A stretch of 64,000 bases of DNA from Escherichia phage RB16. The notes under the pieces are model-generated. The model made no database searches and had not been told where the DNA came from. It saw only the letters and a program-made list of their open reading frames with translations. Below, piece by piece: positions 1 through 64,000 of this stretch (positions within the stretch are counted from its first letter, which is position 1; every line of letters starts with the position of its first letter). The stretch lies in the sequence record NC_014467.1; one strand, written 5' to 3'. A program made the position numbers and the translations under genes.

Positions 1-146
1 AGTTGCAGAACGTAGGGGTTCCGGTTATTATCGACCCTACTGATGTACGAGATCCAGACTTTGCTATAGAAAGCGGACGACTGGACTATGTAATAAATGC
101 CGAAACAATGATCATGGAGATCACTTACTATGACCGAGCAGCATGA
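1..146 (+). CDS. 3' end of an upstream gene (partial, C-terminal ~48 codons)
   Basis: Frame open from window edge to TGA at 144-146; no start codon in window. Confidence 0.35.
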   Translation, partial: LQNVGVPVIIDPTDVRDPDFAIESGRLDYVINAETMIMEITYYDRAA

Positions 147-477
147 AGTATTAGACGAAGTGGCGCACGAGAAAACAGCAACAGAACTTCGTGAAGAAGA
201 ACTGGAATCCCTGAAAGGTACGCGTGTTGAACAGGAAGCGCTAAGCAAAGCACAGAAGTATATGCGAAAGAACCGCGCTGAATGGAAACGACTTCACAAA
301 CACGCAGAAAATGCCCTGTTTGATGGTAACAAAGCACAGTATGTGTACGCTATCAAAAAGATGCGTGATATGCTTAAACAGCCATACAACGATGAACTGA
401 TTGAAACGATGTGGATCACTTCAAATCAACAGCTTAAAGATCTATTCGTAATGGCTTCCGAAAAATACGGCAAATAA
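130..477 (+). CDS. hypothetical protein (115 aa)
   Basis: ORF track; followed by GC hairpin with UUCG loop. Confidence 0.55.
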   Translation: MTEQHEVLDEVAHEKTATELREEELESLKGTRVEQEALSKAQKYMRKNRAEWKRLHKHAENALFDGNKAQYVYAIKKMRDMLKQPYNDELIETMWITSNQQLKDLFVMASEKYGK

Positions 478-496
478 ACCCCTTCGGGGGTTTTGA
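478..496 (+). terminator. rho-independent terminator-like hairpin (ACCCC-TTCG-GGGGT + T-run)
   Basis: Read directly: aaccccttcgggggtttt. Confidence 0.55.
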
Positions 497-503
497 GGTA
501 TAT

Positions 504-1523
504 ATGAATTATGTGTTAATTGGCGATACACATGCAGGTCTTCGCCAGGATAACCCCTGGAACGAAGATAACCTGTATGAAGTATTCAAACAGATAGTAG
601 CGTATTGCAAAGAACATGGGATCACTCGCGGTTTCCATGCGGGTGATTTCTTTGATGTTCGAAAAGCAACCACGCAGACAACGATGAATTTCGTTCGTGA
701 AAAGCTGGTTCCTCTTCTGACTGAGGCTGGGATCGTTATCGATACTTTGGTTGGCAACCACGATTGCCAATTTAAAGACAAAATCCGGCCCAACGCGCCG
801 CGCGAGATACTCAGTCAGTATGAATGCTTTAATGTCATCGACGAACCGACCACAGTCGATTTAGGCGGTGGAAAATCGATTGACCTGATCCCGTGGATTT
901 GTCAGGAAAACAGTCATAGGATTTTCGAGTTTATCAAACAGTCAAAATCAAATTTCTGTCTGGGACACTTCGAACTTTCTGGTTACTATTTCTACAAAAA
1001 CAGTAAAGCGGATCACGGGCTTGAACCGGACTTCTTGAAAAAGTATGAACGCGTTTACTCTGGACACTATCACCATGCAAACGAAGGTGATAACGTGTTT
1101 TACATCGGTACACCGCTTACTATGAGCGCCAACGATGAAGACGAAACACGCGGGTTTTATGTGTTCACTGGTACGCCTGAATTAACGTTCATCGCTAACC
1201 CTGTCTGTCATCATCGCCGGATTTCATACCCAGCGCAGAAAGATGTTGATCTTGAACAATTCCGTAACTGTGCGGTACGTCTGATCGTCAGTGAGGTTGA
1301 TTCAAACCTTGCCAAGTTCCAAACCAAAATTGAAGAAATCGCCTACGAAATCAGTATCATTGACAACGTGAAAACTGATTCTGATGTGGATACCGATTTC
1401 GAAATTAAAACGGTTCGTGGGCTTATGGGTGAGTATGTCGCAAACATGCAGATCACCGATGACGAAAAAGAAGACGTTAATCGTATGATTAGCGAACTTT
1501 ACGCCGAGGTGTCTGGTGCATAG
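504..1523 (+). CDS. 47: recombination endonuclease subunit gp47 (Mre11-like metallophosphatase)
   Basis: 339 aa, same length as T4 gp47; GDTHAG and GNHD phosphoesterase motifs; aligns by eye to T4 gp47. Confidence 0.9.
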   Translation: MNYVLIGDTHAGLRQDNPWNEDNLYEVFKQIVAYCKEHGITRGFHAGDFFDVRKATTQTTMNFVREKLVPLLTEAGIVIDTLVGNHDCQFKDKIRPNAPREILSQYECFNVIDEPTTVDLGGGKSIDLIPWICQENSHRIFEFIKQSKSNFCLGHFELSGYYFYKNSKADHGLEPDFLKKYERVYSGHYHHANEGDNVFYIGTPLTMSANDEDETRGFYVFTGTPELTFIANPVCHHRRISYPAQKDVDLEQFRNCAVRLIVSEVDSNLAKFQTKIEEIAYEISIIDNVKTDSDVDTDFEIKTVRGLMGEYVANMQITDDEKEDVNRMISELYAEVSGA

Positions 1524-1797
1524 CAGATATGAAAAATATTTCGGTGAGAACCCCCGATATTCTCACCTGTTGCGTATGCTGGGAATGAAACATATCATTG
1601 CCACTTCTGACGAAGCAGGGGAAACCAGCGCAGTTTGTTTGACCATCATGAAGGGTGCATGGCATTCATCACGAACATGGTCAATCTTCATGCTTGATAC
1701 ACTGGACGACGATACGCTATCATATACTATTGATTCATCGGTTGTTCAATTGATCACTGAATTATGTGAACGGATTTTAAATGAAACTAAAAACTAA
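1516..1797 (+). CDS. hypothetical protein (93 aa)
   Basis: ORF between gp47 and homing endonuclease; no recognisable motif. Confidence 0.35.
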   Translation: MHSRYEKYFGENPRYSHLLRMLGMKHIIATSDEAGETSAVCLTIMKGAWHSSRTWSIFMLDTLDDDTLSYTIDSSVVQLITELCERILNETKN

Positions 1798-2311
1798 ATC
1801 ACATGGAGGTGGAAACCGAACAATTGATGATGAAATTTCTTCAATAAATGAACTACTTCCTATGTTGGATGTTGATGTTGTATTAGGAAAGATATACTGG
1901 AAAAACTCACCTCGTAAGAGCGTCCCTGCTGGAACTGAAGCAGGGAGTAAGACAAAACATGGTTACGTTGCTATCGGGTATAAAAAGACGTATTATAGAC
2001 GACATCGAATAATATTTTACGTCGCTAATGGTTATCTTCCTCTCGTAGTAGATCACAAACACGGTGTTGAATCTGGTGATGGAATAGATAACCTGCAAGA
2101 CATCACGCAACAACAAAACTCCGTTAAAATGAGAATGAGTAGAAGGAATTCTTCTGGGTTTAGAGGGGTTTCCTTTCACCAAAAATCAGGAAAATGGCAA
2201 TCATGTATTGTGTATAATAGAAAAACAATATATCTTGGTTTGTATGAAACACCAGAACTTGCACATAGTGCATATACAGACAAGCGAAAAGAATTATTTG
2301 GTGAAATATGA
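1781..2311 (+). CDS. HNH-AP2 homing endonuclease (paralog 1 of 6)
   Basis: HNH_3-type motif (VDHKHGV...DNLQ...QQQN) followed by AP2-like DNA-binding domain (SGFRGVSF...GKWQ...LGLY). Confidence 0.8.
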   Translation: MKLKTKSHGGGNRTIDDEISSINELLPMLDVDVVLGKIYWKNSPRKSVPAGTEAGSKTKHGYVAIGYKKTYYRRHRIIFYVANGYLPLVVDHKHGVESGDGIDNLQDITQQQNSVKMRMSRRNSSGFRGVSFHQKSGKWQSCIVYNRKTIYLGLYETPELAHSAYTDKRKELFGEI

Positions 2312-4005
2312 AATTAAATTTCCGTAAAATTAAGTATCAAAACATCTTATCAGTGGGTAATACCCCGATCGAACTTGAATTCGATACTGCAAAGAAAACC
2401 CTGATCACGGGTAAAAATGGTGGTGGTAAATCCACACTGATCGAAGCGTTGACGTATGCTCTTTTTGGTAAATCATTTCGTGATTTAAAAGTCGGGCAAC
2501 TGGTAAACAGTGTCAACAAAAAGAAATGTCTGGTTGAACTGGATATTGAATACGGGAAAGATTCGTACAAAGTCGTTCGCGGACAAAAGCCGAAAGTATT
2601 CGAGATCTGGAAAAACGGTGATAAGTTAGCAGAAGATTCAGCAGCGGGTGATTATCAATCTCAGCTTGAATCCATGCTCAATATTAACCTGGTTGGATTC
2701 AAACAGGTAATCGTGTTGGGTACTGCTGGCTATACTCCATTCATGGAACTGAAAACACCGGATCGCCGTAAACTGGTTGAAGACCTGTTGTCGCTATCGG
2801 TTATCAGTGAAATGGATAAGCTGAACAAATCATATGTCCGTGGTGTTAATCAGCAGTTGGATACCCTGTCAATGCAGGTTAACCACATCCAGCAGCAGAT
2901 CGCTACACACCAGCGCTTCATTGATGAACAGCGAGCTAAAGCGAACCAGAACAACGCACGATACAAAGAGATCTACGATAGCCACGTTGAAACCGCTAAG
3001 AACATCAAAGCACAGCTTATGCAGTTGCAAGCGGAGATCGCAGAAACGGTGATCACTGGTGCAGACCGAACGGAAGATATAAACAAACTCCGTGATGGCT
3101 ATACGCGCCTCTCTATGACTGTAGAACAGTTTAAAAAGCTGGAAGTGATGTATCAGAAAGGTGGTGAGTGTCCGGCCTGTAAACAGGCGATTAAGCCCAC
3201 TCCTGAACGCATGGAAGAGATCGCAAACAACATCAAAGCGGGTACGCAACGATTAACGCTGATCAAAACCAAACAGGACGAGTTGCAAGGCATTATGAAC
3301 GAGTTGCTTCAACAGCAACGCGCACTGAATGCTATGAAAACGAAATACGAAGCCCTGAAAGGTACGCTGCAAAATGAAGTTGCCAACGCTAAACGCGCAC
3401 AAGCGATCATGGAACAGGCAAGCGCGGAAGTTGTTATTGATGAAGAACCTGTTAAGCAGTTACAACAACAGGAAGCAGATCTGAACGATAAACGTCAAGG
3501 ATATGTGAAAGAAAAATATATCCGTGGTATCGTTACAGATATGTTAAAAGATTCTGGTGTAAAAGCCAGCATCGTAAAACGTTATATCCCGTACTTCAAC
3601 AAGCAGATCGCATACTATCTGGATCTGTTGGGCGCTGACTACCAGTTCACTTTAGATGATGAATTCAACGAATCAATCAAATCACTGGGGCGCGATGATT
3701 TTAGTTACGCATCATTTAGCCAGGGTGAACGCGCACGAATCAACCTTGCGTTGCTTATGACCTGGCGTGATGTAACAAGTAAAGTTTCTGGTGTTGATTT
3801 ATCGCTTCTGGTACTAGATGAAATCTTTGATGGTGCAATGGATAAAGAAGGTGGATTTGCAGTCAGAGCATTACTGGATGATATTGAAGGTAATGTTATT
3901 GTAATCAGTCATCAGGATTTAGATCCACAAGAATTTCATCGACATATTGTTATGTCTAAAGTAGGGAGATTCACCAAATGCAAGATAGTAAACAATGATT
4001 ACTAA
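2308..4005 (+). CDS. 46: recombination endonuclease subunit gp46 (Rad50/SbcC-like ATPase)
   Basis: 565 aa; Walker A GKNGGGKST; long coiled-coil middle; aligns by eye to T4 gp46 N-terminus. Confidence 0.9.
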   Translation: MKLNFRKIKYQNILSVGNTPIELEFDTAKKTLITGKNGGGKSTLIEALTYALFGKSFRDLKVGQLVNSVNKKKCLVELDIEYGKDSYKVVRGQKPKVFEIWKNGDKLAEDSAAGDYQSQLESMLNINLVGFKQVIVLGTAGYTPFMELKTPDRRKLVEDLLSLSVISEMDKLNKSYVRGVNQQLDTLSMQVNHIQQQIATHQRFIDEQRAKANQNNARYKEIYDSHVETAKNIKAQLMQLQAEIAETVITGADRTEDINKLRDGYTRLSMTVEQFKKLEVMYQKGGECPACKQAIKPTPERMEEIANNIKAGTQRLTLIKTKQDELQGIMNELLQQQRALNAMKTKYEALKGTLQNEVANAKRAQAIMEQASAEVVIDEEPVKQLQQQEADLNDKRQGYVKEKYIRGIVTDMLKDSGVKASIVKRYIPYFNKQIAYYLDLLGADYQFTLDDEFNESIKSLGRDDFSYASFSQGERARINLALLMTWRDVTSKVSGVDLSLLVLDEIFDGAMDKEGGFAVRALLDDIEGNVIVISHQDLDPQEFHRHIVMSKVGRFTKCKIVNNDY

Positions 4006-4570
4006 AAACTGGGACGACGAATTTCAAGCCGAGATTCGTCGTCGGTTTTACCATGTAAACGGGGTTTTGTATCACAAGACGGAGAGTAAACAAACTGCTT
4101 TTTCTCCGGCGGGATACTATTTCAAACCTGGTGATATGGTGAAATGTCACAAAACTAGGAAAAAGACTCCATATTTACAGATTTGTATGCGATATGAAGG
4201 GAAGTCTAACTATCTATACGTACATAGGGTTGTGTGGTTTCTTGAATATGGGTATCAGGTTGATACGATCGACCATATCGATCTAAATCCTTTAAATAAT
4301 GATCCATCGAATCTTAGAGAAGCAAGCACACAGCAGAACCATTACAACAAAAATGGAAAACCTAACACTTCCTCCACTTACAAGGGTGTATCATGGGATA
4401 AATCAACTTGCAAATGGAAAGTGGGTATTCAGCATAATAAGAAAAAGATTCATTTAGGATATTTTGATGATGAAGTCGAAGCGGCTAAGGCATACGATGC
4501 AAAGGCAATTGAAATTGGTGGACAATATGCGAGGTTAAACTTCCATGATTATGTTAGAACGAGAATTTGA
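3995..4570 (+). CDS. HNH-AP2 homing endonuclease (paralog 2)
   Basis: HNH motif (IDHIDLNPLNNDPSNL) plus AP2-like domain (YKGVSWDKSTCKWKV...LGYF). Confidence 0.8.
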   Translation: MITKNWDDEFQAEIRRRFYHVNGVLYHKTESKQTAFSPAGYYFKPGDMVKCHKTRKKTPYLQICMRYEGKSNYLYVHRVVWFLEYGYQVDTIDHIDLNPLNNDPSNLREASTQQNHYNKNGKPNTSSTYKGVSWDKSTCKWKVGIQHNKKKIHLGYFDDEVEAAKAYDAKAIEIGGQYARLNFHDYVRTRI

Positions 4571-4742
4571 ATTGATGACCTCTCCAGAAGCGGAGAGGTT
4601 TTATCTTCATAACGAACTGTTGGAAGAAAAACACGTTGTCTCTATGGAAGATGTCAAAGAAGCCTTTAAAGACAATCAGTTAGAGCTAACGCGAATACTG
4701 AATAATAAATCGTCTATGTGGTTTCTCGAAAAAATCTATTGA
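4545..4742 (+). CDS. hypothetical protein (65 aa)
   Basis: ORF track only. Confidence 0.35.
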   Translation: MIMLEREFELMTSPEAERFYLHNELLEEKHVVSMEDVKEAFKDNQLELTRILNNKSSMWFLEKIY

Positions 4743-4768
4743 CATCAGAACATAAATACCTTAAAGTT

Positions 4769-4800
4769 GCCCGTGTACTGAGATGCACGGGCTTTTATTT
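4769..4800 (+). terminator. rho-independent terminator-like hairpin (GCCCGTG...CACGGGC + TTTTATTTT)
   Basis: Read directly; sits inside the N-terminal extension of the ORF-track call 4718..6511, arguing for the internal start at 4814. Confidence 0.6.
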
Positions 4801-4813
4801 TGAGGAACGGAAA

Positions 4814-6511
4814 ATGATTAACGAAAAAATGACACACCGCGAAGCGTTGGAAATCTTAGGGGCCACGGGTACTGAATCCAAAGCTGAAATGTCCAAACTC
4901 TTCAAACGTGCTTCTCTGCGTAATCACCCCGATCGTGGTGGTAGCACAGAACTCATGCAAAAAATTAACCAGGCATATGACGTAGTAACGAGAACAAACA
5001 GTTCTGGTGAAACTATGATGGATATGCGAGCGCGTCACGCAGCGAATAAAAAAGCGTGGGAAGAAAAACTGGATGCGTATTTTGTTGTTGCTAAGAACTA
5101 TTTCAGCACGAAATTTAACGCACAGGAATTCGCTGAATACTTCACCAAATACACCGGACAGCCGACGACCTTCACACAGGTAGTCAAGAAAGATACAATT
5201 TCCGTATCTGCTGTGTTCCGTTTCACTTCTGGTGATGCTCACTTTGATTTCGCTTTCTACTGCAAGCCAGAAGAAGGTAAAGGTTTGATGTCTCCTGATG
5301 CAAGCGCATTGGGTAGTGTTTCTGTCAATACTCTGGTACTGGTTGGAACCAAAAAACATAAAATGGCAAGCCGTGAATATCAATGGGGCAAAAACCCAGA
5401 TAAGATCACACCGGAAAGCCTGTTCCCGTCCAAGAAACTTGCATCAATTTTCAGCCCGACACAAAAGAACCTCAAGTTCAAACGTGCTGACTATATGACT
5501 TCTTTCCGCAAGCACTTAGACGCAGAAATCAGCGGCAATGATATCTATGTTCCTGTAGGCGACCTGAAAGTTCGTTTCTATCGTCATGTAATGATGCGTA
5601 AAGGTGCGTATGTGTTTAGTGCGGTATACGACCCAGCGGTAAGTAAATTCCGTTCTGCTGCAAACCTTCGCGGTACTATGTTTGAAGACGAAGACGGCGC
5701 ATGTTTGGATATGATTATCGACACTTTCAAAGAAATGCAGAAAGCAAAACCGAACGTTAACGGTATTGTCAGTATCATTGACAAGATGAACGCAGAATTC
5801 GCAGCGGGACACCGTTCAGCATCTTTCGTCAAACGTATGGCACAGCAAGCAGCAGCACCGAAGCCGGAAGAAAAGCCGAAACGCACTGTTAACCGTATCA
5901 GCAAAGATGATTATTTCAACGCATTGAAACAAGCGGGTGCAACATTCCGTAGCAACTACGGTGAGTTTGATAACGGCGCTGGATTGACGTTCCACTTCAA
6001 ACGCGAGATCAGCAACCGTAAAGGCTTCTGGAGTTTCAGCAGTTTTAATTTCATGCACTCCGGTCAAAGTCATGTTGAATGGTTGAAAGATATCGACATT
6101 GACGAAGACAGCAAAGGTGCAAGTATCGGTCTGATGGTTGATACTCTGAAACAGTTGCGTGGTGTTGCTGATTGGTATACTGCAAGAAAGATCCTGGAAG
6201 CGATGCGCGATAACTTCAAAGCTGGTAAGTTCTCCGCACCACACGTTAAGAAAGAAGCCGAACAGAAACGCACTGAGGCGCAAGCTAAGGACGAGTTAGG
6301 CGCACAGCCTACCAAACCCCAGGGAGCGAAGAAAGAAGCCCCAGCAGTTGATAAGGCTCACGAGGCACAGATGGATCGTGAGAAGTCACAGATGAATGCA
6401 ACCATTCGTTCTATGCTCTCTGCCCTGGTTAAAGCCGGACGCAAAGACACGCCGGAAGAAATTAAAAAAGCAGTCGATGAAGCAATCGCTCTTTGGCGCT
6501 TGAAACACTAA
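4814..6511 (+). CDS. J-domain (DnaJ-like, HPD motif) protein, ~565 aa, C-terminal region unassigned
   Basis: N-terminal ~65 aa match J-domain consensus (ALEILG...LRNHPDRGG...INQAYDVV); start chosen at MINEKM with GAGGA RBS. Confidence 0.75.
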   Translation: MINEKMTHREALEILGATGTESKAEMSKLFKRASLRNHPDRGGSTELMQKINQAYDVVTRTNSSGETMMDMRARHAANKKAWEEKLDAYFVVAKNYFSTKFNAQEFAEYFTKYTGQPTTFTQVVKKDTISVSAVFRFTSGDAHFDFAFYCKPEEGKGLMSPDASALGSVSVNTLVLVGTKKHKMASREYQWGKNPDKITPESLFPSKKLASIFSPTQKNLKFKRADYMTSFRKHLDAEISGNDIYVPVGDLKVRFYRHVMMRKGAYVFSAVYDPAVSKFRSAANLRGTMFEDEDGACLDMIIDTFKEMQKAKPNVNGIVSIIDKMNAEFAAGHRSASFVKRMAQQAAAPKPEEKPKRTVNRISKDDYFNALKQAGATFRSNYGEFDNGAGLTFHFKREISNRKGFWSFSSFNFMHSGQSHVEWLKDIDIDEDSKGASIGLMVDTLKQLRGVADWYTARKILEAMRDNFKAGKFSAPHVKKEAEQKRTEAQAKDELGAQPTKPQGAKKEAPAVDKAHEAQMDREKSQMNATIRSMLSALVKAGRKDTPEEIKKAVDEAIALWRLKH

Positions 6512-6527
6512 CTGGTTATGCTATAAT

Positions 6528-6557
6528 GGGAACTGTTGAAAAGCAGTTCCCTTTTTT
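6528..6557 (+). terminator. rho-independent terminator-like hairpin (GGGAACTG...CAGTTCCC + T6)
   Basis: Read directly downstream of J-domain gene. Confidence 0.6.
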
Positions 6558-6568
6558 ATGAGGTGAGT

Positions 6569-6796
6569 ATGATTATTCAGGTATCGGTTCAGGGCAATAC
6601 CCTGACAGTAACAAATTCCATTATGACCGCTATGGCTGCATGTCGTGATCATGTCATGTCAAACCCTCCGGTAACGGAAATTCTGGAAATTGATGTATGG
6701 GAAGATGGTGTGATCGAAGAATCCTTTGGTTTCACTCCGTTAGAGGAAGATTTACGCAAAATGGAACAATGGCTATGGCAAACTGTACCCCAATGA
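6569..6796 (+). CDS. hypothetical protein (~75 aa)
   Basis: ORF with GAGGTGAG RBS; start trimmed from ORF track 6536. Confidence 0.45.
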   Translation: MIIQVSVQGNTLTVTNSIMTAMAACRDHVMSNPPVTEILEIDVWEDGVIEESFGFTPLEEDLRKMEQWLWQTVPQ

Positions 6797-7050
6797 AACT
6801 ACCAAAACACACAACCCTGTTAACCCGCGAAAAACTTCATTCTGTTGAATGGAGTCCGTTAGATGTGATGGTGTTCGATCTGGAATCCAAAATCATTAAC
6901 GCTCATGTTAACGGATTGAGTATCTTTTCTGTTGAATTTGAAAAGATTCGCGGGTACAATGAAGCCTGTAAAGACAAATTGCGCGTCATGGTTGAAGCTA
7001 TGGGCTACATCGTGACTATTGAAGACAACAAAATGTGGATCGCGCTATGA
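6793..7050 (+). CDS. hypothetical protein (~85 aa)
   Basis: ATGA start/stop overlap with upstream ORF and with frd (translational coupling). Confidence 0.45.
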   Translation: MKLPKHTTLLTREKLHSVEWSPLDVMVFDLESKIINAHVNGLSIFSVEFEKIRGYNEACKDKLRVMVEAMGYIVTIEDNKMWIAL

Positions 7051-7628
7051 GCAAAGTAAAAGCAGTTTTCGCCGTTGGTCATGATATGTACGAAGTGGAC
7101 TATGCTTTCGGTTATGAACAGGGTTTGCCGTGGGGCCACTGCAAAGAGGATTTGCAGAACTTCAAAGCAGAAACCGCAAATAGCGTCCTGATCATGGGTG
7201 CGAACACTTTTACTTCTCTGCCTGGTAAATTGCCAGGGCGAGTGCATTGCGTTCTGTCTGCGTCCGGTCAACGTCTGGTAACGAAGAACGGGAATACCGC
7301 TGATTACATCATCCACGGCGGCGGGTTGTCTGCTGCAATCGACGTGATGAAAGCAACGCATCCAGATAGTGATGTGTGTATCATTGGCGGTAAGGGGTTG
7401 CTTCTGGAAGCAATCAATAATAAACTGGTTGATGAAGTGGTTGTGACCCACATTTACGGACATCATGCATATAATGCACCCGCGTTTAAACGTGATGTTT
7501 CGTTCACTGTTCCTGAATTCTGCGAAGCGGTTCTGAAATATGAACTGACCGATTTCAAAATTCAACAGATCGAATCAAACGAACGCGTCAGAAAAATTAT
7601 CGTCGATCGACATACGAAAAAGGCATAA
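7047..7628 (+). CDS. frd: dihydrofolate reductase
   Basis: 193 aa (T4 Frd length); LPWG motif; position immediately upstream of td as in T4. Confidence 0.85.
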   Translation: MSKVKAVFAVGHDMYEVDYAFGYEQGLPWGHCKEDLQNFKAETANSVLIMGANTFTSLPGKLPGRVHCVLSASGQRLVTKNGNTADYIIHGGGLSAAIDVMKATHPDSDVCIIGGKGLLLEAINNKLVDEVVVTHIYGHHAYNAPAFKRDVSFTVPEFCEAVLKYELTDFKIQQIESNERVRKIIVDRHTKKA

Positions 7629-7629
7629 A

Positions 7630-8484
7630 ATGAAACAATATCTTGATATCGTCAACACCGTTCTAACACACGGTACTGAATCAACCGATCGTACTGGTGT
7701 TGGTACATTGCGCATCTTCGGGATGCAAGCACGTTGGAACCTCGCAGAAGGTTTCCCAGCGACTACCAGCAAACAGCTATTCTTCAAACCGTGTAAGCAT
7801 GAATTACAATGGTTCCTCGAAGGTTCTACCAACGTGGAAACACTGCGTAAAATGACGTGGGGTGAAGATAGCGATAAGCGGACGATCTGGGACGATAACT
7901 ACGAAAATCAGGCTAAAGCGCTGGGTTATACGCATGGTTATCTGGGACCGATCTACGGGCATCAATGGCGCTCATTTGGTGCGGAAGGTTCATTCAGTGG
8001 TGTTGACCAGATTGCTCGAATCGTCAAAGAACTGAAAGAAAAACCAGACGATCGCGGGATCATCGTTTCCGCCTGGAACCCTGTTGATCTTGATGATATG
8101 GCTTTGCGTCCGTGTCACTGTTTCTTCCAGTTCGTCGTAATCAACGGTAAACTGTCTCTACAGTGGTATCAGCGTTCAGTTGATGTCTTCTTAGGGTTGC
8201 CGTTCAATATCGCCTCCTACGCTCTCCTGACGCATATTATCGCTGATATTTGCGGGTATGAAGTGGGTGATCTGGTTTGGACTGGTGGCGATGTCCATAT
8301 CTACAAAAACGCAGTAGAACAAGCGAAAGAGTTGTTGAAGCCGGAACGCGCACCGCTTCCACTTCCGACCCTTTATATGCCGAAGGTAAATAGCTTACTT
8401 GATTTGGATCAAGAATTCTTTGACTCCATCCATTTGAAAGACTATAATCACCACGGCTCGCTAAAAGCAGCTATGGCAGTATAA
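7630..8484 (+). CDS. td: thymidylate synthase (uninterrupted, no intron)
   Basis: 284 aa; conserved TS motifs (DRTGVGT, WNPVD, PCH, SVDVFLGLPFNIASYALL); continuous ORF. Confidence 0.9.
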   Translation: MKQYLDIVNTVLTHGTESTDRTGVGTLRIFGMQARWNLAEGFPATTSKQLFFKPCKHELQWFLEGSTNVETLRKMTWGEDSDKRTIWDDNYENQAKALGYTHGYLGPIYGHQWRSFGAEGSFSGVDQIARIVKELKEKPDDRGIIVSAWNPVDLDDMALRPCHCFFQFVVINGKLSLQWYQRSVDVFLGLPFNIASYALLTHIIADICGYEVGDLVWTGGDVHIYKNAVEQAKELLKPERAPLPLPTLYMPKVNSLLDLDQEFFDSIHLKDYNHHGSLKAAMAV

Positions 8485-8486
8485 AC

Positions 8487-8510
8487 AAAGGGGGCGAAAG
8501 CCCCTTTCTT
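8487..8510 (+). terminator. hairpin GGGGGC-GAAA-GCCCC between td and nrdA
   Basis: Read directly. Confidence 0.5.
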
Positions 8511-8524
8511 AACAAGGTAAGATA

Positions 8525-10777
8525 ATGAGTGATATTAAAACAGTAGTAAAATCTTCTGGCGTAAGTCAGACATTTGAAAAAGAAAAACTGTTCAAAGTCC
8601 TTAATTGGGCGAGTGCTGGAAAGAATATTGATGTTAACGCATTCCTTGAAAATGTTGTTGACCTGCTTCGTGATGGTATGACTACCAAACAGATCCAGGC
8701 TGTAGCAATCAAGTATGCAGCGGATCGAATCTCCGTTAAAGAACCTGACTGGCAGTATGTAGCGGCTAACCTCGAAATGTTCGCCCTTCGTAAAACCGTT
8801 TACGGGCAGTTTGACCCGATCCCGTTCTACGAACACATCACTAAGCTGGTTGAGGCAGGAAAATACGATAAAGAAATCCTGACCAAATGGACTAAATCCG
8901 ATATCGAATATTTCGAAGAGAATATTAATCACGATAAAGATTTTGAATTCTCTTATGCTGGCGTTCAACAGTTGATCGGGAAATATCTGTTGCAGGATCG
9001 CACCAACGGCGATATCTACGAAACACCACAGTATGCATTCATGCTGATTGCGATGTGTTTACACCAGGATGAACCGCGCACCCTGTCGGCGTTTAATCAT
9101 GTGGTTGACTTCTATAACGCAATTTCGGATCGTAAACTGTCATTACCTACGCCTATTATGGCGGGTGTGCGTACTCCTACGCGTCAGTTCTCCAGTTGTG
9201 TTGTAATCGAATCTGGTGATTCTCTGGGTTCTCTGAACGCTGTTACGTCCGCGATCGTGAAATATATCTCTCAACGTGCGGGTATCGGTGTCAACGCCGG
9301 ACACATTCGCGCTATGGGTTCAAAAATCCGTGGTGGTGAAGCAGTCCATACAGGCGTTATCCCGTTCTGGAAACACATTCAGACGGCGGTTAAATCTTGT
9401 TCCCAGGGTGGCGTTCGTGGTGGTGCAGCAACCCTGTATTATCCGATCTGGCATCTTGAAGTTGAAAACCTGCTGGTTCTGAAAAATAACCGTGGCGTTG
9501 AAGAAAACCGTATTCGTCACCTGGACTATGGCGTACAGCTTAACGATTTGATGTATAAGCGTTTAATCAATAACGATTACATCACTCTGTTCAGCCCTGA
9601 CGTTGCGAATGATCGCCTCTATGACGCGTTCTATCAAGCGGATCAGACTGAGTTTGAAGAACTCTATACCAGTCTGGAAAAAGACCCAGCGGTACGCAAG
9701 AAACGTATTAAAGCGGTAGATCTGTTCCAGTTGCTTGTTCAGGAACGCGCACAGACCGGACGCAAATACATTTTCAACAGTCACCATGTAAACCAGCAGG
9801 GTAGTTTCTCTGTTCCGATTCGTATGTCGAACCTGTGCTGTGAAATCGCGATCCCAACTTCACCGCTGGATGATGATGATAAACTGGCTGGCGAAATTGG
9901 ACTGTGTACGCTTATGGCGATCGTTCTCGATAATGCCGATATAAGCGAATTCCCAGCCCTTACACGCATCGCAGTACGCGCACTGGATAACTTGCTGGAT
10001 TACCAGAACTACCCTGTTGCGGCGGCTCTGAAAGCCAAACAGCGTCGTTCTCTGGGTGTGGGTATCACCAACTATGCATCATGGCTGGCAAGCAACTATT
10101 GCGACTACTCCGAAGCATACGCCGGAAACGTTCATGAGTTGATGGAAGCGTTTCAATTTAACCTGCTGGTTGCCTCTATGGAACTCGCACAGGAACGCGG
10201 TGCATGTGGACTGTTCCACGAAACGAAATATGCACAAGGGCTGTTGCCTATTGACTGGTACTGCAAAAACGTTGATGAACTGGCATCACCTGTGTATAAC
10301 TGCGACTGGGAATGGTTACGCGGTGAAATCAAAAAACATGGCTTGCGTAACTCAACACTTTCTGCTTTAATGCCTTGTGAAAGTAGCTCACAGGTGAGTA
10401 ACTCAACCAACGGGATCGAACCTCCACGCGGCCCTGTGAGTGTGAAATCTTCTAAGGAAGGTTCATTCAATCAGGTAGTACCGAACCAGAATAATCAGAT
10501 TGACTTCTATGATTATCTCTGGACAATGGCAAAACGCGGAAATAAAGGTTATCTGGCTCACGTAGCGGTTATGCAGAAGTTTGTTGATCAGGCTATCTCT
10601 GCAAACACCAACTATGATCCGGCTAACTTCCCAGATGGTAAAGTGAAATCTGAAATCATCCTTGAAGATCTGCTGTATGCAAACTATTTCGGCATCAAAA
10701 CGCTGTACTACCACAACACCCGCGACGGTGCAGGTGAGGAAGAAGCGGAAGATTCATGTGAGGGATGCAAAATTTAA
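8525..10777 (+). CDS. nrdA: aerobic ribonucleotide reductase large subunit
   Basis: 750 aa; N-terminal ATP-cone-like region, class Ia catalytic motifs (SNLCCEI, PCESSSQ); T4 synteny td-nrdA-nrdB. Confidence 0.9.
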   Translation: MSDIKTVVKSSGVSQTFEKEKLFKVLNWASAGKNIDVNAFLENVVDLLRDGMTTKQIQAVAIKYAADRISVKEPDWQYVAANLEMFALRKTVYGQFDPIPFYEHITKLVEAGKYDKEILTKWTKSDIEYFEENINHDKDFEFSYAGVQQLIGKYLLQDRTNGDIYETPQYAFMLIAMCLHQDEPRTLSAFNHVVDFYNAISDRKLSLPTPIMAGVRTPTRQFSSCVVIESGDSLGSLNAVTSAIVKYISQRAGIGVNAGHIRAMGSKIRGGEAVHTGVIPFWKHIQTAVKSCSQGGVRGGAATLYYPIWHLEVENLLVLKNNRGVEENRIRHLDYGVQLNDLMYKRLINNDYITLFSPDVANDRLYDAFYQADQTEFEELYTSLEKDPAVRKKRIKAVDLFQLLVQERAQTGRKYIFNSHHVNQQGSFSVPIRMSNLCCEIAIPTSPLDDDDKLAGEIGLCTLMAIVLDNADISEFPALTRIAVRALDNLLDYQNYPVAAALKAKQRRSLGVGITNYASWLASNYCDYSEAYAGNVHELMEAFQFNLLVASMELAQERGACGLFHETKYAQGLLPIDWYCKNVDELASPVYNCDWEWLRGEIKKHGLRNSTLSALMPCESSSQVSNSTNGIEPPRGPVSVKSSKEGSFNQVVPNQNNQIDFYDYLWTMAKRGNKGYLAHVAVMQKFVDQAISANTNYDPANFPDGKVKSEIILEDLLYANYFGIKTLYYHNTRDGAGEEEAEDSCEGCKI

Positions 10778-10781
10778 CGGA

Positions 10782-10803
10782 GAAGCCCCGAAAGGGGCTT
10801 TTT
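10782..10803 (+). terminator. hairpin AGCCCC-GAAA-GGGGCT + T-run
   Basis: Read directly after nrdA stop. Confidence 0.5.
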
Positions 10804-10806
10804 GAT

Positions 10807-11295
10807 ATGATAACACAATCGCGATTGAAAGAATTATTGACGTATGACAAAGAAACTGGTATTTTTCACTGGAAAGTAAAACTGAATAACAACCATGACA
10901 TAACAAAACCTGCTGGCGTTGTGTATGATGGATATGTTAGGATACAGGTAGACGGTAAAAAATATCGAGCGCACCGATTAGCGTGGTTGTATGTATATGG
11001 CTATATGCCAGAACTTATCGACCACAAAAACGGAATAACTACCGATAATTGGATAGATAATTTGCGGATTGCTTCATGCACTCAAAATCAATACAACAGC
11101 AAGATTCGAAAAGATAACACGTCTGGAATCAAAGGCGTTTCTTTTCATAAAAGAACTGGAAAATGGCAAGCAAAATGCCGTGTTGATGGAATAGTTCATT
11201 ATTTGGGATTATTCCACACAACAACCGAAGCCGAATCCGCTGTAATTGCGTTTCGACATAAACACCATCAAGAATATAGTAACGACGGGAAATAA
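10807..11295 (+). CDS. HNH-AP2 homing endonuclease (paralog 3) at the nrdA/nrdB junction (position of mobE in T4)
   Basis: HNH motif (IDHKNGITTDNWIDNL) + AP2-like domain (IKGVSFHKRTGKWQA); start taken after the hairpin. Confidence 0.75.
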   Translation: MITQSRLKELLTYDKETGIFHWKVKLNNNHDITKPAGVVYDGYVRIQVDGKKYRAHRLAWLYVYGYMPELIDHKNGITTDNWIDNLRIASCTQNQYNSKIRKDNTSGIKGVSFHKRTGKWQAKCRVDGIVHYLGLFHTTTEAESAVIAFRHKHHQEYSNDGK

Positions 11296-11296
11296 T

Positions 11297-12472
11297 ATGC
11301 TTACAGTAATGAATACAAACCCAGATCACAAACACTTAGAACAGCCTATGTTCTTTGGCGAAGATACTGGGGTTGCGCGATACGAAGAACAAAAGCATCG
11401 TGTGTTTGAAAATCTTACGGAAAAACAGTTATCCTTCTTTTGGCGTCCAGAAGAAATTGACTTATCGATCGACCGTATGCAGTACGCGAAAATGCCGGAA
11501 CACGAAAAAATCATTTTCGATTCGAACCTGCAATATCAAACCCTGTTGGATACCATTCAGGGGCGCGGCCCTAACCTGGCTTTCCTCCCTATCGCTTCCG
11601 ATGTCTCGATGGAAACGTGGATCGAAACATGGGCGTTCAGTGAAACAATCCATAGCCGCAGTTATACGCACATTCAGCGCAACCTACACATCGACCCGTC
11701 AAAAGAGTTCGATAAAATTCTGCGCAACGAAGCGATCATGAAACGTTCGGCTTCCATGACAAAATACTACGATGACCTGATCGCAGAATGTCACGAACTG
11801 AAAAACATTGTGCTCAAAATCGAAATGTTAACGTCCCACGGATACCCAGACGAATCGATCGCAGAGTACGAAAAGAAACGCAAAGAGCAAATGCGTAAAT
11901 GTAAGATTGCTCTGTACCTGTGTATGCACGCTGTCAACGCTCTGGAAGCGATCCGCTTCTACGTGTCGTTTACCTTCACGTTCAACTTTGCCGAACAAGG
12001 TAAGATGGAAGGTAACGCGAAGATCATGCGTCTGATTGCCCGTGATGAAGCACTTCATCAGAAAGGTACTCAAAGCAAGATCCGACTCTGGCAAATGGGT
12101 AAAGACGACCCAGAAATGGCAGAAATCGCATTCCAGTATGAAGAGGAAGCGACACAGATTTTCCTTGAAGTATACGAACAGGAAAAAGAATGGGCTGAAC
12201 ACCTGTTCTCTATCGGTGACGTAGACGGCGTATCCCTGAAAAGTACGATCGCCTATATCGAACACCTGACGGATCAGCGTATGCGAGCGGTTGGCCTACA
12301 GTCTCCATTTAAACCTTCACCGAACCCGTATCCGTGGATGAATAAATGGTTGAAGTCAGACAACGTACAGGTAGCCCCGCAAGAGGTAGAAGTAAGTTCT
12401 TACCTGGTTGGCAACCTTAACACTGAGATCAGCGACGAAGCCTATGCAAAATGGCGACAAAAATACGCGTAA
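11297..12472 (+). CDS. nrdB: aerobic ribonucleotide reductase small subunit (uninterrupted)
   Basis: ~391 aa from MLTVMNTNPD; diiron-tyrosyl radical protein motifs; continuous ORF. Confidence 0.9.
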   Translation: MLTVMNTNPDHKHLEQPMFFGEDTGVARYEEQKHRVFENLTEKQLSFFWRPEEIDLSIDRMQYAKMPEHEKIIFDSNLQYQTLLDTIQGRGPNLAFLPIASDVSMETWIETWAFSETIHSRSYTHIQRNLHIDPSKEFDKILRNEAIMKRSASMTKYYDDLIAECHELKNIVLKIEMLTSHGYPDESIAEYEKKRKEQMRKCKIALYLCMHAVNALEAIRFYVSFTFTFNFAEQGKMEGNAKIMRLIARDEALHQKGTQSKIRLWQMGKDDPEMAEIAFQYEEEATQIFLEVYEQEKEWAEHLFSIGDVDGVSLKSTIAYIEHLTDQRMRAVGLQSPFKPSPNPYPWMNKWLKSDNVQVAPQEVEVSSYLVGNLNTEISDEAYAKWRQKYA

Positions 12473-12481
12473 GGACATAAC

Positions 12482-13039
12482 ATGATTGATGCGATTCCCG
12501 TTTATACGGGAGTCCATCACAATCTATACGCATACCTGGCGGGTTGTGTTGATTGTGATGGATGGATTAGTGAAAAAGGAAAGAATGGTTATCTGGTTGG
12601 GCTTACACAGCATATTCAACTATGGGATGATATGGTTAGCATTCAATCTGATTTGATTAACGATGGTGTTGATGCAAAATTATATGAAAGAACCAGTAGA
12701 ACAGGATTAGGTAATACGTTGATGTGCAACCTAATTATTCAAAAATCATCGGATCTCTTGATTCTGTTACCGAGAATCATTCCATACCTTCGATTTAAAA
12801 AGCAAAAAGCAGTTGACGCATATTTTAATTTGTGTAAACATTCAGATCTTAATGCAAGTTCATCCGATAATGATATGAAAGGAAGTAAACGAAAGTATTG
12901 GAAGCCGGAAGAAATATCCGAACTAATTCGTTTACATTCGGAGGGTTACAACAACCCAGCGATAGGGATTAAAATGAATCGTTCTACCGATTCAATAAGT
13001 CATAAGTTGCATCGGTTGGGTATCATGAGAAACGAATGA
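12482..13039 (+). CDS. putative LAGLIDADG-type homing endonuclease with C-terminal HTH-like region
   Basis: Single LAGLIDADG-like motif YLAGCVDCDGWIS near N-terminus; inserted between nrdB and denA. Confidence 0.45.
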   Translation: MIDAIPVYTGVHHNLYAYLAGCVDCDGWISEKGKNGYLVGLTQHIQLWDDMVSIQSDLINDGVDAKLYERTSRTGLGNTLMCNLIIQKSSDLLILLPRIIPYLRFKKQKAVDAYFNLCKHSDLNASSSDNDMKGSKRKYWKPEEISELIRLHSEGYNNPAIGIKMNRSTDSISHKLHRLGIMRNE

Positions 13040-13446
13040 TGGAATCGAAAGTTTATAGAATGTCTCTTGACAAATGCGGTCGAATAGACCGCAGTTTTAT
13101 CAAGTGTGGTGAGTTAAGAAATTGCGTTTACTGTATTGAAATCGACGGCGTGATCGTGTATGTTGGTAAAGCAAAAGACATGTGGAAGCGATTAGATACG
13201 TACAGGAATTCAAAATACTGGAGGGAAGCAAACCCCAGCAACATTTTGAAAACCGCACGTCTGGAAATGGCAATCAAAAAACGTAAGCGTGTGAATCTCA
13301 TTGTGACAACACACGACGAAAACACATATCATAATTTTGAAATAAACATGATCCGAAAAATTAATCCTGAATGGAATAAACAGCACTATGACAAAGCTAA
13401 CCAAAAACCAGAAAACACTCTTCAACCAATTAATGAAGTTGTGTAA
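13036..13446 (+). CDS. denA: endonuclease II (GIY-YIG family)
   Basis: 136 aa = T4 DenA length; GIY-YIG-like VYCIEIDGVIVYVGKA...R; T4 synteny nrdB-denA-rnlA. Confidence 0.75.
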   Translation: MMESKVYRMSLDKCGRIDRSFIKCGELRNCVYCIEIDGVIVYVGKAKDMWKRLDTYRNSKYWREANPSNILKTARLEMAIKKRKRVNLIVTTHDENTYHNFEINMIRKINPEWNKQHYDKANQKPENTLQPINEVV

Positions 13447-14545
13447 CGAAACCGAATGCTTTTACTTTATTGACCAAAAAACCGTAATGCAAACCCACGT
13501 TCGCATTTTCAACTATCGTATGGCAAGTTACAGCGATTGGTTGAAACCTGGTGCGCTGGAGTGTCGCGGTATTATGTTTGCGATGGATGGAGACACCCCC
13601 GTAAAACTCGTCAGCCGTCCTATGGAGAAGTTTTTCAACTATGCTGAGGTAAAGGCATGGGAAGCACTTAAAGAGGCTCCTGTGACGATTGGCGACACCG
13701 TAGTTGATGTGATGATCAAAGAAGATGGTTCCTTAATCTCAACCTTCTGCGATTCCGGCTATCTGGGCGTTAAATCTAAAGCGTCAGTTCAGTCTGAACA
13801 GGCTATGGATGCTATGAGCGTGATCCAATCTAACCGCGCATTGTTCGATCGCCTGACCGAACTGGTGGTTGATGGGTTCACCGTTAACATGGAATACGTC
13901 GCACCGACTAACCGCATTGTAATTGGTTATCAAGACCCCGCTGTTGTGATCCTGAACATCCGTAATAACGACACGGGCGAATACGTCGATTATCAGGACA
14001 TCTTCGCAGATAGTGTATTACGTCCGTTCCTTGTTGAGCGTGAGAAAATCGAAGTCACCGATCTGGATGCATTCATTACCGAAGCCTACACGAAAGAAGG
14101 TTTTGAGGGTTACGTAATCAAAACTGATAAAGGGTTCGTGAAAGCGAAAACTAACTGGTACGTAAACCTACACCGCACGAAAGATAGCATCAACAATAAT
14201 AAGGATCTGTTCTTAAATATTGTTGAAAATACCGTCGATGACCTGAAACAAATGTTCCTCGATGATATGTACGCACTCAAGAAAATTGACGCATTCGAAA
14301 CGTTATTCCTTGATAGTCTGAATCGTCTGACTGCAAAAGCATTCCAGTCAATCGAAGACACGAAAGGCAAATCACGCAAAGATTACGCGATCGCCCTGAG
14401 TTCTGACTTAACCCCTGACGGTCGTATCATCTTCGGGCCTATGATGCGTTATTTTGATGATACCGATAAGCAAAAGCTGGTCGATAACATCGTTGCATTA
14501 ATGGCGAAGAACTACGAACAGTTTATACCGGAAGAATATAAATGA
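13388..14545 (+). CDS. rnlA: RNA ligase 1
   Basis: N-terminal region aligns by eye with T4 gp63 (LFNQLMKLC...ASYSDWLKPGALECRGIMFAMDG). Confidence 0.85.
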   Translation: MTKLTKNQKTLFNQLMKLCNETECFYFIDQKTVMQTHVRIFNYRMASYSDWLKPGALECRGIMFAMDGDTPVKLVSRPMEKFFNYAEVKAWEALKEAPVTIGDTVVDVMIKEDGSLISTFCDSGYLGVKSKASVQSEQAMDAMSVIQSNRALFDRLTELVVDGFTVNMEYVAPTNRIVIGYQDPAVVILNIRNNDTGEYVDYQDIFADSVLRPFLVEREKIEVTDLDAFITEAYTKEGFEGYVIKTDKGFVKAKTNWYVNLHRTKDSINNNKDLFLNIVENTVDDLKQMFLDDMYALKKIDAFETLFLDSLNRLTAKAFQSIEDTKGKSRKDYAIALSSDLTPDGRIIFGPMMRYFDDTDKQKLVDNIVALMAKNYEQFIPEEYK

Positions 14546-14868
14546 CATTACCCGCCTTTCCAAAGTTAACTTCTTTGGTGTGGCCTGTACTTGTTGCCCT
14601 GTCTCTGGCAGGGCTTTTGTACATGACAATCACGCTGAAAAGTGAAAACGATCAATTGGCTAAAGATATCAAAGAGTTACGCGATGATGTCAAAAAAGTC
14701 AAAGAGACAAACAACACCAATACGGTGATCTACGTCGAACAAAAAGCGAAGGATCAGCAGTTGGTCAAGGATGCCGGACGTAAAGACCTGCTGTTCAAGA
14801 AACCAGGACTGATCGAAATCAAGATCAATAAATCCTTCGAAGAGTATATGAGAGATTTCGAAAAATGA
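14542..14868 (+). CDS. small membrane-anchored protein (108 aa)
   Basis: N-terminal hydrophobic helix then charged coiled-coil-like region. Confidence 0.5.
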   Translation: MTLPAFPKLTSLVWPVLVALSLAGLLYMTITLKSENDQLAKDIKELRDDVKKVKETNNTNTVIYVEQKAKDQQLVKDAGRKDLLFKKPGLIEIKINKSFEEYMRDFEK

Positions 14869-15191
14869 AAATAACGACATTAGCCCTTGTTCTGGGCGTT
14901 CTGTTGGTCGGGTGTGCTGAGAAGCCCCCTGAAAAGATTTTGCCGACTTTACCCGCTAAGGTAAACCCTGTTGATGTGAAATGGAAAGTAATAGCGGAAG
15001 TAAGGGAAATCGACGGGAAGAAATATCTCGTTATGCCGTTTGACGGCAACCCATACGTTGCGCTATCATATCCAGACTCATTGATTTTTCGTAGCTGGAT
15101 GAATGACGTTAAGCGACAGAAAGATCAAACCGATAATATCCTATGTGCCGTGGGATATTCTGAAAAATGTAAATTGAGAGATTCTAAATGA
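14865..15191 (+). CDS. putative lipoprotein (108 aa)
   Basis: Signal peptide with lipobox-like LLVGC. Confidence 0.5.
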   Translation: MKITTLALVLGVLLVGCAEKPPEKILPTLPAKVNPVDVKWKVIAEVREIDGKKYLVMPFDGNPYVALSYPDSLIFRSWMNDVKRQKDQTDNILCAVGYSEKCKLRDSK

Positions 15192-16075
15192 ACTTGTTTA
15201 TTACTGTAGGCGTACCAGGTAGCGGGAAAACTACATGGGCGAAAGAAAAAGCGCGTCAACTGGGGAACACTCTGACTGTTTCCCGTGACGATATCCGTCG
15301 AACCCTTTATTGTGCTGGCGGTGATCTAACTGGCTACCGCTTCACCGAAGAGAAAGAAAAACTGGTAACTCAGATGCAAACCAATATTGTTCTTAGTGCT
15401 CTGGGGCATGGAAAGAACGTTATTGTACACAATACGCATCTTAAACCAGGCGACCATATCTTCTGGAAAGAACTCGCGAAAGGAACAGGCGCGGAGTTGC
15501 ATTTCGAATACTTTGATGTTGATATCGTCGAACTGCTGAAGCGCAACCATAAACGCGGTGTAAATGCTTTGCCTGTCTCCCGTGTATGGGAAATGTTTAC
15601 ACAGTATCGTAAATTGCGTGGTTGGGTTCCGGCTATACAGTACGCAGATCCAAACAAACCAAAATGCGTTATCTTCGACGTTGACGGAACGTTAACCAAA
15701 GTTGGACAGCGTAGCCCGTATGACTTCACGAAGGTAATCGACGATCCTGCTAACCCTCCGGTTCAGGAACTGTTCAGGATGTATAAAGCCGCTGGTTATG
15801 CCTGTGTTGTTGTATCGGGGCGTGAGGGTACTGTACAGTGCGCACATGATACCGCTGCAAGCCTGATCGGGTATGATGTTGACCTGAGTGATGGTATTTT
15901 CATGCGTGAAGAAGGTGATCACCGTCACGATTTTCACGTAAAAGAGCAAATACTTGTTGAAAAGATTCTCGATAAGTATTATCCTGTTCTTGCAGTGGAC
16001 GACCGAGACACCCCTACCGGAATGTGGCGAATGAACGGTATCCCATGTTTCCAGGTTGATTACGGCGACTTCTAA
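15188..16075 (+). CDS. pseT: polynucleotide 5'-kinase/3'-phosphatase
   Basis: P-loop GVPGSGKTTWA at N-terminus, HAD-type phosphatase motif DVDGT in C-half; T4 synteny. Confidence 0.85.
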   Translation: MNLFITVGVPGSGKTTWAKEKARQLGNTLTVSRDDIRRTLYCAGGDLTGYRFTEEKEKLVTQMQTNIVLSALGHGKNVIVHNTHLKPGDHIFWKELAKGTGAELHFEYFDVDIVELLKRNHKRGVNALPVSRVWEMFTQYRKLRGWVPAIQYADPNKPKCVIFDVDGTLTKVGQRSPYDFTKVIDDPANPPVQELFRMYKAAGYACVVVSGREGTVQCAHDTAASLIGYDVDLSDGIFMREEGDHRHDFHVKEQILVEKILDKYYPVLAVDDRDTPTGMWRMNGIPCFQVDYGDF

Positions 16076-16134
16076 AAACAGTTGACAGTGATTGCTGGTA
16101 TGATAAGATACCCGCACACAAAAGGAGATATATT

Positions 16135-16401
16135 ATGATCGAACGTGAAAATGTAAATGTAATGGTTGAACTGGGTGATCGTGTTAATGTTGATAATCCG
16201 GTTGATTTACAACTGAAACTGAACCAGTTAGGCCAGCGTCTTGTTGATCGGCTTCCTGCTGGTTACAACGTGAAACTTGTCCGTGACGGTCAGTTCTCCT
16301 TCCTGCTGGGGATTATTAGTCAACGTGGTATCGTTGAACAACAGTTCGGAATCCAATGGAATCCGGTTTCTAAATTCGTAACGTGGGCTGGTGTATTATG
16401 A
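16135..16401 (+). CDS. hypothetical protein (88 aa)
   Basis: ORF track. Confidence 0.45.
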   Translation: MIERENVNVMVELGDRVNVDNPVDLQLKLNQLGQRLVDRLPAGYNVKLVRDGQFSFLLGIISQRGIVEQQFGIQWNPVSKFVTWAGVL

Positions 16402-16649
16402 ACGAAGCTAAAAAGATCCATCAAGCATGGTTGTTGATGGATACCCGAATGGTTCGATATGGTTGTGTTTTTGGTTTGGTTGACAACGATCCGAAATTGG
16501 ATATTGTAACAAGTCCGGTTGTTGAATACGAAATTCCTAGTGATAATTCGTATGTGATCGTGAAAACTCGTTCTGGTAGTACATATCATATTGTCGAACC
16601 AGACAACAATTTTCTGAAAGACCTTCTGAAATACATGGGCGACCGATGA
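16383..16649 (+). CDS. hypothetical protein (88 aa)
   Basis: ORF track. Confidence 0.45.
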   Translation: MGWCIMNEAKKIHQAWLLMDTRMVRYGCVFGLVDNDPKLDIVTSPVVEYEIPSDNSYVIVKTRSGSTYHIVEPDNNFLKDLLKYMGDR

Positions 16650-17170
16650 AATTACTTCATATGATCCGCGCCATACAACACAGCCAGGGTTCTCGATGTA
16701 TATCGACCCGTGTTGGTGCGGTTATTGTAATGAATGGGCGCGTGGTGTCCCAGGGTTCGAATAATACGGTTGATTCTGATTGTCGTTGTGCTGATCATAA
16801 CGAGCACATGCTGAATGATGAAGGTAAGCTGAAAGCTGTTCACCGTCCAGAACATTCAGCATGGTCGAACGACAACGAGATCCACGCCGAAATGAAAGCG
16901 TTGCTAAGTGCTCATACTAATGGTATCATGCTTAACAACGCAGAGTTGTACACAACCGCTTCACCGTGTCCGAATTGTGCAAAACACATCGAATGGTATG
17001 TTGCGATTGGTGCAATAACTGCTGTATACTACCTCGATAAATACGATCGTGGTAATGACGAATGGATTTCACGTTTGCAAAAATATGGTTGCAGAGTGGA
17101 ACAAATTAAACGGGAAGAGTTGGAACCTCATATCAACTTTTCTAATTTAGTGTTTAACAACAATGAGTAA
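16646..17170 (+). CDS. cd: dCMP deaminase
   Basis: Zinc-binding deaminase motifs HAEMKAL ... SPCPNCAKHI. Confidence 0.85.
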   Translation: MKLLHMIRAIQHSQGSRCISTRVGAVIVMNGRVVSQGSNNTVDSDCRCADHNEHMLNDEGKLKAVHRPEHSAWSNDNEIHAEMKALLSAHTNGIMLNNAELYTTASPCPNCAKHIEWYVAIGAITAVYYLDKYDRGNDEWISRLQKYGCRVEQIKREELEPHINFSNLVFNNNE

Positions 17171-17174
17171 CAAA

Positions 17175-17519
17175 ATGTCTGAATTGAAAGTAAAAGCATC
17201 TTTTGAATACGTGATTATCGAAGCAACTGCTCGACCGCAGGGTTCCGAAATCGTATCATCAACTGGCATTGTAGTAGGTGTGCGTCAACACGGGGAACAA
17301 CCGTATTTTGGTAAAGTTGTTTCTGTAGGGCCGGAAGTACCGGAAGAAAACGCAAAAGCCCTGCTGGGTAAAATGGTTCCGCTTCCACATGCTCAAATGG
17401 CGAATGTTCCAGATCCAGACCTGGTTGCTGGCTACATTTCCGAAAAAGAAGCAAAAGAGAAAGAAACGAAATACGTTTCCGCACATTACAAAGCAATCCA
17501 GGCAATCTACGAGATCTAA
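17175..17519 (+). CDS. 31: GroES-like co-chaperonin gp31
   Basis: ~114 aa; resembles T4 gp31 (EYVII...VGPEVPE...VSAHYKAIQAIYEI); downstream of cd as in T4. Confidence 0.7.
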   Translation: MSELKVKASFEYVIIEATARPQGSEIVSSTGIVVGVRQHGEQPYFGKVVSVGPEVPEENAKALLGKMVPLPHAQMANVPDPDLVAGYISEKEAKEKETKYVSAHYKAIQAIYEI

Positions 17520-17521
17520 AA

Positions 17522-17773
17522 ATGGCTAAATCAATTCAAGCAATTATCGCTGATACCGTCAGCAAATCCAAAAAGCTGTTCGACAAAGGCGAAATTCTGG
17601 AAGCCCCAGCGCGTATTGACGTAATGACAGCAATGATCATTGATGCGCATCAGGGTAAACTTAAATCCCGTACCGATGAAGTCATGGCGTACATCGTCCA
17701 GTTCGAAGACGTATGTAAGTACGCGAAAGATGTTGATCCGCTGGTTCGCGAAATCTATCGCAAACAGTTCTAA
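17522..17773 (+). CDS. rIII-like lysis-inhibition accessory protein (by size and position only)
   Basis: 83 aa ORF immediately after gp31, the T4 position of rIII; sequence not independently recognised. Confidence 0.35.
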   Translation: MAKSIQAIIADTVSKSKKLFDKGEILEAPARIDVMTAMIIDAHQGKLKSRTDEVMAYIVQFEDVCKYAKDVDPLVREIYRKQF

Positions 17774-17780
17774 AAATTCC

Positions 17781-17857
17781 GGCCCTTTAGCTTAATTGGT
17801 TAGAGCGGGTGACTCATAATCGCGCGGTTGCTGGTTCGAATCCAGCAGGGGCCACCA
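17781..17857 (+). tRNA. tRNA with CAU anticodon (Met or lysidine-Ile)
   Basis: Cloverleaf folded by hand: acceptor GGCCCTT/AGGGGCC, D-arm, anticodon loop CTCATAA, T-arm GCTGG-TTCGAAT-CCAGC, encoded CCA. Confidence 0.75.
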
Positions 17858-17862
17858 AATAC

Positions 17863-17938
17863 GCAGGTGTAGTTCAATTGGTAGAATATCTGGTTTCCAT
17901 CCAGATTGTTGAGGGTTCGAGTCCCTTCACCTGCTCCA
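17863..17938 (+). tRNA. tRNA-Gly (UCC anticodon)
   Basis: Acceptor GCAGGTG/CACCTGC, anticodon stem TCTGG/CCAGA with loop TTTCCAT, T-loop TTCGAGT, encoded CCA. Confidence 0.8.
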
Positions 17939-18087
17939 ATTCGGGTGCGTAGCGCAATGCCGTTAAATGGTTCGGAATATGCAACCTTATCGTATGCGAT
18001 AGGCTCTGTTGGTATCCGGTAATAGGTTCCCCGGAATGCGGGGTGAAGTAAAGAAACTTCCAGCCCACAAATTTAAAAGAGAAAAAT

Positions 18088-18510
18088 ATGAAAGGTCTTC
18101 AAAAGCTGTTTGATTTAACCCCACAAATTCGCGAAATCACTACCTCTGGTAAAAGCGACAATGAAATCAATAATGCATTGATGAAGTTTTTCACCGAAGA
18201 AATTGATGATTTCGAAACTCTGTTCCGTCACGCGTTAGAAGCGTATTCCGTGAACGGGTTCTTTGCATCACCACAGGTGAACAGCAAGAAACAATGCCAT
18301 CGTCGATTCTTCGACTGGTCGATCGTAAACGTGGTTCGCCGTACTGACATCGAACCAACAAATCACCAGTTGATGTCTGTTGATTCTGCTGTGTTTATCA
18401 TCCAGTATCTTATCAGCGGCGGTTTCAAATCGAACGATATTCCGTTCACAAATGAAGCTCTTATGGAAGAGTTTGCAGAAGCCCATAAGTACATCAAAGC
18501 AATTCGTTAA
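18088..18510 (+). CDS. hypothetical protein (140 aa)
   Basis: ORF track; terminator-like hairpin downstream. Confidence 0.5.
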   Translation: MKGLQKLFDLTPQIREITTSGKSDNEINNALMKFFTEEIDDFETLFRHALEAYSVNGFFASPQVNSKKQCHRRFFDWSIVNVVRRTDIEPTNHQLMSVDSAVFIIQYLISGGFKSNDIPFTNEALMEEFAEAHKYIKAIR

Positions 18511-18552
18511 TCATCAGGCTATCTTCGGATAGCCTTTTTTCTGGAGAAGCAC

Positions 18553-19122
18553 ATGCGCTTTTTAAAATACGCAAGCTGGCTTGTACTGGTTCCACTGGAT
18601 ATTCTTTCTGGTGTTCTGGCTATTCTGCTGGCTCCTTTCGTGGTTCCGTTCTATAGTGAAGAAACCGGACACTTACCTAAAGGGTTCCGTTGGATGGAAA
18701 CATTCGATAACCCGATCGATGGTGATGGTGGACATATCCGGCGTTGGGCTAACATCCGGTATCACTTAGGCGCTCTGGGTGTGTATACGCAACGTGTAGG
18801 CTGGTTGTGGCGTAACAAGGCGTACAACTTCGCTTATCACGTCTTAGGGCGTGAAGCACAATCAGACTTCGCCTGGAAGGGCAACCCGAAAACAGAAGGT
18901 GGTTCCGATCCATCACGTCACGGTTATCTGTTGATGTGGAATGATTCGGCATGGGGGCTTTATGTCTTCAAACCGTGGCTTAAAGTCGGAAAGGTTCAGT
19001 TCTGCTTACGCGTGTATTGCGGGTGGAAACTGAAACAGGAAGTAACTGACCCGAACGGGCTGGATCGTGCAATGCTGGCGTTCCATATCAACCCGTTGCG
19101 TTATTATGTCGTAGAAAGGTAA
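18553..19122 (+). CDS. membrane-anchored hypothetical protein (189 aa)
   Basis: N-terminal transmembrane helix ([25 protein letters not shown]). Confidence 0.5.
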
Positions 19123-19126
19123 TACA

Positions 19127-19489
19127 ATGAAAGCATATCAGATTTTAGAAGGTTTACACACTGGCACAATCTACATGGAAGAAGGTAATGATGTTCGTGT
19201 GGTGGTATCCAAAACCCTCGAAATGGATTCAGTGATCGGTAAAGCTCGCGTTGCTCCATTCGCAAAACGTGAAGTCGATATTGAATTTCAACCCACTGTT
19301 AAAGTGGAAGGTGGACAACACTTAAACGTAAACGTGTTGCGCCGCGAAACTCTGGAAGATGCTGTGAAGCATCCAGAAAAATACCCACAGTTAACGATCC
19401 GTGTGTCCGGCTATGCAGTGCGTTTCAATTCACTGACTCCTGAACAACAGCGCGACGTTATCGCCCGAACCTTTACAGAGAGTCTATAA
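19127..19489 (+). CDS. autonomous glycyl radical cofactor (GrcA/YfiD-like; T4 Y06I-type)
   Basis: C-terminal ~60 aa match the E. coli GrcA/PflB glycyl-radical domain as recalled ([61 protein letters not shown]). Confidence 0.85.
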
Positions 19490-19770
19490 TGGCGATTGAA
19501 GACGTACAGGGCTATAAGCCCCATTCAAAAGAAAAGATCGACAAAGTAAACCGCATCAAGGCCGCTGAAATTGCCCTGGGCGAAATCTTCAAAGAACTGG
19601 ATGAAGAGTATTCAAGCGATTACGCGGTATCAGATACCGATTCATTCACCACAGAAGAACTCGATGCGATGCTTGAACGTGTCCATCAAATCCAACTGGC
19701 GAAAGACCGACTGAAAGAAGCCTCTATGTGGGCGTGTCGTGCGGTGTTCCAGCCAGAAGAAAAGTATTAA
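19489..19770 (+). CDS. hypothetical acidic protein (93 aa)
   Basis: ORF track. Confidence 0.45.
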   Translation: MAIEDVQGYKPHSKEKIDKVNRIKAAEIALGEIFKELDEEYSSDYAVSDTDSFTTEELDAMLERVHQIQLAKDRLKEASMWACRAVFQPEEKY

Positions 19771-19820
19771 AATCCAGCCGTTGCCGAAAGGTAGCGGCTT
19801 TTTTCGTTTTTATGCAAAAT

Positions 19821-19856
19821 AATGCTTGCACTGAATCAGGCTTTCTTGTATCTTTA
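19821..19856 (+). promoter_or_regulatory. candidate promoter (MotA-box-like aaTGCTTgc / TTGCAC-17-TATCTT)
   Basis: Read directly upstream of 19896 ORF; weak -10. Confidence 0.3.
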
Positions 19857-19895
19857 ACCACGTAGGCAAGACAACTTAACTTTGAGGATGACATT

Positions 19896-20189
19896 ATGAA
19901 AACTTACAACATGAAAGACCTGGTTTGCTTCAAAACTCGCCGTGAAGCCCGTGCGTATGTTTTGGCGGCTGGTAAGAATACCTCTGCTGTAATCGACCTG
20001 GGTACTGATAAAGAGGTTGGTGCTCGTTGGGCTGCTGTTGTGGTTATCGCTGCTCCTGTGACTCCTGTTAAAACTCTGGTTCTGGGTGCGCGTAAAGCCG
20101 AAACTCTGAAAACCAGCACTTGCGGGGCGGGTGGTGTTCATAATGTTACGGTCATTCGAAAAAGATCTTTTAATCGAGTCGGTGTATGA
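19896..20189 (+). CDS. hypothetical protein (97 aa)
   Basis: ORF with GAGGA RBS. Confidence 0.4.
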   Translation: MKTYNMKDLVCFKTRREARAYVLAAGKNTSAVIDLGTDKEVGARWAAVVVIAAPVTPVKTLVLGARKAETLKTSTCGAGGVHNVTVIRKRSFNRVGV

Positions 20190-20279
20190 AGGTATACGGG
20201 GAAAACAGAAAGAACAATCTCCGAAGAGATTGATGTAATCAATGAATTTCTATGTAGACCATACGTTAAGAGAGTTATT

Positions 20280-20720
20280 ATGAATATTGGTAGTGGTGAT
20301 TCATACCCATCATGCGCATTGAGCAACTTCGCCCCGCATCCGTTTACGTTTGACGGGGTAGAATGTGCATCAATGGAGGGCTTTTTACAAAGTCTGAAAT
20401 TCAGCAATCCAGATATGCAAGCGCATGTGTGTACGCTGGTTGGTAAAGCCGCCAAGTTCAAAGGCAAGAAAAAGAAATGGTATCGCGATCAGACCCTATA
20501 CTGGAAGGGTATGCCGATTCACCGTGAATCAGAAGCATATCAAATTCTGATTGAAAACGCATATAATGCGTTATTCCTTAATGAAGGGTTTCGCCGTGCG
20601 CTGGCAGCAACCGGAAAAAGTACCTTGACACATTCAATGGGAAAGAATAAGATGAATGAAACGGTACTCACTGAACGTGAGTTTGTCCGAAATTTAACCC
20701 GATTGAGAGATCTGTTATGA
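20280..20720 (+). CDS. NADAR-domain (YbiA/DUF1768-like) protein
   Basis: LSNFAPHPFTFDGVECASMEGFLQSLKF resembles the NADAR core of E. coli YbiA (FSNFAAWPIKVDGKTWPTSEHYFQAQKF). Confidence 0.7.
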   Translation: MNIGSGDSYPSCALSNFAPHPFTFDGVECASMEGFLQSLKFSNPDMQAHVCTLVGKAAKFKGKKKKWYRDQTLYWKGMPIHRESEAYQILIENAYNALFLNEGFRRALAATGKSTLTHSMGKNKMNETVLTEREFVRNLTRLRDLL

Positions 20721-20995
20721 TAGGTTATAAAGATTATGATGAAAGAGTAGAATGCGCGTTCCTGTTCAAAGGCGCGATTAACCCGTTGGCATTACTCCAC
20801 GCACAGGGCGCTTTGAGTTCTACCCTGATTATGGGTGTTATCTACAAAGCGGGTGTGTATTACGTCACCATCGGCGCGAACAACATTAACGTGATCAACA
20901 GCTACGTTGAAAAATGTAAGCTGAAAGATATCGTGTTCGATAAAGTCGAAATGGATGTTCCTGGCTTCGACGCTGTTTATATGTACAAGGGTTGA
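20717..20995 (+). CDS. hypothetical protein (92 aa)
   Basis: ORF track. Confidence 0.4.
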   Translation: MIGYKDYDERVECAFLFKGAINPLALLHAQGALSSTLIMGVIYKAGVYYVTIGANNINVINSYVEKCKLKDIVFDKVEMDVPGFDAVYMYKG

Positions 20996-21219
20996 TGATG
21001 GGTTACGTGGTTTATTTCGATTGTTCGGATCTTGATCCGTTCGTTCTGCAACAGGCAAAGAAATATCATCAAGATATCACTGGTATCAGTGTCACGAACG
21101 ATGATATGCTGTGTATCGAATTTGATTATTATCGTACATTTGAGCGTGACAAATTCCTTGCGGATATTGAAGCGTTTAAGAGTACCCTTTTCTTTGATCG
21201 TTATGAGGTTAAATCTTGA
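20992..21219 (+). CDS. hypothetical protein (75 aa)
   Basis: ORF track. Confidence 0.4.
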   Translation: MMMGYVVYFDCSDLDPFVLQQAKKYHQDITGISVTNDDMLCIEFDYYRTFERDKFLADIEAFKSTLFFDRYEVKS

Positions 21220-21821
21220 AACCAGTTATTCTTACCGACATTGACGGGATCGCCGTAAAATGGCAGTCGGGGTTGCCGTTCTTTTTGTCTAAACACAACA
21301 TGCCGACCGATATCGCGCTGGATATGGTTACGGATGAAAAGTTCCGCGATATGACCGAAATCTTCGGGTGTGATCACCAACTGGCGAAAATTCTCATGGA
21401 AGAATACAACAACAGTTCGTTTATTCGCTATCTAAGCGCGTATGACGATGCGTTGATTGTGATCAACCGTCTGAAAGCAAAGTATGATTTCGTGGCTGTC
21501 ACGGCGCTGGGAACTACTCCTACGGCAAGCCTGAACCGTATTGCGAACCTGAACACGCTGTTCCCTTCTGCATTCAAAGAGGTTTGTGTTGTCGGTCACG
21601 GCGAAACGAAAGTACATCGTTACCTGGAAGCCAAAGCAAAATATGGCGATCGTTTAGTATGTTTCATTGATGACCTTGCAGTAAACTTGAATGAGTGTCA
21701 TAACGTCATCAGTCAGTTGCCGTTATTCCATATGTTGCGTGGCGAACGTAGTGAACCGAGTGTACCTCATACTAAAGTGAATAACTGGCATGAAATTGAA
21801 AAAGCAATTGAGAACTCTTGA
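21216..21821 (+). CDS. HAD-superfamily hydrolase (possible 5'-nucleotidase)
   Basis: N-terminal DxDG motif (ILTDIDGIAV) and later FIDD motif. Confidence 0.5.
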   Translation: MKPVILTDIDGIAVKWQSGLPFFLSKHNMPTDIALDMVTDEKFRDMTEIFGCDHQLAKILMEEYNNSSFIRYLSAYDDALIVINRLKAKYDFVAVTALGTTPTASLNRIANLNTLFPSAFKEVCVVGHGETKVHRYLEAKAKYGDRLVCFIDDLAVNLNECHNVISQLPLFHMLRGERSEPSVPHTKVNNWHEIEKAIENS

Positions 21822-22341
21822 TGAAGAAACGCAAGGTATAGAAAACCTACTACAATGTATTCGAGTAGAACCAGAAACCGGAAAATGTTTCTGGTTGGAA
21901 AAGAGAAGTAATAAAATTCCTGCTGGAAGTGAAGCAGGTTCTTTTCATAAATCAAGTGGATATACGCGAATAAAATTCGAAAATGCGATGTACATCCGGT
22001 CAAGGGTGATATTTTATTACGTTAATGGTTATCTTCCAGTGATGGTTGACCATGTTCACGGTGTTGAATGCGGTGATATGATTTCTAATCTAAGGGAGTC
22101 CAATCAGGTAACAAATCAACAAAACCGCACACGGAATAAAAATAATACCGTTGGGTTTAAGGGCGTGTCATTCAACAAGAAATCGCAAAAATATAGCGCC
22201 AAAATCACTTTACATGGAGTGACTAAGTGGTTAGGATTTTATGATTCTGCCGAGGAAGCAAGTGAAGCATATAAGGCCAAAGCACTCGTTTCCTTTACAC
22301 ATAATGAAAGGTACTTAAATGATCTTACAGATTCTGAATGA
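21790..22341 (+). CDS. HNH-AP2 homing endonuclease (paralog 4)
   Basis: HNH motif (VDHVHGVECGDMISNL...NQQN) + AP2-like domain (FKGVSFNKKSQKYSAKI). Confidence 0.8.
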   Translation: MKLKKQLRTLDEETQGIENLLQCIRVEPETGKCFWLEKRSNKIPAGSEAGSFHKSSGYTRIKFENAMYIRSRVIFYYVNGYLPVMVDHVHGVECGDMISNLRESNQVTNQQNRTRNKNNTVGFKGVSFNKKSQKYSAKITLHGVTKWLGFYDSAEEASEAYKAKALVSFTHNERYLNDLTDSE

Positions 22342-23842
22342 ACTTGCTTCGACTCTGAAAACATCAGAGAAAGAAGCGATCCTTAAACGTAATGCAGGTA
22401 ATGACCTGCTGAAAGAGATTTTCCGCATTACGTACACGAAACAGATTATGTTTCACATCAAGAAGTTCCCGCAGGTTGACGGGAAGCCAGGCACAACACC
22501 GCTATCGAATGCTATCGCGGATTTAATGTCTGATCTGGCAACGCGGAAGTATACAGGCAATGCAGCCCGTGATCGTCTTCTGGATATCGTTTCATCGGTA
22601 AACGAAAACGACCGCGAAGTGTTACGCCGTATCATTAATCGCGATCTGGAATGTGGTGCTGGTACAACGTTACCGAACCGAGTATGGAAGAAACTCATTC
22701 CAGAACAGCCCCAGTGCCTCGCTACGCCGTTCAGTGAGAAAGCCTTAAAACGTATTCGCTTCCCTGCTTACTCTCAGCTTAAAGCCGATGGTGCGCGTTG
22801 TATGTCCGATCTGTTAGAAGACAAGATCCGCAAAGCATCCCGCGCGGGGAATGAGTATGAAGGTTTATTGAATCTGGACAAGGGTCTGAAAAAGATTCGT
22901 GAATATCTGGGTTATGATGTTGTACTTGATGGAGAACTGATTTATGTCCCTGCTGAAAAAACTGCTGTCGTTCCTTCAAACAGCGTTCCATTTAGTCTTG
23001 CTGGGTTTATGGGCGATGACGACGATTCTGTTTCTGACCTTGTGGCAGATGTTAGGCGGGAAGCTACCGAGAACGAGACACAAGCGGAAGCGAAACGCGA
23101 AGAGGGCAACGGGATTGTAAACAAATCCCTGAAAGGTACTATCAGCGACGAAGAACAGCGCAATATCGTTTATGTTGTCTGGGATATCGTACCGTATGAA
23201 GTATACTATGGTGATGCTCCGAGTGTTCAGCCATATTGCGATCGTTTCTCTATTCTGGAAGGTGCGCTGGCTGGCTCTGGTGTAACGTCAGTTAAGCTGA
23301 TCCCTTCTATCCTGGTGCAGAACTACGCGGAAGCGAAAAAGGATTACAACAATTACCGAAATGAAGGTAAAGAGGGTTCAATCCTGAAAAACGTTGATTT
23401 CAAATGGAAAGATTCACGCGTTGCGGATCAGGTGAAGTTGAAGAACAAAACCCCGATTGAACTGCGAATCATCGACGTGTACGAACACACCAAAGAAGCT
23501 CATAAGGTCGGAGGGTTCGTGGTTGAGGACTTATCAGGAGAAGCCAGAACAAACACAGGTTCCGGTCTGACTGATACGGACTACCGATACGATGAAGACG
23601 GTATTAACCGCGTGTACATCCCGTTAGAAGAACGTGGTGAACTGGATCGCGAATACATCATGGCGAACAAAGATGACTATATCGGCGCTATCGTCGAAAT
23701 GGAAGTTGACGGACTCCAGAAGTCTAAAACGCGTAAGAAGGGCGAACCTGAGTTCAGTTTCTTCTTGCCAATCATCAAGAAGATCCGACGCGATAAGACC
23801 GAACCGGATGATATTCACGTTATCTTCGCTGATCTGTTTTAA
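22319..23842 (+). CDS. 30: ATP-dependent DNA ligase gp30
   Basis: Aligns by eye to T4 ligase N-terminus (MILQILNELA...), active-site KADGARC, LRRIINRDLECGAG; 507 aa. Confidence 0.9.
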   Translation: MILQILNELASTLKTSEKEAILKRNAGNDLLKEIFRITYTKQIMFHIKKFPQVDGKPGTTPLSNAIADLMSDLATRKYTGNAARDRLLDIVSSVNENDREVLRRIINRDLECGAGTTLPNRVWKKLIPEQPQCLATPFSEKALKRIRFPAYSQLKADGARCMSDLLEDKIRKASRAGNEYEGLLNLDKGLKKIREYLGYDVVLDGELIYVPAEKTAVVPSNSVPFSLAGFMGDDDDSVSDLVADVRREATENETQAEAKREEGNGIVNKSLKGTISDEEQRNIVYVVWDIVPYEVYYGDAPSVQPYCDRFSILEGALAGSGVTSVKLIPSILVQNYAEAKKDYNNYRNEGKEGSILKNVDFKWKDSRVADQVKLKNKTPIELRIIDVYEHTKEAHKVGGFVVEDLSGEARTNTGSGLTDTDYRYDEDGINRVYIPLEERGELDREYIMANKDDYIGAIVEMEVDGLQKSKTRKKGEPEFSFFLPIIKKIRRDKTEPDDIHVIFADLF

Positions 23843-23858
23843 ATAGCACTTTTTGCTA

Positions 23859-23933
23859 AAAAGCCCCTTGCATGAGTAAGGGGCTTTTGTTATATTACAA
23901 ACATCGAAACGAAACAGACAAAAGGAACATCCC
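23859..23933 (+). promoter_or_regulatory. promoter/stem-loop cassette (PeSL-like): hairpin AGCCCCTTGCATGAGTAAGGGGCT with -35 TTGCAT, 17-bp spacer, -10 TATATT, leader CATCGAAACGAAACAG
   Basis: Read directly; same architecture recurs at least 6 more times. Confidence 0.6.
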
Positions 23934-24206
23934 ATGCAAATCACTAAAGAACTCGAAGGCAAAGTAATCGTTCTGGTAAATGAAGACCGTTTGGCACAAC
24001 TGGGTAACGGTGGTGAAAAACTGCCAGCGGACGCACTCGAAAGCCTTTCTAAAATGCGCGTGATGCGTGTTACTGACGGTTGGGTTACTTGTCTGCCTCT
24101 GAACGACGAAGACAAAGCCGTATACGATGCACAAGCGGATTCATGGGATATCGAAGTACCTCTGGTAAACATCGAAGTTGAAGAGTGCTACGAAATCGAA
24201 AAATAA
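23934..24206 (+). CDS. hypothetical acidic protein (90 aa)
   Basis: ORF downstream of promoter cassette. Confidence 0.45.
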   Translation: MQITKELEGKVIVLVNEDRLAQLGNGGEKLPADALESLSKMRVMRVTDGWVTCLPLNDEDKAVYDAQADSWDIEVPLVNIEVEECYEIEK

Positions 24207-24267
24207 TGCTTGCTTCCTGGGTAATGTAGTGGTACATTACCCATATCGAAACGAAAGGAGAAACATC
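24205..24267 (+). promoter_or_regulatory. promoter/stem-loop cassette variant (TTGCTT-17-TACATT with hairpin GGGTAATGTA...TACATTACCC and CGAAACGAAAGGAG leader)
   Basis: Read directly. Confidence 0.45.
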
Positions 24268-24447
24268 ATGAAAATTATGCACACTGCAAATCAACTTCAA
24301 AACGGCAACTACGCTATCCACGATGCTATCGGTGCGCTGGTTGGGGTTTATCTTCATGGTATCAAACTCCTTGAAGTAAGTGGGAATACCTTTTATGGTG
24401 TTGAAAACATCGAAGCAGCGATGGAAATTATCGGTGACCTGAAATGA
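24268..24447 (+). CDS. hypothetical protein (~59 aa)
   Basis: Start after AGGAGA RBS; ORF-track N-terminal extension overlaps the hairpin. Confidence 0.4.
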   Translation: MKIMHTANQLQNGNYAIHDAIGALVGVYLHGIKLLEVSGNTFYGVENIEAAMEIIGDLK

Positions 24448-24635
24448 GTAAGAAACTCGAAATATTCGAAACTATCAGCGAAGACCCTAATCATCGCTGG
24501 TGCTGTGCGAAAACTGGTTTTGATGCTGCATGGGGTGATACTCCAGAACAGGCGCGTAAAAACTGGGAACACCAACAATTGTTTTTTGCCTGTCGGGTTC
24601 CTACCAATTATGAGGGGAGTCAATTGTTAGCATGA
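24444..24635 (+). CDS. hypothetical protein (63 aa)
   Basis: ORF track, 4-nt overlap chain. Confidence 0.4.
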   Translation: MSKKLEIFETISEDPNHRWCCAKTGFDAAWGDTPEQARKNWEHQQLFFACRVPTNYEGSQLLA

Positions 24636-24928
24636 AAAATAAAGAATATGACCCAATAGAAGTTAAAGAGCGGTTATCGGTAGCAAGAAGATTCCTTGAA
24701 TCTATCGACCCTGATAAACTTGGAAAATGCCCTGATACGATTTGCCTTAATTGTGGGCGATCCGTAATGGTTGGAAAGTGCTGTGATAATCAGAATATCG
24801 TTATCATGGACAGGAAAGAAGTTTCACCGGAAGTGTGGGATCGGATTCAAGAGATCATCAAAAACCCACCTGAACCGACGAAACGTTTACGCGAACTTAT
24901 GAGCAGGAAACCACGTTATGAAAAATGA
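24632..24928 (+). CDS. hypothetical Cys-containing protein (98 aa)
   Basis: ORF track; CPDTICLNCG...CC motif. Confidence 0.45.
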   Translation: MKNKEYDPIEVKERLSVARRFLESIDPDKLGKCPDTICLNCGRSVMVGKCCDNQNIVIMDRKEVSPEVWDRIQEIIKNPPEPTKRLRELMSRKPRYEK

Positions 24929-25292
24929 ACCAAGTAAGACTGTGCGCCTTATCCGTTGGGAAGGCAACGAACTCCGTTATGAAGACGGCGACCGCGAATT
25001 CGTCCATGAAATGCTTGCGCATAATCTGGGATTCAAAAACGCCGCACTGGTGATGATGCAACAAACCAGCGATGAAGACACCTGGCAATGCGTCATTCTC
25101 GATCTGGACAAAAACAAGGAATACACCGAAGATGAACTGTTTGCGCTCACAGAGAACGCTACAGCGCGTCAGAAGTGCTTCATGATCGATATGCCTCGCG
25201 AGAACTACGAGAATATCAAGAAAGCCCGTAAACAGAACAAGAACAACGTGTTCGACCTGTTCATGGGCTATCATGAAGAAACTACGGCCTAA
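24918..25292 (+). CDS. hypothetical protein (124 aa)
   Basis: ORF track. Confidence 0.45.
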   Translation: MKNEPSKTVRLIRWEGNELRYEDGDREFVHEMLAHNLGFKNAALVMMQQTSDEDTWQCVILDLDKNKEYTEDELFALTENATARQKCFMIDMPRENYENIKKARKQNKNNVFDLFMGYHEETTA

Positions 25293-26392
25293 GCCTCACT
25301 TGTTTTGCTGGTGTCGTTAGTAGCCGCTGCCACCTGTACACATTCCAATGTTTGCAGGTGGAAATCTTTTGATACGTCGCGGACACATTCAACGATCAGA
25401 TACTTCCCTGAATATTCATCCCCTAACACCTCAATCAATGCCCCCACTTTAACATCCATTCGACCCTGATTGATATCAAACTTAATCCTTTTCTCATAGC
25501 TGGATAACAGTTGACACTTCACTGCCTGGAACGGTTGCCCCTGTTTGTCTGGGTTCTGGAAGTTGTTCTCATATACCGCGTTCCGGTTCATGGTGATCCA
25601 TGCGTTTTCAATATCGGTACTCGCCAGGATATCACTATACAGCTTTTTATCCGTCATTGAGAAACTAAAGAAACTTGCATCCACTAACAGGGTAGTGTTA
25701 TCCTTATGCGTAATGTATTCCGCTTTAGTGAATACCAAAGTGTCACCTAAAAACGGGTTACTAACGTTGAACTTGTAAGCCTTTATCGGGGTTTGTGCGA
25801 GGATCTCCGTATTGCTTTTCATAAAGATACCGGAACCATCTTCCCACAGATAACAGAAGTCAGACGAGTCTACGCTCTGCCCGTTGTCACGGATGTAATC
25901 AAACACGGTTTCATACGTCCCGCTTAGGCAAGCCGGAGGAATACGCACGTTTGATGCGTCGATCGGCGGCGTGATTAACTTCATATCATTATACAGTGCC
26001 GTCATACACTCTGTAATCGTCTGCACGGCGTTGTTACTGAACGAACGGGAAAACTTACGACGAAACACCGTATGCACCGGAGAAAGGTTTAGGCGCAGTA
26101 TAGAACGGTTCATATCATCGGTTTCGACGTTTGAGTACAGAACACCGTAGTAATGTTGTTCTAACGTCTGATTATACTGGAAGGATACCTGAATAATCGG
26201 TTTCTCTGTCAACTGATAGATTAACTGGTTATCATAGATCTGCATCAATGTTTCAGAAGTACCGTTAATGATGGTTTTCTCACTCATTGAGACAAGGGCA
26301 GGTAACAATTCAAGATAGACGTTATCAGCGAACTTTTCATATGTTGGATATAATTTAACCGACACGACGCGGTTTATAACTTTACTGGACAT
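25289..26392 (-). CDS. 27: baseplate hub subunit gp27-like
   Basis: 367 aa; patchy similarity by eye to recalled T4 gp27 segments; divergent from gp28-29 cluster. Confidence 0.6.
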   Translation of the reverse strand: MSSKVINRVVSVKLYPTYEKFADNVYLELLPALVSMSEKTIINGTSETLMQIYDNQLIYQLTEKPIIQVSFQYNQTLEQHYYGVLYSNVETDDMNRSILRLNLSPVHTVFRRKFSRSFSNNAVQTITECMTALYNDMKLITPPIDASNVRIPPACLSGTYETVFDYIRDNGQSVDSSDFCYLWEDGSGIFMKSNTEILAQTPIKAYKFNVSNPFLGDTLVFTKAEYITHKDNTTLLVDASFFSFSMTDKKLYSDILASTDIENAWITMNRNAVYENNFQNPDKQGQPFQAVKCQLLSSYEKRIKFDINQGRMDVKVGALIEVLGDEYSGKYLIVECVRDVSKDFHLQTLECVQVAAATNDTSKTSEA

Positions 26393-26454
26393 TAGACATC
26401 CTCCCTTTATATTCTATTTACTAAATAGTAAATATCGGGATACTTGAGGCGATC
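26393..26454. promoter_or_regulatory. AT-rich divergent late-promoter-like region (TATAAAG on minus, TAAATA on plus; palindromic TATTTACTAAATAGTAAATA)
   Basis: Read directly between divergently oriented baseplate genes. Confidence 0.4.
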
Positions 26455-27033
26455 ATGAAAGAGAAGAAAAACACACTTGATAAATTTATGGTTACGCGTT
26501 TAAACATCAAGAACAGCAAAAATAAAGTAGTCACGTTGCCTACTGGTGAACAGGTTACGATCCCCCGTCTGGGCTATCGTCATTTCACCCAGATTAAAGC
26601 AATGAAAGACCCAATGCAGTTGCTTGAGTATATCATCAAAGAGATTCAACCGCGCGAATTAACCGCAGCAGAAACCGAATTCCTTTTGATTCACCTGCAT
26701 TATCATAATGACGATAAAGCAATGGCGATATTGAAAGAGATCGGCATTAATCTGGATGATATGAAAATCAGCGAAGCTAAGTATGAACATACTTTTGATA
26801 ACCTTCGATTGGTATTCAACAAACCGACCCTAATGCTGGATGATCTGGCATTACTGCTTAAAGAAGCGTATGACAACGGAAAGCCGATCGAACTGACGGA
26901 CGAAACCCGTATTCAATTAATTAACTGCCTGTATCGTTATGAATATGACGATGTAAAACGTGGTGTACTCCAGGAAGTTTATATTGTGCATGAGGGGAAA
27001 ACCATCAAAGGGCTTAACATCATCGGTGAATGA
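26455..27033 (+). CDS. baseplate hub protein, gp28-like (by size and position)
   Basis: 192 aa ORF preceding gp29-like gene. Confidence 0.45.
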   Translation: MKEKKNTLDKFMVTRLNIKNSKNKVVTLPTGEQVTIPRLGYRHFTQIKAMKDPMQLLEYIIKEIQPRELTAAETEFLLIHLHYHNDDKAMAILKEIGINLDDMKISEAKYEHTFDNLRLVFNKPTLMLDDLALLLKEAYDNGKPIELTDETRIQLINCLYRYEYDDVKRGVLQEVYIVHEGKTIKGLNIIGE

Positions 27034-28781
27034 TAATGGCTAACAATCCATATTACAGCGACGAACAACGCCGCAGGATGCAAAATCCAAAACCACAGCC
27101 ACAACCCACCGTTCGTAAGATTAACGCAACGTTGGATAAGGCTTCGATGCAGGAATTGAAGGACATCAACGACAACACTCTCGAAACCGCGTTGAATACG
27201 CTGGATATCAAAGACAGTGTGAAGTCCTTCGAAGACCGTTTTAAAGAGAAATTTGCAGGGTTCCAGGAACAGTACGAACAGGATCAACAACCGTTAGCCG
27301 ACCAGTTACCGGATTTTGTTGGTCCTTCTCGTCCTTCTGTTCTGACTGATAACAGCACGAATAGTGTTGATAATTCTGTTAGCGTATCAAATCAGAACAA
27401 TCCGTTTAGTAAGCTGGAAGCACACACCAGCACTATCGCAGACGCTATCACGAAGTTTATTGAACTGGCAAGCAAAAAGCCCGAACCAGCGCCGGAACCT
27501 GAACCCGTACCGGAAGAAGAACCAGAAGTTGATAAGAAGAAAAAGAAAATACGCGATAAAGACAAAGACGAAAAGAAATTCAGTAAGAAAGTTCTGTTTC
27601 TTCTGGATGCGATCAAAAGCAATACGTCATCTCTGTTGTCTCGTTTCATTGGTTATTCTCTGGAAACGATAGCGAAGTTTGCAAAGTGGACGTTGATTAT
27701 CGGCAGTATCGTATTCGCGATCGAGGTGTTGGGTAAAGTTATTGCCTCGTGGTTTAATGATTTACTTAATGATGGGGAAGCATCCAAACAACTTTTTGGA
27801 TCATATTTCAACAATATAAAGGCGTTGGCAAAAAGTATAGATGAAGGATTAGATAAATTAGGTGATAAAGATGCAACATTAGCAGAAAAATTAAAAGCTC
27901 TGTTAGTAGAACCATTTAAGATTCTGGGTAATACCATTAAAACCGCAATCACGGAAGGTATCGGTAATCTGATTTACGCTCTGGGTGAATATACCGGATC
28001 TGAAACGATTACCAACGCCGGACGCGGAATGAAAGTATCAGCACTGCGCGACAAACAAAAATACGGACTTGAAATTGATCCAGATGACCTGATTATGCTG
28101 AAAGAGCAAGAGATTCAGGATCAGAAAGATAAAATCACACAGGCCCGTGAAAAGGTTGTTGAGCAAGTCAAAGCAACACAAGGCATGTTTAGTTATGGTT
28201 TCGGGCAACAGACAGAAGCACAACAGGTTCAGTCTAAGCACCTTGAAGAACTCCGTAACCAGGTTGATCTTGAAGAACAGATCACGAAGGAGAAAGAGAA
28301 AGAACTCCAGATGCTGAAAGATAACCCTAACCTGCTTAAAGAGCAAGTGTTGAAGGAAAACACCGCGAACGCTAAACGTGTTGATGATGCTAAACAGGTG
28401 GAAGCAGCGCAAAAGGCTACCAAACCAAAAGCAGAAAATGAATTCGATCGGGGTGATGCTATTCTGGATAAAGACGAGATCACTGGCAAAGACAAAGAGT
28501 TAATGGAAAAGATCCTTGAATCTCTGGAAGAGAAGAACAATTCCAAAAAGCTCGATGAAGATGACAGCGAACGATATCGTTCTATGCTCGACCAATGGCA
28601 GAACAAAATTGCTGTTGTGCCGGAAAGCAGCGCATCAATCGACAAACAACCGGAACCTGTACGCGCACCTGTTGAAGCAACCGCATCAAACAATGTTCAG
28701 GTAAACAACAAAACAGTAAATAACACGGTTCAACATTCTGTTCAACGAACCGAACGTAAACCGTTGATTGCATTAGCATAA
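27030..28781 (+). CDS. 29: baseplate hub/tail-length protein gp29-like
   Basis: 583 aa (T4 gp29 ~590); low-complexity charged linker, internal hydrophobic segment; position before gp48. Confidence 0.55.
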   Translation: MIMANNPYYSDEQRRRMQNPKPQPQPTVRKINATLDKASMQELKDINDNTLETALNTLDIKDSVKSFEDRFKEKFAGFQEQYEQDQQPLADQLPDFVGPSRPSVLTDNSTNSVDNSVSVSNQNNPFSKLEAHTSTIADAITKFIELASKKPEPAPEPEPVPEEEPEVDKKKKKIRDKDKDEKKFSKKVLFLLDAIKSNTSSLLSRFIGYSLETIAKFAKWTLIIGSIVFAIEVLGKVIASWFNDLLNDGEASKQLFGSYFNNIKALAKSIDEGLDKLGDKDATLAEKLKALLVEPFKILGNTIKTAITEGIGNLIYALGEYTGSETITNAGRGMKVSALRDKQKYGLEIDPDDLIMLKEQEIQDQKDKITQAREKVVEQVKATQGMFSYGFGQQTEAQQVQSKHLEELRNQVDLEEQITKEKEKELQMLKDNPNLLKEQVLKENTANAKRVDDAKQVEAAQKATKPKAENEFDRGDAILDKDEITGKDKELMEKILESLEEKNNSKKLDEDDSERYRSMLDQWQNKIAVVPESSASIDKQPEPVRAPVEATASNNVQVNNKTVNNTVQHSVQRTERKPLIALA

Positions 28782-28792
28782 GGGAAATTTAC

Positions 28793-29887
28793 ATGAAAAT
28801 CAAAGTTTTACAAGATACTGTGCAATCATTTGCAGAAATCAAAAATGCTGGCATCCCCTCTGGGGGTGCTACAACAACTAAAAACGCGTTGACACAACCA
28901 ATAGTAACAGCGGAATTTCCTTCCCAACGTGCAGCAGGTATTGATAACGCTTATAACGCATCAAGCCTGTATAATAACGGCTTGCTGTTCACTGCATATG
29001 AATTCACTGGTGGATTTGCACCAGGCAGTAAAGATAACTACCGTTCACTACGTCAAGCAGCACAGAACGCACAACAGATCCTGAGCGCGAATACAGGCAA
29101 CGTTCGATATAAACAAGTTTTGAATACCCGTACTATGGGTACGCTCAACCCCATTTGTCAAATACTTTTACCGCGAAGCCTGAACGATAACGAGGTTAAC
29201 AGCCACCGTTACCAGGATGCAACCGATAGTATCGTTGCTAAAGGACCGTCAAGAGTTGTGTCTAACGTTATCTGGGGCGTTATTGAGTCTGCTAGTGGTG
29301 GTATTTTGGCAGACCGTAGAGAAGCAGTTGATGTTGGTACGAAAGCAGCGTTTCAAGGTTCTGATAAGCGCACAAAGATGTATTACAATACATTCGTTAT
29401 CGAAAGTCGTTATGACCTGCTGGAACTTATTAAAATCTATTATCTGTTCACGGTGCTGGGATATGGTACGACATCAGGAGGAACTGCCGCTGAAATAGCA
29501 GAATTAGCTAAACAAACAATTAATAAATCATCAACAACAGGGGCAAAACTTATTAATAATGCAGTTGCGGGAAATGGCCCTACACCTACTGTATCTAATG
29601 GTTCGATTATAAGTGATCAGATGGTTGATTTTGTAATTAACATTGAAGTTATTAAATCACCTCCTGTATGGTTTATACGTGATTTCCAGACGGGCGACAG
29701 TTTACGGTTCCCGCATTCGACTTTCGGGCCAGCAGGTATTACTAGCGTTCGTTTTGGGCGTACTATGGATAATATCGTAAATACATTAAGAGAGTCACCC
29801 AATACACCAATATCCGTTGAAATCGAAATTCAGTTTATGGAATTGATCGACATGCGTCAAGATTCTATTTTCGATGTTCAATACTAG
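28793..29887 (+). CDS. 48: baseplate tail-tube junction protein gp48-like
   Basis: 364 aa = T4 gp48 length; immediately upstream of gp54. Confidence 0.6.
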   Translation: MKIKVLQDTVQSFAEIKNAGIPSGGATTTKNALTQPIVTAEFPSQRAAGIDNAYNASSLYNNGLLFTAYEFTGGFAPGSKDNYRSLRQAAQNAQQILSANTGNVRYKQVLNTRTMGTLNPICQILLPRSLNDNEVNSHRYQDATDSIVAKGPSRVVSNVIWGVIESASGGILADRREAVDVGTKAAFQGSDKRTKMYYNTFVIESRYDLLELIKIYYLFTVLGYGTTSGGTAAEIAELAKQTINKSSTTGAKLINNAVAGNGPTPTVSNGSIISDQMVDFVINIEVIKSPPVWFIRDFQTGDSLRFPHSTFGPAGITSVRFGRTMDNIVNTLRESPNTPISVEIEIQFMELIDMRQDSIFDVQY

Positions 29888-29895
29888 GGGGAATA

Positions 29896-30759
29896 ATGTT
29901 TTATAGCGTAGATGAATTCTTATCTGGAATGGCTAACAATGATTTTCAACGCAGCAACTTGTTTAGCGTTGTGTTTGCCACGAGTCCAGCATCACGCATT
30001 CTTGATAGCACGATCGGGAGTATTCGAGATACGTTAATTGATGGTACAATGAGTTCCATTAACGCGAACAACCCGAACGAGTTCATGAACGCTATCACGG
30101 GGGGTGTACGCAAATTATTCAGCTATACAGTTGATAAAGCGATTATGTCCCTCAACAAAACAGGATTCAGTAAAATTATGGGGGCGTTAAGCCCTCGCCT
30201 TGTTACTTCCCTGTTTGGTGATAGCGTTTACGGACAACTGTTGACAGAATTCCGTGATAAAATGATGTACAATATGGGGTTGAGTATCGTCGGTGTTCAG
30301 TTGCCCGGTAAAACACTGGGATATGAATATGTTTATAACGGCGGTGTACCCCAGATCCGATTTACCCGACCGGAGAATGGAGAGCTATCTCTTACATTCC
30401 GTGTTGATTCAGAAGCACGTAACCTGAAAGTGTTTAACGAATGGATATCCGCTATTCGTGATGACATTACAGGGCAGTTTGCTTTCATTGATGAAGTATC
30501 CAGCGCGATCCAGGTTAACTTACATAACCGTGATGGTGTTCCGCATAGCACATACATATTCCAGAAGTGTTTACCTGTTAAGGTCAGCAGCCCTGAATTA
30601 AGCTATGAAACAAACAACGAAATCTGGACATTTACGGTTGACTTCGCATATAAAACTGCGTGGATCGTAGAAGCAGACAAAGAAGGTTGGGACGGATTCA
30701 AACAATCAATGATTGAAGGTGCAGCGGTTGCCCTTCGTGGTGTGGTATCAGGACAATAA
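29896..30759 (+). CDS. 54: baseplate tail-tube initiator gp54
   Basis: Aligns by eye with T4 gp54 (FQRSNLFSVVFATSP; IQVNLHNRDGVPHSTYIFQKCLPVKVSSPELSYETNNEIWTFTVDFAYK). Confidence 0.8.
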   Translation: MFYSVDEFLSGMANNDFQRSNLFSVVFATSPASRILDSTIGSIRDTLIDGTMSSINANNPNEFMNAITGGVRKLFSYTVDKAIMSLNKTGFSKIMGALSPRLVTSLFGDSVYGQLLTEFRDKMMYNMGLSIVGVQLPGKTLGYEYVYNGGVPQIRFTRPENGELSLTFRVDSEARNLKVFNEWISAIRDDITGQFAFIDEVSSAIQVNLHNRDGVPHSTYIFQKCLPVKVSSPELSYETNNEIWTFTVDFAYKTAWIVEADKEGWDGFKQSMIEGAAVALRGVVSGQ

Positions 30760-30778
30760 GGGGCGTAAGCCCCTTTTG
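30757..30778 (+). terminator. hairpin AAGGGGC-GTAA-GCCCCTT + T-run
   Basis: Read directly. Confidence 0.45.
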
Positions 30779-30786
30779 AGGTTAAT

Positions 30787-31530
30787 ATGATTGATGTAAT
30801 TCGCGTCAAACTCCCTTGTGGGGTAAAACGTTTTCCGATGTTCACTGTACGCGATCAGTTGAGTTTCTTGCTCACCAGCGCGGATATGGAAGGGAAAACA
30901 TTAACAGAACAGCAGCAGATCCTTGATGAAATTTTAGATATTCTTTATCCGGGTTATTCAAAAACCGAACAGGAAAATATATTCACTAAGGTTTATTGTG
31001 TATCGTTTGGTAAGAACGTCATTAAGATCCGAATCAAAAACAAAGACAGTTACACAGAAACATTCATGCAGGTCAAAGACTATGAATTGCAGAATGAATA
31101 TGCTCTTGATGATTCTCTGACCCTGGGGTTCCGGTTCCCAAAACACAGAAAGAGCAGTGAAGAATTGTTCCTTGAATGTATCCAGTATGTCAAGCAAAAT
31201 GATACCCGTTATGAATGGGAAGCACTCGACGAAGACACGAAGAATGCTATACTTGATTTGGTATCTATCACCGATATGGAAAACATTGTGAAGATGTTAC
31301 GTAAATCCTGTCATGTTGTCGTTCGCGACCTTGAATTCAGTGATTTGCTTACCCTTTACAAGATCCTGTTTAACAAATCAGAATTGAATGAGTTCTTCAA
31401 GACAAACTATTTGTTAAATAAGAATGAAGTACATATTGAACCTATCATGAATGCAAGCCCGATGGAACGGTCAATTTACGTTGCAATACTGGCAGAAGAT
31501 TTAAAACAGAGACAAAATACAAATGCGTAA
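30787..31530 (+). CDS. baseplate hub assembly protein, gp51-like (by size and position)
   Basis: 247 aa (T4 gp51 249), precedes gp26-like and gp25. Confidence 0.45.
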   Translation: MIDVIRVKLPCGVKRFPMFTVRDQLSFLLTSADMEGKTLTEQQQILDEILDILYPGYSKTEQENIFTKVYCVSFGKNVIKIRIKNKDSYTETFMQVKDYELQNEYALDDSLTLGFRFPKHRKSSEELFLECIQYVKQNDTRYEWEALDEDTKNAILDLVSITDMENIVKMLRKSCHVVVRDLEFSDLLTLYKILFNKSELNEFFKTNYLLNKNEVHIEPIMNASPMERSIYVAILAEDLKQRQNTNA

Positions 31531-32080
31531 ACATACTCCAAAGCATATCCAAAAATATAATGTGACTTATCGCCCGTTGACTATTGGTGATGTGAATGAC
31601 ACGGATAACTTCATTTTAGAAGGGAAGGTGTTTAAGCATCAACGCGATTATGTGTATCTTATGGCCTTGTTTGATTCAATCAATACAGATACTGTCGACC
31701 TACAAATCAAGTGTCCTGATTGCGGTGAACTGATTAAGTTCACGTTAAACCGTCATCATATCATGATTGACGAGTTCGAAGAAAAACTCTTCGGTAATGA
31801 AATTAAAATTGCGGTCAGCCCGTATGTTACCGGAAAAGAAGAATTACCGGATCTGATTAAGTTTGTTGTCATCGACGGCGAACAAATCTTATGGGAAGAC
31901 TGCAAAGAGTCAGAAAAGGAAGCGGTGTTAGATAGCATCGACTATCCGGTCTTTAAATCGATAAATACCGCGCTGGAAGCCCCAGCAATGGTCGCAAACA
32001 TTCCGGTCGGGTGTTCGTGTGGCTATAAACACATAGTCTCTCTGCGTGGCTTAGAGGCGTTTTTAAAGGTGGTTGGATAA
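31523..32080 (+). CDS. baseplate hub subunit, gp26-like (by size and position)
   Basis: 185 aa ORF directly upstream of gp25. Confidence 0.45.
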   Translation: MRKHTPKHIQKYNVTYRPLTIGDVNDTDNFILEGKVFKHQRDYVYLMALFDSINTDTVDLQIKCPDCGELIKFTLNRHHIMIDEFEEKLFGNEIKIAVSPYVTGKEELPDLIKFVVIDGEQILWEDCKESEKEAVLDSIDYPVFKSINTALEAPAMVANIPVGCSCGYKHIVSLRGLEAFLKVVG

Positions 32081-32473
32081 ATGGCTGTTAACCTTCGCTT
32101 ACTATACAGCGATATCGATCCGAACCTTACGAAAGATTGGAATAAAGATGTTGCCGCCTCGAAAGGGGCGGCAGCAGTAAAGAACAGTCTGATCGGTATC
32201 GTTACTACCCAGAAAGGCACACGTCCTTTCGATAGCAATTTTGGATGTGAGATCGGGGAACAGATATTCGAAAACATGAACCCGCTAACAGCGGAATCAG
32301 TACGAACTTCGATTACCTCCGCAATACGAACCTACGAACCCCGCGTTTATAACCTTAATGTTGAAGTGATCCCGCAGTATGACGAAAACGCGATTACTGT
32401 TACGATTTACTACAGCATCATTGATGAACCGGAAGAAGTAGAAAAAATCAAACTCCAGCTTTCATCCTCATAA
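32081..32473 (+). CDS. 25: baseplate wedge subunit gp25
   Basis: 130 aa; aligns by eye with T4 gp25 (LYSDIDP...DWNKDV...RPFD..FGC...YEPR...IKLQL). Confidence 0.9.
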   Translation: MAVNLRLLYSDIDPNLTKDWNKDVAASKGAAAVKNSLIGIVTTQKGTRPFDSNFGCEIGEQIFENMNPLTAESVRTSITSAIRTYEPRVYNLNVEVIPQYDENAITVTIYYSIIDEPEEVEKIKLQLSSS

Positions 32474-32475
32474 CA

Positions 32476-32497
32476 AAAAGCCCCTTTCGGGGCTTTT
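32476..32497. terminator. bidirectional hairpin AAGCCCC-TTTC-GGGGCTT between convergent genes
   Basis: Read directly. Confidence 0.55.
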
Positions 32498-32498
32498 C

Positions 32499-32996
32499 TT
32501 ATTCCATCACGATCCAGCCCATTAGCTGTTGATATCGCAATTCGAACGGGGTGATGAAAGAGCGGTTATTGATAACCTTCGTCCCGTTGTAGGACTTAAT
32601 CACTTCCTCACCACGAAGCACATATTCGTATACTTCGTCCATAGTGTCGTAACGCACTTCTTCGACTTCGAAGCAGAAGTTGGAATACTCAATCATCCCA
32701 ATCTTGTTCGCGTAACGGCGTTCGATACAACCCTGTTTTTCAACCAGAGTGATCGCAGTATCAATGAACTGCGCAAGTGCTTGCATGAAATTACCACATT
32801 CGACTTCACGCCCCCCGCTTGAGATAGCCAGGTAAACGCGGCTCAATCCATCATTGCCGATGTAACCGATGCAATCACCACCAATGTTAACAGACCACAC
32901 TTTGCCAATCGGCCCCATACCCATTCTGTTTTCACTGCGAGAAACACCTTTCAGTAACAGTGCCATGATGCCGCCGCGAACGTAATTCATTTTCAT
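32499..32996 (-). CDS. hypothetical protein (165 aa)
   Basis: ORF track. Confidence 0.5.
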   Translation of the reverse strand: MKMNYVRGGIMALLLKGVSRSENRMGMGPIGKVWSVNIGGDCIGYIGNDGLSRVYLAISSGGREVECGNFMQALAQFIDTAITLVEKQGCIERRYANKIGMIEYSNFCFEVEEVRYDTMDEVYEYVLRGEEVIKSYNGTKVINNRSFITPFELRYQQLMGWIVME

Positions 32997-33006
32997 GATA
33001 AGCCCC

Positions 33007-33237
33007 TTATTTTTTCAGGTTGATTAACCAAGACGGTTGGGTTTCTAAACTAACCTCTTTCCAAGCATATGCAACACTATAACCGGAATACGTCTGACAT
33101 ACAACAGCATTTTCATTTAAATATTTCACTTTGTGATCTGCCTCTTGTTCATTCAGGGCAGCACATACGATATTCTTTTCATACACTCCGCCGTTTGGCT
33201 GGATAATTGTTTCTTCAATCAGATAAACGCTGTTCAT
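33007..33237 (-). CDS. hypothetical protein (76 aa)
   Basis: ORF track. Confidence 0.4.
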   Translation of the reverse strand: MNSVYLIEETIIQPNGGVYEKNIVCAALNEQEADHKVKYLNENAVVCQTYSGYSVAYAWKEVSLETQPSWLINLKK

Positions 33238-33446
33238 GCTAATTCCTTCTCGATTGCTTCGATGATGTGGAGAACATAACCATTCAATCTTTCGGCTTGT
33301 TCAGCGGCTTCGATCATACCGTAACGAGGAACTTCTAAAACGTCGAAACCTTCGATCGGGTTGCTTTCGATATCAACGATGATATAGCTTTCACCGATTA
33401 CCGCACCTTTTCTCCAGTCTTTTACGAATTTCATTTTAGCGTTCAT
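33234..33446 (-). CDS. hypothetical protein (70 aa)
   Basis: ORF downstream of promoter cassette. Confidence 0.45.
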   Translation of the reverse strand: MNAKMKFVKDWRKGAVIGESYIIVDIESNPIEGFDVLEVPRYGMIEAAEQAERLNGYVLHIIEAIEKELA

Positions 33447-33530
33447 TTTCTCGTTCCTTTTGTCTGTTCCGTTTCAACACCCCTAATATACAAAAACCCC
33501 TCGCGATATGCAAGGGGTTTTCGATTAATT
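33447..33530 (-). promoter_or_regulatory. promoter/stem-loop cassette (TTGCAT in hairpin AACCCCTTGCATATCGCGAGGGGTT, 17-bp spacer, TATATT)
   Basis: Read on minus strand. Confidence 0.55.
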
Positions 33531-34169
33531 AAACTTATTGTACAGCATGAAGTTTACACCGATTGAACTTAGGGAGGTACAAGCTCGTTCCAGGTCGTCC
33601 GCTTCAATTTCGATAACGAATTTCGTTCGTATTAAAGCTGGCGCGACTTCTTCGACAGAAGGTGTAGTGACTTCTACGACAGGTTTATATACGTTCTTAT
33701 CATGATCAGGAACATCATCGAGATACTTCAACATTTGATTGATGTATCGTTTATCTGAGTATACAAACCGCTTCGCATTCGTCAGAAGAGAACGCATTTT
33801 AGAGCGGGTTGTAACTTTTGTACTTTCTTTGTATCCGCTACTTTCGGTGTTAAGAAAGTTTGGATTGCTATCCAGCATAATGATAGACGCTAGATTGTTT
33901 TTGTGGAAGTATCCCACGAGTTCATTACGAGACTGAGAGAAAACAAGCACATAAGCCTCTTCACCTACCAGATACATTTGTATATGTACTGGCGCTGTAA
34001 ACATTTTGTTTATGATTTTATGGAATCGAGTGTTTTCCGATAAACTGCGTTGTCTTGTATAACTTTTGAAAATGTTATCTTTGACAATGGTCGCCATCGT
34101 TTCGATGTGGTTTAGCGATTTCCCAAGTAACGGGTTCAGAAAAACTTCTTTTTTCGGTACATAAGCCAT
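33525..34169 (-). CDS. hypothetical protein (214 aa)
   Basis: ORF track. Confidence 0.5.
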   Translation of the reverse strand: MAYVPKKEVFLNPLLGKSLNHIETMATIVKDNIFKSYTRQRSLSENTRFHKIINKMFTAPVHIQMYLVGEEAYVLVFSQSRNELVGYFHKNNLASIIMLDSNPNFLNTESSGYKESTKVTTRSKMRSLLTNAKRFVYSDKRYINQMLKYLDDVPDHDKNVYKPVVEVTTPSVEEVAPALIRTKFVIEIEADDLERACTSLSSIGVNFMLYNKFN

Positions 34170-34185
34170 ATTTCAAATTCTCTTT

Positions 34186-34476
34186 TTAGTGCATGAAAGA
34201 TTTAACGTACTTCAATATTTCTTCACGACATGTGTCAACGCTTGTGTTTTCGGCAATCATAGCATGACAAAGTATCTCACCGTCAAGCCAAAACGTCAGC
34301 ATGTATTGAATATCACGACCTTCTGTTGCTTCCTGATGATACTTGATTTTCGCGAAAGCAGTTTCGATACTTTCGGTTACTGTCAACATTTCGGAATCAC
34401 CATCTACAGCAGCCATTTCCCCAGCTTCTTCGCTGAATTCGCTTTCCAGTTCTTCCCAGTATACTATCGTTATCAT
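34186..34476 (-). CDS. hypothetical acidic protein (96 aa)
   Basis: ORF track. Confidence 0.45.
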   Translation of the reverse strand: MITIVYWEELESEFSEEAGEMAAVDGDSEMLTVTESIETAFAKIKYHQEATEGRDIQYMLTFWLDGEILCHAMIAENTSVDTCREEILKYVKSFMH

Positions 34477-34609
34477 TGATTACCCCAAACATACTTTACA
34501 TTTGCATAAAGGGCATTCAGCCTCTTTGATGCGTAGACGTTTCGTTGTTGTCTTCTTCTCCGTATTGTGATCATATACATGAAGACAACGGAAGCAGATC
34601 ACCCAACGT

Positions 34610-35077
34610 TTATCCGTCATAACCGCCACCGCACTTAACCTCACCTTCAATGAACAGTTCGCGGTTGTCTCTCAAAAGATTGTATTTCTTTTCGAGTTCC
34701 GGCCCGAATGCGTCAGCGTCTTCATAATAGCTATAATTATAACAACCGCATTCATCATCCCATTCAGGTTCATCACCGCGTTCGTTGAAGTGTACGACTT
34801 TGAGATCGTCAACTCCAGACTCTTTCATTTTATCCCAGATATACCGGATGTCAACGCTATGGTAACTGAATGCTTCAAGGGTGATGTTATCACCATCGAT
34901 TTGAGGGATACCCCATTTAGGACGTTGGTCATCGGTGATGATATCAAGCAAAGATTCTACGTTTTCGTGTCCGTAAATCTTCGCGACCTCTTCCTCTTTA
35001 CCAGGACGAACAAGCCCGATCCCGATAATAAAGCTACTGCTTGAACTGTTACTTACAAAACCAGAACGGATCTTCAT
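34610..35077 (-). CDS. hypothetical protein with conserved N-terminal leader MKIRSGFVSNSSSSSF (paralog A)
   Basis: First 16 residues identical to the 38488..39000 product; the rest is unrelated. Confidence 0.55.
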   Translation of the reverse strand: MKIRSGFVSNSSSSSFIIGIGLVRPGKEEEVAKIYGHENVESLLDIITDDQRPKWGIPQIDGDNITLEAFSYHSVDIRYIWDKMKESGVDDLKVVHFNERGDEPEWDDECGCYNYSYYEDADAFGPELEKKYNLLRDNRELFIEGEVKCGGGYDG

Positions 35078-35265
35078 CGTCTTGCCTCATATTTCGCGTT
35101 CTCAGCGATTTTTTCTTGATAGATGTTATATGACATTACCAGAGGCGCAACCGCCACGATAAGCCCTATAAAGCACACAGAGAACTCACGTTTATTGAAA
35201 GCCAGGAACGCAATTGCGCTCCCGACCACGAACACACCCAGCGCTAATAAGAAGAATAACGTCAT
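35074..35265 (-). CDS. small two-helix membrane protein (63 aa)
   Basis: Two hydrophobic segments; 4-nt overlaps with neighbours. Confidence 0.45.
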   Translation of the reverse strand: MTLFFLLALGVFVVGSAIAFLAFNKREFSVCFIGLIVAVAPLVMSYNIYQEKIAENAKYEARR

Positions 35266-35879
35266 TTTGTGAGGGTGTCCATTTGTTTTGATTTTTCCAA
35301 CAGGGTTTTGATTACCGTATCCATCGCCTGTTCTGTATCACCATCATGATAGATGATCGCGGTTTGATGCAAACCTTTCACCAGACGATTGATAATGTAC
35401 GCCATTTCGGTCGGTAACAGTTTACCCGTTTTGTTGAATTTTTCAAACAGATTGAACAGTTCTTCGTTATTCCCTTTCTTACGGAAATTGAAGTTGTGCA
35501 TCCCAGACAGAAGACTATCCAGATACAGAACTGTTTTGTTATCAGAGCGGAGGTGTCCACCGATTTTGTAGTAGTTGCTGAAAACGTATGGTGCTTCACG
35601 AACATCATCGATGTCGAAACCAGCATCATCGATATTGCCTACGTGGGAGAAGAAATCCGCATCGTTATCGAACAGATTGATCGCGCCTTTCTTGTATGGG
35701 AATCCAGCCAGGTTAATGACTCCCTTTTCATACGCATCATCGTTATCAACGACAACGTATTCAGGAAGCATAGGGGCATATGGTTTGTTTTTGTCGTGGT
35801 TTTCGCGATACGCTAAAGGTTCAGCCAGATAGAGGATATCGCCTTGTTTGACTTCATCCCAAAAGATATTACGTGACAT
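35262..35879 (-). CDS. hypothetical acidic protein (~205 aa)
   Basis: Start set at MSRNIF with GAGGAA RBS; the longer ORF-track start would run through the upstream hairpin. Confidence 0.5.
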   Translation of the reverse strand: MSRNIFWDEVKQGDILYLAEPLAYRENHDKNKPYAPMLPEYVVVDNDDAYEKGVINLAGFPYKKGAINLFDNDADFFSHVGNIDDAGFDIDDVREAPYVFSNYYKIGGHLRSDNKTVLYLDSLLSGMHNFNFRKKGNNEELFNLFEKFNKTGKLLPTEMAYIINRLVKGLHQTAIIYHDGDTEQAMDTVIKTLLEKSKQMDTLTK

Positions 35880-35919
35880 ATTAAATTCCTCAACATGCCC
35901 CCTTTCGGGGGCTATATCA

Positions 35920-38139
35920 TTACAGTTTAACTTCTTTTTCTTCCAGGACGATTTCGCAATCGAATGTTGCACCTTCCCAGAACTTATGCGGGATAATGTC
36001 AGTCGCTTTAACCGATACTTTGGTTTCTTCAAAATCCATATCCGCAAACCAGGCGTGGCCTACAACGATACCGTACATTACACGGCTCAGGCGCTTGTTC
36101 AGTGCGCGTACTTCGTTGATGGTTGCCTTTGTTTCTTTATCAAGGTACTCGATTACCTTATCCTTGTCAAGCGCTGCGAGTTCAGCTTTAACAGCATCGT
36201 AAGCCCACAGGATGATCAGGTCGCCGTTGTTCAGTTTCTTCTTACCTTCGGCACGTTTCGCAACGGTTGCCGCTACAGCAGGAAGGGAGGAAACACCCTT
36301 GATTTTCAGATTCAGTTCTTTCGACATATAAACATCAGTCGAATCGGTACGGGTTACTTTCGGGGAGAATCCATAATCACGAATACCCTGTTCAGATAAC
36401 CATTCACCAGCGGCTTCACCGTATTTCTGTTTCAGACCTTCGGCATTACGTAAACCGATCGCGTCGTCACGGAAGAACTTCATCACCTTCTGGCGACCTT
36501 TCAGGATTTCCAGACGGATAGAGTCGTTTACATACTCTTTACCGGAGATCCCGCGAGTCATCGCACGGTTAACCAGAGGCAGACTTGTAAAGTCAACCAG
36601 AACCGACATACGGTCTTCACCGATTTTTGCCAGCGGCTTGATGGTCAAACCAGAAGCGCGGAGGTTTTTCAGTGTCGGAATATCAGTTTCCAGAGGCAGA
36701 ACTTTAACGTTTACGATACCGTCTTTAACGATGGTAAAGTTACGCACCTGCTTAGTTTCGATCTGTTCAGGCAGTCCCAGTTCTTTCTGTTTGCTTTCTG
36801 GGATAGTTACGTAACCTTGCAGATCCGTGTTAATGGAAATGTTAGGACGTGAACTGTTGCCGACCAGATGTTTAACCGATACTTTGGTTGTTGTCTGGGT
36901 AAATTTCGGTGTCCAGATTTCGTGCGTTACCATTTGTGCGGCTAATGCTTTGCGTTCTTCCGGTGTTTTCGCATTTGCGATCTGTTCTGACAGTTGATCC
37001 AGAGTATCATCTTCTTTCTGTACTGTCTGACGGCCTGTACGGTTGTACGCCCAGTGTTCAGAAGACAGGTCGATCACTGTGTCAGTTTCTGCCAGCAGTT
37101 CTAGAGCATCAACCAGAGTGAATGCGTTTTCGTCTGGAACCATGTTGTAATCAACACCTTCAATCAGACGTTTACCCGCATCAACTACCGCTTCCGCGAT
37201 CAGGTCTTTGGCGTTGGAATAATCCTGCTTAGTAAAGCAGTTATCGTAAGCCTTAATCAGACGAACGTCACCGACTTTTTTCAGCACTTTCCATGCCAGA
37301 TCAGGGTTCATGGTATGAAGTGCATGATACAGAACCACGTACAGAACCTGTTCACCTTCCATCGTAGCTGGATCAAATCCGTCGATATCGTTGATTGCGT
37401 TATCACCCAGCGCCCAGATGTTTTTGATATGCTCAGGAACCAGCACAACACCGTTTGCAGCGTTCAGGACATACACGCGCCCTTCGTCAATGTAGATCGC
37501 ATGGGTAGCATCACCTACTTTAACTTCAATACGCGCTGATGTTTGAGCGGTAATGATTTCAGCAAATGCTGGCTCGTATGCGTCGAAACCTTCAACGAAT
37601 TTATGCAATGCGTTGGTTGCTTCTGCCATTTTTTCCAGCAGAGGACGGTTAACATAGTAACCATATTCCAGGAACGCAATGCTGTTAAACGTCAGAGGGA
37701 GAACCGCACACGCTTTCAGGATGTCATCGGTACGCCAGCAGTTATCATAACCATCCGTCAGGAAGATCAGGCTGTTCAGGTTGCCGTTTTCGGATTGCAG
37801 GTCAGTTGCAATCTCAGCAGCCAGATTCAGAGGTTCGACGAAACCAGTACAACCAGTAGGTTTCAGATAACGGTCGATCGCGGTGCAGATATTGGTCAGA
37901 TCCGATACGTTGCTAACCTTCTCACCACGGAACACAGTACCGTAATCGCCTTTGCTGGAGAAGTACAGGATCGAAACAGTATCATCCTGTTTAACCAGGC
38001 TTGCCAGATTCGCTTTCAGGTGCTTACGAATTTTCGGCAATTCGCTGTACATTGAACCGGAAACGTCGCAAACGAAAACGTGGTTGGTCGGAGTCGGTTT
38101 AGATACTGCATTTTTGAATTCGATATTTGTAATTGACAT
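35920..38139 (-). CDS. von Willebrand factor A (vWA) domain protein, 739 aa
   Basis: N-terminal MIDAS motif DVSGSM with downstream FLTDGYDN; C-terminal ~500 aa unassigned. Confidence 0.7.
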   Translation of the reverse strand: MSITNIEFKNAVSKPTPTNHVFVCDVSGSMYSELPKIRKHLKANLASLVKQDDTVSILYFSSKGDYGTVFRGEKVSNVSDLTNICTAIDRYLKPTGCTGFVEPLNLAAEIATDLQSENGNLNSLIFLTDGYDNCWRTDDILKACAVLPLTFNSIAFLEYGYYVNRPLLEKMAEATNALHKFVEGFDAYEPAFAEIITAQTSARIEVKVGDATHAIYIDEGRVYVLNAANGVVLVPEHIKNIWALGDNAINDIDGFDPATMEGEQVLYVVLYHALHTMNPDLAWKVLKKVGDVRLIKAYDNCFTKQDYSNAKDLIAEAVVDAGKRLIEGVDYNMVPDENAFTLVDALELLAETDTVIDLSSEHWAYNRTGRQTVQKEDDTLDQLSEQIANAKTPEERKALAAQMVTHEIWTPKFTQTTTKVSVKHLVGNSSRPNISINTDLQGYVTIPESKQKELGLPEQIETKQVRNFTIVKDGIVNVKVLPLETDIPTLKNLRASGLTIKPLAKIGEDRMSVLVDFTSLPLVNRAMTRGISGKEYVNDSIRLEILKGRQKVMKFFRDDAIGLRNAEGLKQKYGEAAGEWLSEQGIRDYGFSPKVTRTDSTDVYMSKELNLKIKGVSSLPAVAATVAKRAEGKKKLNNGDLIILWAYDAVKAELAALDKDKVIEYLDKETKATINEVRALNKRLSRVMYGIVVGHAWFADMDFEETKVSVKATDIIPHKFWEGATFDCEIVLEEKEVKL

Positions 38140-38149
38140 TTAAATTTTC

Positions 38150-38488
38150 TCAGTATTTGGTTGTTTTATGTGCGTTTAAAATGCTTTGGATTTTTTCGGA
38201 AATCGTTTGCTGGTCTGGTTCACATCCCAACTTACCGCCAATCGCCTTATAAAAATCTTCAACAGAGTTTACGTTAAAATCCTGCATATTGAAACCTAAA
38301 GAGTACATGTGTGGATTTTTGAATTCGTAAACATCTACATCATACTCGTTAAGGTCGAAACGTTCAATATATTTCTTCAAAGAAAATAAATCGAACGGTA
38401 GCGGGAGGTGCTGTTCAATCGTTACAGGTTCCCCCAGCTTATGCGCTTTTAGCGTTGCCGCTTTCGTGTACATCATTTCTTCTTTCAT
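38150..38488 (-). CDS. hypothetical protein (112 aa)
   Basis: ORF track. Confidence 0.45.
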   Translation of the reverse strand: MKEEMMYTKAATLKAHKLGEPVTIEQHLPLPFDLFSLKKYIERFDLNEYDVDVYEFKNPHMYSLGFNMQDFNVNSVEDFYKAIGGKLGCEPDQQTISEKIQSILNAHKTTKY

Positions 38489-39000
38489 CAGTGGTGACTC
38501 TTTGATGTATGTTCAAGGTTGCGGAAAATGTTACCATGTTCCAGTTGGGTTCCAATCGGGCCGCACTCGTCAGAGTACGTAAACTCGTAGATAAACACGC
38601 CGTTTTGATTCCCGTACTTCGTGTTGTATTCTTCATACAGCCACATCTTGATCAGAGCGTCTTTCTCTTCGGTTTCTAAATCGTACCAATCCCGACCATC
38701 ATATGCAAGTGCAATTTGCGGATTTGAACGATAACGGGTTTCCGCGCTGTCTTCGGTTTCCCAATCATAGCGCTTATCATCGTAATACGATTCAAAACTA
38801 TTACCCATATGACCGCCTAAGTCACGGTGAACGTGTTGAACAACTTCTTCGGATGTCAGCGGGGGATTGTAGTAACCGCAATTAGGGGAACATTCACCCA
38901 TCATTTCACGAAGGTTGTTGATATCAGTCGGATCTTTCGGGAACCGGACGATGAAACTACTTGATGAACTATTGCTTACAAAACCAGAACGAATTTTCAT
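38488..39000 (-). CDS. hypothetical protein with conserved N-terminal leader MKIRSGFVSNSSSSSF (paralog B)
   Basis: Leader identical to paralog A with 9 synonymous nucleotide differences in 48 nt. Confidence 0.55.
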   Translation of the reverse strand: MKIRSGFVSNSSSSSFIVRFPKDPTDINNLREMMGECSPNCGYYNPPLTSEEVVQHVHRDLGGHMGNSFESYYDDKRYDWETEDSAETRYRSNPQIALAYDGRDWYDLETEEKDALIKMWLYEEYNTKYGNQNGVFIYEFTYSDECGPIGTQLEHGNIFRNLEHTSKSHH

Positions 39001-39242
39001 TTCAACGCCTCGAATTTGATTTCTTTCAGTGATTGTGTGTGATTATAACAAACCACTCCGCGATGTGTTTTCTTTCCGGTAAATCCGTCGAATATGGTGA
39101 CATAATAATGATAGCAACAATCATCAAGAGGATTGTTTCTGATATAGTCTAACACAACGTCTAACGATACGGTAGAGCATACACAGTCAGATTCATTGTC
39201 ACGACCATCATAGAAATCTTTTTCAATACTATAAATTTTCAC
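38997..39242 (-). CDS. hypothetical protein (81 aa)
   Basis: ORF track. Confidence 0.4.
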   Translation of the reverse strand: MKIYSIEKDFYDGRDNESDCVCSTVSLDVVLDYIRNNPLDDCCYHYYVTIFDGFTGKKTHRGVVCYNHTQSLKEIKFEALK

Positions 39243-39481
39243 GATATTTTGCCTTTTCTTTCAGATTTGAGAACGATGTTACTGTAAGGATCCTTTGCTA
39301 CCAGTTCCCACAGGTCGCCAGGATGTTCCCCGCTACGGTAAACAGATGAACGAATGATTTCGTTAAACTTGATCAATGCTTCGTCGATGTCATCATAGCC
39401 ACGTTTCAGAGGCTTACGGTTGCGACGGATGAAGAACATTTCTTTGGTCTTCTCCCAGCGTTCAGAGTTTTTAACCTTCAT
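39239..39481 (-). CDS. hypothetical protein (80 aa)
   Basis: ORF track. Confidence 0.4.
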   Translation of the reverse strand: MKVKNSERWEKTKEMFFIRRNRKPLKRGYDDIDEALIKFNEIIRSSVYRSGEHPGDLWELVAKDPYSNIVLKSERKGKIS

Positions 39482-39770
39482 TGACCTGCCTCATGTTAGC
39501 CATGATTTCTTCAAAAGTCACGGGAATTTCTTTATACTGTTGTGATTCTTCATCCCATACATCGCGATACCCGTATGTTGAACTTTTTGCAATACGTTTT
39601 TCATTTTCCCAAACATCAATAGTAATGTTGTCACCAAGATAAGGAAAATTGTCAACTTTGTTTAAAGCGTCAATACAATTTTGTAACGATTCAGAAACAT
39701 GAACAATTTCAGTGAATTCATAATCGGCACTATAAGAAGAAACGTAAATCATAAAACCCGCACCCACCAA
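39471..39770 (-). CDS. hypothetical protein (99 aa)
   Basis: ORF track. Confidence 0.4.
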   Translation of the reverse strand: MVGAGFMIYVSSYSADYEFTEIVHVSESLQNCIDALNKVDNFPYLGDNITIDVWENEKRIAKSSTYGYRDVWDEESQQYKEIPVTFEEIMANMRQVNEG

Positions 39771-39940
39771 ATAAGGTCAGTAATTACGTCATAGATCATG
39801 AGTGGGAACACTGTAAGAATAATACCCATAACGAACACGGTTCCCCACAACCCCAAACTTTTACGAATAGATAACGCGTATCCAAAAACAACAATCATTC
39901 CTACTACTGCAATGATCAACATAATGATAGATGCAACCAT
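39749..39940 (-). CDS. small membrane protein (63 aa)
   Basis: Two hydrophobic helices. Confidence 0.45.
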   Translation of the reverse strand: MVASIIMLIIAVVGMIVVFGYALSIRKSLGLWGTVFVMGIILTVFPLMIYDVITDLIWWVRVL

Positions 39941-39981
39941 AATATAACCCTCACGAAAAGCCCCTTTCGGGGCTTGATTAA

Positions 39982-40269
39982 TCAGTGTCCGAAGATGTGT
40001 TTAACAGACTCAGCGAAAGCGTAGAACACTGGATTGTTTTCTTTCAACATCGCTTCCGATTTCAGAAGGTAATCGCTTTTGAACTTAGTACCGAACAGGC
40101 AGTAAGAAAACGATTTGTCCCAGTAAAAGCAGTTATAACCACCATCAACAAATCTCACTTCAACCAACAAATAACCCACATCTTCCGGTTTGGTATTTGA
40201 ATAATCTTTCAGAAGGTTAGCACTTGCTACTTTGTATGCGTTACCAGCAACCAAATCGTTATAAGTCAT
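39982..40269 (-). CDS. hypothetical protein (95 aa)
   Basis: ORF track; hairpin upstream. Confidence 0.45.
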   Translation of the reverse strand: MTYNDLVAGNAYKVASANLLKDYSNTKPEDVGYLLVEVRFVDGGYNCFYWDKSFSYCLFGTKFKSDYLLKSEAMLKENNPVFYAFAESVKHIFGH

Positions 40270-40319
40270 GATGTGTTCCTTTTCAGTTTCGTTTCGATAA
40301 AGCTAAGGTATCACTGTTC

Positions 40320-40751
40320 TTACGAAGATGCAAACACTTTTTTGAAGAATTTTGTTTCCGGTCTTTCTTTGTATGGACGCATGGTCAATTCTTTACCATC
40401 CAACACAATTGGTTCTCCGTTCAGTTCGATCAGGATAAAGTTGCCTTTGCGATACTTCAACACACCCTGGCTTGCCGACCATTCATCATTATCCCAGTGG
40501 TTATAATGCCACTCAACAACGGTATCGATTGGTATTTCTGGTTGATTTCTCATAGCTTTCCTTCGTTCTGATGCTTCTTTCAATTGTCGTATTTGTGGGA
40601 TCAACTGTTGTGGTGGAACAGTATCTGCTTGTTTCAGTGCCTTTCGAGCTTGTTCAACAAACCATTCATATTTCGGACGGTGTTTAAGTTGTTCACGCAG
40701 TCGGGCATTCTCTTGTTCGGCAATACTTGCACGTTTTCTATAATCAGTCAT
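40320..40751 (-). CDS. hypothetical protein (~143 aa)
   Basis: Start at MTDYRK after GAGG RBS. Confidence 0.45.
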   Translation of the reverse strand: MTDYRKRASIAEQENARLREQLKHRPKYEWFVEQARKALKQADTVPPQQLIPQIRQLKEASERRKAMRNQPEIPIDTVVEWHYNHWDNDEWSASQGVLKYRKGNFILIELNGEPIVLDGKELTMRPYKERPETKFFKKVFASS

Positions 40752-40758
40752 ATAAACC

Positions 40759-41013
40759 TCAAAAAATATGCGTAAGGTTTCCGGCGTTGTTCGGGTATTC
40801 CACGTAATCGCCACGGAATATGTTTAGATCGGAATCGAACTTAAATCCTTGACCCCTGACATCCTCATGACGGGAAATATAAGAACATCCGTACTTTTGT
40901 AGATCTTCCATGTACATTTCAGTGATGCGTTTTGCTTTGTCCATTCCCCGACCTTCAAATCGGGAACGGCGATAATGTTCCAGCAAAAACGCATATAACT
41001 TTTCGTATGTCAC
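40759..41013 (-). CDS. hypothetical protein (84 aa)
   Basis: ORF track. Confidence 0.4.
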   Translation of the reverse strand: MTYEKLYAFLLEHYRRSRFEGRGMDKAKRITEMYMEDLQKYGCSYISRHEDVRGQGFKFDSDLNIFRGDYVEYPNNAGNLTHIF

Positions 41014-41918
41014 AGAACTTTCCTTATCTGTTTGGCTATTGCCTCGATAACTGGCACGGAAACGGAGTTACCCGCTTGCTTGTATGCTTGTTTTTTACTC
41101 GATGGAATAATAAACGAATCTGGGAAGCCTTGCAAGCGAAAACATTCACGCGGGGTTAATCGTCGTGGGTTCTTCCCGTCCTGCAACACCAGACATTGAA
41201 CGCCGTCCTTGTAATATTGCGCGGTGATGGTTCCTGTGTGCGTAGAATCGGCTGTGACGGCCTGATAACCAAAGCCCTTACCGTTTGCCTTATTTCGTTC
41301 CTTACGCTCTCTAAAGCCTTTCCACGCGTTATCTGATAGAGTGTACGAATCATCAGCATCTTCGAGGATATCACCTACGCGCGTAGGGGTACGCGGGGGA
41401 ACCGGAAACGAAAAGAATACATCATCCAGGAAGCAGACAATGAACACGCGTTCACGTCGCTGGGGTAGTCCGAAATCTTTTGTATTCAGTCGCTGATAGA
41501 ATACGTTGTATCCTTCGGCCTCAAGAAGCCCGTAAATCGTTTTAAACGTCTTTCCCTTGTCATGGGTTAGCAATTCAGGCACGTTCTCAAAGAACAGCAC
41601 ACGGGGCTTTTTAGCGCGTATGATGCGGAGGATTTCAAAGAACACCGTACCGCGAGCATCATCAAATCCCAGTTTCAATCCGGCTTTACTGAATGCCTGA
41701 CACGGGAACCCAGCCAACAGGATATCGTGATCGGGTACTTTGTTTTCATCAATGGCAAACAGATCACCCTGTAGGTTATCGTCGCCCCAGTTTTCAATAT
41801 AGGTTTGCTGTGCGTGTTTGTCGATCTCAGACGTTAAAAGGCATTCGACCCCGCCGAATGCATTATCAAATCCAAATCGAACTCCACCAACGCCAGCGCA
41901 GAGGTCAATTATTTTCAT
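41010..41918 (-). CDS. DNA (cytosine-5)-methyltransferase
   Basis: Motif I DLCAGVGG, motif IV GFPCQAFS, ENV motif. Confidence 0.85.
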   Translation of the reverse strand: MKIIDLCAGVGGVRFGFDNAFGGVECLLTSEIDKHAQQTYIENWGDDNLQGDLFAIDENKVPDHDILLAGFPCQAFSKAGLKLGFDDARGTVFFEILRIIRAKKPRVLFFENVPELLTHDKGKTFKTIYGLLEAEGYNVFYQRLNTKDFGLPQRRERVFIVCFLDDVFFSFPVPPRTPTRVGDILEDADDSYTLSDNAWKGFRERKERNKANGKGFGYQAVTADSTHTGTITAQYYKDGVQCLVLQDGKNPRRLTPRECFRLQGFPDSFIIPSSKKQAYKQAGNSVSVPVIEAIAKQIRKVL

Positions 41919-42178
41919 GCGTCGAAATCTATCTCGTCAATTTTGTAAGACTGTTCATCGATATCAGCCCACAGGGTGACTTTAACCGTTTTGCGGTCTT
42001 CGTACATGTCACGACCATCATAGCCGCCTACGTATTCGCTGTGCGTCTGTTCATCCACTTCCAAACGCAGACTATCGCGCATGATTTGGACAACAGCCTG
42101 TTCCATCGTAACAGAATCTGGGTGTTGTTCTGTGCCACCAACTCGAACATCTTTCAGGTGTAAAATAATATCAGACAT
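41915..42178 (-). CDS. hypothetical acidic protein (87 aa)
   Basis: ORF track. Confidence 0.4.
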   Translation of the reverse strand: MSDIILHLKDVRVGGTEQHPDSVTMEQAVVQIMRDSLRLEVDEQTHSEYVGGYDGRDMYEDRKTVKVTLWADIDEQSYKIDEIDFDA

Positions 42179-42447
42179 CAGTTGCTACCCCACGTATAAA
42201 AATCAAATTTTTCGGTTTGCGCTTCTTCAACACGGATCACGTAATCACTGGTATCGTATTTGTCAGCGGTACGGAATTCAACCGAATACACACGAGCAAA
42301 CACAGCATAAAGCGCTTCGCGGATTTTCTCTGCGATCTCTTCATCGGTCTTATCGATATGCAACGTAAGCATATCGGAAACCACATCTTCAACGCGACGA
42401 ACATCACGCTTATCAATGTAACCAGTGTATAAATTTACTTCTTTCAT
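42178..42447 (-). CDS. hypothetical protein (89 aa)
   Basis: ORF track. Confidence 0.4.
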   Translation of the reverse strand: MKEVNLYTGYIDKRDVRRVEDVVSDMLTLHIDKTDEEIAEKIREALYAVFARVYSVEFRTADKYDTSDYVIRVEEAQTEKFDFYTWGSN

Positions 42448-43442
42448 TTGTAATACCTCATAACATGATCTTTGTACACGAGTTCAATGAAGTTATCCCA
42501 GAACTCGCGATCGACTTCTTTCGGATAGGTAGAGATTGCAGCCAGGCGTTCAACTTCACCCATCACTTCCTCCAGTTTTTCCTGTACTTCGGCAAACGGG
42601 ACATTACCAGCTTTAACCGATTTCAACAGGTCACTCTCAGGAAGAGGATAAACGATATCACCGTGCTTGTAAATCTGTACCAACTGCATACCGCCGCGCA
42701 ATGCGTGACTTAATGCTTTCCAATCGATCCCATTGTTGGCTTCTGCTTGTCGTGCGCGTTCGCCATATTCATCCCAGAGCTTATACACGGATTTCTTCAT
42801 TTCCGCTACGGTGATTGTGAACTGGAATTTACGACCCAGAACTTCGTAGAAATTCTGCATACCACCTTTTTCGCTATAATGCAAAATAGAACGACAGAAT
42901 TCATTGGTCGGTAGTTGGTCTTTGATGTCGCCAACTTTGGTATTAACCAACGATGAAGCGTTTTCATCGTAATGTGCATTATCGGTGTCTTGCAACACGT
43001 CATACACTTCACGCAATGCAGCCAGGCGTGAACCCTTAACGCCATATTTCGCGGCTTGCTTACGAACATAACCGAACAGACCAGTTAACTCCGTGGTGTA
43101 GAAACGCCAGCGGTTAGCGCGGATATACTGCCAGATTTCAGAGTTAGCGATCAGCTTGCTATCATCAGCATGAAGCATATCGAGCGCTACGGTATCACCA
43201 TCACACGCAAGGCTGATGAACTTAGGCAGACTATACAACTGACGGTCTACGTCATCAACGGTGTTTTTAGAGTTCTTATCGCCCGTGCTCGTGTCGATGG
43301 TCTTTGGGGCTTTACCCAGTAAGATATCGCGTGGATGCGGGAGAAAGATCCCTTTATAATCTTTGTCGCTTGTCGGGGTGTTCAGTCCGTACAAAAAACT
43401 TCCAAACACCATTTCAACTACGGTTTTCATAAAATTCTCCAA
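42444..43442 (-). CDS. Pol-beta-superfamily nucleotidyltransferase (GS-x10-DxD), 332 aa
   Basis: N-terminal FGSFLYGLNTPTSDKDYKGIF matches the minimal nucleotidyltransferase signature. Confidence 0.6.
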   Translation of the reverse strand: MENFMKTVVEMVFGSFLYGLNTPTSDKDYKGIFLPHPRDILLGKAPKTIDTSTGDKNSKNTVDDVDRQLYSLPKFISLACDGDTVALDMLHADDSKLIANSEIWQYIRANRWRFYTTELTGLFGYVRKQAAKYGVKGSRLAALREVYDVLQDTDNAHYDENASSLVNTKVGDIKDQLPTNEFCRSILHYSEKGGMQNFYEVLGRKFQFTITVAEMKKSVYKLWDEYGERARQAEANNGIDWKALSHALRGGMQLVQIYKHGDIVYPLPESDLLKSVKAGNVPFAEVQEKLEEVMGEVERLAAISTYPKEVDREFWDNFIELVYKDHVMRYYK

Positions 43443-43947
43443 ATAATTCTTTCGCTTTCGCTTCGTATACTACACTAGCTTCTTCTGGCGTGGCAAACCT
43501 ACCCAAAAACATATCTTTGCGGTTATGTTTGATTTTAGCTATCCATTTATCACGAGCATTGTCGAAATAGACCCCCTTATAGCCAGATTTATTGGTTTTC
43601 GGAGTTTTTGCTTTCATCGTGTTCTGCTGTTGCGTTACTTCCTGTAGGTTATCTTTGCCATTACCGTTCCCGACCCCGCGTTTATGGTCAACGATAGCGG
43701 GAAGATACCCGTTAGCAACATAGAAAACAATTCGATGAACATAGTACGACTTGCCGTTATATCCTATTGCAGTGTATCCAAATGAATTCGTACTACCCGC
43801 AATACTTCCTACTGTAGCCCTACTACCCCTGTGAACTTTCCAATAACACAACCCTGTGTCAACATCAACCCGAAGAATTTCTAACAATGAATCTATTTCG
43901 CTGCGTTCATCTTCTAGCGTTCTTTTCCACCGTCCGTGGCATTTCAT
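43414..43947 (-). CDS. HNH-AP2 homing endonuclease (paralog 5)
   Basis: HNH motif (VDHKRGVGNGNGKDNL...QQQN) + AP2-like (YKGVYFDNARDKWIAKI). Confidence 0.8.
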   Translation of the reverse strand: MKCHGRWKRTLEDERSEIDSLLEILRVDVDTGLCYWKVHRGSRATVGSIAGSTNSFGYTAIGYNGKSYYVHRIVFYVANGYLPAIVDHKRGVGNGNGKDNLQEVTQQQNTMKAKTPKTNKSGYKGVYFDNARDKWIAKIKHNRKDMFLGRFATPEEASVVYEAKAKELFGEFYENRS

Positions 43948-44336
43948 TCTTCAATTCCCAAGATAGCAGCAATTGCTTTCAGGTTTTCGGTAGTGATTTC
44001 GGGAACATTCACAGTGTATGAATTACCGAACATAGGCTGAATTTTAGCACACAATTCTTTACGATACATCATTTCTTTATAATGTTCTTCACTGCGATAG
44101 ACAGTGTACCCCATCCATCCATCGGTTCGTCCAAATGTGCGGTCAATCTTTTCATTGGTGTACGATTTCGGATCGAAGGTTTCAGAAGTTGACGCATAGA
44201 TGTATTTTCTTGCTACTTTATGCACATACAGTGTGCGCGGTTTTCTGTTCTGTCTTGTATCAGAACGAATACCGCAATCATAAAGGGTATCGCCCACTTT
44301 CACATCAGATAAATTTCTCATTTCATTTTCCAACAC
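43944..44336 (-). CDS. hypothetical protein (130 aa)
   Basis: ORF track. Confidence 0.45.
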   Translation of the reverse strand: MLENEMRNLSDVKVGDTLYDCGIRSDTRQNRKPRTLYVHKVARKYIYASTSETFDPKSYTNEKIDRTFGRTDGWMGYTVYRSEEHYKEMMYRKELCAKIQPMFGNSYTVNVPEITTENLKAIAAILGIEE

Positions 44337-44569
44337 TTTTTCTTTTCACAATAAAACACAGGGAGTTTAGACAATACCGGAGTAATGACATTCTCACCAG
44401 TTTTCGTATTATGCACCAGTTCGATAGTAAGTGATTTACCCATCGCAGATTTGACAATATCCAGTTTCAGGATCTCACGATTACCCTTTGTATTGATTTC
44501 CGCAACATAATAATCATTACCGTTGATGTTAATAACATCACCCATCAAAACGCTTCTGGCATGTTTCAT
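44318..44569 (-). CDS. hypothetical protein (83 aa)
   Basis: ORF track. Confidence 0.4.
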   Translation of the reverse strand: MKHARSVLMGDVININGNDYYVAEINTKGNREILKLDIVKSAMGKSLTIELVHNTKTGENVITPVLSKLPVFYCEKKKCWKMK

Positions 44570-45141
44570 TTAAACGTCACCTTCGTATACAGCGAGGACA
44601 TCAAAGAACGGTCAACACCGTCAATAACAATCATACCCTGGTACGCGTCTTTGTCTTTGCGGGAGTACATACGACACAGCAGCGAACCATCTTTTGCGAT
44701 GTATTCAACCTGGTATGTGCGACGTTCTGTTTTCAGAATATCACCAATAGCAACCGGACGTTCTACCTTTTCCCGTTTGTTCAGTGAAAATGACAACACA
44801 TTATTTCCATCTACATCAACCGTTTTATCTTTTGCCGCACAATCACGGCTATCAATGCTATGGATGTTAACTGAATACACGCTATCAGAAAGCAGCCTAT
44901 GATCATCACCTGAACCAATTGTCGCGATGATGGTCGATCCAGTCGTGCTGCGATTGTCAGACACAAACACATACACAGTGAACGGTACACCGAGTTTAAT
45001 ATCTTTCGCAACAGATTGAACAGTGAACGGTTCTTTGAACCCGCGAGATAGTGAGTGATTAATAAAAACGCCATCACCAGGGATCAGAGCGCGACGAACA
45101 ATTTTGGTTTCTTCGGTTTTGATAAATGCAGTTTTGTTCAT
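44566..45141 (-). CDS. hypothetical protein (191 aa)
   Basis: ORF track. Confidence 0.5.
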   Translation of the reverse strand: MNKTAFIKTEETKIVRRALIPGDGVFINHSLSRGFKEPFTVQSVAKDIKLGVPFTVYVFVSDNRSTTGSTIIATIGSGDDHRLLSDSVYSVNIHSIDSRDCAAKDKTVDVDGNNVLSFSLNKREKVERPVAIGDILKTERRTYQVEYIAKDGSLLCRMYSRKDKDAYQGMIVIDGVDRSLMSSLYTKVTFK

Positions 45142-45410
45142 AATGATTTCCTCTCAAATTCTTCATCAGATTTCCAGTACACGTTAAAGTTACGGCAATC
45201 ATGATCAGAAGTCAATGTATATTTTTCACTTGTTTTTTCATCGGTGATAACCATCGTTTCATTTTCGATAGAGTCAACACCATACACAAACACTTTATCA
45301 CCGCGCGTATTCAGGAACGCGTCACCTTCTTCAATCAACTGCCAACAGTTCACTGGTAAACCGCCCGTGCTTATCGGACGGCTAACAAGACAGTAAGGGT
45401 GTTTAATCAT
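45138..45410 (-). CDS. hypothetical protein (90 aa)
   Basis: ORF track. Confidence 0.4.
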   Translation of the reverse strand: MIKHPYCLVSRPISTGGLPVNCWQLIEEGDAFLNTRGDKVFVYGVDSIENETMVITDEKTSEKYTLTSDHDCRNFNVYWKSDEEFERKSL

Positions 45411-45601
45411 TTAAATTCTTCCATTGCATAGGAAGTAAGATCTTTGAAATACCTTGCGGTGTTGCCTTCTGGGTTGTTTGTAATCTCCATCAGGATAACA
45501 GCACTATCAACTCCTGCTTTCTTAGCCATGAATGAAAGGGCTTCGGTAGCAATAATCGTTGCTTTCATAACATCAGCTTTAGAAACGTTGATTGTATTCA
45601 T
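45407..45601 (-). CDS. hypothetical protein (64 aa)
   Basis: ORF downstream of promoter cassette. Confidence 0.4.
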   Translation of the reverse strand: MNTINVSKADVMKATIIATEALSFMAKKAGVDSAVILMEITNNPEGNTARYFKDLTSYAMEEFK

Positions 45602-45690
45602 TTTTCTTCCTTTTCATTAATCACTTGGTATGTGTGTATAATACAAAAGCCCTCACGAGAACGCAAGGGCTTTTTATTAAATTCCGTATA
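45602..45690 (-). promoter_or_regulatory. promoter/stem-loop cassette (TTGCGT in hairpin AGCCCTTGCGTTCTCGTGAGGGCT, 17-bp spacer, TATTAT)
   Basis: Read on minus strand. Confidence 0.55.
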
Positions 45691-45774
45691 AATCTGGATT
45701 CACAATAACCGCACATAAAAGATCATCTATATGTGCGGCTTCTTGTTCTAAGGTTTGTTTAGATGAATGTGCTT

Positions 45775-46836
45775 TCAAGCAACCCCCGTAAAGGCGTTTA
45801 CTATCTGGAAATGATCATCGAAGAATTCCCCTTGTCGTTGTACGACCTCATGTAAGGGCATCCAGAACGCCTCTGCTGCATCGTCAGCGCCTCCCATAAT
45901 GCGGGGCAGACTTCCATCATTGTTAGGTTCTAACTTGATGTATTGCGCTACAGTCGGTTTTGAGAAGTGTACGGAACGCTTCGGATGATCAAACAACATC
46001 GAATTGCGAATTGAACCACGGATAACCTTTTCAGGAACCTTGATCCGAACCTCTTCGAGCAATTCACGGATCGCACAATCCAGGAATGTTTCGTTTGCGT
46101 TTTTGTGTCCACCTGGCAGGGCCAACGCGCCTTTACCCGGTGCAAACTTACGACGAATTACCAGAAGGTGATTGTTACACACAACCACGCTATCACCCGT
46201 ACAACAGTTTAACGCGTCGGGGTATGGGTACGCTTTGAACTTCTCCAGTTCATCTTCCCATTTCTCGAACTCGTAGTACAAGCGCCAGAACGTATCGGTC
46301 ATCATCCATCCGTTAAGAGAACCCACGACAGCAGCAGGAACATAACGGGCGATCTTCTCGTCCCATCCATTTTTATGTAAAAATATGGTTGGACGCAGGT
46401 CGGTAGCAGATAAATCTTTGCCGTCAACCTTAACCGGATCAACCGGAACATGAGTCCATCCGAACGCTTTAAGCCAGTACGAATCAGCATCTTTTTCGTA
46501 ACCGTAGATCGCGATGTTATCGCCTTTAGTTTCGTCGATTGCTGTACGAACAGAGGTTTTCCATTTTTCTTCATTGTAAAGGTAATCTGGAATCGGTTTG
46601 AATTGCACACGGGACACATCTTCATATTTGAACTCAGACAGTAACCAGCTTGTAATCATACGTTCCCGTTCGGTTGCTGTTAGCGGGTTTAAAACGTTAG
46701 GGTAAGCATAAGCGGAACCCAGGAGGATATAAACGGCCTTCGACTCTTCAAGTGCTTTACGCACCATTGCCGCATGACCATTATGGAAGGGTTGGAATCT
46801 GCCAATTACGACAGCTTTATCAAATTTGTATTTCAT
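45775..46836 (-). CDS. bifunctional NMN adenylyltransferase / Nudix hydrolase (NadM/NatV-like)
   Basis: N-terminal HxGH motif (GRFQPFHNGH); C-terminal Nudix box (GGHKNANETFLDCAIRELLEEVRI). Confidence 0.8.
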   Translation of the reverse strand: MKYKFDKAVVIGRFQPFHNGHAAMVRKALEESKAVYILLGSAYAYPNVLNPLTATERERMITSWLLSEFKYEDVSRVQFKPIPDYLYNEEKWKTSVRTAIDETKGDNIAIYGYEKDADSYWLKAFGWTHVPVDPVKVDGKDLSATDLRPTIFLHKNGWDEKIARYVPAAVVGSLNGWMMTDTFWRLYYEFEKWEDELEKFKAYPYPDALNCCTGDSVVVCNNHLLVIRRKFAPGKGALALPGGHKNANETFLDCAIRELLEEVRIKVPEKVIRGSIRNSMLFDHPKRSVHFSKPTVAQYIKLEPNNDGSLPRIMGGADDAAEAFWMPLHEVVQRQGEFFDDHFQIVNAFTGVA

Positions 46837-46861
46837 AACGTGCTCCACGTTTAAAGGGTAA

Positions 46862-46960
46862 TCATAAAACAGACGCAATAATCAATACACCAAGCAAACC
46901 GCCAATAAAGCCGAAGAATAGCGAAATGAAGATAGATAAGATGATCTGTTTTATGTTCAT
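46862..46960 (-). CDS. small hydrophobic peptide (32 aa), candidate membrane micro-protein
   Basis: Hand-translated MNIKQIILSIFISLFFGFIGGLLGVLIIASVL between SPFH and NMNAT genes; below ORF-track cut-off. Confidence 0.3.
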   Translation of the reverse strand: MNIKQIILSIFISLFFGFIGGLLGVLIIASVL

Positions 46961-46981
46961 TATAGTATTCTCGTTTTAAGA

Positions 46982-47010
46982 ATCAAGCCCCCAAGGAAAG
47001 GGGGCTTTAA
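46982..47010 (-). terminator. hairpin GCCCCC...GGGGGC
   Basis: Read directly downstream of SPFH gene. Confidence 0.4.
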
Positions 47011-47014
47011 AATC

Positions 47015-47941
47015 TTATTTACGAGAATCGAAAATCACTTTACCAGCGTAATCTGAACCCATGACAGTCTGAGGCACATCACCTTTATAACGGGTAGAGT
47101 AGTTCATCTGTACATCCAGTTCTTTCCAGCGGATCATTTCTGGTGTGATGGTACGTTGCAACACGGCGTTCGCTTCTGCTTCTTTCTTCGCTGCATACAG
47201 TTTAGCGTCTGCATCACGTTCGTTGGCGATCGCATCGTTTTCACGCGCCTGACGATTTGCTTCCGCTTGTTTTACCTGTTGCTGTGAAGTCTGTTCGACT
47301 TTTGCCAGTTCCGCACGAGCGGCGTTAACCTGTTCTTCACGAATTTTCGTGTTAGTTACCTGTTCCATGATAACATCCGGCAGGGTGATATCCTGCAAGA
47401 ATACCTGTTTCACGGTGTAACCGTAAGGACGCGCATACTCTTCGACTTCCTGTTGAATTGCGGTCTGCAACTGGTTCTGGATCTTAGCATCAAACAGATC
47501 CTGTGCTTTTGGAACCGATTTGCCGAACTCGCGAACGGTTGACAGCAGTTTTTCGGTTACATACTTATCCAGTGCCTGTTCCTGGTCTCCCGCGTTGATG
47601 CGGTTGATAGGCGCTTTGTTACCGTCAAATTGCAGCATAACGGTCATATCAACAGTGGATTTAAACTTATCCTGTGAAGGAACCTGCAATTTATCGAACT
47701 TCTTCGCAATGTCTTTCGTGCTGAAAGTATCGAAATCAGCCAGCGGGTTTACGATATGGAAACCAGGCAGTACAGGTTTCGGAGAAACCTTACCCATGAA
47801 GGTCTGAGTTTTGACCGTGCCGTCCTGTACTACTGTAAAGGAGTTCGGAACCAGCCACAGTGCGGCTACTACGCCCAGAGCGATCAGAGTGGTTTTCTTC
47901 GGGTTGTTCAGGATAGTATTCATATTCATAGTATGTCTCAT
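47015..47941 (-). CDS. SPFH/Band-7 (prohibitin/HflK-like) membrane protein
   Basis: N-terminal TM helix, SPFH-like core, Ala/Glu/Gln-rich coiled coil. Confidence 0.65.
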   Translation of the reverse strand: MRHTMNMNTILNNPKKTTLIALGVVAALWLVPNSFTVVQDGTVKTQTFMGKVSPKPVLPGFHIVNPLADFDTFSTKDIAKKFDKLQVPSQDKFKSTVDMTVMLQFDGNKAPINRINAGDQEQALDKYVTEKLLSTVREFGKSVPKAQDLFDAKIQNQLQTAIQQEVEEYARPYGYTVKQVFLQDITLPDVIMEQVTNTKIREEQVNAARAELAKVEQTSQQQVKQAEANRQARENDAIANERDADAKLYAAKKEAEANAVLQRTITPEMIRWKELDVQMNYSTRYKGDVPQTVMGSDYAGKVIFDSRK

Positions 47942-48003
47942 TTAAGTTTATGTTTCAATTCGATAGTTATTCTATCATCACCATTCAGCTTGTCAAATAC
48001 TTT

Positions 48004-48387
48004 TTAAGAAAGTTTTGTCAGCTTGTAAATCGTTTGATAGCACAAGCCTTTTATCTCGTCCATGATGTTCTTCAATGAACTATCAACTGCGTCGTAGATT
48101 TCTTCGGCTTCGGTGGCTATTTTACGGAGATACGCTACCGTGTCAAGCACATTTTCAACTTTTAATACGGGTTTGTACCTTCCGGTAATGCCTATATGGA
48201 TTTCGGTGAACTTATCGACCAGATCCTGCATATCTTCGTAAAACCCTTCATATGCTTTATGCTGTGAGTATGAACCAGTCGCGAAGTGTGCGCTGTGCAT
48301 ATACGTAACAGACATTAGGCAAGTGCCGATAAAGGCATCGATCTTACTTGTGGTATCGCGTTCTGTAATTTCGTTAAACGTCTGCAT
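48004..48387 (-). CDS. hypothetical protein (127 aa)
   Basis: ORF track. Confidence 0.45.
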   Translation of the reverse strand: MQTFNEITERDTTSKIDAFIGTCLMSVTYMHSAHFATGSYSQHKAYEGFYEDMQDLVDKFTEIHIGITGRYKPVLKVENVLDTVAYLRKIATEAEEIYDAVDSSLKNIMDEIKGLCYQTIYKLTKLS

Positions 48388-48397
48388 CTTTCATCCC

Positions 48398-48679
48398 TTA
48401 TGAACGATGAATAGAAGCGAATTCAGTTGCTACCCTAAGCCCTAAGCGTTTGCATTCAGGTTCAGATTTACACTGTTTCTGCTGCCATTTTCGTTCCATA
48501 TAATTATAGAAAAGTTCACTTGTATTTACGCTGGGAGGGATGGTGTCTAGATACACCTGTAGCGCTGCATTGATGTAGTAGTCGAATTCTTTCGGTACGA
48601 CTGAATCATCTGCGTGTGATGCTGGAGACAAGATTAACAAACCAAACATCAGCGCTTTGGATATGCGTTTAATGTTCAT
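48398..48679 (-). CDS. secreted/periplasmic small protein (~93 aa)
   Basis: Signal peptide MNIKRISKALMFGLLILSPASHA; start trimmed to second Met. Confidence 0.5.
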   Translation of the reverse strand: MNIKRISKALMFGLLILSPASHADDSVVPKEFDYYINAALQVYLDTIPPSVNTSELFYNYMERKWQQKQCKSEPECKRLGLRVATEFASIHRS

Positions 48680-48786
48680 AAGCAATTTCTCTACGTGCTT
48701 ACGGATCACCAATAGACCCGTTCCTGTATATATTTATAGCAAAAAAGGGGCAATAAACCCCTTATGTTAAATCAGTATAAAAATAA

Positions 48787-49179
48787 TCAGGTTATGTCAT
48801 ACCAGCATAAGCTACGCTCATATGCGCGGATCTTGTTGGCGTTTTCGATGTTTTCATCCCACCCAATTACACCAGCTTTCATCCGGCGCAATTCCTGACG
48901 CATCTTTTCACGAACTTTTGAATCTATGCGCTTCTTTGCAATTTCGAGCATAACGGAAATGTCACCATGTGCTTTGTTACCGTCGCGGTTCACGTTCTTA
49001 TCAAACCGGATATATGCGCAACCTGATTTGTGTTTCCAATTGGTTGTATACCAACGTAAACCATCAGGGCTTTCCCCGTGTTGTGCATAATACTGTGAAA
49101 ATGTTTTTGTCTCTTCGATCTGTTCGATAGAGGACTTATCACGGGCTGGAACATATTTGTTACGGTAAGTACGGCTCAT
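48787..49179 (-). CDS. hypothetical protein (130 aa)
   Basis: ORF track. Confidence 0.45.
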   Translation of the reverse strand: MSRTYRNKYVPARDKSSIEQIEETKTFSQYYAQHGESPDGLRWYTTNWKHKSGCAYIRFDKNVNRDGNKAHGDISVMLEIAKKRIDSKVREKMRQELRRMKAGVIGWDENIENANKIRAYERSLCWYDIT

Positions 49180-49209
49180 AATGACTCTCCTTTGTTGTCT
49201 GATTACACC

Positions 49210-49794
49210 TTAACAGTTCACACCGACTTTATCAAGCACTTTTTCATGATAATGTTTCCGGCATAACGAAACATATTTGTCTTCGGCTCCGATTTCGACT
49301 TGCGCCCCTTCTGTTACGAAGTTGCATTGTGCGTCGATACGGGCGACCGTAGTTGCTTTACGTCCACAGTGACACATTCCCCGCAGTTCGCGGATCTCGT
49401 CAGCCCATGCAAGCAACCAGTAAGAACCCTCGAACAGATTCAACTGAAAGTCGGTACGCAACCCGTAGCACATCACAGGAATTTCGAGTTCATCGACAAC
49501 ACGACACAGATCGAAAACGTTTTTCTTCGAGAGGAATTGCGCTTCATCAACGAAGATGCAAGAGATATTATTCTGGCGCTGGATATCCCAGAACAGATCC
49601 ATACTTGGTGCAATCAGTTCGCAATTTGCATTTAGCCCTACACGAGAAGAAACGGTGTGCGACGTGCGAGTGTCAAGCATAGGCTTGTAGATCACAACGT
49701 TCATACCGCGTTCTTTGTAGTTGTATGCGTCTGTTAACAGTCGCGCACTTTTACCAGCGTTCATTGATGCGTAGTGATAATACAGTTTAGCCAT
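49210..49794 (-). CDS. tk: thymidine kinase
   Basis: 194 aa; P-loop SMNAGKS; aligns by eye with T4 Tk (VDEAQF, YGLRTDF, CHCG...C..H zinc ribbon). Confidence 0.9.
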   Translation of the reverse strand: MAKLYYHYASMNAGKSARLLTDAYNYKERGMNVVIYKPMLDTRTSHTVSSRVGLNANCELIAPSMDLFWDIQRQNNISCIFVDEAQFLSKKNVFDLCRVVDELEIPVMCYGLRTDFQLNLFEGSYWLLAWADEIRELRGMCHCGRKATTVARIDAQCNFVTEGAQVEIGAEDKYVSLCRKHYHEKVLDKVGVNC

Positions 49795-49999
49795 GTTTAG
49801 CCCGTTCCTCTGCTACCGCATCAAACACCGCGTCTTCAACTTCTTTTTCGACGAATGAAATGATTTCATCAACCATGCGATCGATGTATAATTGATTGAC
49901 ATTGCGCGAATCTGGATCATCTTCTGCTGCATAATCCTGGTAAAGTTCTCCCAGTTCTTTCAGCTTGTGCTTTAACACTTTTTCTTCTTGAACTCTCAT
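49787..49999 (-). CDS. hypothetical acidic protein (70 aa)
   Basis: ORF track. Confidence 0.45.
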   Translation of the reverse strand: MRVQEEKVLKHKLKELGELYQDYAAEDDPDSRNVNQLYIDRMVDEIISFVEKEVEDAVFDAVAEERAKHG

Positions 50000-50091
50000 T
50001 CTTTATTACCCATTTTATAGCCGATCCCAATGACCAGCCCCATCAAAATAACCGCGCTTATCAAAAGCGCGAATTGTAGACCTATGCTCAT
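49996..50091 (-). CDS. small hydrophobic peptide (31 aa)
   Basis: Hand-translated MSIGLQFALLISAVILMGLVIGIGYKMGNKE; ATGA overlaps with both neighbours. Confidence 0.3.
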   Translation of the reverse strand: MSIGLQFALLISAVILMGLVIGIGYKMGNKE

Positions 50092-50231
50092 TTAAATTGA
50101 TCGTCCCATAGTTGCCACGCTTCCAGTTCATCATTGTATTCAGGGAGTGAACGTTCCCCTGGTTTCTTGACGTAATACCAGATAATGATAGCAACGGCGA
50201 TAACAGTACCGTAAAAGATAATTAATCCCAT
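50088..50231 (-). CDS. small membrane protein (47 aa)
   Basis: Hand-translated MGLIIFYGTVIAVAIIIWYYVKKPGERSLPEYNDELEAWQLWDDQFK; overlapping start/stop coupling. Confidence 0.3.
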   Translation of the reverse strand: MGLIIFYGTVIAVAIIIWYYVKKPGERSLPEYNDELEAWQLWDDQFK

Positions 50232-50557
50232 TAGTATAATCCTATTCCGGCGTTATATTCATCCACCAGATAGGTACGCAGTTTTTCGCAGCGTTCCTTA
50301 TTCGGTGCGCGGGTACAGAGTTTCATCATTGGTTCAGACTGCAAAAACTCACGCTGTTTAACCAGCTTCTGACGCTTATACAGGTGCGCATTTTCTTCGC
50401 CCCACACATAAGCCGCGTCGAGTTGTTCCGCGATCACCTGGTAACATACCGCAGTATCTTTAATGTCTCGATGGTCGCAGAGTTCAGACAGACGGTTGTC
50501 ATCAACAGCGAACACGGAACCAGAAACCAAAGTCAGCAACAGCGCAAGTTTTTTCAT
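50231..50557 (-). CDS. periplasmic Cys-containing protein (108 aa), possibly rI-like
   Basis: Signal peptide MKKLALLLTLVSGSVFA; sits upstream of tk as rI does in T4. Confidence 0.45.
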   Translation of the reverse strand: MKKLALLLTLVSGSVFAVDDNRLSELCDHRDIKDTAVCYQVIAEQLDAAYVWGEENAHLYKRQKLVKQREFLQSEPMMKLCTRAPNKERCEKLRTYLVDEYNAGIGLY

Positions 50558-50559
50558 TA

Positions 50560-50961
50560 TTACTCTCCCAGTACGTAAACAAAGCGGTCTTCGATTGAAT
50601 CGTTAACACATTCGTAAATTCCCCCAGCGCGTACAGCTTTACGAATGCCGGATTTTACGATTTCCATGATCTCTTTGTTGCTTCCCCATACATTCAAATT
50701 GAAGTATAGCGCACATTCGATTGGATAGTCTTCTACGTTGCGATACACATCATCACTTTCACATACAAACAGTATGCGCTTTTCTTCTCCATATTCGAAG
50801 TAAATGCTAAACGCGTTCATACTGTTTTTATCAACAGTGATTTGAGTGATTTTAACGTTCGGTTTGCTTTTGAGTTCAGCAAGAACACTCTGAATAATAG
50901 ATAACGCATTCAGTTTAATAAGTCCGCATTTTCCTACAATAACACGATGTGATGTACTCAT
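50560..50961 (-). CDS. hypothetical protein (133 aa)
   Basis: ORF downstream of promoter cassette. Confidence 0.5.
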   Translation of the reverse strand: MSTSHRVIVGKCGLIKLNALSIIQSVLAELKSKPNVKITQITVDKNSMNAFSIYFEYGEEKRILFVCESDDVYRNVEDYPIECALYFNLNVWGSNKEIMEIVKSGIRKAVRAGGIYECVNDSIEDRFVYVLGE

Positions 50962-51028
50962 AATTCAATCCTCAATAGTTGGTACACACATAATAAAAAA
51001 GCCCCTGCAAAAATGCAAGGGCTTTCGA
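50962..51028 (-). promoter_or_regulatory. promoter/stem-loop cassette (TTGCAT in hairpin AGCCCTTGCATTTTTGCAGGGGCT, 17-bp spacer, TATTAT)
   Basis: Read on minus strand. Confidence 0.55.
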
Positions 51029-51388
51029 TTAAATAATTTGCTTTTCTTCTAACAGTTTCGCGGTATGGTTAACCATGCGAGCATAATCACGGGCTTCTTT
51101 CTTCGTATACTTGAAGCCCGCGTTATAGCTTGCCAGCGCCTTTTTCAAGTCGCCTTTGTGGTAATCAAGCCAGTATTCCAGTTCATGAATGGCAAACTTA
51201 GAACCTCCCCGAAGGGATTCGAGCTTATTGATTACTACGCGTTTGGAATATGATTTATCCATCCGTGCGGAAGCACTGTTTACAGTGACTTGCCAACAGC
51301 CATAAGCATGATGACCTTTTTTGCCCTTTCCGGTGTTCTCACATGCGCGAGATTCGATCCAGGCGATAGCCGCTAAATGATATCCCAA
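51029..51388 (-). CDS. lytic transglycosylase (SLT) catalytic domain, possibly the 3' part of a frameshifted gene
   Basis: AIAWIESR...GCWQV...ASYNAGFKY motifs; ORF begins at TTG with no RBS and overlaps upstream ORF. Confidence 0.5.
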   Translation of the reverse strand: MGYHLAAIAWIESRACENTGKGKKGHHAYGCWQVTVNSASARMDKSYSKRVVINKLESLRGGSKFAIHELEYWLDYHKGDLKKALASYNAGFKYTKKEARDYARMVNHTAKLLEEKQII

Positions 51389-51677
51389 ACGTTTCGATTT
51401 TTCTTTTTTCAGCAGGTTTTGCAGTCGTTAGATCATAGTCGTTGCCAACTCTGAAAGCATACTCCAAAACCTTTTTCTGCTTTGGTGTAATTTCGTCCAA
51501 TTCCTTGACATATGCAGGGGCATTGGCTGGTGCTTTCTTGATCACTGTTGCCTGTTGAAGCGGAAGTGTTGACTGAACAGCAGGAAGTTTTTCGATGAAT
51601 TCTCCTAGCGGATCTGTCTTTGCGTGACCAGAAAAAGAGCATAAGAAAATGAAAGGTAGTATCCATTTGAATCTCAT
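51339..51677 (-). CDS. signal-peptide protein, possibly the 5' part of the SLT gene
   Basis: Signal peptide MRFKWILPFIFLCSFSGHA; ends in a poly-A tract where a 1-nt shift joins the SLT frame. Confidence 0.45.
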   Translation of the reverse strand: MRFKWILPFIFLCSFSGHAKTDPLGEFIEKLPAVQSTLPLQQATVIKKAPANAPAYVKELDEITPKQKKVLEYAFRVGNDYDLTTAKPAEKRKIETFGISFSGYRLDRISRM

Positions 51678-52234
51678 GGGCTTTCCTTATTATAAAAAGT
51701 TCCAAAATTTAACAACGCTGATTTTTTATAAGCGTTGCTTGCTTCTTCAGGATCATCAAAAGATCCCAAGTAGGTTGCTTTACCATTAATGGTTATTTGA
51801 GCAATCCACTTTTCATTTATAGTATTCCAAGTAACACCGATAAAACCAGAAGTATTAGTTTTCATCATACTTTTCTTTTGCTGATTTTGAGTATTAGTCA
51901 CTTCTTGCAAGTTGTCAATACCATCACCAAAAGAAACACCTTTCTTATGATCAATCATAACAGGAAGAGTACCTGTAGATACATAATACACGATGCGGTG
52001 TCTTCTAAACTGCTTTCCTTTGAAGTTTATAACGGTATATCCATCTTTCCGCAAGGTTCCTGCAAAAGAACCAACTTTAATTTTTCGGTTAGTTGATTTT
52101 ATCCATACACACGTACCGGAAACAACGTCAACGCTGATATATTCAAGTAATTCATCAATCAGTTGTTTTTCTTCTGATAGTGTACGCTCTCCCCATCCAT
52201 AAGATTTAGTCATGTTTAATACCTTTTGTAACAA
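51674..52234 (-). CDS. HNH-AP2 homing endonuclease (paralog 6)
   Basis: HNH motif (IDHKKGVSFGDGIDNL...NTQNQ) + AP2-like (FIGVTWNTINEKWIAQI). Confidence 0.8.
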   Translation of the reverse strand: MLQKVLNMTKSYGWGERTLSEEKQLIDELLEYISVDVVSGTCVWIKSTNRKIKVGSFAGTLRKDGYTVINFKGKQFRRHRIVYYVSTGTLPVMIDHKKGVSFGDGIDNLQEVTNTQNQQKKSMMKTNTSGFIGVTWNTINEKWIAQITINGKATYLGSFDDPEEASNAYKKSALLNFGTFYNKESP

Positions 52235-52272
52235 GAGAGGGCAATGATACCTTCACCTTATTATTTACGCAA

Positions 52273-52833
52273 CTAAAATTCTGGTTCTTCCGACTCACCC
52301 AGTTTATTGATGATGAATTCAGCAACGTTATAGTTTGAAATCGACTTATTGGGATCGTACAGGGAAACGAGTTCTTCGAAAGATACTTGTACGACTTTCT
52401 TAAAGTGGACACCCCAGTTAGTAAAAAAGATCTCACTATTATCGAAACAACAAACAGGACTGAATAAAGCGCGATACTTATATCCGCTATAACATTCCAG
52501 TCGGCTACTATGGTGTGCGTTACTGGTGATAAGGAAACGCCCCTGATGTGTTTCAACAACATAAAAGAAACCCAGACGTTCTTTATCATCAAATATACTG
52601 ACAAATTTACGATGTGATTCCTCGCGTTCAACACGGGTTTCAATGGCTTTCCATGTTGGTTCGTATTCAGGCCAATCGTGTTCGACAACAACAGCCTTTA
52701 ACGGTTCTTTACCATCACGGGAACGTTGACGTTCAACCCGTCGCGCAATAGCACGTAAACTCAGTTGATCTTCATATTTCAATTTGTCGAAATCAGACAT
52801 TTTGATCACAATATACTTTTGTTCGCGTTCCAT
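52273..52833 (-). CDS. hypothetical protein (186 aa)
   Basis: ORF track; preferred over overlapping 52206..52691 frame. Confidence 0.5.
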   Translation of the reverse strand: MEREQKYIVIKMSDFDKLKYEDQLSLRAIARRVERQRSRDGKEPLKAVVVEHDWPEYEPTWKAIETRVEREESHRKFVSIFDDKERLGFFYVVETHQGRFLITSNAHHSSRLECYSGYKYRALFSPVCCFDNSEIFFTNWGVHFKKVVQVSFEELVSLYDPNKSISNYNVAEFIINKLGESEEPEF

Positions 52834-53009
52834 TATTTCACCACGATTTTATTATGACAGATAGGACAGGTGATCATTCTGTAGGTATCACGACCACCAG
52901 TGTAATCAGTATGCGTTTCTTCGCGAACGTCAGTTGCCACGTAAGAAAGACGCGAATCACATTTACGACAATTTACTTCTTTCGGTTTCATTTCAACAAC
53001 TTGTACCAT
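52833..53009 (-). CDS. zinc-ribbon mini-protein (58 aa)
   Basis: Hand-translated MVQVVEMKPKEVNCRKCDSRL...CPICHNKIVVK; two CxxC pairs. Confidence 0.35.
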   Translation of the reverse strand: MVQVVEMKPKEVNCRKCDSRLSYVATDVREETHTDYTGGRDTYRMITCPICHNKIVVK

Positions 53010-53016
53010 AATAACC

Positions 53017-53214
53017 TCAGTTCAGATTTAAGTTGACTTTACTACCGCACTTAGGGCAGGTAATGAACTTCTTCACGATGTAGTCAGCAGGACTATAAAA
53101 CCCGTTGTAAATGGTTACTGTCTTGCTTTGAATGTCTTCCAGTTCGTATTCTAACCCAGTACGACAGGATTCGCAAACAGTAATTAATTTTGGCGAAACG
53201 ATAATTTTGATCAT
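53017..53214 (-). CDS. zinc-ribbon mini-protein (~65 aa)
   Basis: CESC...CPKC pairs; start trimmed to MIKIIV. Confidence 0.4.
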   Translation of the reverse strand: MIKIIVSPKLITVCESCRTGLEYELEDIQSKTVTIYNGFYSPADYIVKKFITCPKCGSKVNLNLN

Positions 53215-53224
53215 GTATACCTCA

Positions 53225-53250
53225 CGAAAAAAGGGGCCGAAGCCCCTTTG
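53225..53250. terminator. hairpin GGGGC-CGAA-GCCCC flanked by A/T runs
   Basis: Read directly. Confidence 0.45.
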
Positions 53251-53251
53251 A

Positions 53252-62499: not shown

Positions 62500-62672
62500 A
62501 TTTCGATATTTGGTGAGTAAGTAACGTTCACCATCGGCATAGTGCGGTATTTGTAAGCGGCTTTGTACGCGTCAAGTTCAGTCGGAACACAGAAAGAGAA
62601 ACCGTCGTCATAACGTTCTGCGTTAGAAACTTCACAACCAACTACAGCAGCAATATTTTTGTTCATGTTCAT
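62469..62672 (-). CDS. hypothetical protein (67 aa)
   Basis: ORF downstream of promoter cassette. Confidence 0.45.
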   Translation of the reverse strand: MNMNKNIAAVVGCEVSNAERYDDGFSFCVPTELDAYKAAYKYRTMPMVNVTYSPNIEMWVVQVYNKV

Positions 62673-62750
62673 GATGTTTTCCTTTCTGTGTTTCGTTTCG
62701 ATGTGTGTAATATAACAAAGCCCTTACAGTAATACAAGGGCTTTTTCAAT
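62673..62750 (-). promoter_or_regulatory. promoter/stem-loop cassette (TTGTAT in hairpin AGCCCTTGTATTACTGTAAGGGCT, 17-bp spacer, TATATT)
   Basis: Read on minus strand. Confidence 0.55.
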
Positions 62751-63059
62751 TTATTCGAATTTTTTTGGCAACTGGTCTACAAGTGTTTGAGTTTGATGAA
62801 GTTCTTCACTCAATTTATCACGATATTGAACCAGTTCGCGGGTTCGTGATGCGGAATAGCTAATGATTTTATCCGCGTTAGCCATGTAACCGTAACCAGC
62901 ACACGCGATTTCCAGTTTTGCGTTATCGCCGTTAGGTACGCGGATATGAGCATACGCCAGCAAGTTTTTAACCGCTTGTAACAGTTCATGATCTTCTTTA
63001 CCGATGATAAACTGGTTTGGTTCTACTGAATCAACATTCAGTTCTTCGTCTTTGTTCAT
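62751..63059 (-). CDS. hypothetical protein (102 aa)
   Basis: ORF track. Confidence 0.45.
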   Translation of the reverse strand: MNKDEELNVDSVEPNQFIIGKEDHELLQAVKNLLAYAHIRVPNGDNAKLEIACAGYGYMANADKIISYSASRTRELVQYRDKLSEELHQTQTLVDQLPKKFE

Positions 63060-63589
63060 TTTGCAGCCTTATACATTTCAATTACGCGTTTCATGTGCTC
63101 TTGTGATTGAGGCACACCAGCGAAATTCAATTTAATGAAGAATTCAAGACGATCCTTTTTATTACATTCATCCAACCCCAGGGCAGGTAATGACAGGTTT
63201 TCAAAGGCGCGTTGTTCGTGTCGCTGCATATCGTCCCAGAACAGACGGGAACCATCCGACATAGGAATCCCTATCTCACCTTCATAAACTTTGATAATCG
63301 TCGTCAGGCGTTGCTTGCCGTCGATTACTTCGACCCAGTGAGATTCGTTAAACTCGCTATCAACAGCGATCGCGATAATACCGCAAGGGAAACCCGTGAT
63401 CAACGTGGTCAGGAATTCATCTTGTTCTTTCTGCGTCCACACATAGGGGCGCTGATATGATGGATTCAGATCCAGATCCTTATTTTTCCACCAGTGGATA
63501 TAACTTCCAACCATGATCGCATGTTCACGACTTCTGAAAGTTATCCGTTCACGAATTCGGTTACGGGCTGGGATATCATCTTTAGACAT
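63056..63589 (-). CDS. DUF262 / ParB-like (sulfiredoxin-fold) domain protein, 177 aa
   Basis: Signature motifs QRPYVW and DGKQRLTT. Confidence 0.6.
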   Translation of the reverse strand: MSKDDIPARNRIRERITFRSREHAIMVGSYIHWWKNKDLDLNPSYQRPYVWTQKEQDEFLTTLITGFPCGIIAIAVDSEFNESHWVEVIDGKQRLTTIIKVYEGEIGIPMSDGSRLFWDDMQRHEQRAFENLSLPALGLDECNKKDRLEFFIKLNFAGVPQSQEHMKRVIEMYKAAK

Positions 63590-63911
63590 TATGGATCACC
63601 CACAGCAATAAACAAGAATTGATAACCGCGAAAGTGGTACAAATTGCAGCAAAAACACGCGCATTATGAACATCAGTTTTCAGTTCTGCGATCTCTTGAT
63701 CCTTTTCGCTTTCGAATTCGTCGCGGGTTCCGTAATAGCCAGGATCAGCAGGGGTAGAGATACGCACCGCATCTTTTTCTACAATAGTCGCATAACCATT
63801 GTTTACATTTGTTGCACCGTACCAATCACCACGGTCATTGTTAATGATCAGGTGTTGCCCCTTTTCATTGTGCTTTGCTTCACCAGTGACAACTACACGT
63901 TTACCGTTCAT
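63582..63911 (-). CDS. hypothetical protein with C-terminal membrane anchor (109 aa)
   Basis: ORF track; hydrophobic C-terminus. Confidence 0.45.
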   Translation of the reverse strand: MNGKRVVVTGEAKHNEKGQHLIINNDRGDWYGATNVNNGYATIVEKDAVRISTPADPGYYGTRDEFESEKDQEIAELKTDVHNARVFAAICTTFAVINSCLLLWVIHNV

Positions 63912-64000
63912 AATTTATTCCTTCACATGTTGTAACAGGAAGTCTAACAGATTTCCTTCCGCTTGCATAGCATAAACTTTATTAAGTTTTGCGATGTTTT

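Follow-up and report, generated by a model that had tools for sequence, protein, structure and literature searches.

A solitary C5-cytosine methyltransferase gene with an SsoII/Ecl18kI/NlaX-class recognition domain in the RB43-type phage RB16

Escherichia phage RB16 encodes what we take to be a solitary C5-cytosine DNA methyltransferase (MTase), built like M.NlaX from a single catalytic domain and carrying an SsoII-type target-recognition domain (TRD), which would methylate CCNGG, or at least the CCWGG subset, and thereby guard the phage against restriction; we give this reading a probability of about 0.8. The gene lies in a 64,000-nucleotide stretch of record NC_014467.1, hereafter the window, and its features are collected in Table 1. 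The enzyme itself is already known: a 2006 paper described its RB43 orthologue, RB43ORF127c, as a C5 methylase (PMC1524935), and the "Dcm" of KP15 and KP27 was discussed in 2013, for KP15 alongside virion DNA resistant to EcoRII, and again in 2016 (PMC3620542, PMC5219037); a Pseudotevenvirus paper makes no mention of methyltransferases (PMC11687723). Finding it here is thus correct but ordinary, the pairing of cytosine DNA with a self-encoded C5 methylase having been in the literature since 2006-2010. The one loose end of some interest is an asymmetry between CCWGG and CCSGG words, which bears either on the true specificity of the enzyme or on selection by type IV restriction.

The gene, its family and its phage relatives

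The window is collinear with coliphage RB43 from 33.4 to 98 kb at 80-97% nucleotide identity, and T4 gp46 and gp47 match it at 44% identity; the T4-like backbone proposed by the initial annotation is thereby confirmed, and the phage is of the RB43 or "pseudo-T-even" type. Orthologues of the MTase occur at 84-97% amino acid identity in ~170 T4-like phages of Klebsiella, Enterobacter, Cronobacter, Citrobacter and Escherichia. The window protein is 96% identical to RB43ORF127c and to GuL6_128 (GuL6 being the closest relative by nucleotide identity), 97% to its counterparts in GAP161 and BHU20 and 85% to that of KP15; all are 302-307 aa long, differ only by point changes and occupy the same slot, between small hypothetical ORFs and nrdC.11. 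A plus-strand ORF resembling a tail-needle knob, RB43ORF128w, stands directly upstream in RB43 and GuL6 but is missing from the window.

A single ATG-to-stop frame on the minus strand fills the interval of the gene exactly. It matches Pfam PF00145 with E=1.1e-93 and 314.7 bits (cutoff 22), residues 1-299 of 302 covering profile positions 1-323 of 324, and the TIGR00675 "dcm" model with E=1.9e-96 and 323.5 bits (cutoff 100.65). Its top match in the PDB is the crystallised M.HhaI, which aligns with residues 2-298 (E=1e-63, 40% identity). A family match of this kind is far beyond chance, and the predicted product is a complete, stand-alone C5 DNA methyltransferase whose motifs are intact; its activity we infer from that integrity. 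The motifs follow the canonical order in the M.HhaI alignment, I to VIII, then the TRD, then IX and X, so that the full set of C5-MTase motifs claimed at the outset is indeed present.

Table 1. Predicted features of the methyltransferase gene, with positions in the window
Feature	Position	Strand	Basis
Orphan DNA cytosine-5 methyltransferase, predicted complete CDS (302 aa + stop)	41010..41918	minus	PF00145, TIGR00675 and M.HhaI matches; RB43ORF127c orthologue
ATGA overlap, stop of upstream ORF 41915..42178 with MTase start codon	41915..41918	minus	Direct sequence reading
Motif I, DLCAGVGG, residues 5-12, AdoMet-binding loop	41883..41906	minus	Aligned to HhaI DLFAGLGG
Motif IV, GFPCQAFS, residues 70-77	41688..41711	minus	Aligned to HhaI GFPCQAFS, which holds the catalytic cysteine
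Motif VI, ENV, residues 111-113	41580..41588	minus	Aligned to HhaI ENV; E111, N112, V113 invariant
Motif VIII, QRRERVF, residues 153-159	41442..41462	minus	Aligned to HhaI QKRERIY; Q153, R155, R157 invariant
TRD, residues ~169-250, SsoII/Ecl18kI/NlaX type, includes NGKGFGYQAVTADSTHTGTITAQYYKDGVQCLVLQ	41169..41414	minus	TRD-only search, identities
Motif IX, RRLTPRECFRLQGFP, residues 252-266 (RRLTPRE = 252-258)	41121..41165	minus	R252, P256, R257, E258, R261, G264 invariant
Motif X, GNSVSVPV, residues 283-290	41049..41072	minus	G283, N284, S285, V286 invariant
GTGA overlap, MTase stop with start of downstream ORF 40759..41013	41010..41013	minus	Sequence

Invariant residues, here and in Table 1, were read from an alignment of phage, SsoII-type, Dcm and HhaI sequences. 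They comprise D5, L6, A8, G9, G11 and G12 in motif I and G70, F71, P72 and C73 in motif IV, Cys73 being the predicted catalytic nucleophile: by the chemistry standard for the family, it would attack a flipped-out cytosine at C6, and C5 would receive a methyl group from AdoMet. Set against the FxGxG-like form of motif I, the phage protein has Cys for Phe at the first position and retains the glycines.

Around nrdC.11 and tk, small minus-strand genes are closely packed into a block to which the MTase gene belongs and with which it would be transcribed; the ATGA overlap at its start points to translational coupling inside that block. We read the timing of its expression from gene position only; a scan of 39-47 kb for promoters and terminators gave chance results (23 promoter-like sites vs 18 +/- 3.9, and 7 terminator-like sites vs 7.7 expected), and the T4 late-promoter motif TATAAATA was absent within 38-48 kb.

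Target recognition and the CCWGG/CCSGG asymmetry

The initial annotation called the target specificity unknown. It can now be narrowed to a TRD class, that of SsoII, Ecl18kI and NlaX, whose target is CCNGG, while word statistics would fit either CCNGG or CCWGG alone. The phage TRD is 55% identical to that of M.Ecl18kI, 65% to that of the SsoII-like protein P0117 and 56% to that of the NlaX-like P0046, as against 28% for Dcm and 21% for HhaI, and its core has the same length as in the SsoII-type enzymes. P0117 is a 61%-identical MTase homologue with a helix-turn-helix (HTH) domain, its gene flanked by vsr and by a gene for an EcoRII-C-family nuclease. Over the whole protein, identity to the authentic M.Ecl18kI encoded on pECL18 is 54%, the locus having been verified through its published operator, AGGACAAATTGTCCT, and Met56 (PMC3978073). 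When the TRD alone was searched against the PDB with phmmer, Dcm was the sole match and HhaI did not appear at E<=10. Although HhaI is the top PDB match of the full protein, its GCGC is not the predicted target, because the two TRDs are unrelated; GCGC words, moreover, stand at an observed/expected ratio (O/E) of 0.92-0.95, and we reject an HhaI-like target.

Comparison with characterised enzymes points the same way. The closest are M.SsoII, M.Ecl18kI and M.Kpn2kI of plasmid restriction-modification (R-M) systems, which produce C5mCNGG, are 54% identical to the phage enzyme overall and 55% in the TRD, and share with the phage clade an Enterobacteriaceae host range; they come with an HTH regulator domain of 71 residues at the N-terminus, an operator and a divergent nuclease partner, whereas the phage enzyme has none of the three. 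Its sequence begins four residues before motif I and has no HTH domain, which gives it the architecture of M.NlaX from Neisseria lactamica (CCNGG), likewise a catalytic domain only, of ~300-313 aa, and termed "a natural delta(1-71) M.SsoII" (PMC3978073); M.NlaX is bacterial and chromosomal, the present enzyme phage-borne. This comparison was made with NlaX-like metagenomic proteins standing in for the NlaX sequence. The nearest cellular homologues found, labelled "nlaX" at their source, show ~60% identity to the phage protein and 67% to M.Ecl18kI. E. coli Dcm and M.EcoRII (C5mCWGG) belong to the same broad TRD class, GxGFGY...T(I/L)(S/T)A(R/Q)YYKDG, and methylate the position predicted for the phage enzyme, but Dcm is only 44% identical to it overall and has an N-terminal extension of ~85 aa, two insertions and a vsr partner, all lacking here; against the Dcm model NF007772 the ORF scores 200.8 bits, well short of the cutoff of 710, which places it outside that family. 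M.HhaI, the structural archetype, shares the catalytic core end to end and has an unrelated TRD. In CCNGG, it is the inner C that both M.SsoII and M.NlaX modify (PMC3978073), and we predict the same target and position for the phage enzyme, the acceptance of any central base being drawn from homology.

The genomes do not treat the two halves of CCNGG alike. Across the window, RB43 and BHU20, CCWGG is retained (O/E 0.71-0.77), whereas CCSGG is purged about 8-fold, to 0.12, 0.12 and 0.10, respectively, which is unexpected if the MTase protects those sites. Five CCSGG words stand in the window, at 18030, 30304, 30949, 46136 and 61309. RB49, a cytosine-DNA T4-like coliphage in which tblastn detects no homologue of the MTase gene, depletes both classes alike (0.38 for CCWGG and 0.39 for CCSGG), so that CCSGG is more depleted in the MTase-bearing phages than in RB49, and in lambda, T5 and T4 it is not depleted at all (0.88-1.02). 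Host Dcm, as a sufficient cause of CCWGG retention, is weakened by RB49, also a coliphage, which depletes CCWGG. The pattern would fit either (i) protection limited to CCWGG or (ii) a cost of methylated CCSGG.

The first of these possibilities amounts to a rival description of the enzyme, which would have the same role but act in vivo on CCWGG only, unprotected CCSGG having been removed by selection. The word counts just given speak for it, as do clade-specific substitutions in the phage TRD, TITAQYYKDGVQCLV vs TISARYYKDGSEILI in the alignment, which include an Arg-to-Gln change in the conserved SARYYKDG motif and could alter the reading of the central base. Yet the TRD is far closer to those of CCNGG enzymes (55-65%) than to that of Dcm, the Dcm insertions are missing, the excess of CCSGG depletion over RB49 could equally be the price of methylating CCSGG, and the statistical contrast sets one clade against one clade; we therefore regard restriction of the target to CCWGG as somewhat unlikely. 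As an account of the asymmetry itself, we tentatively suggest, at rather less than even odds, that either a CCNGG-type TRD has been narrowed to CCWGG by a few clade-specific substitutions or methylated CCSGG is counter-selected by McrA-like restriction. McrA targets Y5mCGR, a sequence that C5mCGGG fits. If the TRD has been narrowed, these phages would give natural access to the way in which TRDs of this class recognise the central base pair; if CCSGG is methylated and selected against, they would exemplify a phage genome reshaped by side-effects of its own methyltransferase.

Cytosine DNA, orphan status and probable role

C5 methylation requires ordinary cytosine, and the evidence supports its use by this phage in place of hydroxymethylcytosine (hmC). 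As the initial annotation had stated, the window holds no dCMP hydroxymethylase: the only match to T4 gp42 (23% identity, 7684-8304) falls in ORF 7630..8484, which we reject as a hydroxymethylase since it encodes a 284-aa thymidylate synthase (NCBIfam TIGR03284, 305 bits), flanked by frd and nrdA in an arrangement shared with T4 and RB43. T4 alpha-gt and beta-gt gave no tblastn match in the window, RB43 or BHU20, and nothing occupies the alpha-gt slot, which the window includes (1..1514) and which a-gt.4 and gene 47 delimit. The genome-wide search for gene 42 and glucosyltransferases proposed earlier was run on the relatives: the complete RB43 and BHU20 genomes lack gp42, alpha-gt and beta-gt, gp42 again matching thymidylate synthase only; 13-14 further T4 genes of replication and recombination, taken as controls, were detected in these genomes. 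In RB43, uvsX abuts gene 43, at the place where T4 has beta-gt/42/imm; because the uvsX-43 slot of the present genome lies outside the window, its lack of gp42 is presumed from these relatives. Published surveys also describe RB43-type phages as devoid of the hmC gene set (PMC2993671, PMC8056088, PMC12115623). The earlier proposal of ordinary cytosine thus finds support in the empty slot, the two relatives and the surveys.

Retention of denA and gene 56 by RB43-type phages despite their cytosine DNA has a bearing on function, for methylation might serve the economy of phage DNA, for example by shielding it from the phage's own DenA (EndoII) or by marking phage vs host DNA, as has been speculated (PMC8056088). 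We consider such a role improbable: with ~320 short palindromes in 180 kb, a genome cannot be shielded from a nuclease that prefers a different, longer site, denA and 56 are kept in RB49 without any C5-MTase, the nearest relatives of the enzyme are R-M methylases, and the word statistics follow restriction-enzyme sites.

The surroundings of the gene suggest that the predicted enzyme stands alone. Its flanking ORFs, of 84-143 aa, match no credible nuclease or other curated family in NCBIfam, PHROGs or Pfam (E<=0.1), and neither vsr nor an EcoRII-C-type partner of 305-309 aa is found beside it, whereas an adjacent EcoRII-C-fold nuclease accompanies P0117, M.Ecl18kI and M.Kpn2kI. An HNH-AP2 homing endonuclease (43414..43947), which varies between relatives, is the one nuclease in the vicinity. 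In the absence of the nuclease that would pair it into a type II R-M system, the enzyme is an orphan and, therefore, most likely serves in anti-restriction. That it might instead be the M half of a phage-borne R-M or exclusion module, one of the small neighbours acting as nuclease, is suggested by the EcoRII-C nuclease and Vsr partners of its close bacterial homologues and by the lack of assigned functions next door; we think this very improbable, because those neighbours have 84-143 aa, fall below threshold for every nuclease family searched and differ among the window, RB43 and GuL6, in all of which the MTase stays constant. An inactive relic or a Dnmt2-like RNA methylase, for which nothing specific speaks beyond the weak PDB matches to DNMT2 that all family members show, is scarcely credible given catalytic residues that are all intact, strong purifying conservation (84-97% at the amino acid level across ~170 phage genomes that span 66-97% nucleotide divergence) and E values of 1e-63 to 1e-115 to DNA MTases vs 8e-12 to DNMT2.

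We posit, then, that the solitary CCNGG-type enzyme modifies phage DNA of ordinary cytosine once it has been replicated, yielding C(5mC)NGG, at least in the CCWGG subset, at ~105 sites in the window and ~320 per genome. Methylation of the inner C would block restriction enzymes of the EcoRII type (CCWGG) and of the SsoII/Ecl18kI/Kpn2kI type (CCNGG), which are borne by small mobilisable plasmids in the same genera that the phage clade infects; SsoII-type R-M plasmids were the best plasmid matches, with hosts in Shigella, Escherichia, Klebsiella, Salmonella and Enterobacter. Anti-restriction self-methylation, put forward by the initial annotation, stays the likeliest role, and the retention of CCWGG, a word that RB49 depletes, speaks for it. 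Our literature search found no study that examined the methylome or the restriction of RB43-type DNA directly; in KP15 DNA, however, none of 279 EcoRII sites was cut, and EcoRII resistance was seen in the same study in a phage without any C-MTase (PMC3620542). The KP15 result is an experimental hint of activity, confounded by host Dcm. Lacking an hmC pathway, the phage would rely on this MTase, on Dam, which RB43-type phages also carry, and on wholesale purging of other restriction sites. T4 Dam, an orphan phage N6-adenine MTase for GATC, offers a functional analogue, although it differs in fold class, base and target.

RB43-type phages are therapy candidates against Klebsiella, Enterobacter and Cronobacter, and the predicted modification has practical consequences. 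Virion DNA should carry 5mC at ~0.8% of cytosines, a value derived from site counts and G+C content assuming that every CCNGG site is methylated at its two inner cytosines. Enzymes of the EcoRII and SsoII types should fail to cut such DNA, which may be a target of methyl-dependent systems, and the expected 5mC would affect cloning as well as nanopore and bisulfite analyses.

The methylase and its recognition domain

The C5-cytosine methyltransferase (MTase) that the initial annotation described, with all canonical motifs, is correctly placed: one 302-codon ORF (ATG start, TGA stop) matches the TIGR00675 profile (E=1.9e-96), and crystallized M.HhaI aligns with residues 2-298 (E=1e-63). When phage orthologs, SsoII-type enzymes, E. 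coli Dcm and M.HhaI are aligned with it, the invariant positions comprise the glycines of motif I (DLCAGVGG), Pro72-Cys73 of motif IV (GFPCQAFS), Glu111-Asn112-Val113 (VI), Gln153/Arg155/Arg157 (VIII), Arg252/Pro256-Arg257-Glu258 (IX) and Gly283-Asn284-Ser285-Val286 (X); the stretch separating motifs VIII and IX is variable. M.HhaI is the best PDB match solely through the conserved core, and a PDB search with the variable region alone returned Dcm only (E=1e-5), not M.HhaI.

From sequence comparison we assign the target-recognition domain (TRD, residues 169-250) to the SsoII/NlaX class rather than to that of HhaI or Dcm, with C(5mC)NGG as the predicted product. TRD identity is 55% to M.Ecl18kI (target CCNGG), 65% to the SsoII-like P0117 (classed by SsoII-type architecture and gene context, with an EcoRII-C-family nuclease gene and vsr flanking its gene) and 56% to the NlaX-like P0046 ("nlaX" being a database label), versus 28% to Dcm (CCWGG) and 21% to M.HhaI (GCGC). 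The best plasmid matches, at 54.4% identity over the whole protein, lie on mobilizable 4-5.6 kb pECL18, pKPN2 and Shigella, Escherichia and Salmonella relatives. On pECL18 the operator AGGACAAATTGTCCT separates the R gene from the M gene and residue 56 of the methylase is Met, both as published (PMC3978073), which verifies the locus as the authentic Ecl18kI system. CCNGG is methylated at its second cytosine by M.SsoII and M.Ecl18kI, a specificity shared by the single-domain M.NlaX (PMC3978073). The phage MTase lacks both the HTH domain of SsoII/Ecl18kI and the two insertions of Dcm; its architecture is NlaX-like.

An RB43-type genome, probably with ordinary cytosine

Around the MTase gene, 3.5 kb match Buttiauxella phage GuL6 at 94% identity and coliphage RB43 at 92.5%; the 33.4-98 kb region of RB43 is collinear with the entire window. 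This collinearity and the matches to T4 gp46 and gp47 at 44% identity make the RB16 window that of an RB43-type (Pseudotevenvirus-like) T4 relative, bearing out the T4-like backbone proposed earlier. The MTase gene belongs to a tightly packed block of small minus-strand ORFs adjoining nrdC.11 and overlaps both neighbors, its start codon with the stop before it (ATGA) and its stop with the next start downstream (GTGA). Orthologs are 96% identical in RB43 (RB43ORF127c) and GuL6 (GuL6_128); tblastn finds the MTase in ~170 T4-like phages of Klebsiella, Enterobacter, Cronobacter, Citrobacter, Raoultella and Escherichia at 84-97% amino acid identity (85% in KP15). The gene itself is ordinary and already known: the RB43 genome paper (PMC1524935) listed the ortholog as a C5 methylase, and dozens of GenBank records annotate the gene likewise; what we add is the TRD assignment and an unexplained asymmetry in word usage. 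In Klebsiella phage CPRSB the methylase is annotated as two CDS and matches in two pieces; this may be a natural frameshift or knock-out, which would offer a useful strain for comparison, or an error in sequencing.

Ordinary cytosine rather than hydroxymethyl-C (hmC), as initially suggested, is supported on several lines. The sole T4 gp42 match in the window (23% identity) is ruled out as a dCMP hydroxymethylase: NCBIfam identifies it as a thymidylate synthase, and it is flanked by frd and nrdA as td is in T4. Neither alpha- nor beta-glucosyltransferase is matched in the window, where the T4 alpha-gt slot (a-gt.4 to gene 47) is empty; the beta-gt/42/imm slot (uvsX to gene 43) falls ~10 kb beyond it, and in RB43 gene 43 directly abuts uvsX. 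The proposed genome-wide search, run by tblastn on complete RB43 and BHU20, another RB43-type relative, found no gp42 apart from td and no alpha-gt or beta-gt, while control genes 56, dam, 61, 41, uvsX, 43, regA, 62, 44, 45, 46, 47 and 55 were all recovered. Published surveys are in accord: T-even, JS98, RB69, CC31, Acinetobacter and 44RR-type phages are the only carriers of gene 42, denB and alc (PMC2993671), and no non-canonical-base genes are known from phages of the RB43 or RB49 type (PMC8056088; PMC12115623). Ordinary-cytosine DNA in RB43-type phages is established knowledge.

Word usage and the role of the methylase

Observed/expected (O/E) counts of CCWGG and CCSGG (W, A/T; S, G/C) from maximal-order Markov expectations, both strands
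Genome	CCWGG	CCSGG
Window	0.71 (100 sites)	0.12 (5 sites, 42 expected)
RB43	0.77 (305 sites)	0.12 (14 sites, 116 expected)
BHU20	0.73	0.10
RB49	0.38	0.39
Lambda, T5, T4	0.59-0.81	0.88-1.02

The CCWGG/CCSGG asymmetry is common to the window, RB43 and BHU20 and absent from RB49 (a T4-like cytosine-DNA coliphage), T5, lambda and T4. Avoidance of restriction sites is strong and affects many of them in RB43-type genomes: NcoI (CCATGG) and SphI (GCATGC) sites are missing from all three sequences, and HindIII (AAGCTT) sites from the window and BHU20, with one in RB43; 7-14 of each are expected in the window. GGWCC O/E is 0.08-0.31 across RB43-type genomes (window, 0.13) and GGCC ~0.5 (0.49), with GGSCC at 1.15 in the window. 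RB49 purges the same 6-mers and additionally lacks EcoRI sites and GGSCC; distinct T4-like cytosine-DNA clades purge distinct sets of restriction sites. RB49 has no homolog of the MTase gene, tblastn at E<=10 returning only noise.

We posit that this solitary AdoMet-dependent methylase would be expressed from the nrdC.11-tk block, which in T4 is pre-replicative; we infer the timing, on which a promoter scan was uninformative. The inner cytosine of CCNGG, or CCWGG, would be flipped and methylated via Cys73, making progeny DNA refractory to nucleases of the EcoRII and SsoII/Ecl18kI/Kpn2kI types, which occur on small plasmids in exactly the host genera of the MTase-bearing clade. The enzyme would thereby supplement Dam and site avoidance in a lineage devoid of hmC and glucosylation defense. 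A protective methylase would predict the milder CCWGG depletion of the clade that carries it; severe CCSGG depletion is not expected under a simple CCNGG model. The CCSGG purge may fit (i) specificity, and protection, for CCWGG only in vivo or (ii) a liability of methylated CCSGG, the contrast being of one clade with one clade and not deciding between them. McrA targets Y5mCGR, which C5mCGGG would fit.

Besides CCWGG-only specificity, one rival reading is a role for the MTase against the phage's own DenA. A concealed restriction-modification pair is another, but profile searches matched the flanking ORFs to no nuclease or curated family, so the MTase is an orphan. The last, an inactive relic, stands beside an intact ORF with every motif. 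KP15 virion DNA, in which 0/279 EcoRII sites were cut, a result its authors credit to a phage "Dcm", is consistent with protective methylation but not decisive, since a siphovirus lacking a cytosine methylase is likewise resistant through host Dcm (PMC3620542). A literature search found no methylome of an RB43-type phage.

Coordinates of features
Feature	Location	Strand
C5 MTase	window 41010..41918	-
ATGA overlap at MTase start	window 41915..41918	
ORF next to MTase	window 40759..41013	
164-aa GTG ORF (Met22 at 40751)	window 40320..40814	-
Homing-endonuclease ORF	window 43414..43947	-
Thymidylate synthase	window 7630..8484	
tRNA-Met(CAT), tRNA-Gly(TCC)	window 17781..17938	+
All CCSGG sites	window 18030, 30304, 30949, 46136, 61309	
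Tail-needle-knob ORF, RB43ORF128w	L001:7688-8389	+
Tail-needle-knob ORF, GuL6_129	L002:4940-5641	+
RB43 amino-MTase-like ORF030c	L009:18258-18992	
RB43 dam	L012:3259-4110	
CPRSB split methylase	OM971649.1 107825-108732	

Three DNA methyltransferases are encoded in RB43-type genomes: the C5 enzyme, Dam and a small protein resembling amino-MTases. The RB43 genes for the latter two correspond to no position within the window; RB49 has three non-C5 genes (p143, p189 and dam). In RB43 and GuL6 a 233-aa ORF bearing an Sf6-type tail-needle-knob domain (PF16532, E=9e-35) separates the methylase from its upstream neighbor, a late-type insertion on the opposite strand that is odd in a block of early genes; it is wholly absent from the window, where the two minus-strand genes share the ATGA overlap. 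An HNH_3 and AP2 homing-endonuclease ORF (PHROG 99, E=5e-58) abutting or overlapping the nrdC.11 5' end has no counterpart at this position in RB43, which differs from the window over 43.4-45.8 kb, and is probably a mobile endonuclease insertion. The PHROG match of the GTG ORF begins at Met22, probably its true start, which abolishes the overlap with ORF 40759..41013. Where the window has two adjacent tRNA genes, RB43 is annotated with a single tRNA, called Ile.

What the first reader, a model, noticed from the sequence alone, without database searches (positions are those of the whole stretch)
42444..43442. Pol-beta-type nucleotidyltransferase of unknown substrate
The N-terminus carries the GS-x10-DxD minimal nucleotidyltransferase signature, with ~250 further residues unassigned. 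The phage also encodes RNA ligase and polynucleotide kinase, the classic T4 tRNA-repair counter-defence. A nucleotidyltransferase could extend that repair repertoire (for example 3'-end rebuilding) or modify a host factor or signalling nucleotide.
Basis: partly seen in the sequence, partly recalled or inferred. Interest (0 to 1): 0.5.

Follow-up and report, generated by a model that had tools for sequence, protein, structure and literature searches.

The report
Phage RB16 NrdC.11 RNA-repair nucleotidyltransferase
The gene is real but already catalogued: it is phage RB16's copy of T4 nrdC.11, an RlaP-family enzyme that most likely adds back nucleotides lost from cut tRNAs before the phage's ligase reseals them.

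Summary
The ORF and its GS-x10-DxD motif are real. The true start is the ATG at 43430, giving 328 aa, not the TTG at 43442. The window is Escherichia phage RB16, and the protein is identical to its annotated NrdC.11.

[quoted passage not shown] It is about 52% identical to T2 nrdC.11. Catalytic and C-terminal motif residues are nearly invariant in 157 homologues. The AF2 model (pLDDT 86.5) shows an NTase domain followed by a helical domain with a beta-rich insert.

The window also encodes RnlA and PseT, about 27 kb away. Same-clade homologues sit inside RNA-repair cassettes:
- HD-Pnk, Rnl1 and the NTase in uncultivated phages.
- The NTase, Pnkp and Rnl1 on two MAG contigs.
- Ro60, RtcB, RtcA, the NTase, a canonical RlaP and Hen1 in Nitrosospira.

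A December 2025 preprint shows that bacterial RlaPs add 1-2 NMPs to RNA 3'-OH ends. It lists T4 NrdC.11 as an uncharacterised family member.

It is well supported by context but untested for the phage clade. One observation absent from the two RlaP papers I could read: bacteria often carry this clade in tandem with a canonical RlaP.

The parts
42444..43430 (-). nrdC.11 coding sequence (328 aa plus stop): an RlaP-family Pol-beta nucleotidyltransferase.
   Evidence: ORF. 100% identical to RB16 NrdC.11. PF10127 at 44 bits against a cut-off of 23. PHROG 388 at E = 8e-118.
43437..43440 (-). Shine-Dalgarno GGAG, 6 nt upstream of the ATG at 43430. The TTG at 43442 that the ORF lister used lies within it.
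   Evidence: Sequence read on the minus strand. The database protein has 328 aa.
43146..43430 (-). N-terminal NTase domain (about residues 1-95). Strands 2-9, 23-30, 44-48 and 61-67; helices 68-77 and 80-86.
   Evidence: AF2 model, pLDDT 86.5. Pfam best stretch 7-136. hhalign to canonical RlaP covers residues 5-93.
43359..43403 (-). The GS-x10-DxD signature (G10 S11 ... D22 K23 D24).
   Evidence: Translation is GSFLYGLNTPTSDKD. Kept in 153-156 of 157 homologues.
43245..43253 (-). D60-V-D62 at the start of strand 61-67. D62 is the probable third catalytic carboxylate.
   Evidence: Translation is DVD. D62 is D or E in 156 of 157 homologues and D60 in 152 of 157. By my reading of the hhalign alignment, D62 aligns with the invariant Asp of canonical RlaP, 'LDLNGWD'.
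43179..43181 (-). D84, a fourth conserved acidic residue in helix 80-86 ('ALDMLH').
   Evidence: Translation. D or E in 157 of 157 homologues. By my reading of the alignment, it aligns with the invariant Glu of canonical RlaP, 'EWL'.
42447..43145 (-). Clade-specific C-terminal domain (residues 96-328). It is helical with a beta-rich insert at about 150-205. It carries the motifs KQAAKYGVKGSR (residues 124-135) and DWKALSHALR (residues 236-245).
   Evidence: Secondary structure of the AF2 model. Q125, R225, K238, H242 and R245 are kept in 157 of 157 homologues, Y129 and D236 in 156 of 157. This half does not align with canonical RlaP at profile level.
13388..14545 (+). rnlA, T4-type RNA ligase 1. 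The presumed downstream partner that seals the rebuilt ends.
   Evidence: PF09511 at E = 1.8e-21 plus PF20819 at E = 1.3e-39. 97% identical to Lw1 rnlA.
15188..16075 (+). pseT, polynucleotide 5'-kinase/3'-phosphatase. The presumed upstream partner that produces the 3'-OH the NTase needs and the 5'-P the ligase needs.
   Evidence: PF13671 at E = 9e-19 plus PF25109 at E = 8e-43. 98.6% identical to Lw1 pseT.

Best explanation
The gene is RB16 nrdC.11, an RlaP-family (PF10127) template-independent RNA 3'-terminal nucleotidyltransferase. It is probably the third component of the phage's tRNA-repair pathway.

Proposed sequence of events:
1. A host anticodon nuclease or ribotoxin cuts a tRNA and also removes one or two nucleotides. 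Examples are the wobble-excising RloC type, or trimming after the cut.
2. PseT removes the 2',3'-cyclic or 3'-phosphate and phosphorylates the 5'-OH.
3. NrdC.11 uses its two-metal site (D22, D24 and D62, probably with Mn2+) to add one or two NMPs to the exposed 3'-OH of the 5' fragment.
4. RnlA seals the break, so that a fraction of the tRNA regains full length.

Shown here: the ORF and motif, family membership, orthology to T4/T2 nrdC.11, near-invariance of the catalytic and C-terminal motif residues, the NTase-plus-helical-domain fold, presence of RnlA and PseT in the same genome, and repeated physical linkage of same-clade homologues to RNA-repair genes.

Inferred by homology and context: RNA as acceptor, the 1-2 nt limit, the metal preference, the order of steps, and the identity of the host nuclease being countered.
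For: - **Family and orthology.** PF10127 is above its gathering score. PHROG 388 matches over the full length. The protein is identical to RB16 NrdC.11, 52% identical over 100% of its length to T2 nrdC.11 (H43), and equivalent to Lw1 gp127, annotated 'nrdC.11'.
- **Conservation.** Catalytic residues are conserved in 157 homologues.
- **Partners in cis.** RnlA and PseT are in the window.
- **Phage cassettes.** In uncultivated phage contigs L060 and L062-L067 the order is kinase, HD-Pnk, Rnl1, NTase. In L063 these lie at 3443-4150, 4530-5672, 6020-7144 and 7159-8088, all on the plus strand. The NTase there is 45% identical to the RB16 protein.
- **MAG contigs.** L146 and L147 carry the NTase next to a T4-type Pnkp and an Rnl1.
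- **Bacterial loci.** RtcB lies within four genes in 8 genome loci. L133 carries Ro60, RtcB, RtcA, the NTase, a canonical RlaP and Hen1 in one co-directional row. L152, L154 and L156 place a CCA-type NTase immediately upstream, and L152 and L154 also have RtcB immediately downstream.
- **Biochemistry of relatives.** PfRlaP and PaRlaP add 1-2 NMP to RNA 3'-OH, prefer the 5' half of a cleaved tRNA and prefer Mn2+. They raised aminoacylation of a repaired tRNA that was missing one anticodon-loop nucleotide.
- **Literature context.** The jumbo-phage review states the same prediction for phage RlaPs. In vitro, T4 Pnk plus Rnl1 acting on RloC products gave mostly tRNA lacking the wobble nucleotide, which is the gap such an enzyme would fill.
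Against: - No member of the NrdC.11 clade has been assayed. The preprint labels T4 NrdC.11 'of unknown function', in a different similarity cluster (5) from the enzymes it tested (1a).
- Only the N-terminal 84-130 residues align with canonical RlaP. The C-terminal two-thirds, which should bind the acceptor, is clade-specific.
- In RB16 and T4-like phages the gene is not adjacent to rnlA or pseT. Here it is 27 kb away on the other strand. The near-identical per-genus counts may only reflect shared ancestry.
- Many Rnl/Pnk-encoding actinophages lack it.
- An enzyme without nucleotide specificity restores the correct base only some of the time, and cannot restore wobble-base modifications.
- The T4 nrdC.11-mobD.3 segment was lost from viable genome-reduced T4 mutants in the laboratory.
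Confidence: 0.6

Rival explanations
1. It is an RNA 3'-end nucleotidyltransferase used for a different transaction than gap-filling before ligation. Candidates are rebuilding damaged tRNA 3'-CCA ends, tailing or marking host or phage RNAs, or capping broken ends so that they are not degraded.
For: The same family and context evidence fits any RNA 3'-end reaction. In L152, L154 and L156 the gene sits immediately downstream of a CCA-adding-type enzyme. In 15 bacterial loci it is paired with a canonical RlaP, which suggests the two paralogues do different jobs. The C-terminal domain differs from the characterised enzyme.
Against: The most frequent partners are ligases (Rnl1, RtcB) and end-healing enzymes, which points to a pre-ligation step. 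Adjacency to a dedicated CCA-adding enzyme argues for complementarity, not the same activity. Both phage tRNA genes in the window already encode CCA.
Confidence: 0.2
2. The acceptor is not RNA. The enzyme might nucleotidylylate a host protein or a small molecule. Alternatively it might synthesise a short oligonucleotide or signalling nucleotide, for example a HalB-like oligo-dA that would keep a Hailong-type channel silent, as a counter-defence.
Against: Sequence identity to those folds is only 10-13%, and the matches reflect the generic NTase plus helical-bundle architecture. There are no PADLOC, CD-NTase or antibiotic-NTase family hits. Bacterial RlaPs did not label protein or DNA. The neighbours of clade members are RNA-repair genes, not defence or signalling genes.
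Confidence: 0.1
3. It is part of nucleotide or redox metabolism, as its name (nrdC.11) and some database annotations ('thioredoxin', 'glutaredoxin nrdC') suggest, or it is a decaying gene without function.
For: Some GenBank records label orthologues 'thioredoxin'. The gene lies in the nrdC-tk region and near a NadM-Nudix gene.
Against: There is no thioredoxin-fold hit, and the only significant Pfam family is PF10127. The names come from T4 map position. Catalytic and motif residues are under strong purifying selection in 157 homologues spanning phages, bacteria and archaea.
Confidence: 0.02

Closest known systems
T4 NrdC.11 and its orthologues in T4-like phages (PHROG 388; similarity cluster 5 of PF10127 in bioRxiv 10.64898/2025.12.29.696909)
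   Same: Full-length orthologue. It is 52% identical over 100% of its length to T2 nrdC.11 and 53% to Bp7 nrdC.11. Length and motifs match, and it sits in the same early-gene region. Lw1 gp127 is annotated nrdC.11. A mobile endonuclease sits next to the gene in both T4 (mobD) and RB16 (HNH-AP2).
   Different: Nothing of substance. RB16 has an HNH-AP2 endonuclease inserted directly upstream, which its relatives RB43 and Lw1 lack. T4 NrdC.11 itself has no experimentally known function.
PfRlaP / PaRlaP, the canonical RlaP of Pseudomonas RtcB operons (PF10127 cluster 1a), biochemically and structurally characterised
   Same: Same Pfam family. The GS-x10-DxD motif, the third Asp and a further acidic residue align. 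Both have an N-terminal NTase domain followed by a C-terminal helical domain. Both are linked to RNA ligases and end-healing enzymes.
   Different: Only about 84 N-terminal columns align at profile level, at 82.5% probability. Pfam covers model positions 20-142 of 249. The NrdC.11 type is about 60 residues longer, has a beta-rich insert and has its own C-terminal motifs. In 15 bacterial loci both types occur side by side, so they are probably not interchangeable. No activity data exist for this clade.
HalB of the Hailong defence system (PDB 9dbh/9dbj)
   Different: 13% identity and 217 aa. It makes oligodeoxyadenylate as a signal for an ion-channel effector. There is no HalA-like partner here and no sequence-family relationship.
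Kanamycin nucleotidyltransferase ANT(4') and the related 3c18 NTase-like protein
   Different: They take small-molecule acceptors, share 10% identity, show no family-level hit, and occur in a different genomic context.
CCA-adding enzyme (class II, PF01743)
   Same: A template-independent tRNA 3'-end repair NTase of the Pol-beta superfamily. Phage reviews list it next to RlaP as the other nucleotide-restoring enzyme.
   Different: There is no PF01743 hit. It has a different head/neck/body architecture. It occurs as a separate neighbouring gene in L152, L154 and L156.

Membership tests
[quoted passage not shown] | Score against the family HMM at or above Pfam's gathering threshold. | tested here: met
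   44 bits against a cut-off of 23, E = 2.8e-11. The database entry is also pre-annotated PF10127.16.
[quoted passage not shown] | The Pol-beta catalytic signature: G-S, x9-13, D-x-D, plus a third carboxylate on the neighbouring strand. | tested here: met
   G10 S11 x10 D22 x D24. D62 lies at the start of strand 61-67 and, by my reading of the alignment, aligns with the invariant Asp of canonical RlaP. Conservation in 157 homologues: G10 156, S11 153, D22 154, D24 154, D62 (D or E) 156.
[quoted passage not shown] | C-terminal helical domain homologous to that of canonical RlaP (model positions about 143-249). | tested here: inconclusive
   The best Pfam stretch stops at model position 142. hhalign aligns only residues 5-93. 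The AF2 model does have a helical C-terminal domain, and BFVD phage NTases of canonical size align at TM about 0.55-0.66 normalised to target length. No RlaP structure was in the PDB copy.
[quoted passage not shown] | Genomic association with RNA ligase and end-healing genes. | tested here: met
   The genes are not adjacent in this window (RnlA and PseT are 27 kb away). Same-clade homologues are adjacent to Rnl1 plus HD-Pnk (L060, L062-L067), to Pnkp plus Rnl1 (L146, L147), and to RtcB, RtcA, Ro60 and Hen1 (L133, L122, L127, L152 and others).
[quoted passage not shown] | Adds 1-2 NMP to RNA 3'-OH ends, Mn2+-dependent, and does not act on DNA or protein. | not testable with these tools
   Known only for PfRlaP and PaRlaP.
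T4 NrdC.11 orthologous group (PHROG 388) | Full-length similarity to nrdC.11 of T-even phages and the same family profile. | tested here: met
   PHROG 388 at E = 7.8e-118 over residues 5-331. 52% identity over 100% of the length to T2 nrdC.11. 1447 phage records hold a match covering at least 80% of the query.
CD-NTase / cGAS-like signalling NTases (CBASS) | A hit to CD-NTase profiles, or linkage to a defence or effector gene. | tested here: not met
   No PADLOC hit and no such Pfam hit. None appears among the top structural matches.
Class II CCA-adding enzyme / poly(A) polymerase (PF01743) | PolyA_pol head domain and RNA-binding domains. | tested here: not met
   No PF01743 hit. Poly(A) polymerases appear only at Foldseek probability of about 0.1 or lower.
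HalB (Hailong) oligodeoxyadenylate synthase | Sequence-family relationship and a HalA channel partner. | tested here: not met

The most novel reading that the evidence does not exclude
The NrdC.11-type enzymes may be a functionally distinct arm of the RlaP family, not just a phage copy of the Pseudomonas enzyme. They have their own acceptor-binding C-terminal domain. In 15 of 80 cellular loci they sit immediately upstream of a canonical RlaP within RtcB, RtcA, Ro60 and Hen1 clusters. That arrangement would fit a division of labour, for example different RNA ends, different nucleotides, or a heteromeric enzyme. In T4-like phages this arm alone, together with Pnkp and Rnl1, would make wobble-nucleotide excision by RloC-type nucleases reversible, a lesion previously expected to defeat phage tRNA repair.
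Probability: 0.2. Interest if true: 0.6.

Novelty: already known. Interest (0 to 1): 0.3.

Why it matters
T4's Pnkp and Rnl1 are the classic example of a virus repairing host-inflicted tRNA damage. RloC-type nucleases were proposed to defeat that repair by removing a nucleotide. A conserved phage enzyme that puts nucleotides back would be the next move in that arms race. It is present in about 1,450 sequenced phages, so confirming its activity would assign a function to one of the commonest uncharacterised genes of T4-like phages. For this scan, however, the finding is a known gene with a published predicted role. It is a good candidate for a bench test, not a discovery.

Tried and rejected
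- **PDB sequence searches.** A single-sequence search and a profile search found no relative. The PfRlaP crystal structure is not in the copy.
- **Other family libraries.** NCBIfam and PADLOC gave no meaningful hits.
- **Promoters and terminators.** The scan of 41800-47200 was not clearly above the shuffled expectation: 14 promoter-like sites against 11.9 +/- 3.6, and 8 terminator-like sites against 4.3 +/- 2.0. I make no transcription-unit claim.
- **Second RlaP in the window.** tblastn with 15 canonical RlaPs found nothing, not even nrdC.11 itself.
- **Literature.** The founding paper (Burroughs and Aravind 2016) could not be retrieved. Its content is cited only through later papers.
- **D84 as third catalytic Asp.** I first took D84 for the third catalytic Asp. 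It lies in a helix, so D62 is the better candidate. D84 is still always D or E in the 157 homologues.
- **Co-occurrence counts.** Per-genus counts of NTase, RnlA and PseT are nearly identical. I rejected them as independent evidence because they are confounded by shared ancestry.
- **Short phage NTases.** The roughly 250-aa NTases of Mycobacterium phage DrSeegs and Bacillus phage BC01 match only the N-terminal domain and have no annotated RNA-repair neighbours. They were not used.
Full report
**1. What is at the coordinates**

The minus strand carries an uninterrupted ORF at 42444..43442. The listed TTG start lies inside a GGAG Shine-Dalgarno sequence (43440..43437), which is followed 6 nt later by the ATG at 43430. 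The gene is therefore 42444..43430, encoding 328 aa.

This protein is 100% identical to the database entry "NrdC.11 / nucleotidyltransferase [Escherichia phage RB16]" (P0001, contig 176,788 bp). That protein identity, and the fact that the nearest genomes at DNA level are Pseudotevenvirus Lw1 and relatives at about 85% identity, place the window in phage RB16. The stop codon overlaps the start of the next small gene (ATGA).

43403..43359 translates to GSFLYGLNTPTSDKD, that is G10-S11, ten residues, then D22-K-D24.

**2. More than chance**

- Pfam gives PF10127 "RlaP, RNA repair pathway DNA polymerase beta family" at 44 bits against a gathering score of 23, E = 2.8e-11. It covers residues 7-136, which correspond to model positions 20-142 of 249.
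- PHROG 388 "nucleotidyltransferase" matches over the full length at E = 7.8e-118.
- NCBIfam and PADLOC give nothing meaningful.
- The word-indexed protein search found 1,858 relatives.
- The exhaustive search of 50%-identity representatives found 3,673 at E <= 1e-3 and 872 at E <= 1e-30. Nearly all of the 150 listed were full-length proteins of about 300-360 aa.
- In GenBank phages, 1,675 records match and 1,447 of them cover at least 80% of the query. These include T2 "nrdC.11: nucleotidyltransferase" at 52% identity over 100% of the query.

**3. Anatomy**

An alignment of 19 T4-like orthologues (A1) and one of distant representatives at 30-43% identity (A2) define the conserved positions. 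I then extracted 157 homologues from 81 viral and 76 cellular loci and counted residues:

| Position | Kept in (of 157) |
|---|---|
| G10 | 156 |
| S11 | 153 |
| D22 | 154 |
| D24 | 154 |
| D60 (D or E) | 152 |
| D62 (D or E) | 156 |
| D84 (D or E) | 157 |
| Q125 | 157 |
| Y129 | 156 |
| R225 | 157 |
| D236 | 156 |
| K238 | 157 |
| H242 | 157 |
| R245 | 157 |

The AlphaFold2 model (mean pLDDT 86.5, pTM 0.70) shows three regions:
- An N-terminal alpha/beta NTase domain, with strands 2-9, 23-30, 44-48 and 61-67.
- A long helical region.
- A beta-rich insert at about 150-205, within that helical region.

D62 lies at the start of strand 61-67, so I take it as the third catalytic carboxylate. D84 lies in helix 80-86.

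A profile-profile comparison with 15 canonical RlaPs (A3) aligns only residues 5-93, at 82.5% probability and E = 1e-5. By my reading of that alignment, it superposes GS, DxD, D62 on their invariant Asp, and D84 on their invariant Glu.

The C-terminal two-thirds, with the motifs KQAAKYGVKGSR and DWKALSHALR, is specific to the NrdC.11 clade.

**4. Structural neighbours**

Among predicted viral structures there are full-length relatives with query-normalised TM-scores of 0.6-0.8 at 24-32% identity. Many shorter phage NTases match at lower scores. The afdb50 library was not available.

**5. Surroundings in the window**

The gene lies in a long run of minus-strand early-type genes. In order of transcription they are:
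- A NadM-like NMN adenylyltransferase/Nudix gene (45775..46878).
- Several small ORFs.
- A ProQ-C-terminal-like gene (43944..44336).
- An HNH_3+AP2 endonuclease gene (43414..43947).
- nrdC.11.
- Two small ORFs.
- A C5 cytosine methyltransferase gene (41010..41918).

It also encodes polynucleotide kinase/phosphatase (15188..16075 +; PF13671 plus PF25109). These lie 27 kb away on the other strand, so there is no operon link in this phage.

A promoter and terminator scan was not clearly above shuffled expectation.

**6. Evidence from elsewhere: gene neighbourhoods of the same clade**

*Uncultivated phage contigs.* Two sub-lineages (L063-L065, and L060, L062, L066, L067) share neighbour proteins that are 45-59% identical between the groups. 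Their NTase is 45-46% identical to RB16's. It is the last gene of a co-directional cassette. In L063 this is a P-loop kinase (3443-4150), an HD phosphohydrolase fused to a P-loop kinase, an arrangement I read as an HD-Pnk-type end-healing enzyme (4530-5672), an Rnl1-type ligase (6020-7144) and the RlaP NTase (7159-8088).

*MAG contigs.* L146 is binned as Bathyarchaeota and L147 as "bacterium". Each carries the NTase next to a T4-type Pnkp (kinase plus HAD phosphatase) and an Rnl1.

*Sinorhizobium phage phiM19.* Its NrdC.11 homologue has a "2'-5' RNA ligase" gene 4 kb upstream and an "RNA ligase" gene 5 kb downstream.

*Species-representative genomes.* A scan returned 80 loci, mostly Alphaproteobacteria. 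I clustered the four genes on either side of the NTase, then ran Pfam on cluster representatives:
- RtcB is present within that range in 8 loci.
- Ro60/TROVE is present in 5.
- RtcA is present in 2.
- Hen1 is present in 2.
- A CCA-type NTase with an HD domain is present in 3.
- A canonical, full-length PF10127 RlaP (representative E = 8e-75) sits immediately downstream in 15.

The clearest case is L133 (Nitrosospira). It carries Ro60 (3546-5168), RtcB (5700-6929), RtcA (6946-7962), the NrdC.11-type NTase (7992-8963), a canonical RlaP (8967-9734) and Hen1 (9737-11149), all on one strand.

About 27 of the 80 loci, many of them short contigs, have at least one recognised RNA-repair gene or a canonical RlaP paralogue within four genes. 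That is a hand tally. My gene calls there are crude longest-ORF calls, so the counts are approximate.

**7. Evidence from the literature**

PF10127 was named RlaP because of its linkage to RNA ligases, and it was predicted to restore nucleotides lost from RNA ends before ligation. This is cited in PMC7824862 and PMC6514570. I could not retrieve the original 2016 paper.

A December 2025 preprint (bioRxiv 10.64898/2025.12.29.696909) characterised P. fluorescens and P. aeruginosa RlaP:
- They label RNA but not DNA or protein.
- They add one or two NMPs to a 3'-OH.
- They show little NTP specificity.
- They prefer Mn2+.
- They prefer the 5' half of a nicked tRNA mimic.
- They raised aminoacylation of a repaired tRNA that lacked one anticodon-loop nucleotide.

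The same preprint places T4 NrdC.11 in a separate similarity cluster (5, against 1a) and calls it "of unknown function".

[quoted passage not shown] In vitro, T4 Pnk plus Rnl1 produced mostly tRNA lacking that nucleotide (PMC3458546). The T4 segment nrdC.11-mobD.3 was lost from viable genome-reduced T4 mutants (PMC9825161).

**8. Most likely mechanism**

After a host nuclease cuts a tRNA and removes a nucleotide, four steps would follow:
1. PseT converts the ends to 3'-OH and 5'-P.
2. NrdC.11 extends the 3'-OH by one or two untemplated nucleotides, using D22, D24 and D62 with divalent metal.
3. RnlA seals the break.
4. A fraction of the products regain the right length and sequence.

Shown: the gene, family membership, conservation, the fold, presence of the partner genes, and linkage in relatives. 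Inferred: the acceptor, product length, metal, order of steps and the target nuclease. I put this at 0.6.

The main rival (0.2) is a different RNA 3'-end reaction. It is suggested by the divergent C-terminal domain and by the tandem pairing with canonical RlaP. A non-RNA acceptor or a signalling product (0.1) is supported only by generic fold resemblance. The "thioredoxin" and "nrdC" labels found in some records are naming artefacts (0.02).

**9. Comparison with what is known, and novelty**

The protein is the RB16 orthologue of T4 NrdC.11. It is a member of PF10127 by Pfam's own criterion. It meets the catalytic-motif test, and it meets the gene-association test through its clade relatives.

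It does not meet, or only inconclusively meets, the test of C-terminal homology with the characterised enzymes. Its activity cannot be tested here. It is not a CD-NTase, a CCA-adding enzyme or a HalB family member.

The gene, its family and its predicted role are all in the literature and databases. Some phage records already annotate orthologues as "RNA repair pathway DNA polymerase beta". I therefore rate it "already known".

One point may be new, and then only modestly. In cellular genomes the NrdC.11 type is a separate paralogue that frequently sits in tandem with a canonical RlaP. The preprint text I searched does not mention this.

**10. Verdict**

Interest is 0.3. This is a solid, testable candidate for the missing third enzyme of T4-type tRNA repair, but it is not a new kind of system.

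Noticed in passing
window 43414..43947 (-): This HNH_3 + AP2-domain ORF (177 aa) is an RB16-specific insertion of about 535 bp, exactly between the ProQ_C-like gene and nrdC.11. RB43 and Lw1 run straight from one gene to the other. Its 3' end overlaps the nrdC.11 Shine-Dalgarno sequence and start codon. It is probably a free-standing homing endonuclease. T4 has a different mobile endonuclease (mobD) beside nrdC.11.
   Followed up: partly
window 43944..44336 (-): This 130-aa protein has a phage ProQ C-terminal-like domain (PF24203, E = 6e-17). A homologous gene lies directly upstream of nrdC.11 in Lw1 (gp128, 50% identical at protein level) and in RB43 (69% DNA identity, not checked at protein level). 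An RNA-chaperone-like neighbour might be functionally linked to the NTase, or it might just be syntenic.
   Followed up: partly
L085, L088, L089, L099, L100, L102, L104, L106, L108, L111, L122, L125, L128, L133, L149 (the gene at +1 of the NTase): In 15 of 80 cellular loci the NrdC.11-type NTase is followed within a few bases by a canonical full-length RlaP (about 255-277 aa, 'ESGSRAWGFPSxDSDYD'). These are two paralogues in tandem, often with RtcB, Ro60 or Hen1 nearby. This suggests non-redundant or cooperating activities. The one preprint whose text I searched for it does not mention this.
   Followed up: partly
L063 3443..8088 (+), and the equivalent region in L060, L062 and L064-L067: Uncultivated phage contigs carry a compact RNA-repair cassette: a stand-alone P-loop kinase, an HD phosphohydrolase fused to a P-loop kinase, an Rnl1-type ligase and the NrdC.11-type NTase.
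   Followed up: yes
window 17781..17857 and 17863..17938 (+): tRNA-Met(CAT) and tRNA-Gly(TCC) genes lie 1.7 kb downstream of pseT. Both have the 3' CCA encoded.
   Followed up: partly
window 41010..41918 (-): A Dcm-type C5 cytosine DNA methyltransferase (PF00145, E = 1e-93) lies three genes downstream of nrdC.11. It is conserved in Lw1, GAP161 and relatives.
   Followed up: no
window 45775..46878 (-): A bifunctional NadM-like NMN adenylyltransferase plus Nudix protein. A homologous gene recurs within four genes of nrdC.11 in 7 of the fetched loci. A sigma-70-like promoter match (10 of 12) and a terminator-like hairpin sit just upstream, at 46959..47003.
   Followed up: no
window 35920..38139 (-), 47015..47941 (-), 58403..59674 (-): Three large accessory proteins: a 739-aa von Willebrand A-domain protein, an SPFH/Band-7 protein, and a SPASM-domain (radical-SAM maturase-like) protein.
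   Followed up: no
database annotations of orthologues: Several GenBank records label nrdC.11 orthologues 'thioredoxin' or 'glutaredoxin nrdC' (for example phages POP12, PSD2002, X20 and FL38). This annotation error has been propagated from the gene's map-position name.
   Followed up: yes

Follow-up and report, generated by a model that had tools for sequence, protein, structure and literature searches.

The window analysed here is a 64,000-nucleotide stretch of Escherichia phage RB16 (NC_014467.1), a Pseudotevenvirus genome of the RB43-like T4 type with 96.5% identity to phage Lw1. Three neighbouring open reading frames, 47015..47941, 46862..46960, and 45775..46836, encode an SPFH/Band-7 membrane protein, a 32-residue hydrophobic peptide, and the enzyme NatV. 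An earlier note on this DNA had placed the first two upstream of the NatV reading frame in the same orientation; all three are indeed present, on the minus strand throughout, and the family-match E-values of the natV and SPFH reading frames are far beyond chance. The locus would sit among the early accessory genes of this RB43-like, T4-type phage.

The natV gene (45775..46836, minus strand, 353 aa) encodes a predicted bifunctional enzyme with an N-terminal NMN adenylyltransferase and a C-terminal Nudix ADP-ribose pyrophosphatase, an assignment drawn from Pfam (CTP_transf_like, 1.9e-8; NUDIX, 1.8e-14), PHROG (phrog_395, E = 1e-98), and solved structures. Its start is the ATG at 46836, with GGAG 6 nt upstream; a TTG start at 46878 was ruled out because it overlaps the micro-ORF and is not preceded by the conserved GGAG of the ATG at 46836. 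The protein aligns end to end with the solved NadM-Nudix enzymes of Synechocystis (slr0787; 2qjo, 7e-55) and Francisella (2qjt/2r5w; 2qjt, 3e-45), and shares HxGH, SxTxxR, and the Nudix box with them. Its HNGH motif (residues 18-21, 46774..46785) conforms to (H/T)xGH and aligns with FHLGH in 2qjo and FHKGH in 2qjt, while the second ATP-binding motif, SxTxxR, reads SATDLR (residues 143-148, 46393..46410) and aligns with SSTAIR and NATEFR. The Nudix box GHKNANETFLDCAIRELLEEVRI (residues 243-265, 46042..46110) fits GX5EX7REUXEEXGU with the last G replaced by R, and the identical ...REL.EE.R variant occurs in the Synechocystis enzyme.

NatV is thus full-length with all three motifs intact, and it is 41% identical to KVP40-type NatV (E = 4e-86). 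Unlike the bacterial NadM-Nudix enzymes, it is phage-borne and falls under the NCBIfam equivalog cut-off (PRK05379 models; best 259 bits versus 397), which points to divergence from the bacterial equivalogs rather than to another fold. A PADLOC scan returned only a weak Nudix-type match (6e-5). With structure matches from end to end, intact motifs, and clear likeness to the KVP40-type protein, the NadM/NatV-type two-domain identity proposed earlier holds. Judging from characterised homologues, the KVP40 enzyme among them (bioRxiv 10.1101/2024.02.11.579819), the N-terminal domain would convert NMN and ATP to NAD+, and the Nudix domain would cleave ADP-ribose to AMP and ribose-5-phosphate.

The earlier note had seen no NadV-type partner in the window, had left the pathway as either split or completed by a host enzyme, and had proposed searching for Nampt or PRPP-synthetase-like partners. 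Neither the scanned ORFs of the window nor the corresponding section of the Lw1 annotation contains NadV, Prs, NadR, or PnuC. The search for Nampt succeeded elsewhere: Lw1 and RB43, the nearest relatives, each have both Nampt (NadV) and Nmnat in one genome. The Lw1 NadV is gp243, about 70 kb from natV (NF006629, 460 bits versus a cut-off of 405), and that of RB43 lies at 150.9-152.2 kb, also about 70 kb from natV. In KVP40-type phages natV and nadV are likewise far apart. The window's own genome probably encodes NadV as well, given that these relatives carry NatV proteins 87-97% identical to the one described here. Of the two earlier options, a split pathway therefore gains support from the NadV genes about 70 kb away in Lw1 and RB43, and a host enzyme loses ground as the alternative to it. 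For a PRPP-synthetase-like partner the outcome was negative, as the Lw1 annotation contains no phage Prs, nor NadR or PnuC.

NatV, a distant phage Nampt (NadV), and the host PRPP synthetase would together constitute the NARP2 pathway, of which KVP40 NatV is the Nmnat component (Osterman et al., bioRxiv 10.1101/2024.02.11.579819). The same study found that NARP2 expression overcame several NAD+-depleting systems, a phenotype obtained only with the KVP40 genes in B. subtilis (the operon was toxic in E. coli), and reported that Nampt co-occurs with Nmnat in phages at 94%. It bears out the link, drawn in the earlier note, between such enzymes and escape from NAD-depleting defences. The pathway would rebuild NAD+ from nicotinamide and thereby blunt NAD+-depleting defences such as type I Thoeris, DSR1/2, SIR2-HerA, and SEFIR; by homology, NARP2 may have such an anti-defence role in this phage. 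The resemblance to KVP40 NARP2 extends over the full length of the two-domain enzyme and includes a Nampt/NadV gene located elsewhere in the genome, not adjacent. In contrast to KVP40-type phages, the natV gene of the window lies directly downstream of the SPFH gene and the micro-ORF, and it belongs to a diverged lineage of enterobacterial phages known from sequence. Direct orthologues of the window genes had been described in RB43 by Nolan et al. (2006, PMC1524935): RB43ORF138c (NUDIX plus cytidylyltransferase; NatV identity 87%) and ORF139c (SPFH/Band 7; identity 97%). The same paper listed ORF255w as an NAPRTase and called ORF138c and ORF255w orthologues of the KVP40 salvage pathway.

Could natV and nadV instead serve general phage metabolism, raising NAD+ for NAD-consuming reactions of phage or host and clearing ADP-ribose, with no counter-defence function? 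NARP2 raises NAD+ also in defence-free cells (bioRxiv 10.1101/2024.02.11.579819), Nolan et al. classed the pathway as nucleotide salvage (PMC1524935), and a distinct NudE of the T4 type is retained in these phages as well, all of which fit such a role. However, NARP2 overcame several NAD+-depleting systems by experiment (bioRxiv 10.1101/2024.02.11.579819), and metabolic and counter-defence roles are not mutually exclusive. We consider a purely metabolic function rather unlikely.

The SPFH/Band-7 gene (47015..47941, minus strand, 308 aa) is an orthologue of RB43ORF139c and of T5.080, as judged from Pfam (Band_7, PF01145; E = 2.3e-15, 57.5 bits versus a gathering cut-off of 23.6), PHROG (phrog_200, E = 3e-79), and a structural model. 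Translation more probably begins at the ATG at 47929, giving 304 aa, than at 47941: the former is preceded by GAGA at a distance of about 7 nt, and the majority of homologues have 304-305 aa and begin with MNLNT or MNMNT. A homologue is present in 721 phage records, among them T5 (T5.080) and numerous Straboviridae, and SPFH proteins had been listed for RB43, 44RR, and Aeh1 as early as 2006 (Nolan et al., PMC1524935). The gene is well conserved, lack of conservation having been a refuting outcome in the earlier note, and its description there as unusual for a T4-like phage does not hold.

The AlphaFold2 model of the protein (pLDDT 80) places a helix at residues 14-33, the SPFH domain at 35-186, helices at 189-264 and 267-284, and C-terminal strands of low confidence at 293-305. 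The predicted order of an N-terminal transmembrane helix, SPFH domain, 76-residue helix, second helix, and short C-terminal strands corresponds to the architecture of cage formers, with anchor, SPFH domain, long coiled-coil helices, and C-terminal strand. A Foldseek search with the model matched erlin, prohibitin, HflK/C, stomatin, and QmcA (E 1e-14 to 1e-10), over the full length for erlin, prohibitin, HflK/C, and QmcA. By sequence, identity is 76-80% to T5-like homologues and only about 17% to any solved SPFH protein. The product would reside in the inner membrane, has the complete predicted domain set of SPFH cage formers, and may oligomerise as they do; the KK before the transmembrane helix, as in HflC, suggests a periplasmic location for the SPFH domain. 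Fold and domain order match those of the cage formers HflK/C, QmcA-YbbJ, prohibitin, erlin, and stomatin. The phage protein differs from the cellular cage formers in that it cannot be placed in the HflK, HflC, or QmcA subfamily (no NCBIfam match at E <= 0.01; QmcA by sequence only at 7e-6) and in that no NfeD domain, as expected of an SPFH-NfeD operon, was found in any scanned neighbour. The lipoprotein label of phrog_200 was rejected, since the protein has no cysteine and hence no lipobox. A role as a defence protein was likewise set aside: no PADLOC defence-system model matches the SPFH protein, or the micro-protein. We found no published function for phage SPFH proteins in the literature.

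Scanning the region for expression signals revealed two sigma-70-type promoter-like sites on the minus strand. One, TTGACA-16-TAGAAT with an extended TG (47969..47996, 11/12), lies upstream of the SPFH gene; the other, TTGATT-16-TATAAT (46959..46986, 10/12), is internal to the locus. Both are consensus matches only, the region as a whole containing 8 such sites versus 7.5 in shuffled sequence. The internal site is a perfect TTGACA-16-TATAAT in KP15-type phages and is absent in JC221 and L015. Immediately 3' of the SPFH stop codon, scan and fold prediction identified a GC-rich, terminator-like hairpin, AAGCCCCC-TTTCCTT-GGGGGCTT, with a T-rich tail (46985..47007, minus strand). A hairpin occupies the equivalent position in L015, JC221, Mm5, and the T5-like phage DT571/2, with differing stem sequences.

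A further predicted stem-loop, ACGUG-GAG-CACGU (46838..46850, minus strand), contains the natV Shine-Dalgarno GGAG (46843..46846), and the natV ATG follows one base beyond the stem. Its sequence is conserved across loci whose NatV identity ranges from 68 to 100%; in Mm5 a C-G pair is replaced, in compensatory fashion, by U-A, and similar stems with a GAG loop are present in Serratia 4S and one KVP40-like phage. This conservation hints at a function for the stem-loop. An NAD+ riboswitch or another known RNA in the natV leader was rejected, as no Rfam match came near the gathering score.

The earlier note had treated the three genes as one NAD-metabolism unit. The promoter-like sites, the terminator-like hairpin, and the maintenance of the hairpin position despite differing stems argue instead for at least partly separate transcription units. 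The SPFH gene would be a moron-like unit, with its own predicted promoter and terminator, and natV would additionally be served by the promoter whose -10 hexamer overlaps the micro-ORF ATG. The single-unit reading is further weakened by about 30 sampled T5-like SPFH loci with no NAD gene within 10 kb, and by other phages in which NatV is far from SPFH or lacks an adjacent SPFH gene.

A weak form of the unit idea is nevertheless kept alive by a neighbourhood that recurs across phage families and may indicate closer ties among the genes than separate transcription units would imply. In three families, this SPFH gene lies 0.2-8 kb from NARP1-, NARP2-, or NARP3-type genes. The same SPFH clade is 0.2-0.8 kb from NatV in enterobacterial T4-like phages and 5-6 kb from it in Aeromonas T4-like phages; it lies 0.3-2.4 kb from a NadR-like/PnuC pair (NARP3) in three Epseptimavirus T5-like loci, and 1.9-8 kb from Adps-like/Namat-like pairs (NARP1-type) in three phages of about 90 kb. 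NARP3, described as Bas30_86/87, a NadR-like protein plus PnuC (Sci Adv 2026, PMC13464706), resembles the present system in that a phage NMNAT rebuilds NAD+, in T5-like carriers 0.3-2.4 kb downstream of the same SPFH gene. It differs from NatV in having an RNK domain instead of Nudix, in using imported nicotinamide riboside, and in its transporter partner, neither PnuC nor NadR being found among the scanned ORFs of the window. Assessed post hoc, the Fisher-combined p of the proximity is 0.002-0.006 under a uniform null and rises to 0.04-0.15 if the null restricts accessory genes to one third or one fifth of the genome. We regard the association as a suggestive new lead, with the caveat that a common insertion hot spot may be all that lies behind it.

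On a functional interpretation of this proximity, the SPFH protein, with or without the micro-protein, would be an accessory of phage NAD+ reconstitution or of general counter-defence, and the locus would be a real module. The membrane cage might, for example, guard the membrane or its energisation when NAD+ collapses, or bind NAD-derived nucleotides. Such a role would agree with the recurrence of one SPFH clade near three types of NAD+-rebuilding genes, with the stronger conservation of SPFH than of NatV between the window and PMBT1 (91% versus 74%), and with the binding of NAD+/ADP by vault protein between its SPFH domains (PMC12280208). Against it, SPFH has no NAD gene within 10 kb in the T5-like loci mentioned above and in five other lineages, Ah1/Aeh1-type phages keep NatV and SPFH far apart, and the SPFH gene has its own promoter-like and terminator-like signals. 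The slot directly downstream of SPFH carries varying cargo among phages, which indicates an insertion hot spot, and the proximity test is post hoc, with p at 0.04-0.15 under the restricted null. Vault-type NAD+ binding was not transferred to the phage protein because the vault site requires a vault-specific loop (PMC12280208), and a periplasm-facing domain could not contact cytoplasmic NAD+. On balance, it is unlikely that the T5.080-type SPFH protein, possibly joined by the 32-aa peptide in this lineage, is an unrecognised companion of phage NAD+-reconstitution pathways.

Between the SPFH hairpin and natV, the micro-ORF MNIKQIILSIFISLFFGFIGGLLGVLIIASVL (46862..46960, minus strand) is very probably the gene of a single-helix membrane peptide, as its DNA conservation and coding-type substitutions suggest. 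The 32-aa peptide is as hydrophobic as first described (mean hydropathy 2.1); its core is rich in glycine and of the GxxxG type, and its ASVL end is invariant. It matches no family in profile searches of Pfam, PHROG, NCBIfam, and PADLOC, and a search of protein representatives recovered a single cluster only. At the DNA level, in contrast to the refuting outcome that the earlier note had envisaged, the micro-ORF is conserved: it was found in 174 phage records, full-length and ungapped in 173 of them, and is confined to this lineage. Substitutions by codon position number [6,0,11] in KP15, [10,2,16] in JC221, and [17,9,18] in L015, position 2 being almost invariant, and the length variants (32, 33, and 36 codons) are all in frame. 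The peptide would be made from mRNA that extends past the SPFH hairpin. About one third of the records listed, Olmo and Phynn among them, annotate the ORF; in RB43 no ORF number falls between ORF138c and ORF139c, which implies that it was not called there. An obligate SPFH partner or NfeD analogue was ruled out for the micro-protein, since no copy follows the SPFH gene in T5-like DT571/2, Proteus J3S, or Aeromonas UP87. At 32 aa, the peptide is also too short for the NfeD OB fold.

An alternative, which we consider very unlikely, is that the 32-codon ORF is no gene and the DNA there only supplies the 5' leader (~115 nt, perhaps containing a structured regulatory RNA) of a natV mRNA initiated at the overlapping promoter. 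In its favour, the -10 hexamer (46964..46959) shares bases with the ATG (46960..46958), so that a transcript from this promoter would lack the micro-ORF start codon; the predicted fold of a 191-nt stretch is better than that of shuffled sequence (z = -3.1); and the micro-ORF Shine-Dalgarno is weak (GAGAA, 9 nt upstream). Against it, the coding-like substitutions, the in-frame indels, the preservation of start, stop, KQ motif, and ASVL end in JC221, Phynn, and L015, where the overlapping promoter is absent, and the lack of any meaningful Rfam family match all argue for a peptide gene.

Taken as a whole, the region is best explained, and quite probably so, as natV, a separate SPFH unit, and a micro-protein gene, with NARP2 completed by a distant NadV. 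The enzyme, its partner gene, and the SPFH neighbour are ordinary and previously catalogued, their RB43 versions having been listed in 2006 and the pathway explained functionally as NARP2 in 2024. Current labels obscure them: the PHROG term “cytidyltransferase” hides the NARP2 enzyme and “lipoprotein” hides an SPFH scaffold, which matters for predicting escape from Thoeris-, DSR-, or SIR2-type defences. The micro-protein is carried by the ~174 sequenced phages of Klebsiella, Enterobacter, Cronobacter, Citrobacter, and E. coli, a good number of which are candidates for therapy, and is annotated in only about one third of the records listed. Finally, one highly conserved SPFH gene beside three NAD+-rebuilding pathways offers a cheap, testable lead to phage SPFH function; if the association proved true, the SPFH cage might offset what NAD+-depleting or membrane-targeting abortive infection does to the membrane or to cellular energetics.

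All three ORFs proposed in the earlier note are present, each on the minus strand: natV (45775..46836), a 32-aa micro-ORF (46862..46960) and an SPFH/Band-7 gene (47015..47941). The phage belongs to the RB43-like Pseudotevenvirus group of the Straboviridae, and the 45.7-48.0 kb region is matched by 177 phage records, with 96.5% identity to Escherichia phage Lw1 (where, by position, ~31-95 kb is the counterpart of the window) and 88-93% identity to Citrobacter phage Miller and RB43. Upstream of the SPFH gene lie rI.-1 (DUF5856; 48004..48387), the rI antiholin (48398..48712) and tk (49210..49794). JC221, Morganella phage Mm5 and Pantoea phage Phynn show the same order as the window, namely rI, rI.-1, SPFH, a variable gene and natV.

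The proposed assignment of natV to a two-domain NMNAT-Nudix enzyme was well supported. The 353-aa product matched Pfam CTP_transf_like and NUDIX as well as phrog_395 (1e-98), and aligned end to end with two solved bifunctional NadM-Nudix enzymes, from Synechocystis (2qjo, 7e-55) and Francisella (2qjt, 3e-45). It carries the nucleotidyltransferase motifs HNGH (residues 18-21) and SATDLR (143-148) and a Nudix box, GHKNANETFLDCAIRELLEEVRI (243-265), in which R replaces the last G, a substitution identical to that of the Synechocystis enzyme. Its top NCBIfam matches were all bifunctional NMNAT/Nudix equivalogs, but they scored under their cut-offs (259 vs 397 bits), marking it as a diverged family member. 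Homologues were found in 435 phage records, and the NatV of a KVP40-type phage shares 41% identity with that of the window (E 4e-86).

As the earlier note had stated, no NadV-type partner is visible in the window: none of Nampt, Prs, NadR or PnuC was found among the window ORFs scanned or in the corresponding stretch of the Lw1 annotation. The note had left open whether the pathway is split or relies on a host enzyme, and had called for a search beyond the window. Run in relatives, this search located a Nampt in both Lw1 and RB43. A tblastn query with the NadV annotated in phage phi-pp2 detected a 50% identical gene at 150.9-152.2 kb of RB43; in Lw1, gp243 (148,589..150,022) is annotated as nicotinamide phosphoribosyltransferase and scored 460 bits against NF006629, over the cut-off of 405. 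Since these nadV genes are distant from natV, the two pathway genes are separated in these relatives, and probably also in the phage of the window; KVP40-type phages likewise have them far apart. The remaining Lw1 annotation held no phage Prs, NadR or PnuC, just an extra T4-type NudE.

The claim that the SPFH protein is unusual for a T4-like phage did not hold. The ORF matched Pfam Band_7 (2.3e-15) and phrog_200 (3e-79), and tblastn recovered homologues in 721 phage records, including T5-like Demerecviridae (76-80% identity; T5.080), Proteus phage J3S of the Grimontviridae (~72%), Aeromonas T4-likes (57-58%) and several Vibrio phages (24-39%). Where named or on long contigs, the best 120 relatives in a large protein collection were phage records or phage-genome-sized contigs, a few of which were filed under bacterial names. 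Identity of 72-80% across Straboviridae, Demerecviridae and Grimontviridae is very high for otherwise unrelated families, implying that the gene has been exchanged horizontally and kept under strong purifying selection. SPFH is better conserved than NatV, at 91% versus 74% between the window and PMBT1. The likelier start codon is the ATG at 47929, because GAGA lies ~7 nt upstream and most homologues have 304-305 aa.

In an AlphaFold model (pLDDT 80), a transmembrane helix (residues 14-33) leads into an SPFH domain (35-186), which is followed by two helices, the first of 76 residues, and by short strands at the C-terminus. Foldseek returned erlin, prohibitin, HflK/C, stomatin and QmcA as full-length matches (E 1e-14 to 1e-10, ~17% identity), none of which stood out as the closest subfamily, and NCBIfam and PADLOC models gave zero matches. 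The PHROG label "lipoprotein" was ruled out, as the protein contains no cysteine. Lysines precede the transmembrane helix, an HflC-like trait, and by the positive-inside rule the SPFH domain would face the periplasm. Separately, KVP40 encodes an HflK-type SPFH protein (TIGR01933; KVP40.0339, L003 1..828) beside baseplate genes and far from natV.

No Pfam, PHROGs, NCBIfam or PADLOC family matched the micro-ORF, whose peptide formed a single cluster among 1.84 billion representative proteins, comprising NCBI "hypothetical protein" entries of Klebsiella phages. Of 174 matching records, every one from an RB43- or KP15-type phage, 173 contain the 99-nt ORF full length and ungapped; among the matches listed, only about one in three annotates it. 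The 17 substitutions relative to the KP15-type copy fall at codon positions 1, 2 and 3 in numbers of 6, 0 and 11, with 10 synonymous and five conservative changes; the corresponding counts are 10, 2 and 16 for JC221 and 17, 9 and 18 for the metagenomic locus L015. These diverged copies have 33 (JC221) and 36 codons (L015), and PHYNN_195, the ORF annotated in Phynn, likewise has 36 aa, so that all indels are in frame; the JC221 and L015 peptides retain an M-x-(x)-KQ start, a glycine-rich GxxxG-type core and an ASVL end. This micro-ORF does not accompany SPFH in T5-like DT571/2, Proteus J3S or Aeromonas UP87. In Mm5, its place between SPFH and natV is taken by a 218-aa protein (L020 1782..2438) that has a signal peptide and a C-terminus resembling that of outer-membrane proteins; the gene for it, set between two GC hairpins, looks like a cassette insertion. 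We conclude that the micro-ORF very probably encodes a real, lineage-specific membrane peptide.

Several candidate signals separate these genes on the minus strand. The SPFH gene has a promoter-like TTGACA-16-TAGAAT upstream (47996..47969; 11/12 matches, extended TG) and, after its stop codon, a GC hairpin whose tail is rich in T (47007..46985). A second promoter-like site, TTGATT-16-TATAAT (46986..46959), overlaps the micro-ORF ATG with its -10 element. The total of promoter-like matches in the region is not above that of shuffled sequence. The overlapping site is a perfect consensus in the KP15 group; JC221 and L015 lack it, yet still have the ORF, with GAGA(A) ~6-9 nt upstream. The hairpin keeps its position with differing stems in L015, JC221, Mm5 and DT571/2. 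Going by these consensus matches, the SPFH gene would be a moron-like unit, the peptide would be translated from read-through transcripts, and natV would additionally have its own early promoter. The natV leader matched no Rfam family and hence no known NAD+ riboswitch. Its Shine-Dalgarno GGAG lies within a small stem-loop, ACGUG-GAG-CACGU (46838..46850; also in loci L004, L019, L020 and L021). Across loci with just 68% NatV identity, the 19-nt initiation region does not differ. Mm5 carries a compensatory C-G to U-A change, and the same GAG loop tops different stems in Serratia 4S and in a KVP40-like phage. The stem-loop may control translation, or its GGAG may be a site of RegB-type cleavage.

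A NadR-like/PnuC pair, which constitutes the NARP3 pathway reported in 2026 (PMC13464706), lies 2 kb downstream of SPFH in the T5-like phage GreteKellenberger (Bas26). This finding led us to survey 57 SPFH loci, the majority with flanks of 10 kb, using NatV, NadR-like, PnuC, NadV, Namat and Adps queries. NatV lies +0.18 to +0.76 kb from SPFH in enterobacterial T4-likes and +4.9 to +5.8 kb in Aeromonas T4-likes, one locus of which also has NadV at +9.8 kb. NARP3 lies at +0.27 to +2.4 kb in three Epseptimavirus T5-like loci (L024 13959..18649, L055 and L070). Adps-like/Namat-like (NARP1-type) pairs, with Pribosyltran(_N) and NAPRTase/NAMPT_N domains confirmed by Pfam, occur at -5.3 to -8 kb in two ~91-kb phages and at +1.9 kb in a ~90-kb phage (L058-L060). 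No NAD genes were found within 10 kb of SPFH in ~30 T5-like loci and five other lineages, and SPFH and natV are far apart in Ah1/Aeh1-type phages. A rough Fisher combination, post hoc and over lineages that are not fully independent, gave p = 0.002-0.006 under a uniform null and p = 0.04-0.15 with accessory genes confined to 1/3 or 1/5 of the genome. Since the cargo past the SPFH terminator differs between phages (peptide, 218-aa signal-peptide protein, T5.076 or NARP3), this slot fits an insertion hot spot. In the vault protein, NAD+ is bound between SPFH domains via a vault-specific loop (PMC12280208); our literature search found no paper tying phage SPFH proteins to NAD+ or defence. Overall, we regard a functional SPFH-NARP link as improbable.

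Further accessory genes surround these loci. A 177-aa HNH and AP2-domain homing-endonuclease-like ORF (43414..43947, minus) lies between an nrdC.11-type nucleotidyltransferase and the next gene; it is probably a mobile insertion in the phage of the window, because Lw1 has no gene there, gp128 directly following gp127. A phage ProQ C-terminal-like protein (43944..44336, minus; PF24203, 6e-17) is encoded 1.4 kb beyond natV, and L060 has a ProQ/FinO-family protein (11120..11824) between SPFH and the NARP1-type pair; their presence near both NAD loci may be coincidence. Aeromonas T4-likes have an 80-aa ORF directly upstream of natV resembling a TM2-domain small membrane protein (L018 ~2254..2496), and a 151-aa protein directly downstream of SPFH with a type IV pilin-like N-terminal methylation motif (L008 8969..9424; PF07963, 3e-9), both types having been recorded for phage 44RR in 2006 (PMC1524935). 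Phynn carries an annotated "ADP ribose binding protein" (L073 9702..10142) 2 kb upstream of SPFH, with a weak Macro match (E 0.0019) below the gathering score. Elsewhere on the minus strand are genes for a 739-aa VWA-domain protein (35920..38139), a C5 cytosine methylase (41010..41918), an RlaP-type RNA-repair nucleotidyltransferase (42444..43442), a PIN-PhoH protein (53252..54655) and a SPASM-domain protein (58403..59674; Lw1 counterpart annotated as radical SAM protein), several of which plausibly have anti-restriction or repair functions.

The central part of this picture was already known. Nolan et al. (2006, PMC1524935) listed RB43ORF138c as NUDIX plus cytidylyltransferase, ORF139c as SPFH/Band 7 and ORF255w as NAPRTase, named the RB43 enzymes as orthologues of the KVP40 salvage pathway, and also recorded SPFH ORFs for 44RR and Aeh1. 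Osterman et al. (bioRxiv 10.1101/2024.02.11.579819) showed that KVP40 Nampt and Nmnat (NARP2) restore NAD+ and defeat defence systems that deplete it, and reported that 94% of phages having KVP40-type Nampt encode Nmnat. The observation in the earlier note is confirmed and its interpretation partly right: natV encodes an already described part of NARP2 in a phage group that has been sequenced extensively. Next to it lie an SPFH gene that is common among phages and a short gene, frequently missed in annotation, which very probably does encode a membrane peptide.

Follow-up and report, generated by a model that had tools for sequence, protein, structure and literature searches.

What are the small genes that run stop to start into the thymidine kinase gene tk of Escherichia phage RB16, and does their position tie them to lysis timing? 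The window analysed here is a stretch of 64,000 nt from the RB16 record NC_014467.1. By megablast, in which 164 phage records match, the segment belongs to the RB43 group of Pseudotevenvirus, with 98.1 % identity to Escherichia phage Lw1 and 83-88 % to Miller, CfP1, RB43 and GuL6. A preliminary description had noted a chain of overlapping minus-strand ORFs of 108, 47, 31 and 70 aa followed by tk. Their coordinates and overlaps are confirmed, and the chain lies within the following arrangement.

50997-51026, minus strand: intrinsic terminator-like hairpin after vs.1 (13-bp stem, then a T-run), the upstream bound of the unit
50560-50961, minus strand: 133-aa ORF (PHROG 8072), first gene beyond the terminator of vs.1
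50231-50557, minus strand: 108-aa ORF, the vs ortholog (PHROG 1256)
50088-50231, minus strand: 47-aa ORF, a membrane micro-protein (PHROG 10683)
49996-50091, minus strand: 31-aa ORF, a membrane micro-protein (PHROG 16377)
49787-49999, minus strand: 70-aa acidic ORF (PHROG 12899), which couples the chain into tk
49210-49794, minus strand: tk, thymidine kinase (Pfam TK, E 2e-49)
48787-49179, minus strand: 130-aa ORF, after tk
48745-48763, minus strand: terminator-like hairpin that follows the 130-aa ORF and bounds the unit downstream

The two terminator-like hairpins are on the same strand and bracket seven genes, from the 133-aa ORF through the 130-aa ORF; the site of the upstream hairpin is annotated as a terminator in the GenBank records of Miller, Margaery and Matisse. 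These genes would form one polycistronic unit, from about 50995 to 48745, encoding in order the 133-aa protein, Vs, the 47-, 31- and 70-aa proteins, thymidine kinase and the 130-aa protein. The 133-aa ORF stops 2 nt before the vs start, and the junctions from the 108-aa ORF onward are TAATG (a 1-nt overlap), ATGA, ATGA and ATGGCTAA. Given these overlaps from vs to tk, ribosomes ending one gene can restart on the next. The stop-start chain is in itself ordinary and represents the normal gene packing of T4-type early regions. No promoter was found near the operon with a sigma-70 scan and a MotA-box pattern. A further terminator-like hairpin, TCGCGCTTTTGATAAGCGCGG with a T-rich tail, is located inside the 31-aa ORF (50052-50072, minus strand), and the CfP1 record annotates a terminator at this site. 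It is not conserved in RB43 and is therefore treated as a chance structure rather than a real terminator.

Profile, pairwise and positional evidence together establish orthology between the 108-aa gene and T4 vs. Residues 1-106 of the protein match PHROG 1256, 'valyl tRNA synthetase modifier', with an E-value of 4.3e-23, and T4 Vs matches the same profile at 1.7e-39; pairwise BLASTP between the two proteins gives 28 % identity (E 1e-5). Close homologs, including the 92 %-identical P0001, carry the precomputed domain PF26829 (ValRS_modifier), a model absent from the Pfam set searched here, in which the 108-aa protein had no match at E <= 0.1. The gene order vs.1, one to three genes, vs, tk and rI, with other genes before and after tk, is that of T4, and the 108-aa gene sits between vs.1 (SLT) and tk.4/tk, the position of vs in T4. 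The two proteins are of similar length, at 108 aa in RB16 and 115 aa in T4 (gene vs, ORF 60.9), and both have a signal-peptide-like N-terminus and four Cys residues in two local pairs. The T4 locus differs in that the vs stop directly overlaps tk.4 with no micro-ORFs between, whereas RB16 has a terminator and the 133-aa gene between vs.1 and vs. Estimates of dN/dS for vs are 0.02-0.25, and 46 columns are invariant among 13 Vs sequences. A PDB sequence search returned chance matches only, and a profile search of 1.84 billion representative proteins returned only the phage relatives P0026 and P0028 and two spurious repeat proteins.

The T4 counterpart of the 108-aa ORF is thus vs, and the correspondence with the T4 rI neighbourhood that had been drawn for these genes does not hold. 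The rI gene of RB16 lies apart, about 1.5 kb from the three small genes.

48731-48738, minus strand: TATAAATA, a T4-type late-promoter motif directly upstream of rI, the only copy in the 64-kb window
48398-48712, minus strand: rI antiholin gene (Pfam PF24205 Antiholin, E 4e-26; PHROG 1246)

An ATG start at 48679 would give an rI product of 93 aa. The late-promoter motif follows the terminator at 48745-48763 and precedes the rI start, so that rI is in a separate transcription unit, and the motif is absent from the vs-tk unit. As TATAAATA occurs nowhere else in the window, the rest of the window appears to be early/middle-type territory. The RI antiholin and Vs are alike in length (~95-105 aa), in a signal-like N-terminus, in a predicted periplasmic helical domain and in a C-x(5-8)-C motif near the C-terminus. 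However, T4 RI (PF24205) has no detectable homology to Vs. Paralogy of the two was rejected after hhalign, run between alignments of nine Vs and four RI sequences, gave a probability of 6 % and aligned the signal peptides only. Of the interpretation offered in the preliminary description, the predicted cellular locations stand; the functional guess built on rI falls, given this hhalign result and the match to PHROG 1256.

The 47-aa and 31-aa ORFs had been called membrane proteins, and their maximum Kyte-Doolittle values over 19 residues, 2.31 and 2.56 respectively, are of transmembrane (TM) grade and agree with that predicted location, as does their conservation. In the 47-aa protein a TM helix (residues 2-22) is followed by the linker KKPGERSLP and an acidic, Trp-rich helix, EYNDELEAWQLWDDQ; AF2 places helices at 2-22 and 32-46, and the acidic tail reads YNDELEAWQLWDDQFK. 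The 31-aa protein, MSIGLQFALLISAVILMGLVIGIGYKMGNKE, is by prediction a single-pass membrane micro-protein. The start of the 47-aa gene overlaps the vs stop (TAATG) and has an AGGA Shine-Dalgarno sequence 8 nt upstream. ATGA overlaps flank the 31-aa ORF on either side and its Shine-Dalgarno sequence is weak, which together suggest that it is probably translated by coupling.

Absence of conservation in relatives had been named, along with a lack of detected translation, as a result that would speak against the micro-ORFs. Conservation was found, and it is accompanied by purifying selection specific to the frame. By tblastn the 47-aa gene is present in 60 phage records and the 31-aa ORF is at the syntenic position in 79. 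The 47-aa protein matches PHROG 10683 (E 1.1e-35) and the 31-aa protein PHROG 16377 (E 2.8e-6), the latter also matched by the homolog from the Slopekvirus Matisse (E 4e-23). Both micro-genes, like vs, are members of already catalogued families. Differences from relatives are mostly at third codon positions. Between the window and RB43, the 47-aa gene has 20 synonymous and 8 nonsynonymous differences (pS 0.71, pN 0.07), and its pN/pS summed over pairs is 0.16 in frame versus 1.28 and 1.57 in the other frames. For the 31-aa gene the corresponding counts are 10.5 synonymous versus 8.5 nonsynonymous, and pN/pS is 0.38 in frame versus 0.67 and 2.33. These data show that the 47-aa and 31-aa ORFs are genuine genes under purifying selection in their own frames.

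Within the 47-aa family I15, E26, Y32, D34, W42 and D43 are invariant out to Pectobacterium phage POP12 and the metagenomic locus L016. These distant members, of 55 aa in POP12 and 43 aa in L016, keep the tail motif YxDE...WxxWD, and the acidic Trp-rich helix that bears it is a likely interaction surface. Sequence rules suggest that each product would span the inner membrane with one TM helix. The positive-inside rule favours an N-out/C-in topology for both, with KK after the TM segment of the 47-aa protein and K26/K30 after that of the 31-aa protein. The topology of the 47-aa family is nevertheless unsettled, because the L016 homolog contains no K or R at all.

The micro-ORFs are deposited as hypothetical proteins in the GenBank records of Miller, Margaery, Matisse and EC-F1, the 31-aa ORF being CPTMiller_00148 in Miller. 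Micro-ORF annotation is missing from the Lw1 RefSeq record, RB43, GuL6 and GAP161, and the 31-aa ORF specifically is unannotated in the first three; in the RB43 record, the conserved 31-aa TM ORF lies unannotated at 3677-3772. The record can thus be corrected: what had been called the 'periplasmic protein' is the product of the vs ortholog, the rI gene is located elsewhere, and the micro-ORFs, annotated in some relatives and missed in others, are real genes. Pfam and NCBIfam searches with the micro-proteins found nothing, a viral-contig scan with the 47-aa family found close relatives only, and a literature search found no paper discussing the post-vs micro-ORFs. Elsewhere in the window, a further unlisted micro-ORF (46862-46960, minus strand) encodes the very hydrophobic 32-aa peptide MNIKQIILSIFISLFFGFIGGLLGVLIIASVL; it is conserved in Lw1 and RB43 and is located just downstream of the gene for a 308-aa Band_7/SPFH-like membrane protein (47015-47941).

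Relatives differ in what follows vs directly.

POP12 (Vs 42 % identical): a 43-aa TM ORF, then a 55-aa TM ORF
L016 (Vs 62 %): a 43-aa TM ORF, then a 31-aa TM ORF
L017 (Vs 62 %): a 33-aa TM ORF
L018 (Vs 71 %): an uncalled 34-aa TM ORF, its start at the vs stop
Slopekvirus Matisse: 38-, 37- and 32-aa TM ORFs
T4, RB69, PWKp18, IME341 and L012: tk.4 or tk, with no micro-ORF
L014: a YadA-anchor protein

In POP12, L016, L017, L018, Matisse and Margaery, one to three TM micro-ORFs start at or near the vs stop, and such ORFs recur directly after vs in relatives with Vs proteins only 42-62 % identical. A different 32-aa TM peptide (PHROG 34526) occupies the slot in Margaery, GAP161 and EC-F1, and the 33-aa form in L017 (MSIG...DDYDNDY) bridges both peptide types. 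The slot between vs and adfM/tk is a variable cassette of 0-3 membrane micro-genes, depending on lineage, and post-vs cassettes are frequent in the RB43/KP15-like clade. Those of Miller (CPTMiller_00149/00148), Margaery (146/145) and Matisse (143/142/141) are direct homologs or positional equivalents of the RB16 genes with the same stop-start coupling; across Pseudotevenvirus and Slopekvirus the cassettes vary in number (1-3) and in sequence families. Vs does not need the micro-ORFs, since T4, RB69, PWKp18, IME341 and L012 have vs without them. At L014 (metagenomic contig SRR9850926_2291, 2501-3826), the gene for a Vs homolog of 58 % identity precedes one whose 296-aa product has a signal peptide and a YadA_anchor domain and resembles trimeric-autotransporter outer-membrane proteins; the surroundings are those of a T4-type phage.

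The downstream end of the cassette has been altered in RB16. Alignment shows that the window lacks tk.4 (the adfM macrodomain gene) and a 58-aa gene, both of which are present in Lw1 and RB43. The deletion is clean and falls at an AGAATGA junction (49996-50002, minus strand; Lw1 counterpart L001 3602-4251). In Lw1 the same 7 nt stand at both ends of the segment missing from the window; the break thus lies between two identical AGAATGA stop-start junctions and translational coupling is preserved. Loss of the two genes joins the 31-aa ORF directly to the 70-aa ORF, a junction unique to the RB16 window in comparison with the Miller, Margaery and Matisse cassettes; phage Miller lacks tk.4 only. 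The T4 tk.4 product has been named AdfM, an anti-DarTG2 macrodomain factor (bioRxiv 10.1101/2025.11.20.689424), and from the absence of the gene RB16 should, by inference, be DarTG2-sensitive. Small indels, in comparison with Lw1 and GuL6, divide tk.4 in the RB43 record (L002 3769-4261) into ORF148c (30 aa) and a truncated tk.4.

Further oddities are found on the upstream side. The vs.1 gene, encoding a signal-peptide SLT lytic transglycosylase of 215 aa in Lw1, is split in the window (51029-51677, minus strand) into ORFs of 112 and 119 aa by one extra A near 51409 (A6 versus A5 in Lw1), a difference that reflects either a true frameshift or an error in sequencing the homopolymer. The first ~9 vs.1 codons are different from those of Lw1 as well. 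Immediately upstream of vs.1 there is an inserted homing-endonuclease-like 186-aa ORF (51674-52234, minus strand), with matches to HNH_3 (E 3e-4) and AP2 (E 2e-5) that are both below the Pfam gathering thresholds. It is absent from the corresponding Lw1 site, and the Lw1 genome is recorded as having no AP2 endonuclease genes (PMC3861415).

The name of the vs product implies a cytoplasmic role, and its sequence conflicts with this. RB16 Vs starts with MKK, LALLLTLVSGSVFA and VDD, and four Cys residues follow in the remainder.

50507-50557, minus strand: predicted Vs signal peptide, codons 1-17, with cleavage between VFA and VDD

The N-terminus has a Kyte-Doolittle maximum of 1.36, which is of signal-peptide grade and below TM grade. 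The four Cys (Cys27, Cys38, Cys81 and Cys90) are invariant across the family members compared, and the mature part is helical, with AF2 (pLDDT 76) placing helices at residues 20-27, 35-72, 75-78 and 87-103. The periplasmic, Cys-containing protein of the preliminary description is upheld by these conserved features, its location being a predicted one.

A rule-based parse was applied to 13 Vs members of 28-100 % identity (the window, RB43, Matisse, POP12, five metagenomic sequences, T4, RB69, IME341 and PWKp18). All 13 have a basic n-region, an h-region that is 9-21 residues long and uncharged, a (-3,-1) site with small residues (cleavage between VFA and VDD in RB16 and between ASA and DTS in T4) and exactly four Cys in the mature part, arranged as two local pairs. 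Across the family the signal region drifts in sequence, and conservation is high in the mature region. The mature proteins of RB16 and T4 have predicted masses of ~10.7 kDa and 11.0 kDa, respectively; the classical T4 ValRS-modifying factor was reportedly of about 10 kDa. The annotators of phage KLB3 independently recorded a signal peptide on its Vs copy (GenBank record). By these sequence rules, Vs is predicted to be exported through Sec despite its cytoplasmic label; cleavage would fall after VFA, and two local disulfides would stabilise the protein. A literature search found no paper on a signal peptide of Vs or on the conflict with its name.

In T4, a phage factor that binds and modifies ValRS, a cytoplasmic target, was described by Muller and Marchin (1975/1977, as cited in PMC8076793); ValRS binding of Vs is reported for T4 only. 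T4 vs is also the gene with the strongest depletion in M9 glucose medium, in which its deletion impairs plaque formation (bioRxiv 10.1101/2025.11.20.689424). The gene therefore matters.

The best explanation of the whole, in which our confidence is moderate, is that the vs-to-tk unit, with an exported Vs and two inserted micro-proteins, is an accessory host-adaptive envelope module of early or mid-infection and not an RI-type lysis-inhibition sensor. The three products may act on the host cell envelope in that period, for instance through binding to, or modulation of, a component of the host membrane or periplasm. Co-transcription with tk and the lack of a late-promoter motif in the unit are counted in favour of this timing, and such action by a three-protein accessory module is proposed with low confidence. 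Small single-pass membrane regulators of E. coli such as AcrZ, MgrB and MgtS, together with Imm and Sp of T4, offer a possible analogy: they are alike in 30-50 aa, a single TM helix and presumed binding of larger envelope proteins, and no sequence relationship to the micro-proteins was found. Several observations weigh against the envelope module. The classical literature (cited in PMC8076793) gives T4 Vs the cytoplasmic target ValRS, the minimal-medium phenotype of T4 vs is not obviously envelope-related, T4, RB69, PWKp18, IME341 and L012 carry vs without micro-ORFs, the promoter scans located nothing, and no homology points to a function of the micro-proteins, with the topology of the 47-aa family unsettled. 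The same T4 literature favours instead a Vs that is a cytoplasmic modifier of the host valyl-tRNA synthetase, with an N-terminus that is no functional signal and micro-proteins that are unrelated passengers of a variable region. The minimal-medium phenotype would fit amino-acid or translation physiology, and many Tevenvirinae have vs without a micro-ORF. This alternative is unlikely and carries the most weight among the rivals, which are followed in decreasing order by lysis inhibition or exclusion, depolarising peptides and chance ORFs. What argues against it is that the signal architecture and the four paired Cys are kept in 13 of 13 members while the signal sequence drifts, a combination usually seen in cleaved signals and in exported proteins with disulfide bonds.

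A role of the three products in lysis timing (RI-like) or in superinfection exclusion, exerted in the periplasm or membrane, is more doubtful still. It would agree with their predicted periplasmic or membrane location, with the presence of rI in the same 2-kb neighbourhood and with their early-type unit, in which they resemble the T4 exclusion genes imm and sp, which sit in such a unit; it is the RI part of this reading that the failed comparison with Vs bears on. It is very improbable that the micro-proteins are membrane-permeabilising peptides, holin-/pinholin-like or type I toxin-like, that depolarise the host. Each is a single very hydrophobic helix in a chain of 31-47 aa, and one Slopekvirus cassette neighbour is labelled 'holin' in phage KLB3. 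However, that label has no supporting evidence, the micro-genes are co-transcribed with tk and have no late-promoter motif, no endolysin gene is adjacent (the neighbours are tk and vs), and the conserved element of the 47-aa family is the soluble acidic tail, not the TM helix. The late expression and the linkage to an endolysin or lysis cassette expected of holins are thus not found for these genes. Lastly, the two smallest ORFs are very short, and the 31-aa ORF goes unannotated in several records, as would be expected of chance frames or of spacer/coupling elements with no functional product. That they are so is hardly credible given purifying selection specific to their own frames, the retention of length, hydrophobicity and motifs down to phages with Vs 42 % identical, and the match of both to PHROG families.

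The envelope module may be extended, as a tentative possibility that we rate below even likelihood, to the whole Vs family. T4 Vs included, these would be Sec-exported, disulfide-stapled periplasmic proteins, joined in RB43-like phages by one to three co-translated single-pass micro-proteins in a module directed at the envelope. On this view the textbook ValRS label would either have been wrongly given to ORF 60.9 or reflect an indirect or post-lysis effect, and the need for vs in T4 on minimal medium would be a matter of envelope physiology and not of translation.

The most interesting loose end is that a protein whose name refers to a cytoplasmic activity bears this export signature throughout its family. 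The conflict between label and export can be tested cheaply and touches a T4 puzzle that is 50 years old; vs has recently proved conditionally important. The post-vs slot, for its part, appears as a reservoir of membrane micro-proteins that turn over fast and are under selection. Such micro-proteins, which genome annotation systematically underrepresents, are plausible factors of host range or envelope adaptation.

Follow-up and report, generated by a model that had tools for sequence, protein, structure and literature searches.

The similarity of vs.1 genes across T4-like phages to lytic transglycosylase (SLT) domains was noted by Nolan et al. in 2006 (PMC1524935), who used the domain match alone to infer that vs.1 acts in lysis. 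In a literature search, peptidoglycan-cleaving (1,6-anhydro-MurNAc-forming) activity was not found reported for any Vs.1 protein, that paper going no further than inference. Vs.1 proteins of about 215 amino acids (aa) make up a family for which tblastn returned matches in 1,676 phage records, T4 vs.1 included. Family-1 lytic transglycosylases have a catalytic Glu in an E-S motif, together with G-x-x-Q and A/S-Y-N-x-G motifs. With the family-1/GH23 enzymes Slt70, MltE, MltF, and EtgA (PF01464), Vs.1 shares the SLT match and the E-S, G-x-x-Q, and S/A-Y-N-x-G motifs; unlike these enzymes, Vs.1 is a stand-alone phage protein of small size whose N-terminal region of about 50 residues is poorly predicted, and in the copy described here the SLT domain is interrupted.

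That copy lies in Escherichia phage RB16 (a 176,788-bp record; RB43 group, genus Pseudotevenvirus), of which we analyzed a stretch of 64 kb, referred to below as the window. The RB16 locus shares with other T4-like Vs.1 genes (T4 vs.1; RB43, AAX78675.1; Lw1 gp147, YP_008060669.1) its place upstream of vs and tk and the architecture of a predicted signal peptide followed by an SLT domain. It differs from them in an extra A that splits the RB16 open reading frame (ORF) and in the first 9 residues of the protein.

Domain, predicted fold, and family of Vs.1

Once its reading frame was restored, RB16 Vs.1 matched T4 vs.1 at 31.5% identity (tblastn; E = 8e-10), and tblastn also matched the annotated vs.1 genes of JSE, 44RR2.8t, CC31, and RB14; the annotated vs.1 of RB43 was overlapped by the nucleotide match of the RB16 locus. 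The gene order PhoH ... vs.1, a 133-aa ORF, vs, ... tk is common to RB16, Lw1, RB43, and Miller, vs being the valyl-tRNA-synthetase (ValRS) modifier gene. Among PHROG families, Vs.1 matched phrog_600 (E = 2.5e-53), which spans the intact protein from end to end; ORF2, the downstream part of the RB16 locus, covers profile positions 50 to 174 by itself. The Pfam SLT profile (PF01464) scored 29.6 bits against ORF2 and 28.5 bits against the intact Vs.1 of Lw1, with a gathering cut-off of 21.3, and the upstream ORF1 had no match in Pfam.

The motifs AWIES, YGCWQV, and ASYNAG all occur in ORF2. In an alignment of 18 sequences, E108, G126, Q129, S183, Y184, N185, and G187 were invariant, and every one of these positions lies 3′ of the break in the RB16 gene. 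From what is known of the family, E108 is presumably the catalytic residue of Vs.1. An AlphaFold model of an ortholog that is 94% identical had a mean pLDDT of 73.5, with averages of 81 to 91 for the 10-residue blocks over residues 51 to 110, a region that brackets the break after residue 91. Confidence was low over residues 1 to 22, as a signal peptide would give. The predicted fold, alpha-helical and goose-type-lysozyme-like (GH23-like), thus spans the break in the model. By eye, the N terminus of ORF1 (MRFKWILPFIFLCSFSGHA, followed by KT) has a basic N-region, a hydrophobic core, and a small-x-small site (G-H-A), and so looks like a Sec signal peptide. Because the predicted fold and phrog_600 both cross the break while all of the motifs are downstream of it, the putative signal peptide and the predicted catalytic residues are placed on different polypeptides by the RB16 sequence as deposited. 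Members of the family are single ORFs of about 200 to 230 aa; RB16 vs.1 is not, and it is a disrupted member rather than one of another family.

Many vs.1 orthologs (Marshall, Margaery, Miro, STP55, Kamild, and others) are labeled "RegB endoribonuclease" or "site-specific RNA endonuclease." We rejected this identity: since Pfam and PHROGs return only SLT and phrog_600, the RegB label is probably a misannotation propagated from the neighboring regB gene of T4.

One gene, vs.1, split by an extra A

The first-pass annotation of the window had described two overlapping ORFs in different frames, the second of them an SLT ORF with no ATG or ribosome binding site of its own. Both ORFs are present, on the minus strand (Table 1). 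ORF2 can be opened only by a TTG, neither this TTG at 51388 nor the ATG at 51262 is preceded by a Shine-Dalgarno sequence, and the latter, the earliest ATG in frame with ORF2, lies 3′ of the codon for the predicted catalytic Glu. The protein encoded by ORF1 opens with MRFKWILPFIFLCSFSGHAKT; its residues 1 to 91 are those of wild-type Vs.1 (the predicted signal peptide and the N-terminal part of the predicted fold), and it ends in a 21-aa out-of-frame tail, RKIETFGISFSGYRLDRISRM, before a TGA stop. Five proteins encoded in the window matched deposited entries exactly: RB16p139, RB16p140, RB16p141, and the products of the flanking genes, RB16p142 and RB16p138.

Table 1. Features of the RB16 vs.1 locus (coordinates in the window)
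Feature	Position	Strand	Remarks
vs.1 locus, a single gene broken by one inserted A (+1)	51029..51677	-	649 nt
ORF1 (RB16p140)	51339..51677	-	112 aa; ATG start; exact match to ADJ55444.1 / YP_003858440.1
ORF2, SLT part with predicted catalytic residues (ES, GCWQ, SYNAG motifs)	51029..51388	-	119 aa; TTG is the only opener
RB16p139, last 77 aa of ORF2 from the ATG at 51262	51029..51262	-	ADJ55443.1
Shine-Dalgarno sequence of ORF1, AAGGAAAG	51681..51688	-	Good match
Predicted Sec signal peptide MRFKWILPFIFLCSFSGHA at ORF1 start	51621..51677	-	Read by eye
A6 run, site of the extra A	51404..51409	-	A5 in Lw1; frame-0 codons GAA AAA AGA
Adjacent A5 run	51398..51402	-	Same as in Lw1, by alignment
Stretch open in both the ORF1 and ORF2 frames	51342..51427	-	86 nt; from translations
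GAA codon, predicted catalytic Glu (AWIES; E108 of the intact protein)	51353..51355	-	17 codons 3′ of the break
Terminator-like hairpin directly after the vs.1 stop	50997..51026	-	13-pair stem and T-run; annotated as terminator at the same place in phage Miller
RB16p141, homing endonuclease HNH(AP2) 6, 5′ of vs.1	51674..52213	-	Stop overlaps the vs.1 ATG (ATGA)

The ORF2 frame is +1 relative to that of ORF1, and a deletion of one A, a +1 shift, or a -2 shift fuses the two. Because both frames are open only between the ORF2-frame stop (TAA, 51428..51430) and the ORF1 stop (TGA, 51339..51341), a frame change that fuses them must fall within the 86 nt between these stops. This stretch holds GAAAAAAGAAAAATC, in which both A-runs are included. 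The runs had been placed earlier in the overlap of the two ORFs; they do exist, and where both frames are open, but they lie just 5′ of the formal 50-nt overlap (51339..51388). The 30 nt around the shift site read CCTGCTGAAAAAAGAAAAATCGAAACG, and the peptide across the junction of the fused product would read ...TTAKPAEKEKSKR....

We compared the RB16 window with the intact vs.1 genes of Lw1, Miller, RB43, and EC-F2 in a five-way DNA alignment. Where RB16 reads GCTGAAAAAAGAAAAATCG, Lw1, whose allele is the nearest to that of RB16, reads GCTGAAAAAGAAAAATCG, that is, A5 instead of A6. The 649-nt RB16 span is colinear with the 648-nt vs.1 gene of Lw1, the extra A being the sole gap, and the same A is the single gap in the surrounding alignment block of 1,652 nt, which is 99.0% identical to Lw1. 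Removal of one A from the A6 run yields the amino acid sequence of Lw1 Vs.1, with 100% identity over residues 10 to 215, the end of the protein. Since the span aligns end to end with a single-ORF vs.1 gene, the neighborhood of ORF1 and ORF2 is no chance juxtaposition. ORF1 and ORF2 are the halves of one gene, vs.1, which an extra A interrupts after codon 91, and the earlier proposal that a 1-nt poly-A indel divides a single transglycosylase gene is borne out by the Lw1 sequence and by orthologs that are single ORFs.

Comparison with orthologs, which the first-pass annotation had named among its checks, showed that the split is not conserved. In Lw1, RB43, Miller, and EC-F2, vs.1 is one ORF of 211 to 216 aa. 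All five IMG/VR loci taken for their conserved junction 31-mer were unbroken across the junction, 18 of 19 protein-cluster representatives measured 201 to 230 aa, and a single feature lay under an internal query in each of 53 annotated records (from 60 sampled among 172 Pseudotevenvirus matches). Directly 3′ of the same homing-endonuclease gene as in RB16, the seven complete vs.1 copies found in metagenome/Logan contigs all encode 215 aa. No ortholog with two independently initiated genes, the arrangement that would have spoken against a single gene, was found among the copies examined, and those among them without an intact vs.1 had isolated breaks at positions other than the RB16 site.

No copy of the A6 allele turned up outside RB16. 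When searched for its exact pattern, IMG/VR, the GTDB genomes, and the JGI metagenomes gave no match, megablast did not find it in E. coli genomes, and a look-up of the exact ORF1 protein returned RB16 only. Among the copies examined, Lw1 alone had the A5-G-A5 motif; the others read GAAACGGAAAAA, GAAACGGAACAA, GAAACGGAAACA, or GAATCGGAAACA at this position, and most orthologs, which read the first or the last of these, lack the A-run.

Some other records in this survey, and the 3′ end of the gene, deserve mention. In a low-quality Logan assembly (P0019), the one exception among the 19 cluster representatives, vs.1 encodes 129 aa, and its frame breaks at a different A-run, the second in the gene, at the GKGKK site (about 51322..51327 in window coordinates); given the odd substitutions that accompany the frameshift, this break looks like an assembly error. 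The vs.1 protein cluster also contained a 70-aa fragment from Klebsiella phage CPRSA; for CPRSB, a related phage, the record lists 442 features over 180 kb. The terminator-like hairpin that follows the vs.1 stop is strong and is kept in relatives.

The two-gene annotation and recoding

Both the GenBank deposit and RefSeq present the locus as two unrelated "hypothetical proteins," RB16p140 and RB16p139, with no pseudogene flag. Taken at face value, the two annotated coding sequences would be separate, independently initiated, functional genes, a reading to which we give next to no chance. Neither the TTG nor the ATG available to the downstream gene has a Shine-Dalgarno sequence, and RB16p139 as annotated begins past the predicted catalytic Glu and carries no signal peptide. 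The last 21 residues of ORF1 are out of frame and have no counterpart in any ortholog, one predicted fold and one PHROG family cross the junction, and no ortholog examined has the two-gene arrangement; the comparison with orthologs effectively refutes this reading. The split is thus already in the public record, and the gene is a known and conserved one with no new mechanism. RB16p139 and RB16p140 should be merged as one vs.1 gene and flagged as frameshifted, or corrected after resequencing.

The first-pass annotation had left three options: a sequencing or assembly error, a pseudogene, and slippage-dependent expression. The third would have full-length Vs.1 made on purpose from the split gene, either by a +1 frameshift at A_AAA_AGA, in which tRNA-Lys would re-pair on AAA while a rare AGA waits in the A site, or by RNA polymerase dropping one A. 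A +1 slip, or the loss of one A from the mRNA, would indeed restore the wild-type peptide ...PAEKEKSKR.... AGA is rare in RB16 (4.3 per 1000 codons; 8% of Arg codons), the only tRNAs encoded in the window are tRNA-Met and tRNA-Gly, and there are documented cases in which frameshifting at a low level compensates for a homopolymer indel, for example, in HSV thymidine kinase (PMC5009743). Re-pairing in the P site from AAA to AAA is possible in a +1 shift here, which is necessary but far from sufficient. Given this re-pairing, the rare AGA, and a window with tRNAs for Met and Gly only, a low basal level of +1 slippage is conceivable.

Signs of a programmed site are nevertheless absent. The split at A6 occurs in no other copy examined, and the A-run is missing altogether from most orthologs. 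No upstream Shine-Dalgarno-like (GGAGG-like) stimulator is present, and the fold of 51300..51420 (-23.3 kcal/mol; z = 0.21) is no better than those of shuffled sequences. The classic A_AAA_AAG motif serves -1 shifts, whereas +1 or -2 is needed here. In bacteria, moreover, transcriptional slippage becomes productive or is counter-selected at runs of 8 to 9 A/T, and a run of 6 As is shorter than these; runs of about 9 are both selected against and used, and some IS elements use 8 (PMC1088944). Known programmed sites (prfB, +1; dnaX A_AAA_AAG, -1; A9 in IS elements and Thermus dnaX) have in common with RB16 an A-rich tract where frames overlap and, at the RB16 site as at these, tRNA-Lys can re-pair after the shift; unlike them, the RB16 site has the wrong direction for A_AAA_AAG, no stimulator, and a run of 6 nt that is not kept in orthologs (PMC1088944). 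We consider purposeful slippage very unlikely: with no conservation, six As, and no stimulator, this option is disfavored, while error and real mutation both stand.

A related possibility, to which we assign an equally small probability, is that A6 truly exists in the phage and leaks, by design or by chance: a few percent of ribosomes would shift +1 at A_AAA_AGA, or RNA polymerase would drop one A, and either event would supply genuine full-length Vs.1 in a far lower amount. If true, a homopolymer indel would be down-tuning a potentially toxic, predicted periplasmic peptidoglycan-cleaving enzyme in nature, and HSV thymidine kinase, with its "savior indel plus compensatory frameshifting," would be a similar case.

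The tRNA-Met(CAT) and tRNA-Gly(TCC) genes are adjacent in the window, at 17781..17938 (+), and agree with the pair of tRNAs that has been reported for RB16; a search of the 64 kb gave no tRNA-Arg(AGA).

Origin of the extra A

We are highly confident that RB16 vs.1 carries an unprogrammed homopolymer indel, mutation or artefact, that is private to the RB16 record. An ancestral A5 run would have become A6, with a change of frame after codon 91. From the sequence as it stands, one would expect a secreted 112-aa fragment that lacks the predicted catalytic Glu, and the SLT part would be left with neither a signal peptide nor a usable start codon; the allele would then be null or, at best, very leaky. 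The extra A may have arisen by replication slippage in the sequenced phage lineage or stock, or it may be an artefact, whether from an error in base calling or from selection for a frameshifted clone when the plasmid shotgun library was made. From the sequences at hand, we judge a real slippage mutation and a sequencing or cloning artefact to be about equally probable.

Gains in A-runs are a classic replication-slippage hotspot in T4, and frameshifts are known to have made pseudogenes in laboratory strains, for example, lambda PaPa stf. RB16 vs.1 is like the Streisinger-type frameshifts and lambda PaPa stf in being a one-base gain, in a short A-run, in a dispensable phage gene, and in one strain; unlike those cases, the change is known from a deposited sequence only. 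Downstream of its first 33 nt, vs.1 has two substitutions relative to Lw1. Both are synonymous, so the break, if real, would be recent. In that case, RB16 would be a Pseudotevenvirus that is wild type apart from a natural knockout of vs.1, and it would offer a cheap way to probe the role of a widely conserved, predicted phage transglycosylase.

On the side of an artefact, the RB16 genome came from the group of PMC2993671, and the same group reported that plasmid shotgun libraries of related T4-like genomes held too little of some regions, presumably because these are toxic when cloned (PMC1524935). A secreted peptidoglycan-cleaving enzyme, as Vs.1 is predicted to be, is a plausible victim of such toxicity, and a frameshifted clone could for that reason have been selected. 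In favor of a clean record are the results of a tblastn search of the window with the ORFs of Lw1, which flagged eight frame changes. Six of these were in unannotated frames or intergenic, and the rest were vs.1 and the homolog of gp061; of the genes in the window that have a homolog in Lw1, only vs.1 had a private frame break. The RB16 record therefore does not look error-prone, although one error is possible.

In the gp061 homolog (6569..6845, +), a 2-nt gap relative to Lw1 changes the C-terminal 24 residues. We rejected it as a second frameshift: the allele is 100% identical to that of GAP161 and shares 98 to 99% identity with the alleles of over 40 phages, which makes it a natural variant, with Lw1 as the outlier.

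The gene directly 5′ of vs.1 raised another possible origin. RB16p141, encoding the homing endonuclease HNH(AP2) 6, is inserted between RB16p142 and vs.1; Lw1, RB43, and Miller do not have this gene. The block inserted relative to Lw1 (51651..52213, -) brings its own first 26 nt of vs.1, so that the predicted signal peptide starts with MRFKWILPF instead of MKKIILATS; the first 9 residues of RB16 Vs.1 differ because this cassette replaced the 5′ end of the gene. The identical endonuclease protein occurs in the same arrangement in eight metagenome/Logan contigs, and EC-F2 has a homologous endonuclease gene in the same position. The contigs with the identical endonuclease all come from other phages and are at most 97.7% identical to RB16; the closest of them (L020) stops 47 nt short of the A-run.

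With the insertion directly upstream, the 5′ end of vs.1 replaced, and the break about 240 nt from the insertion boundary, the frameshift might have been a by-product of homing by this endonuclease or a mutation conferring self-immunity. We regard such an origin as extremely improbable and found no support for it: all seven other complete vs.1 copies that accompany this endonuclease gene are unbroken, and the A-run position reads GTTGAAACGGAAAAATCG both in endonuclease-carrying genomes and in Miller and RB43, which lack the endonuclease gene, so that this site does not tell homing donors from recipients.

The block at 49996..51651 is 99.0% identical to Lw1, compared with 81 to 97% over most of the window. 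This difference in identity points to a recently exchanged mosaic segment that ends exactly at the boundary of the endonuclease cassette.
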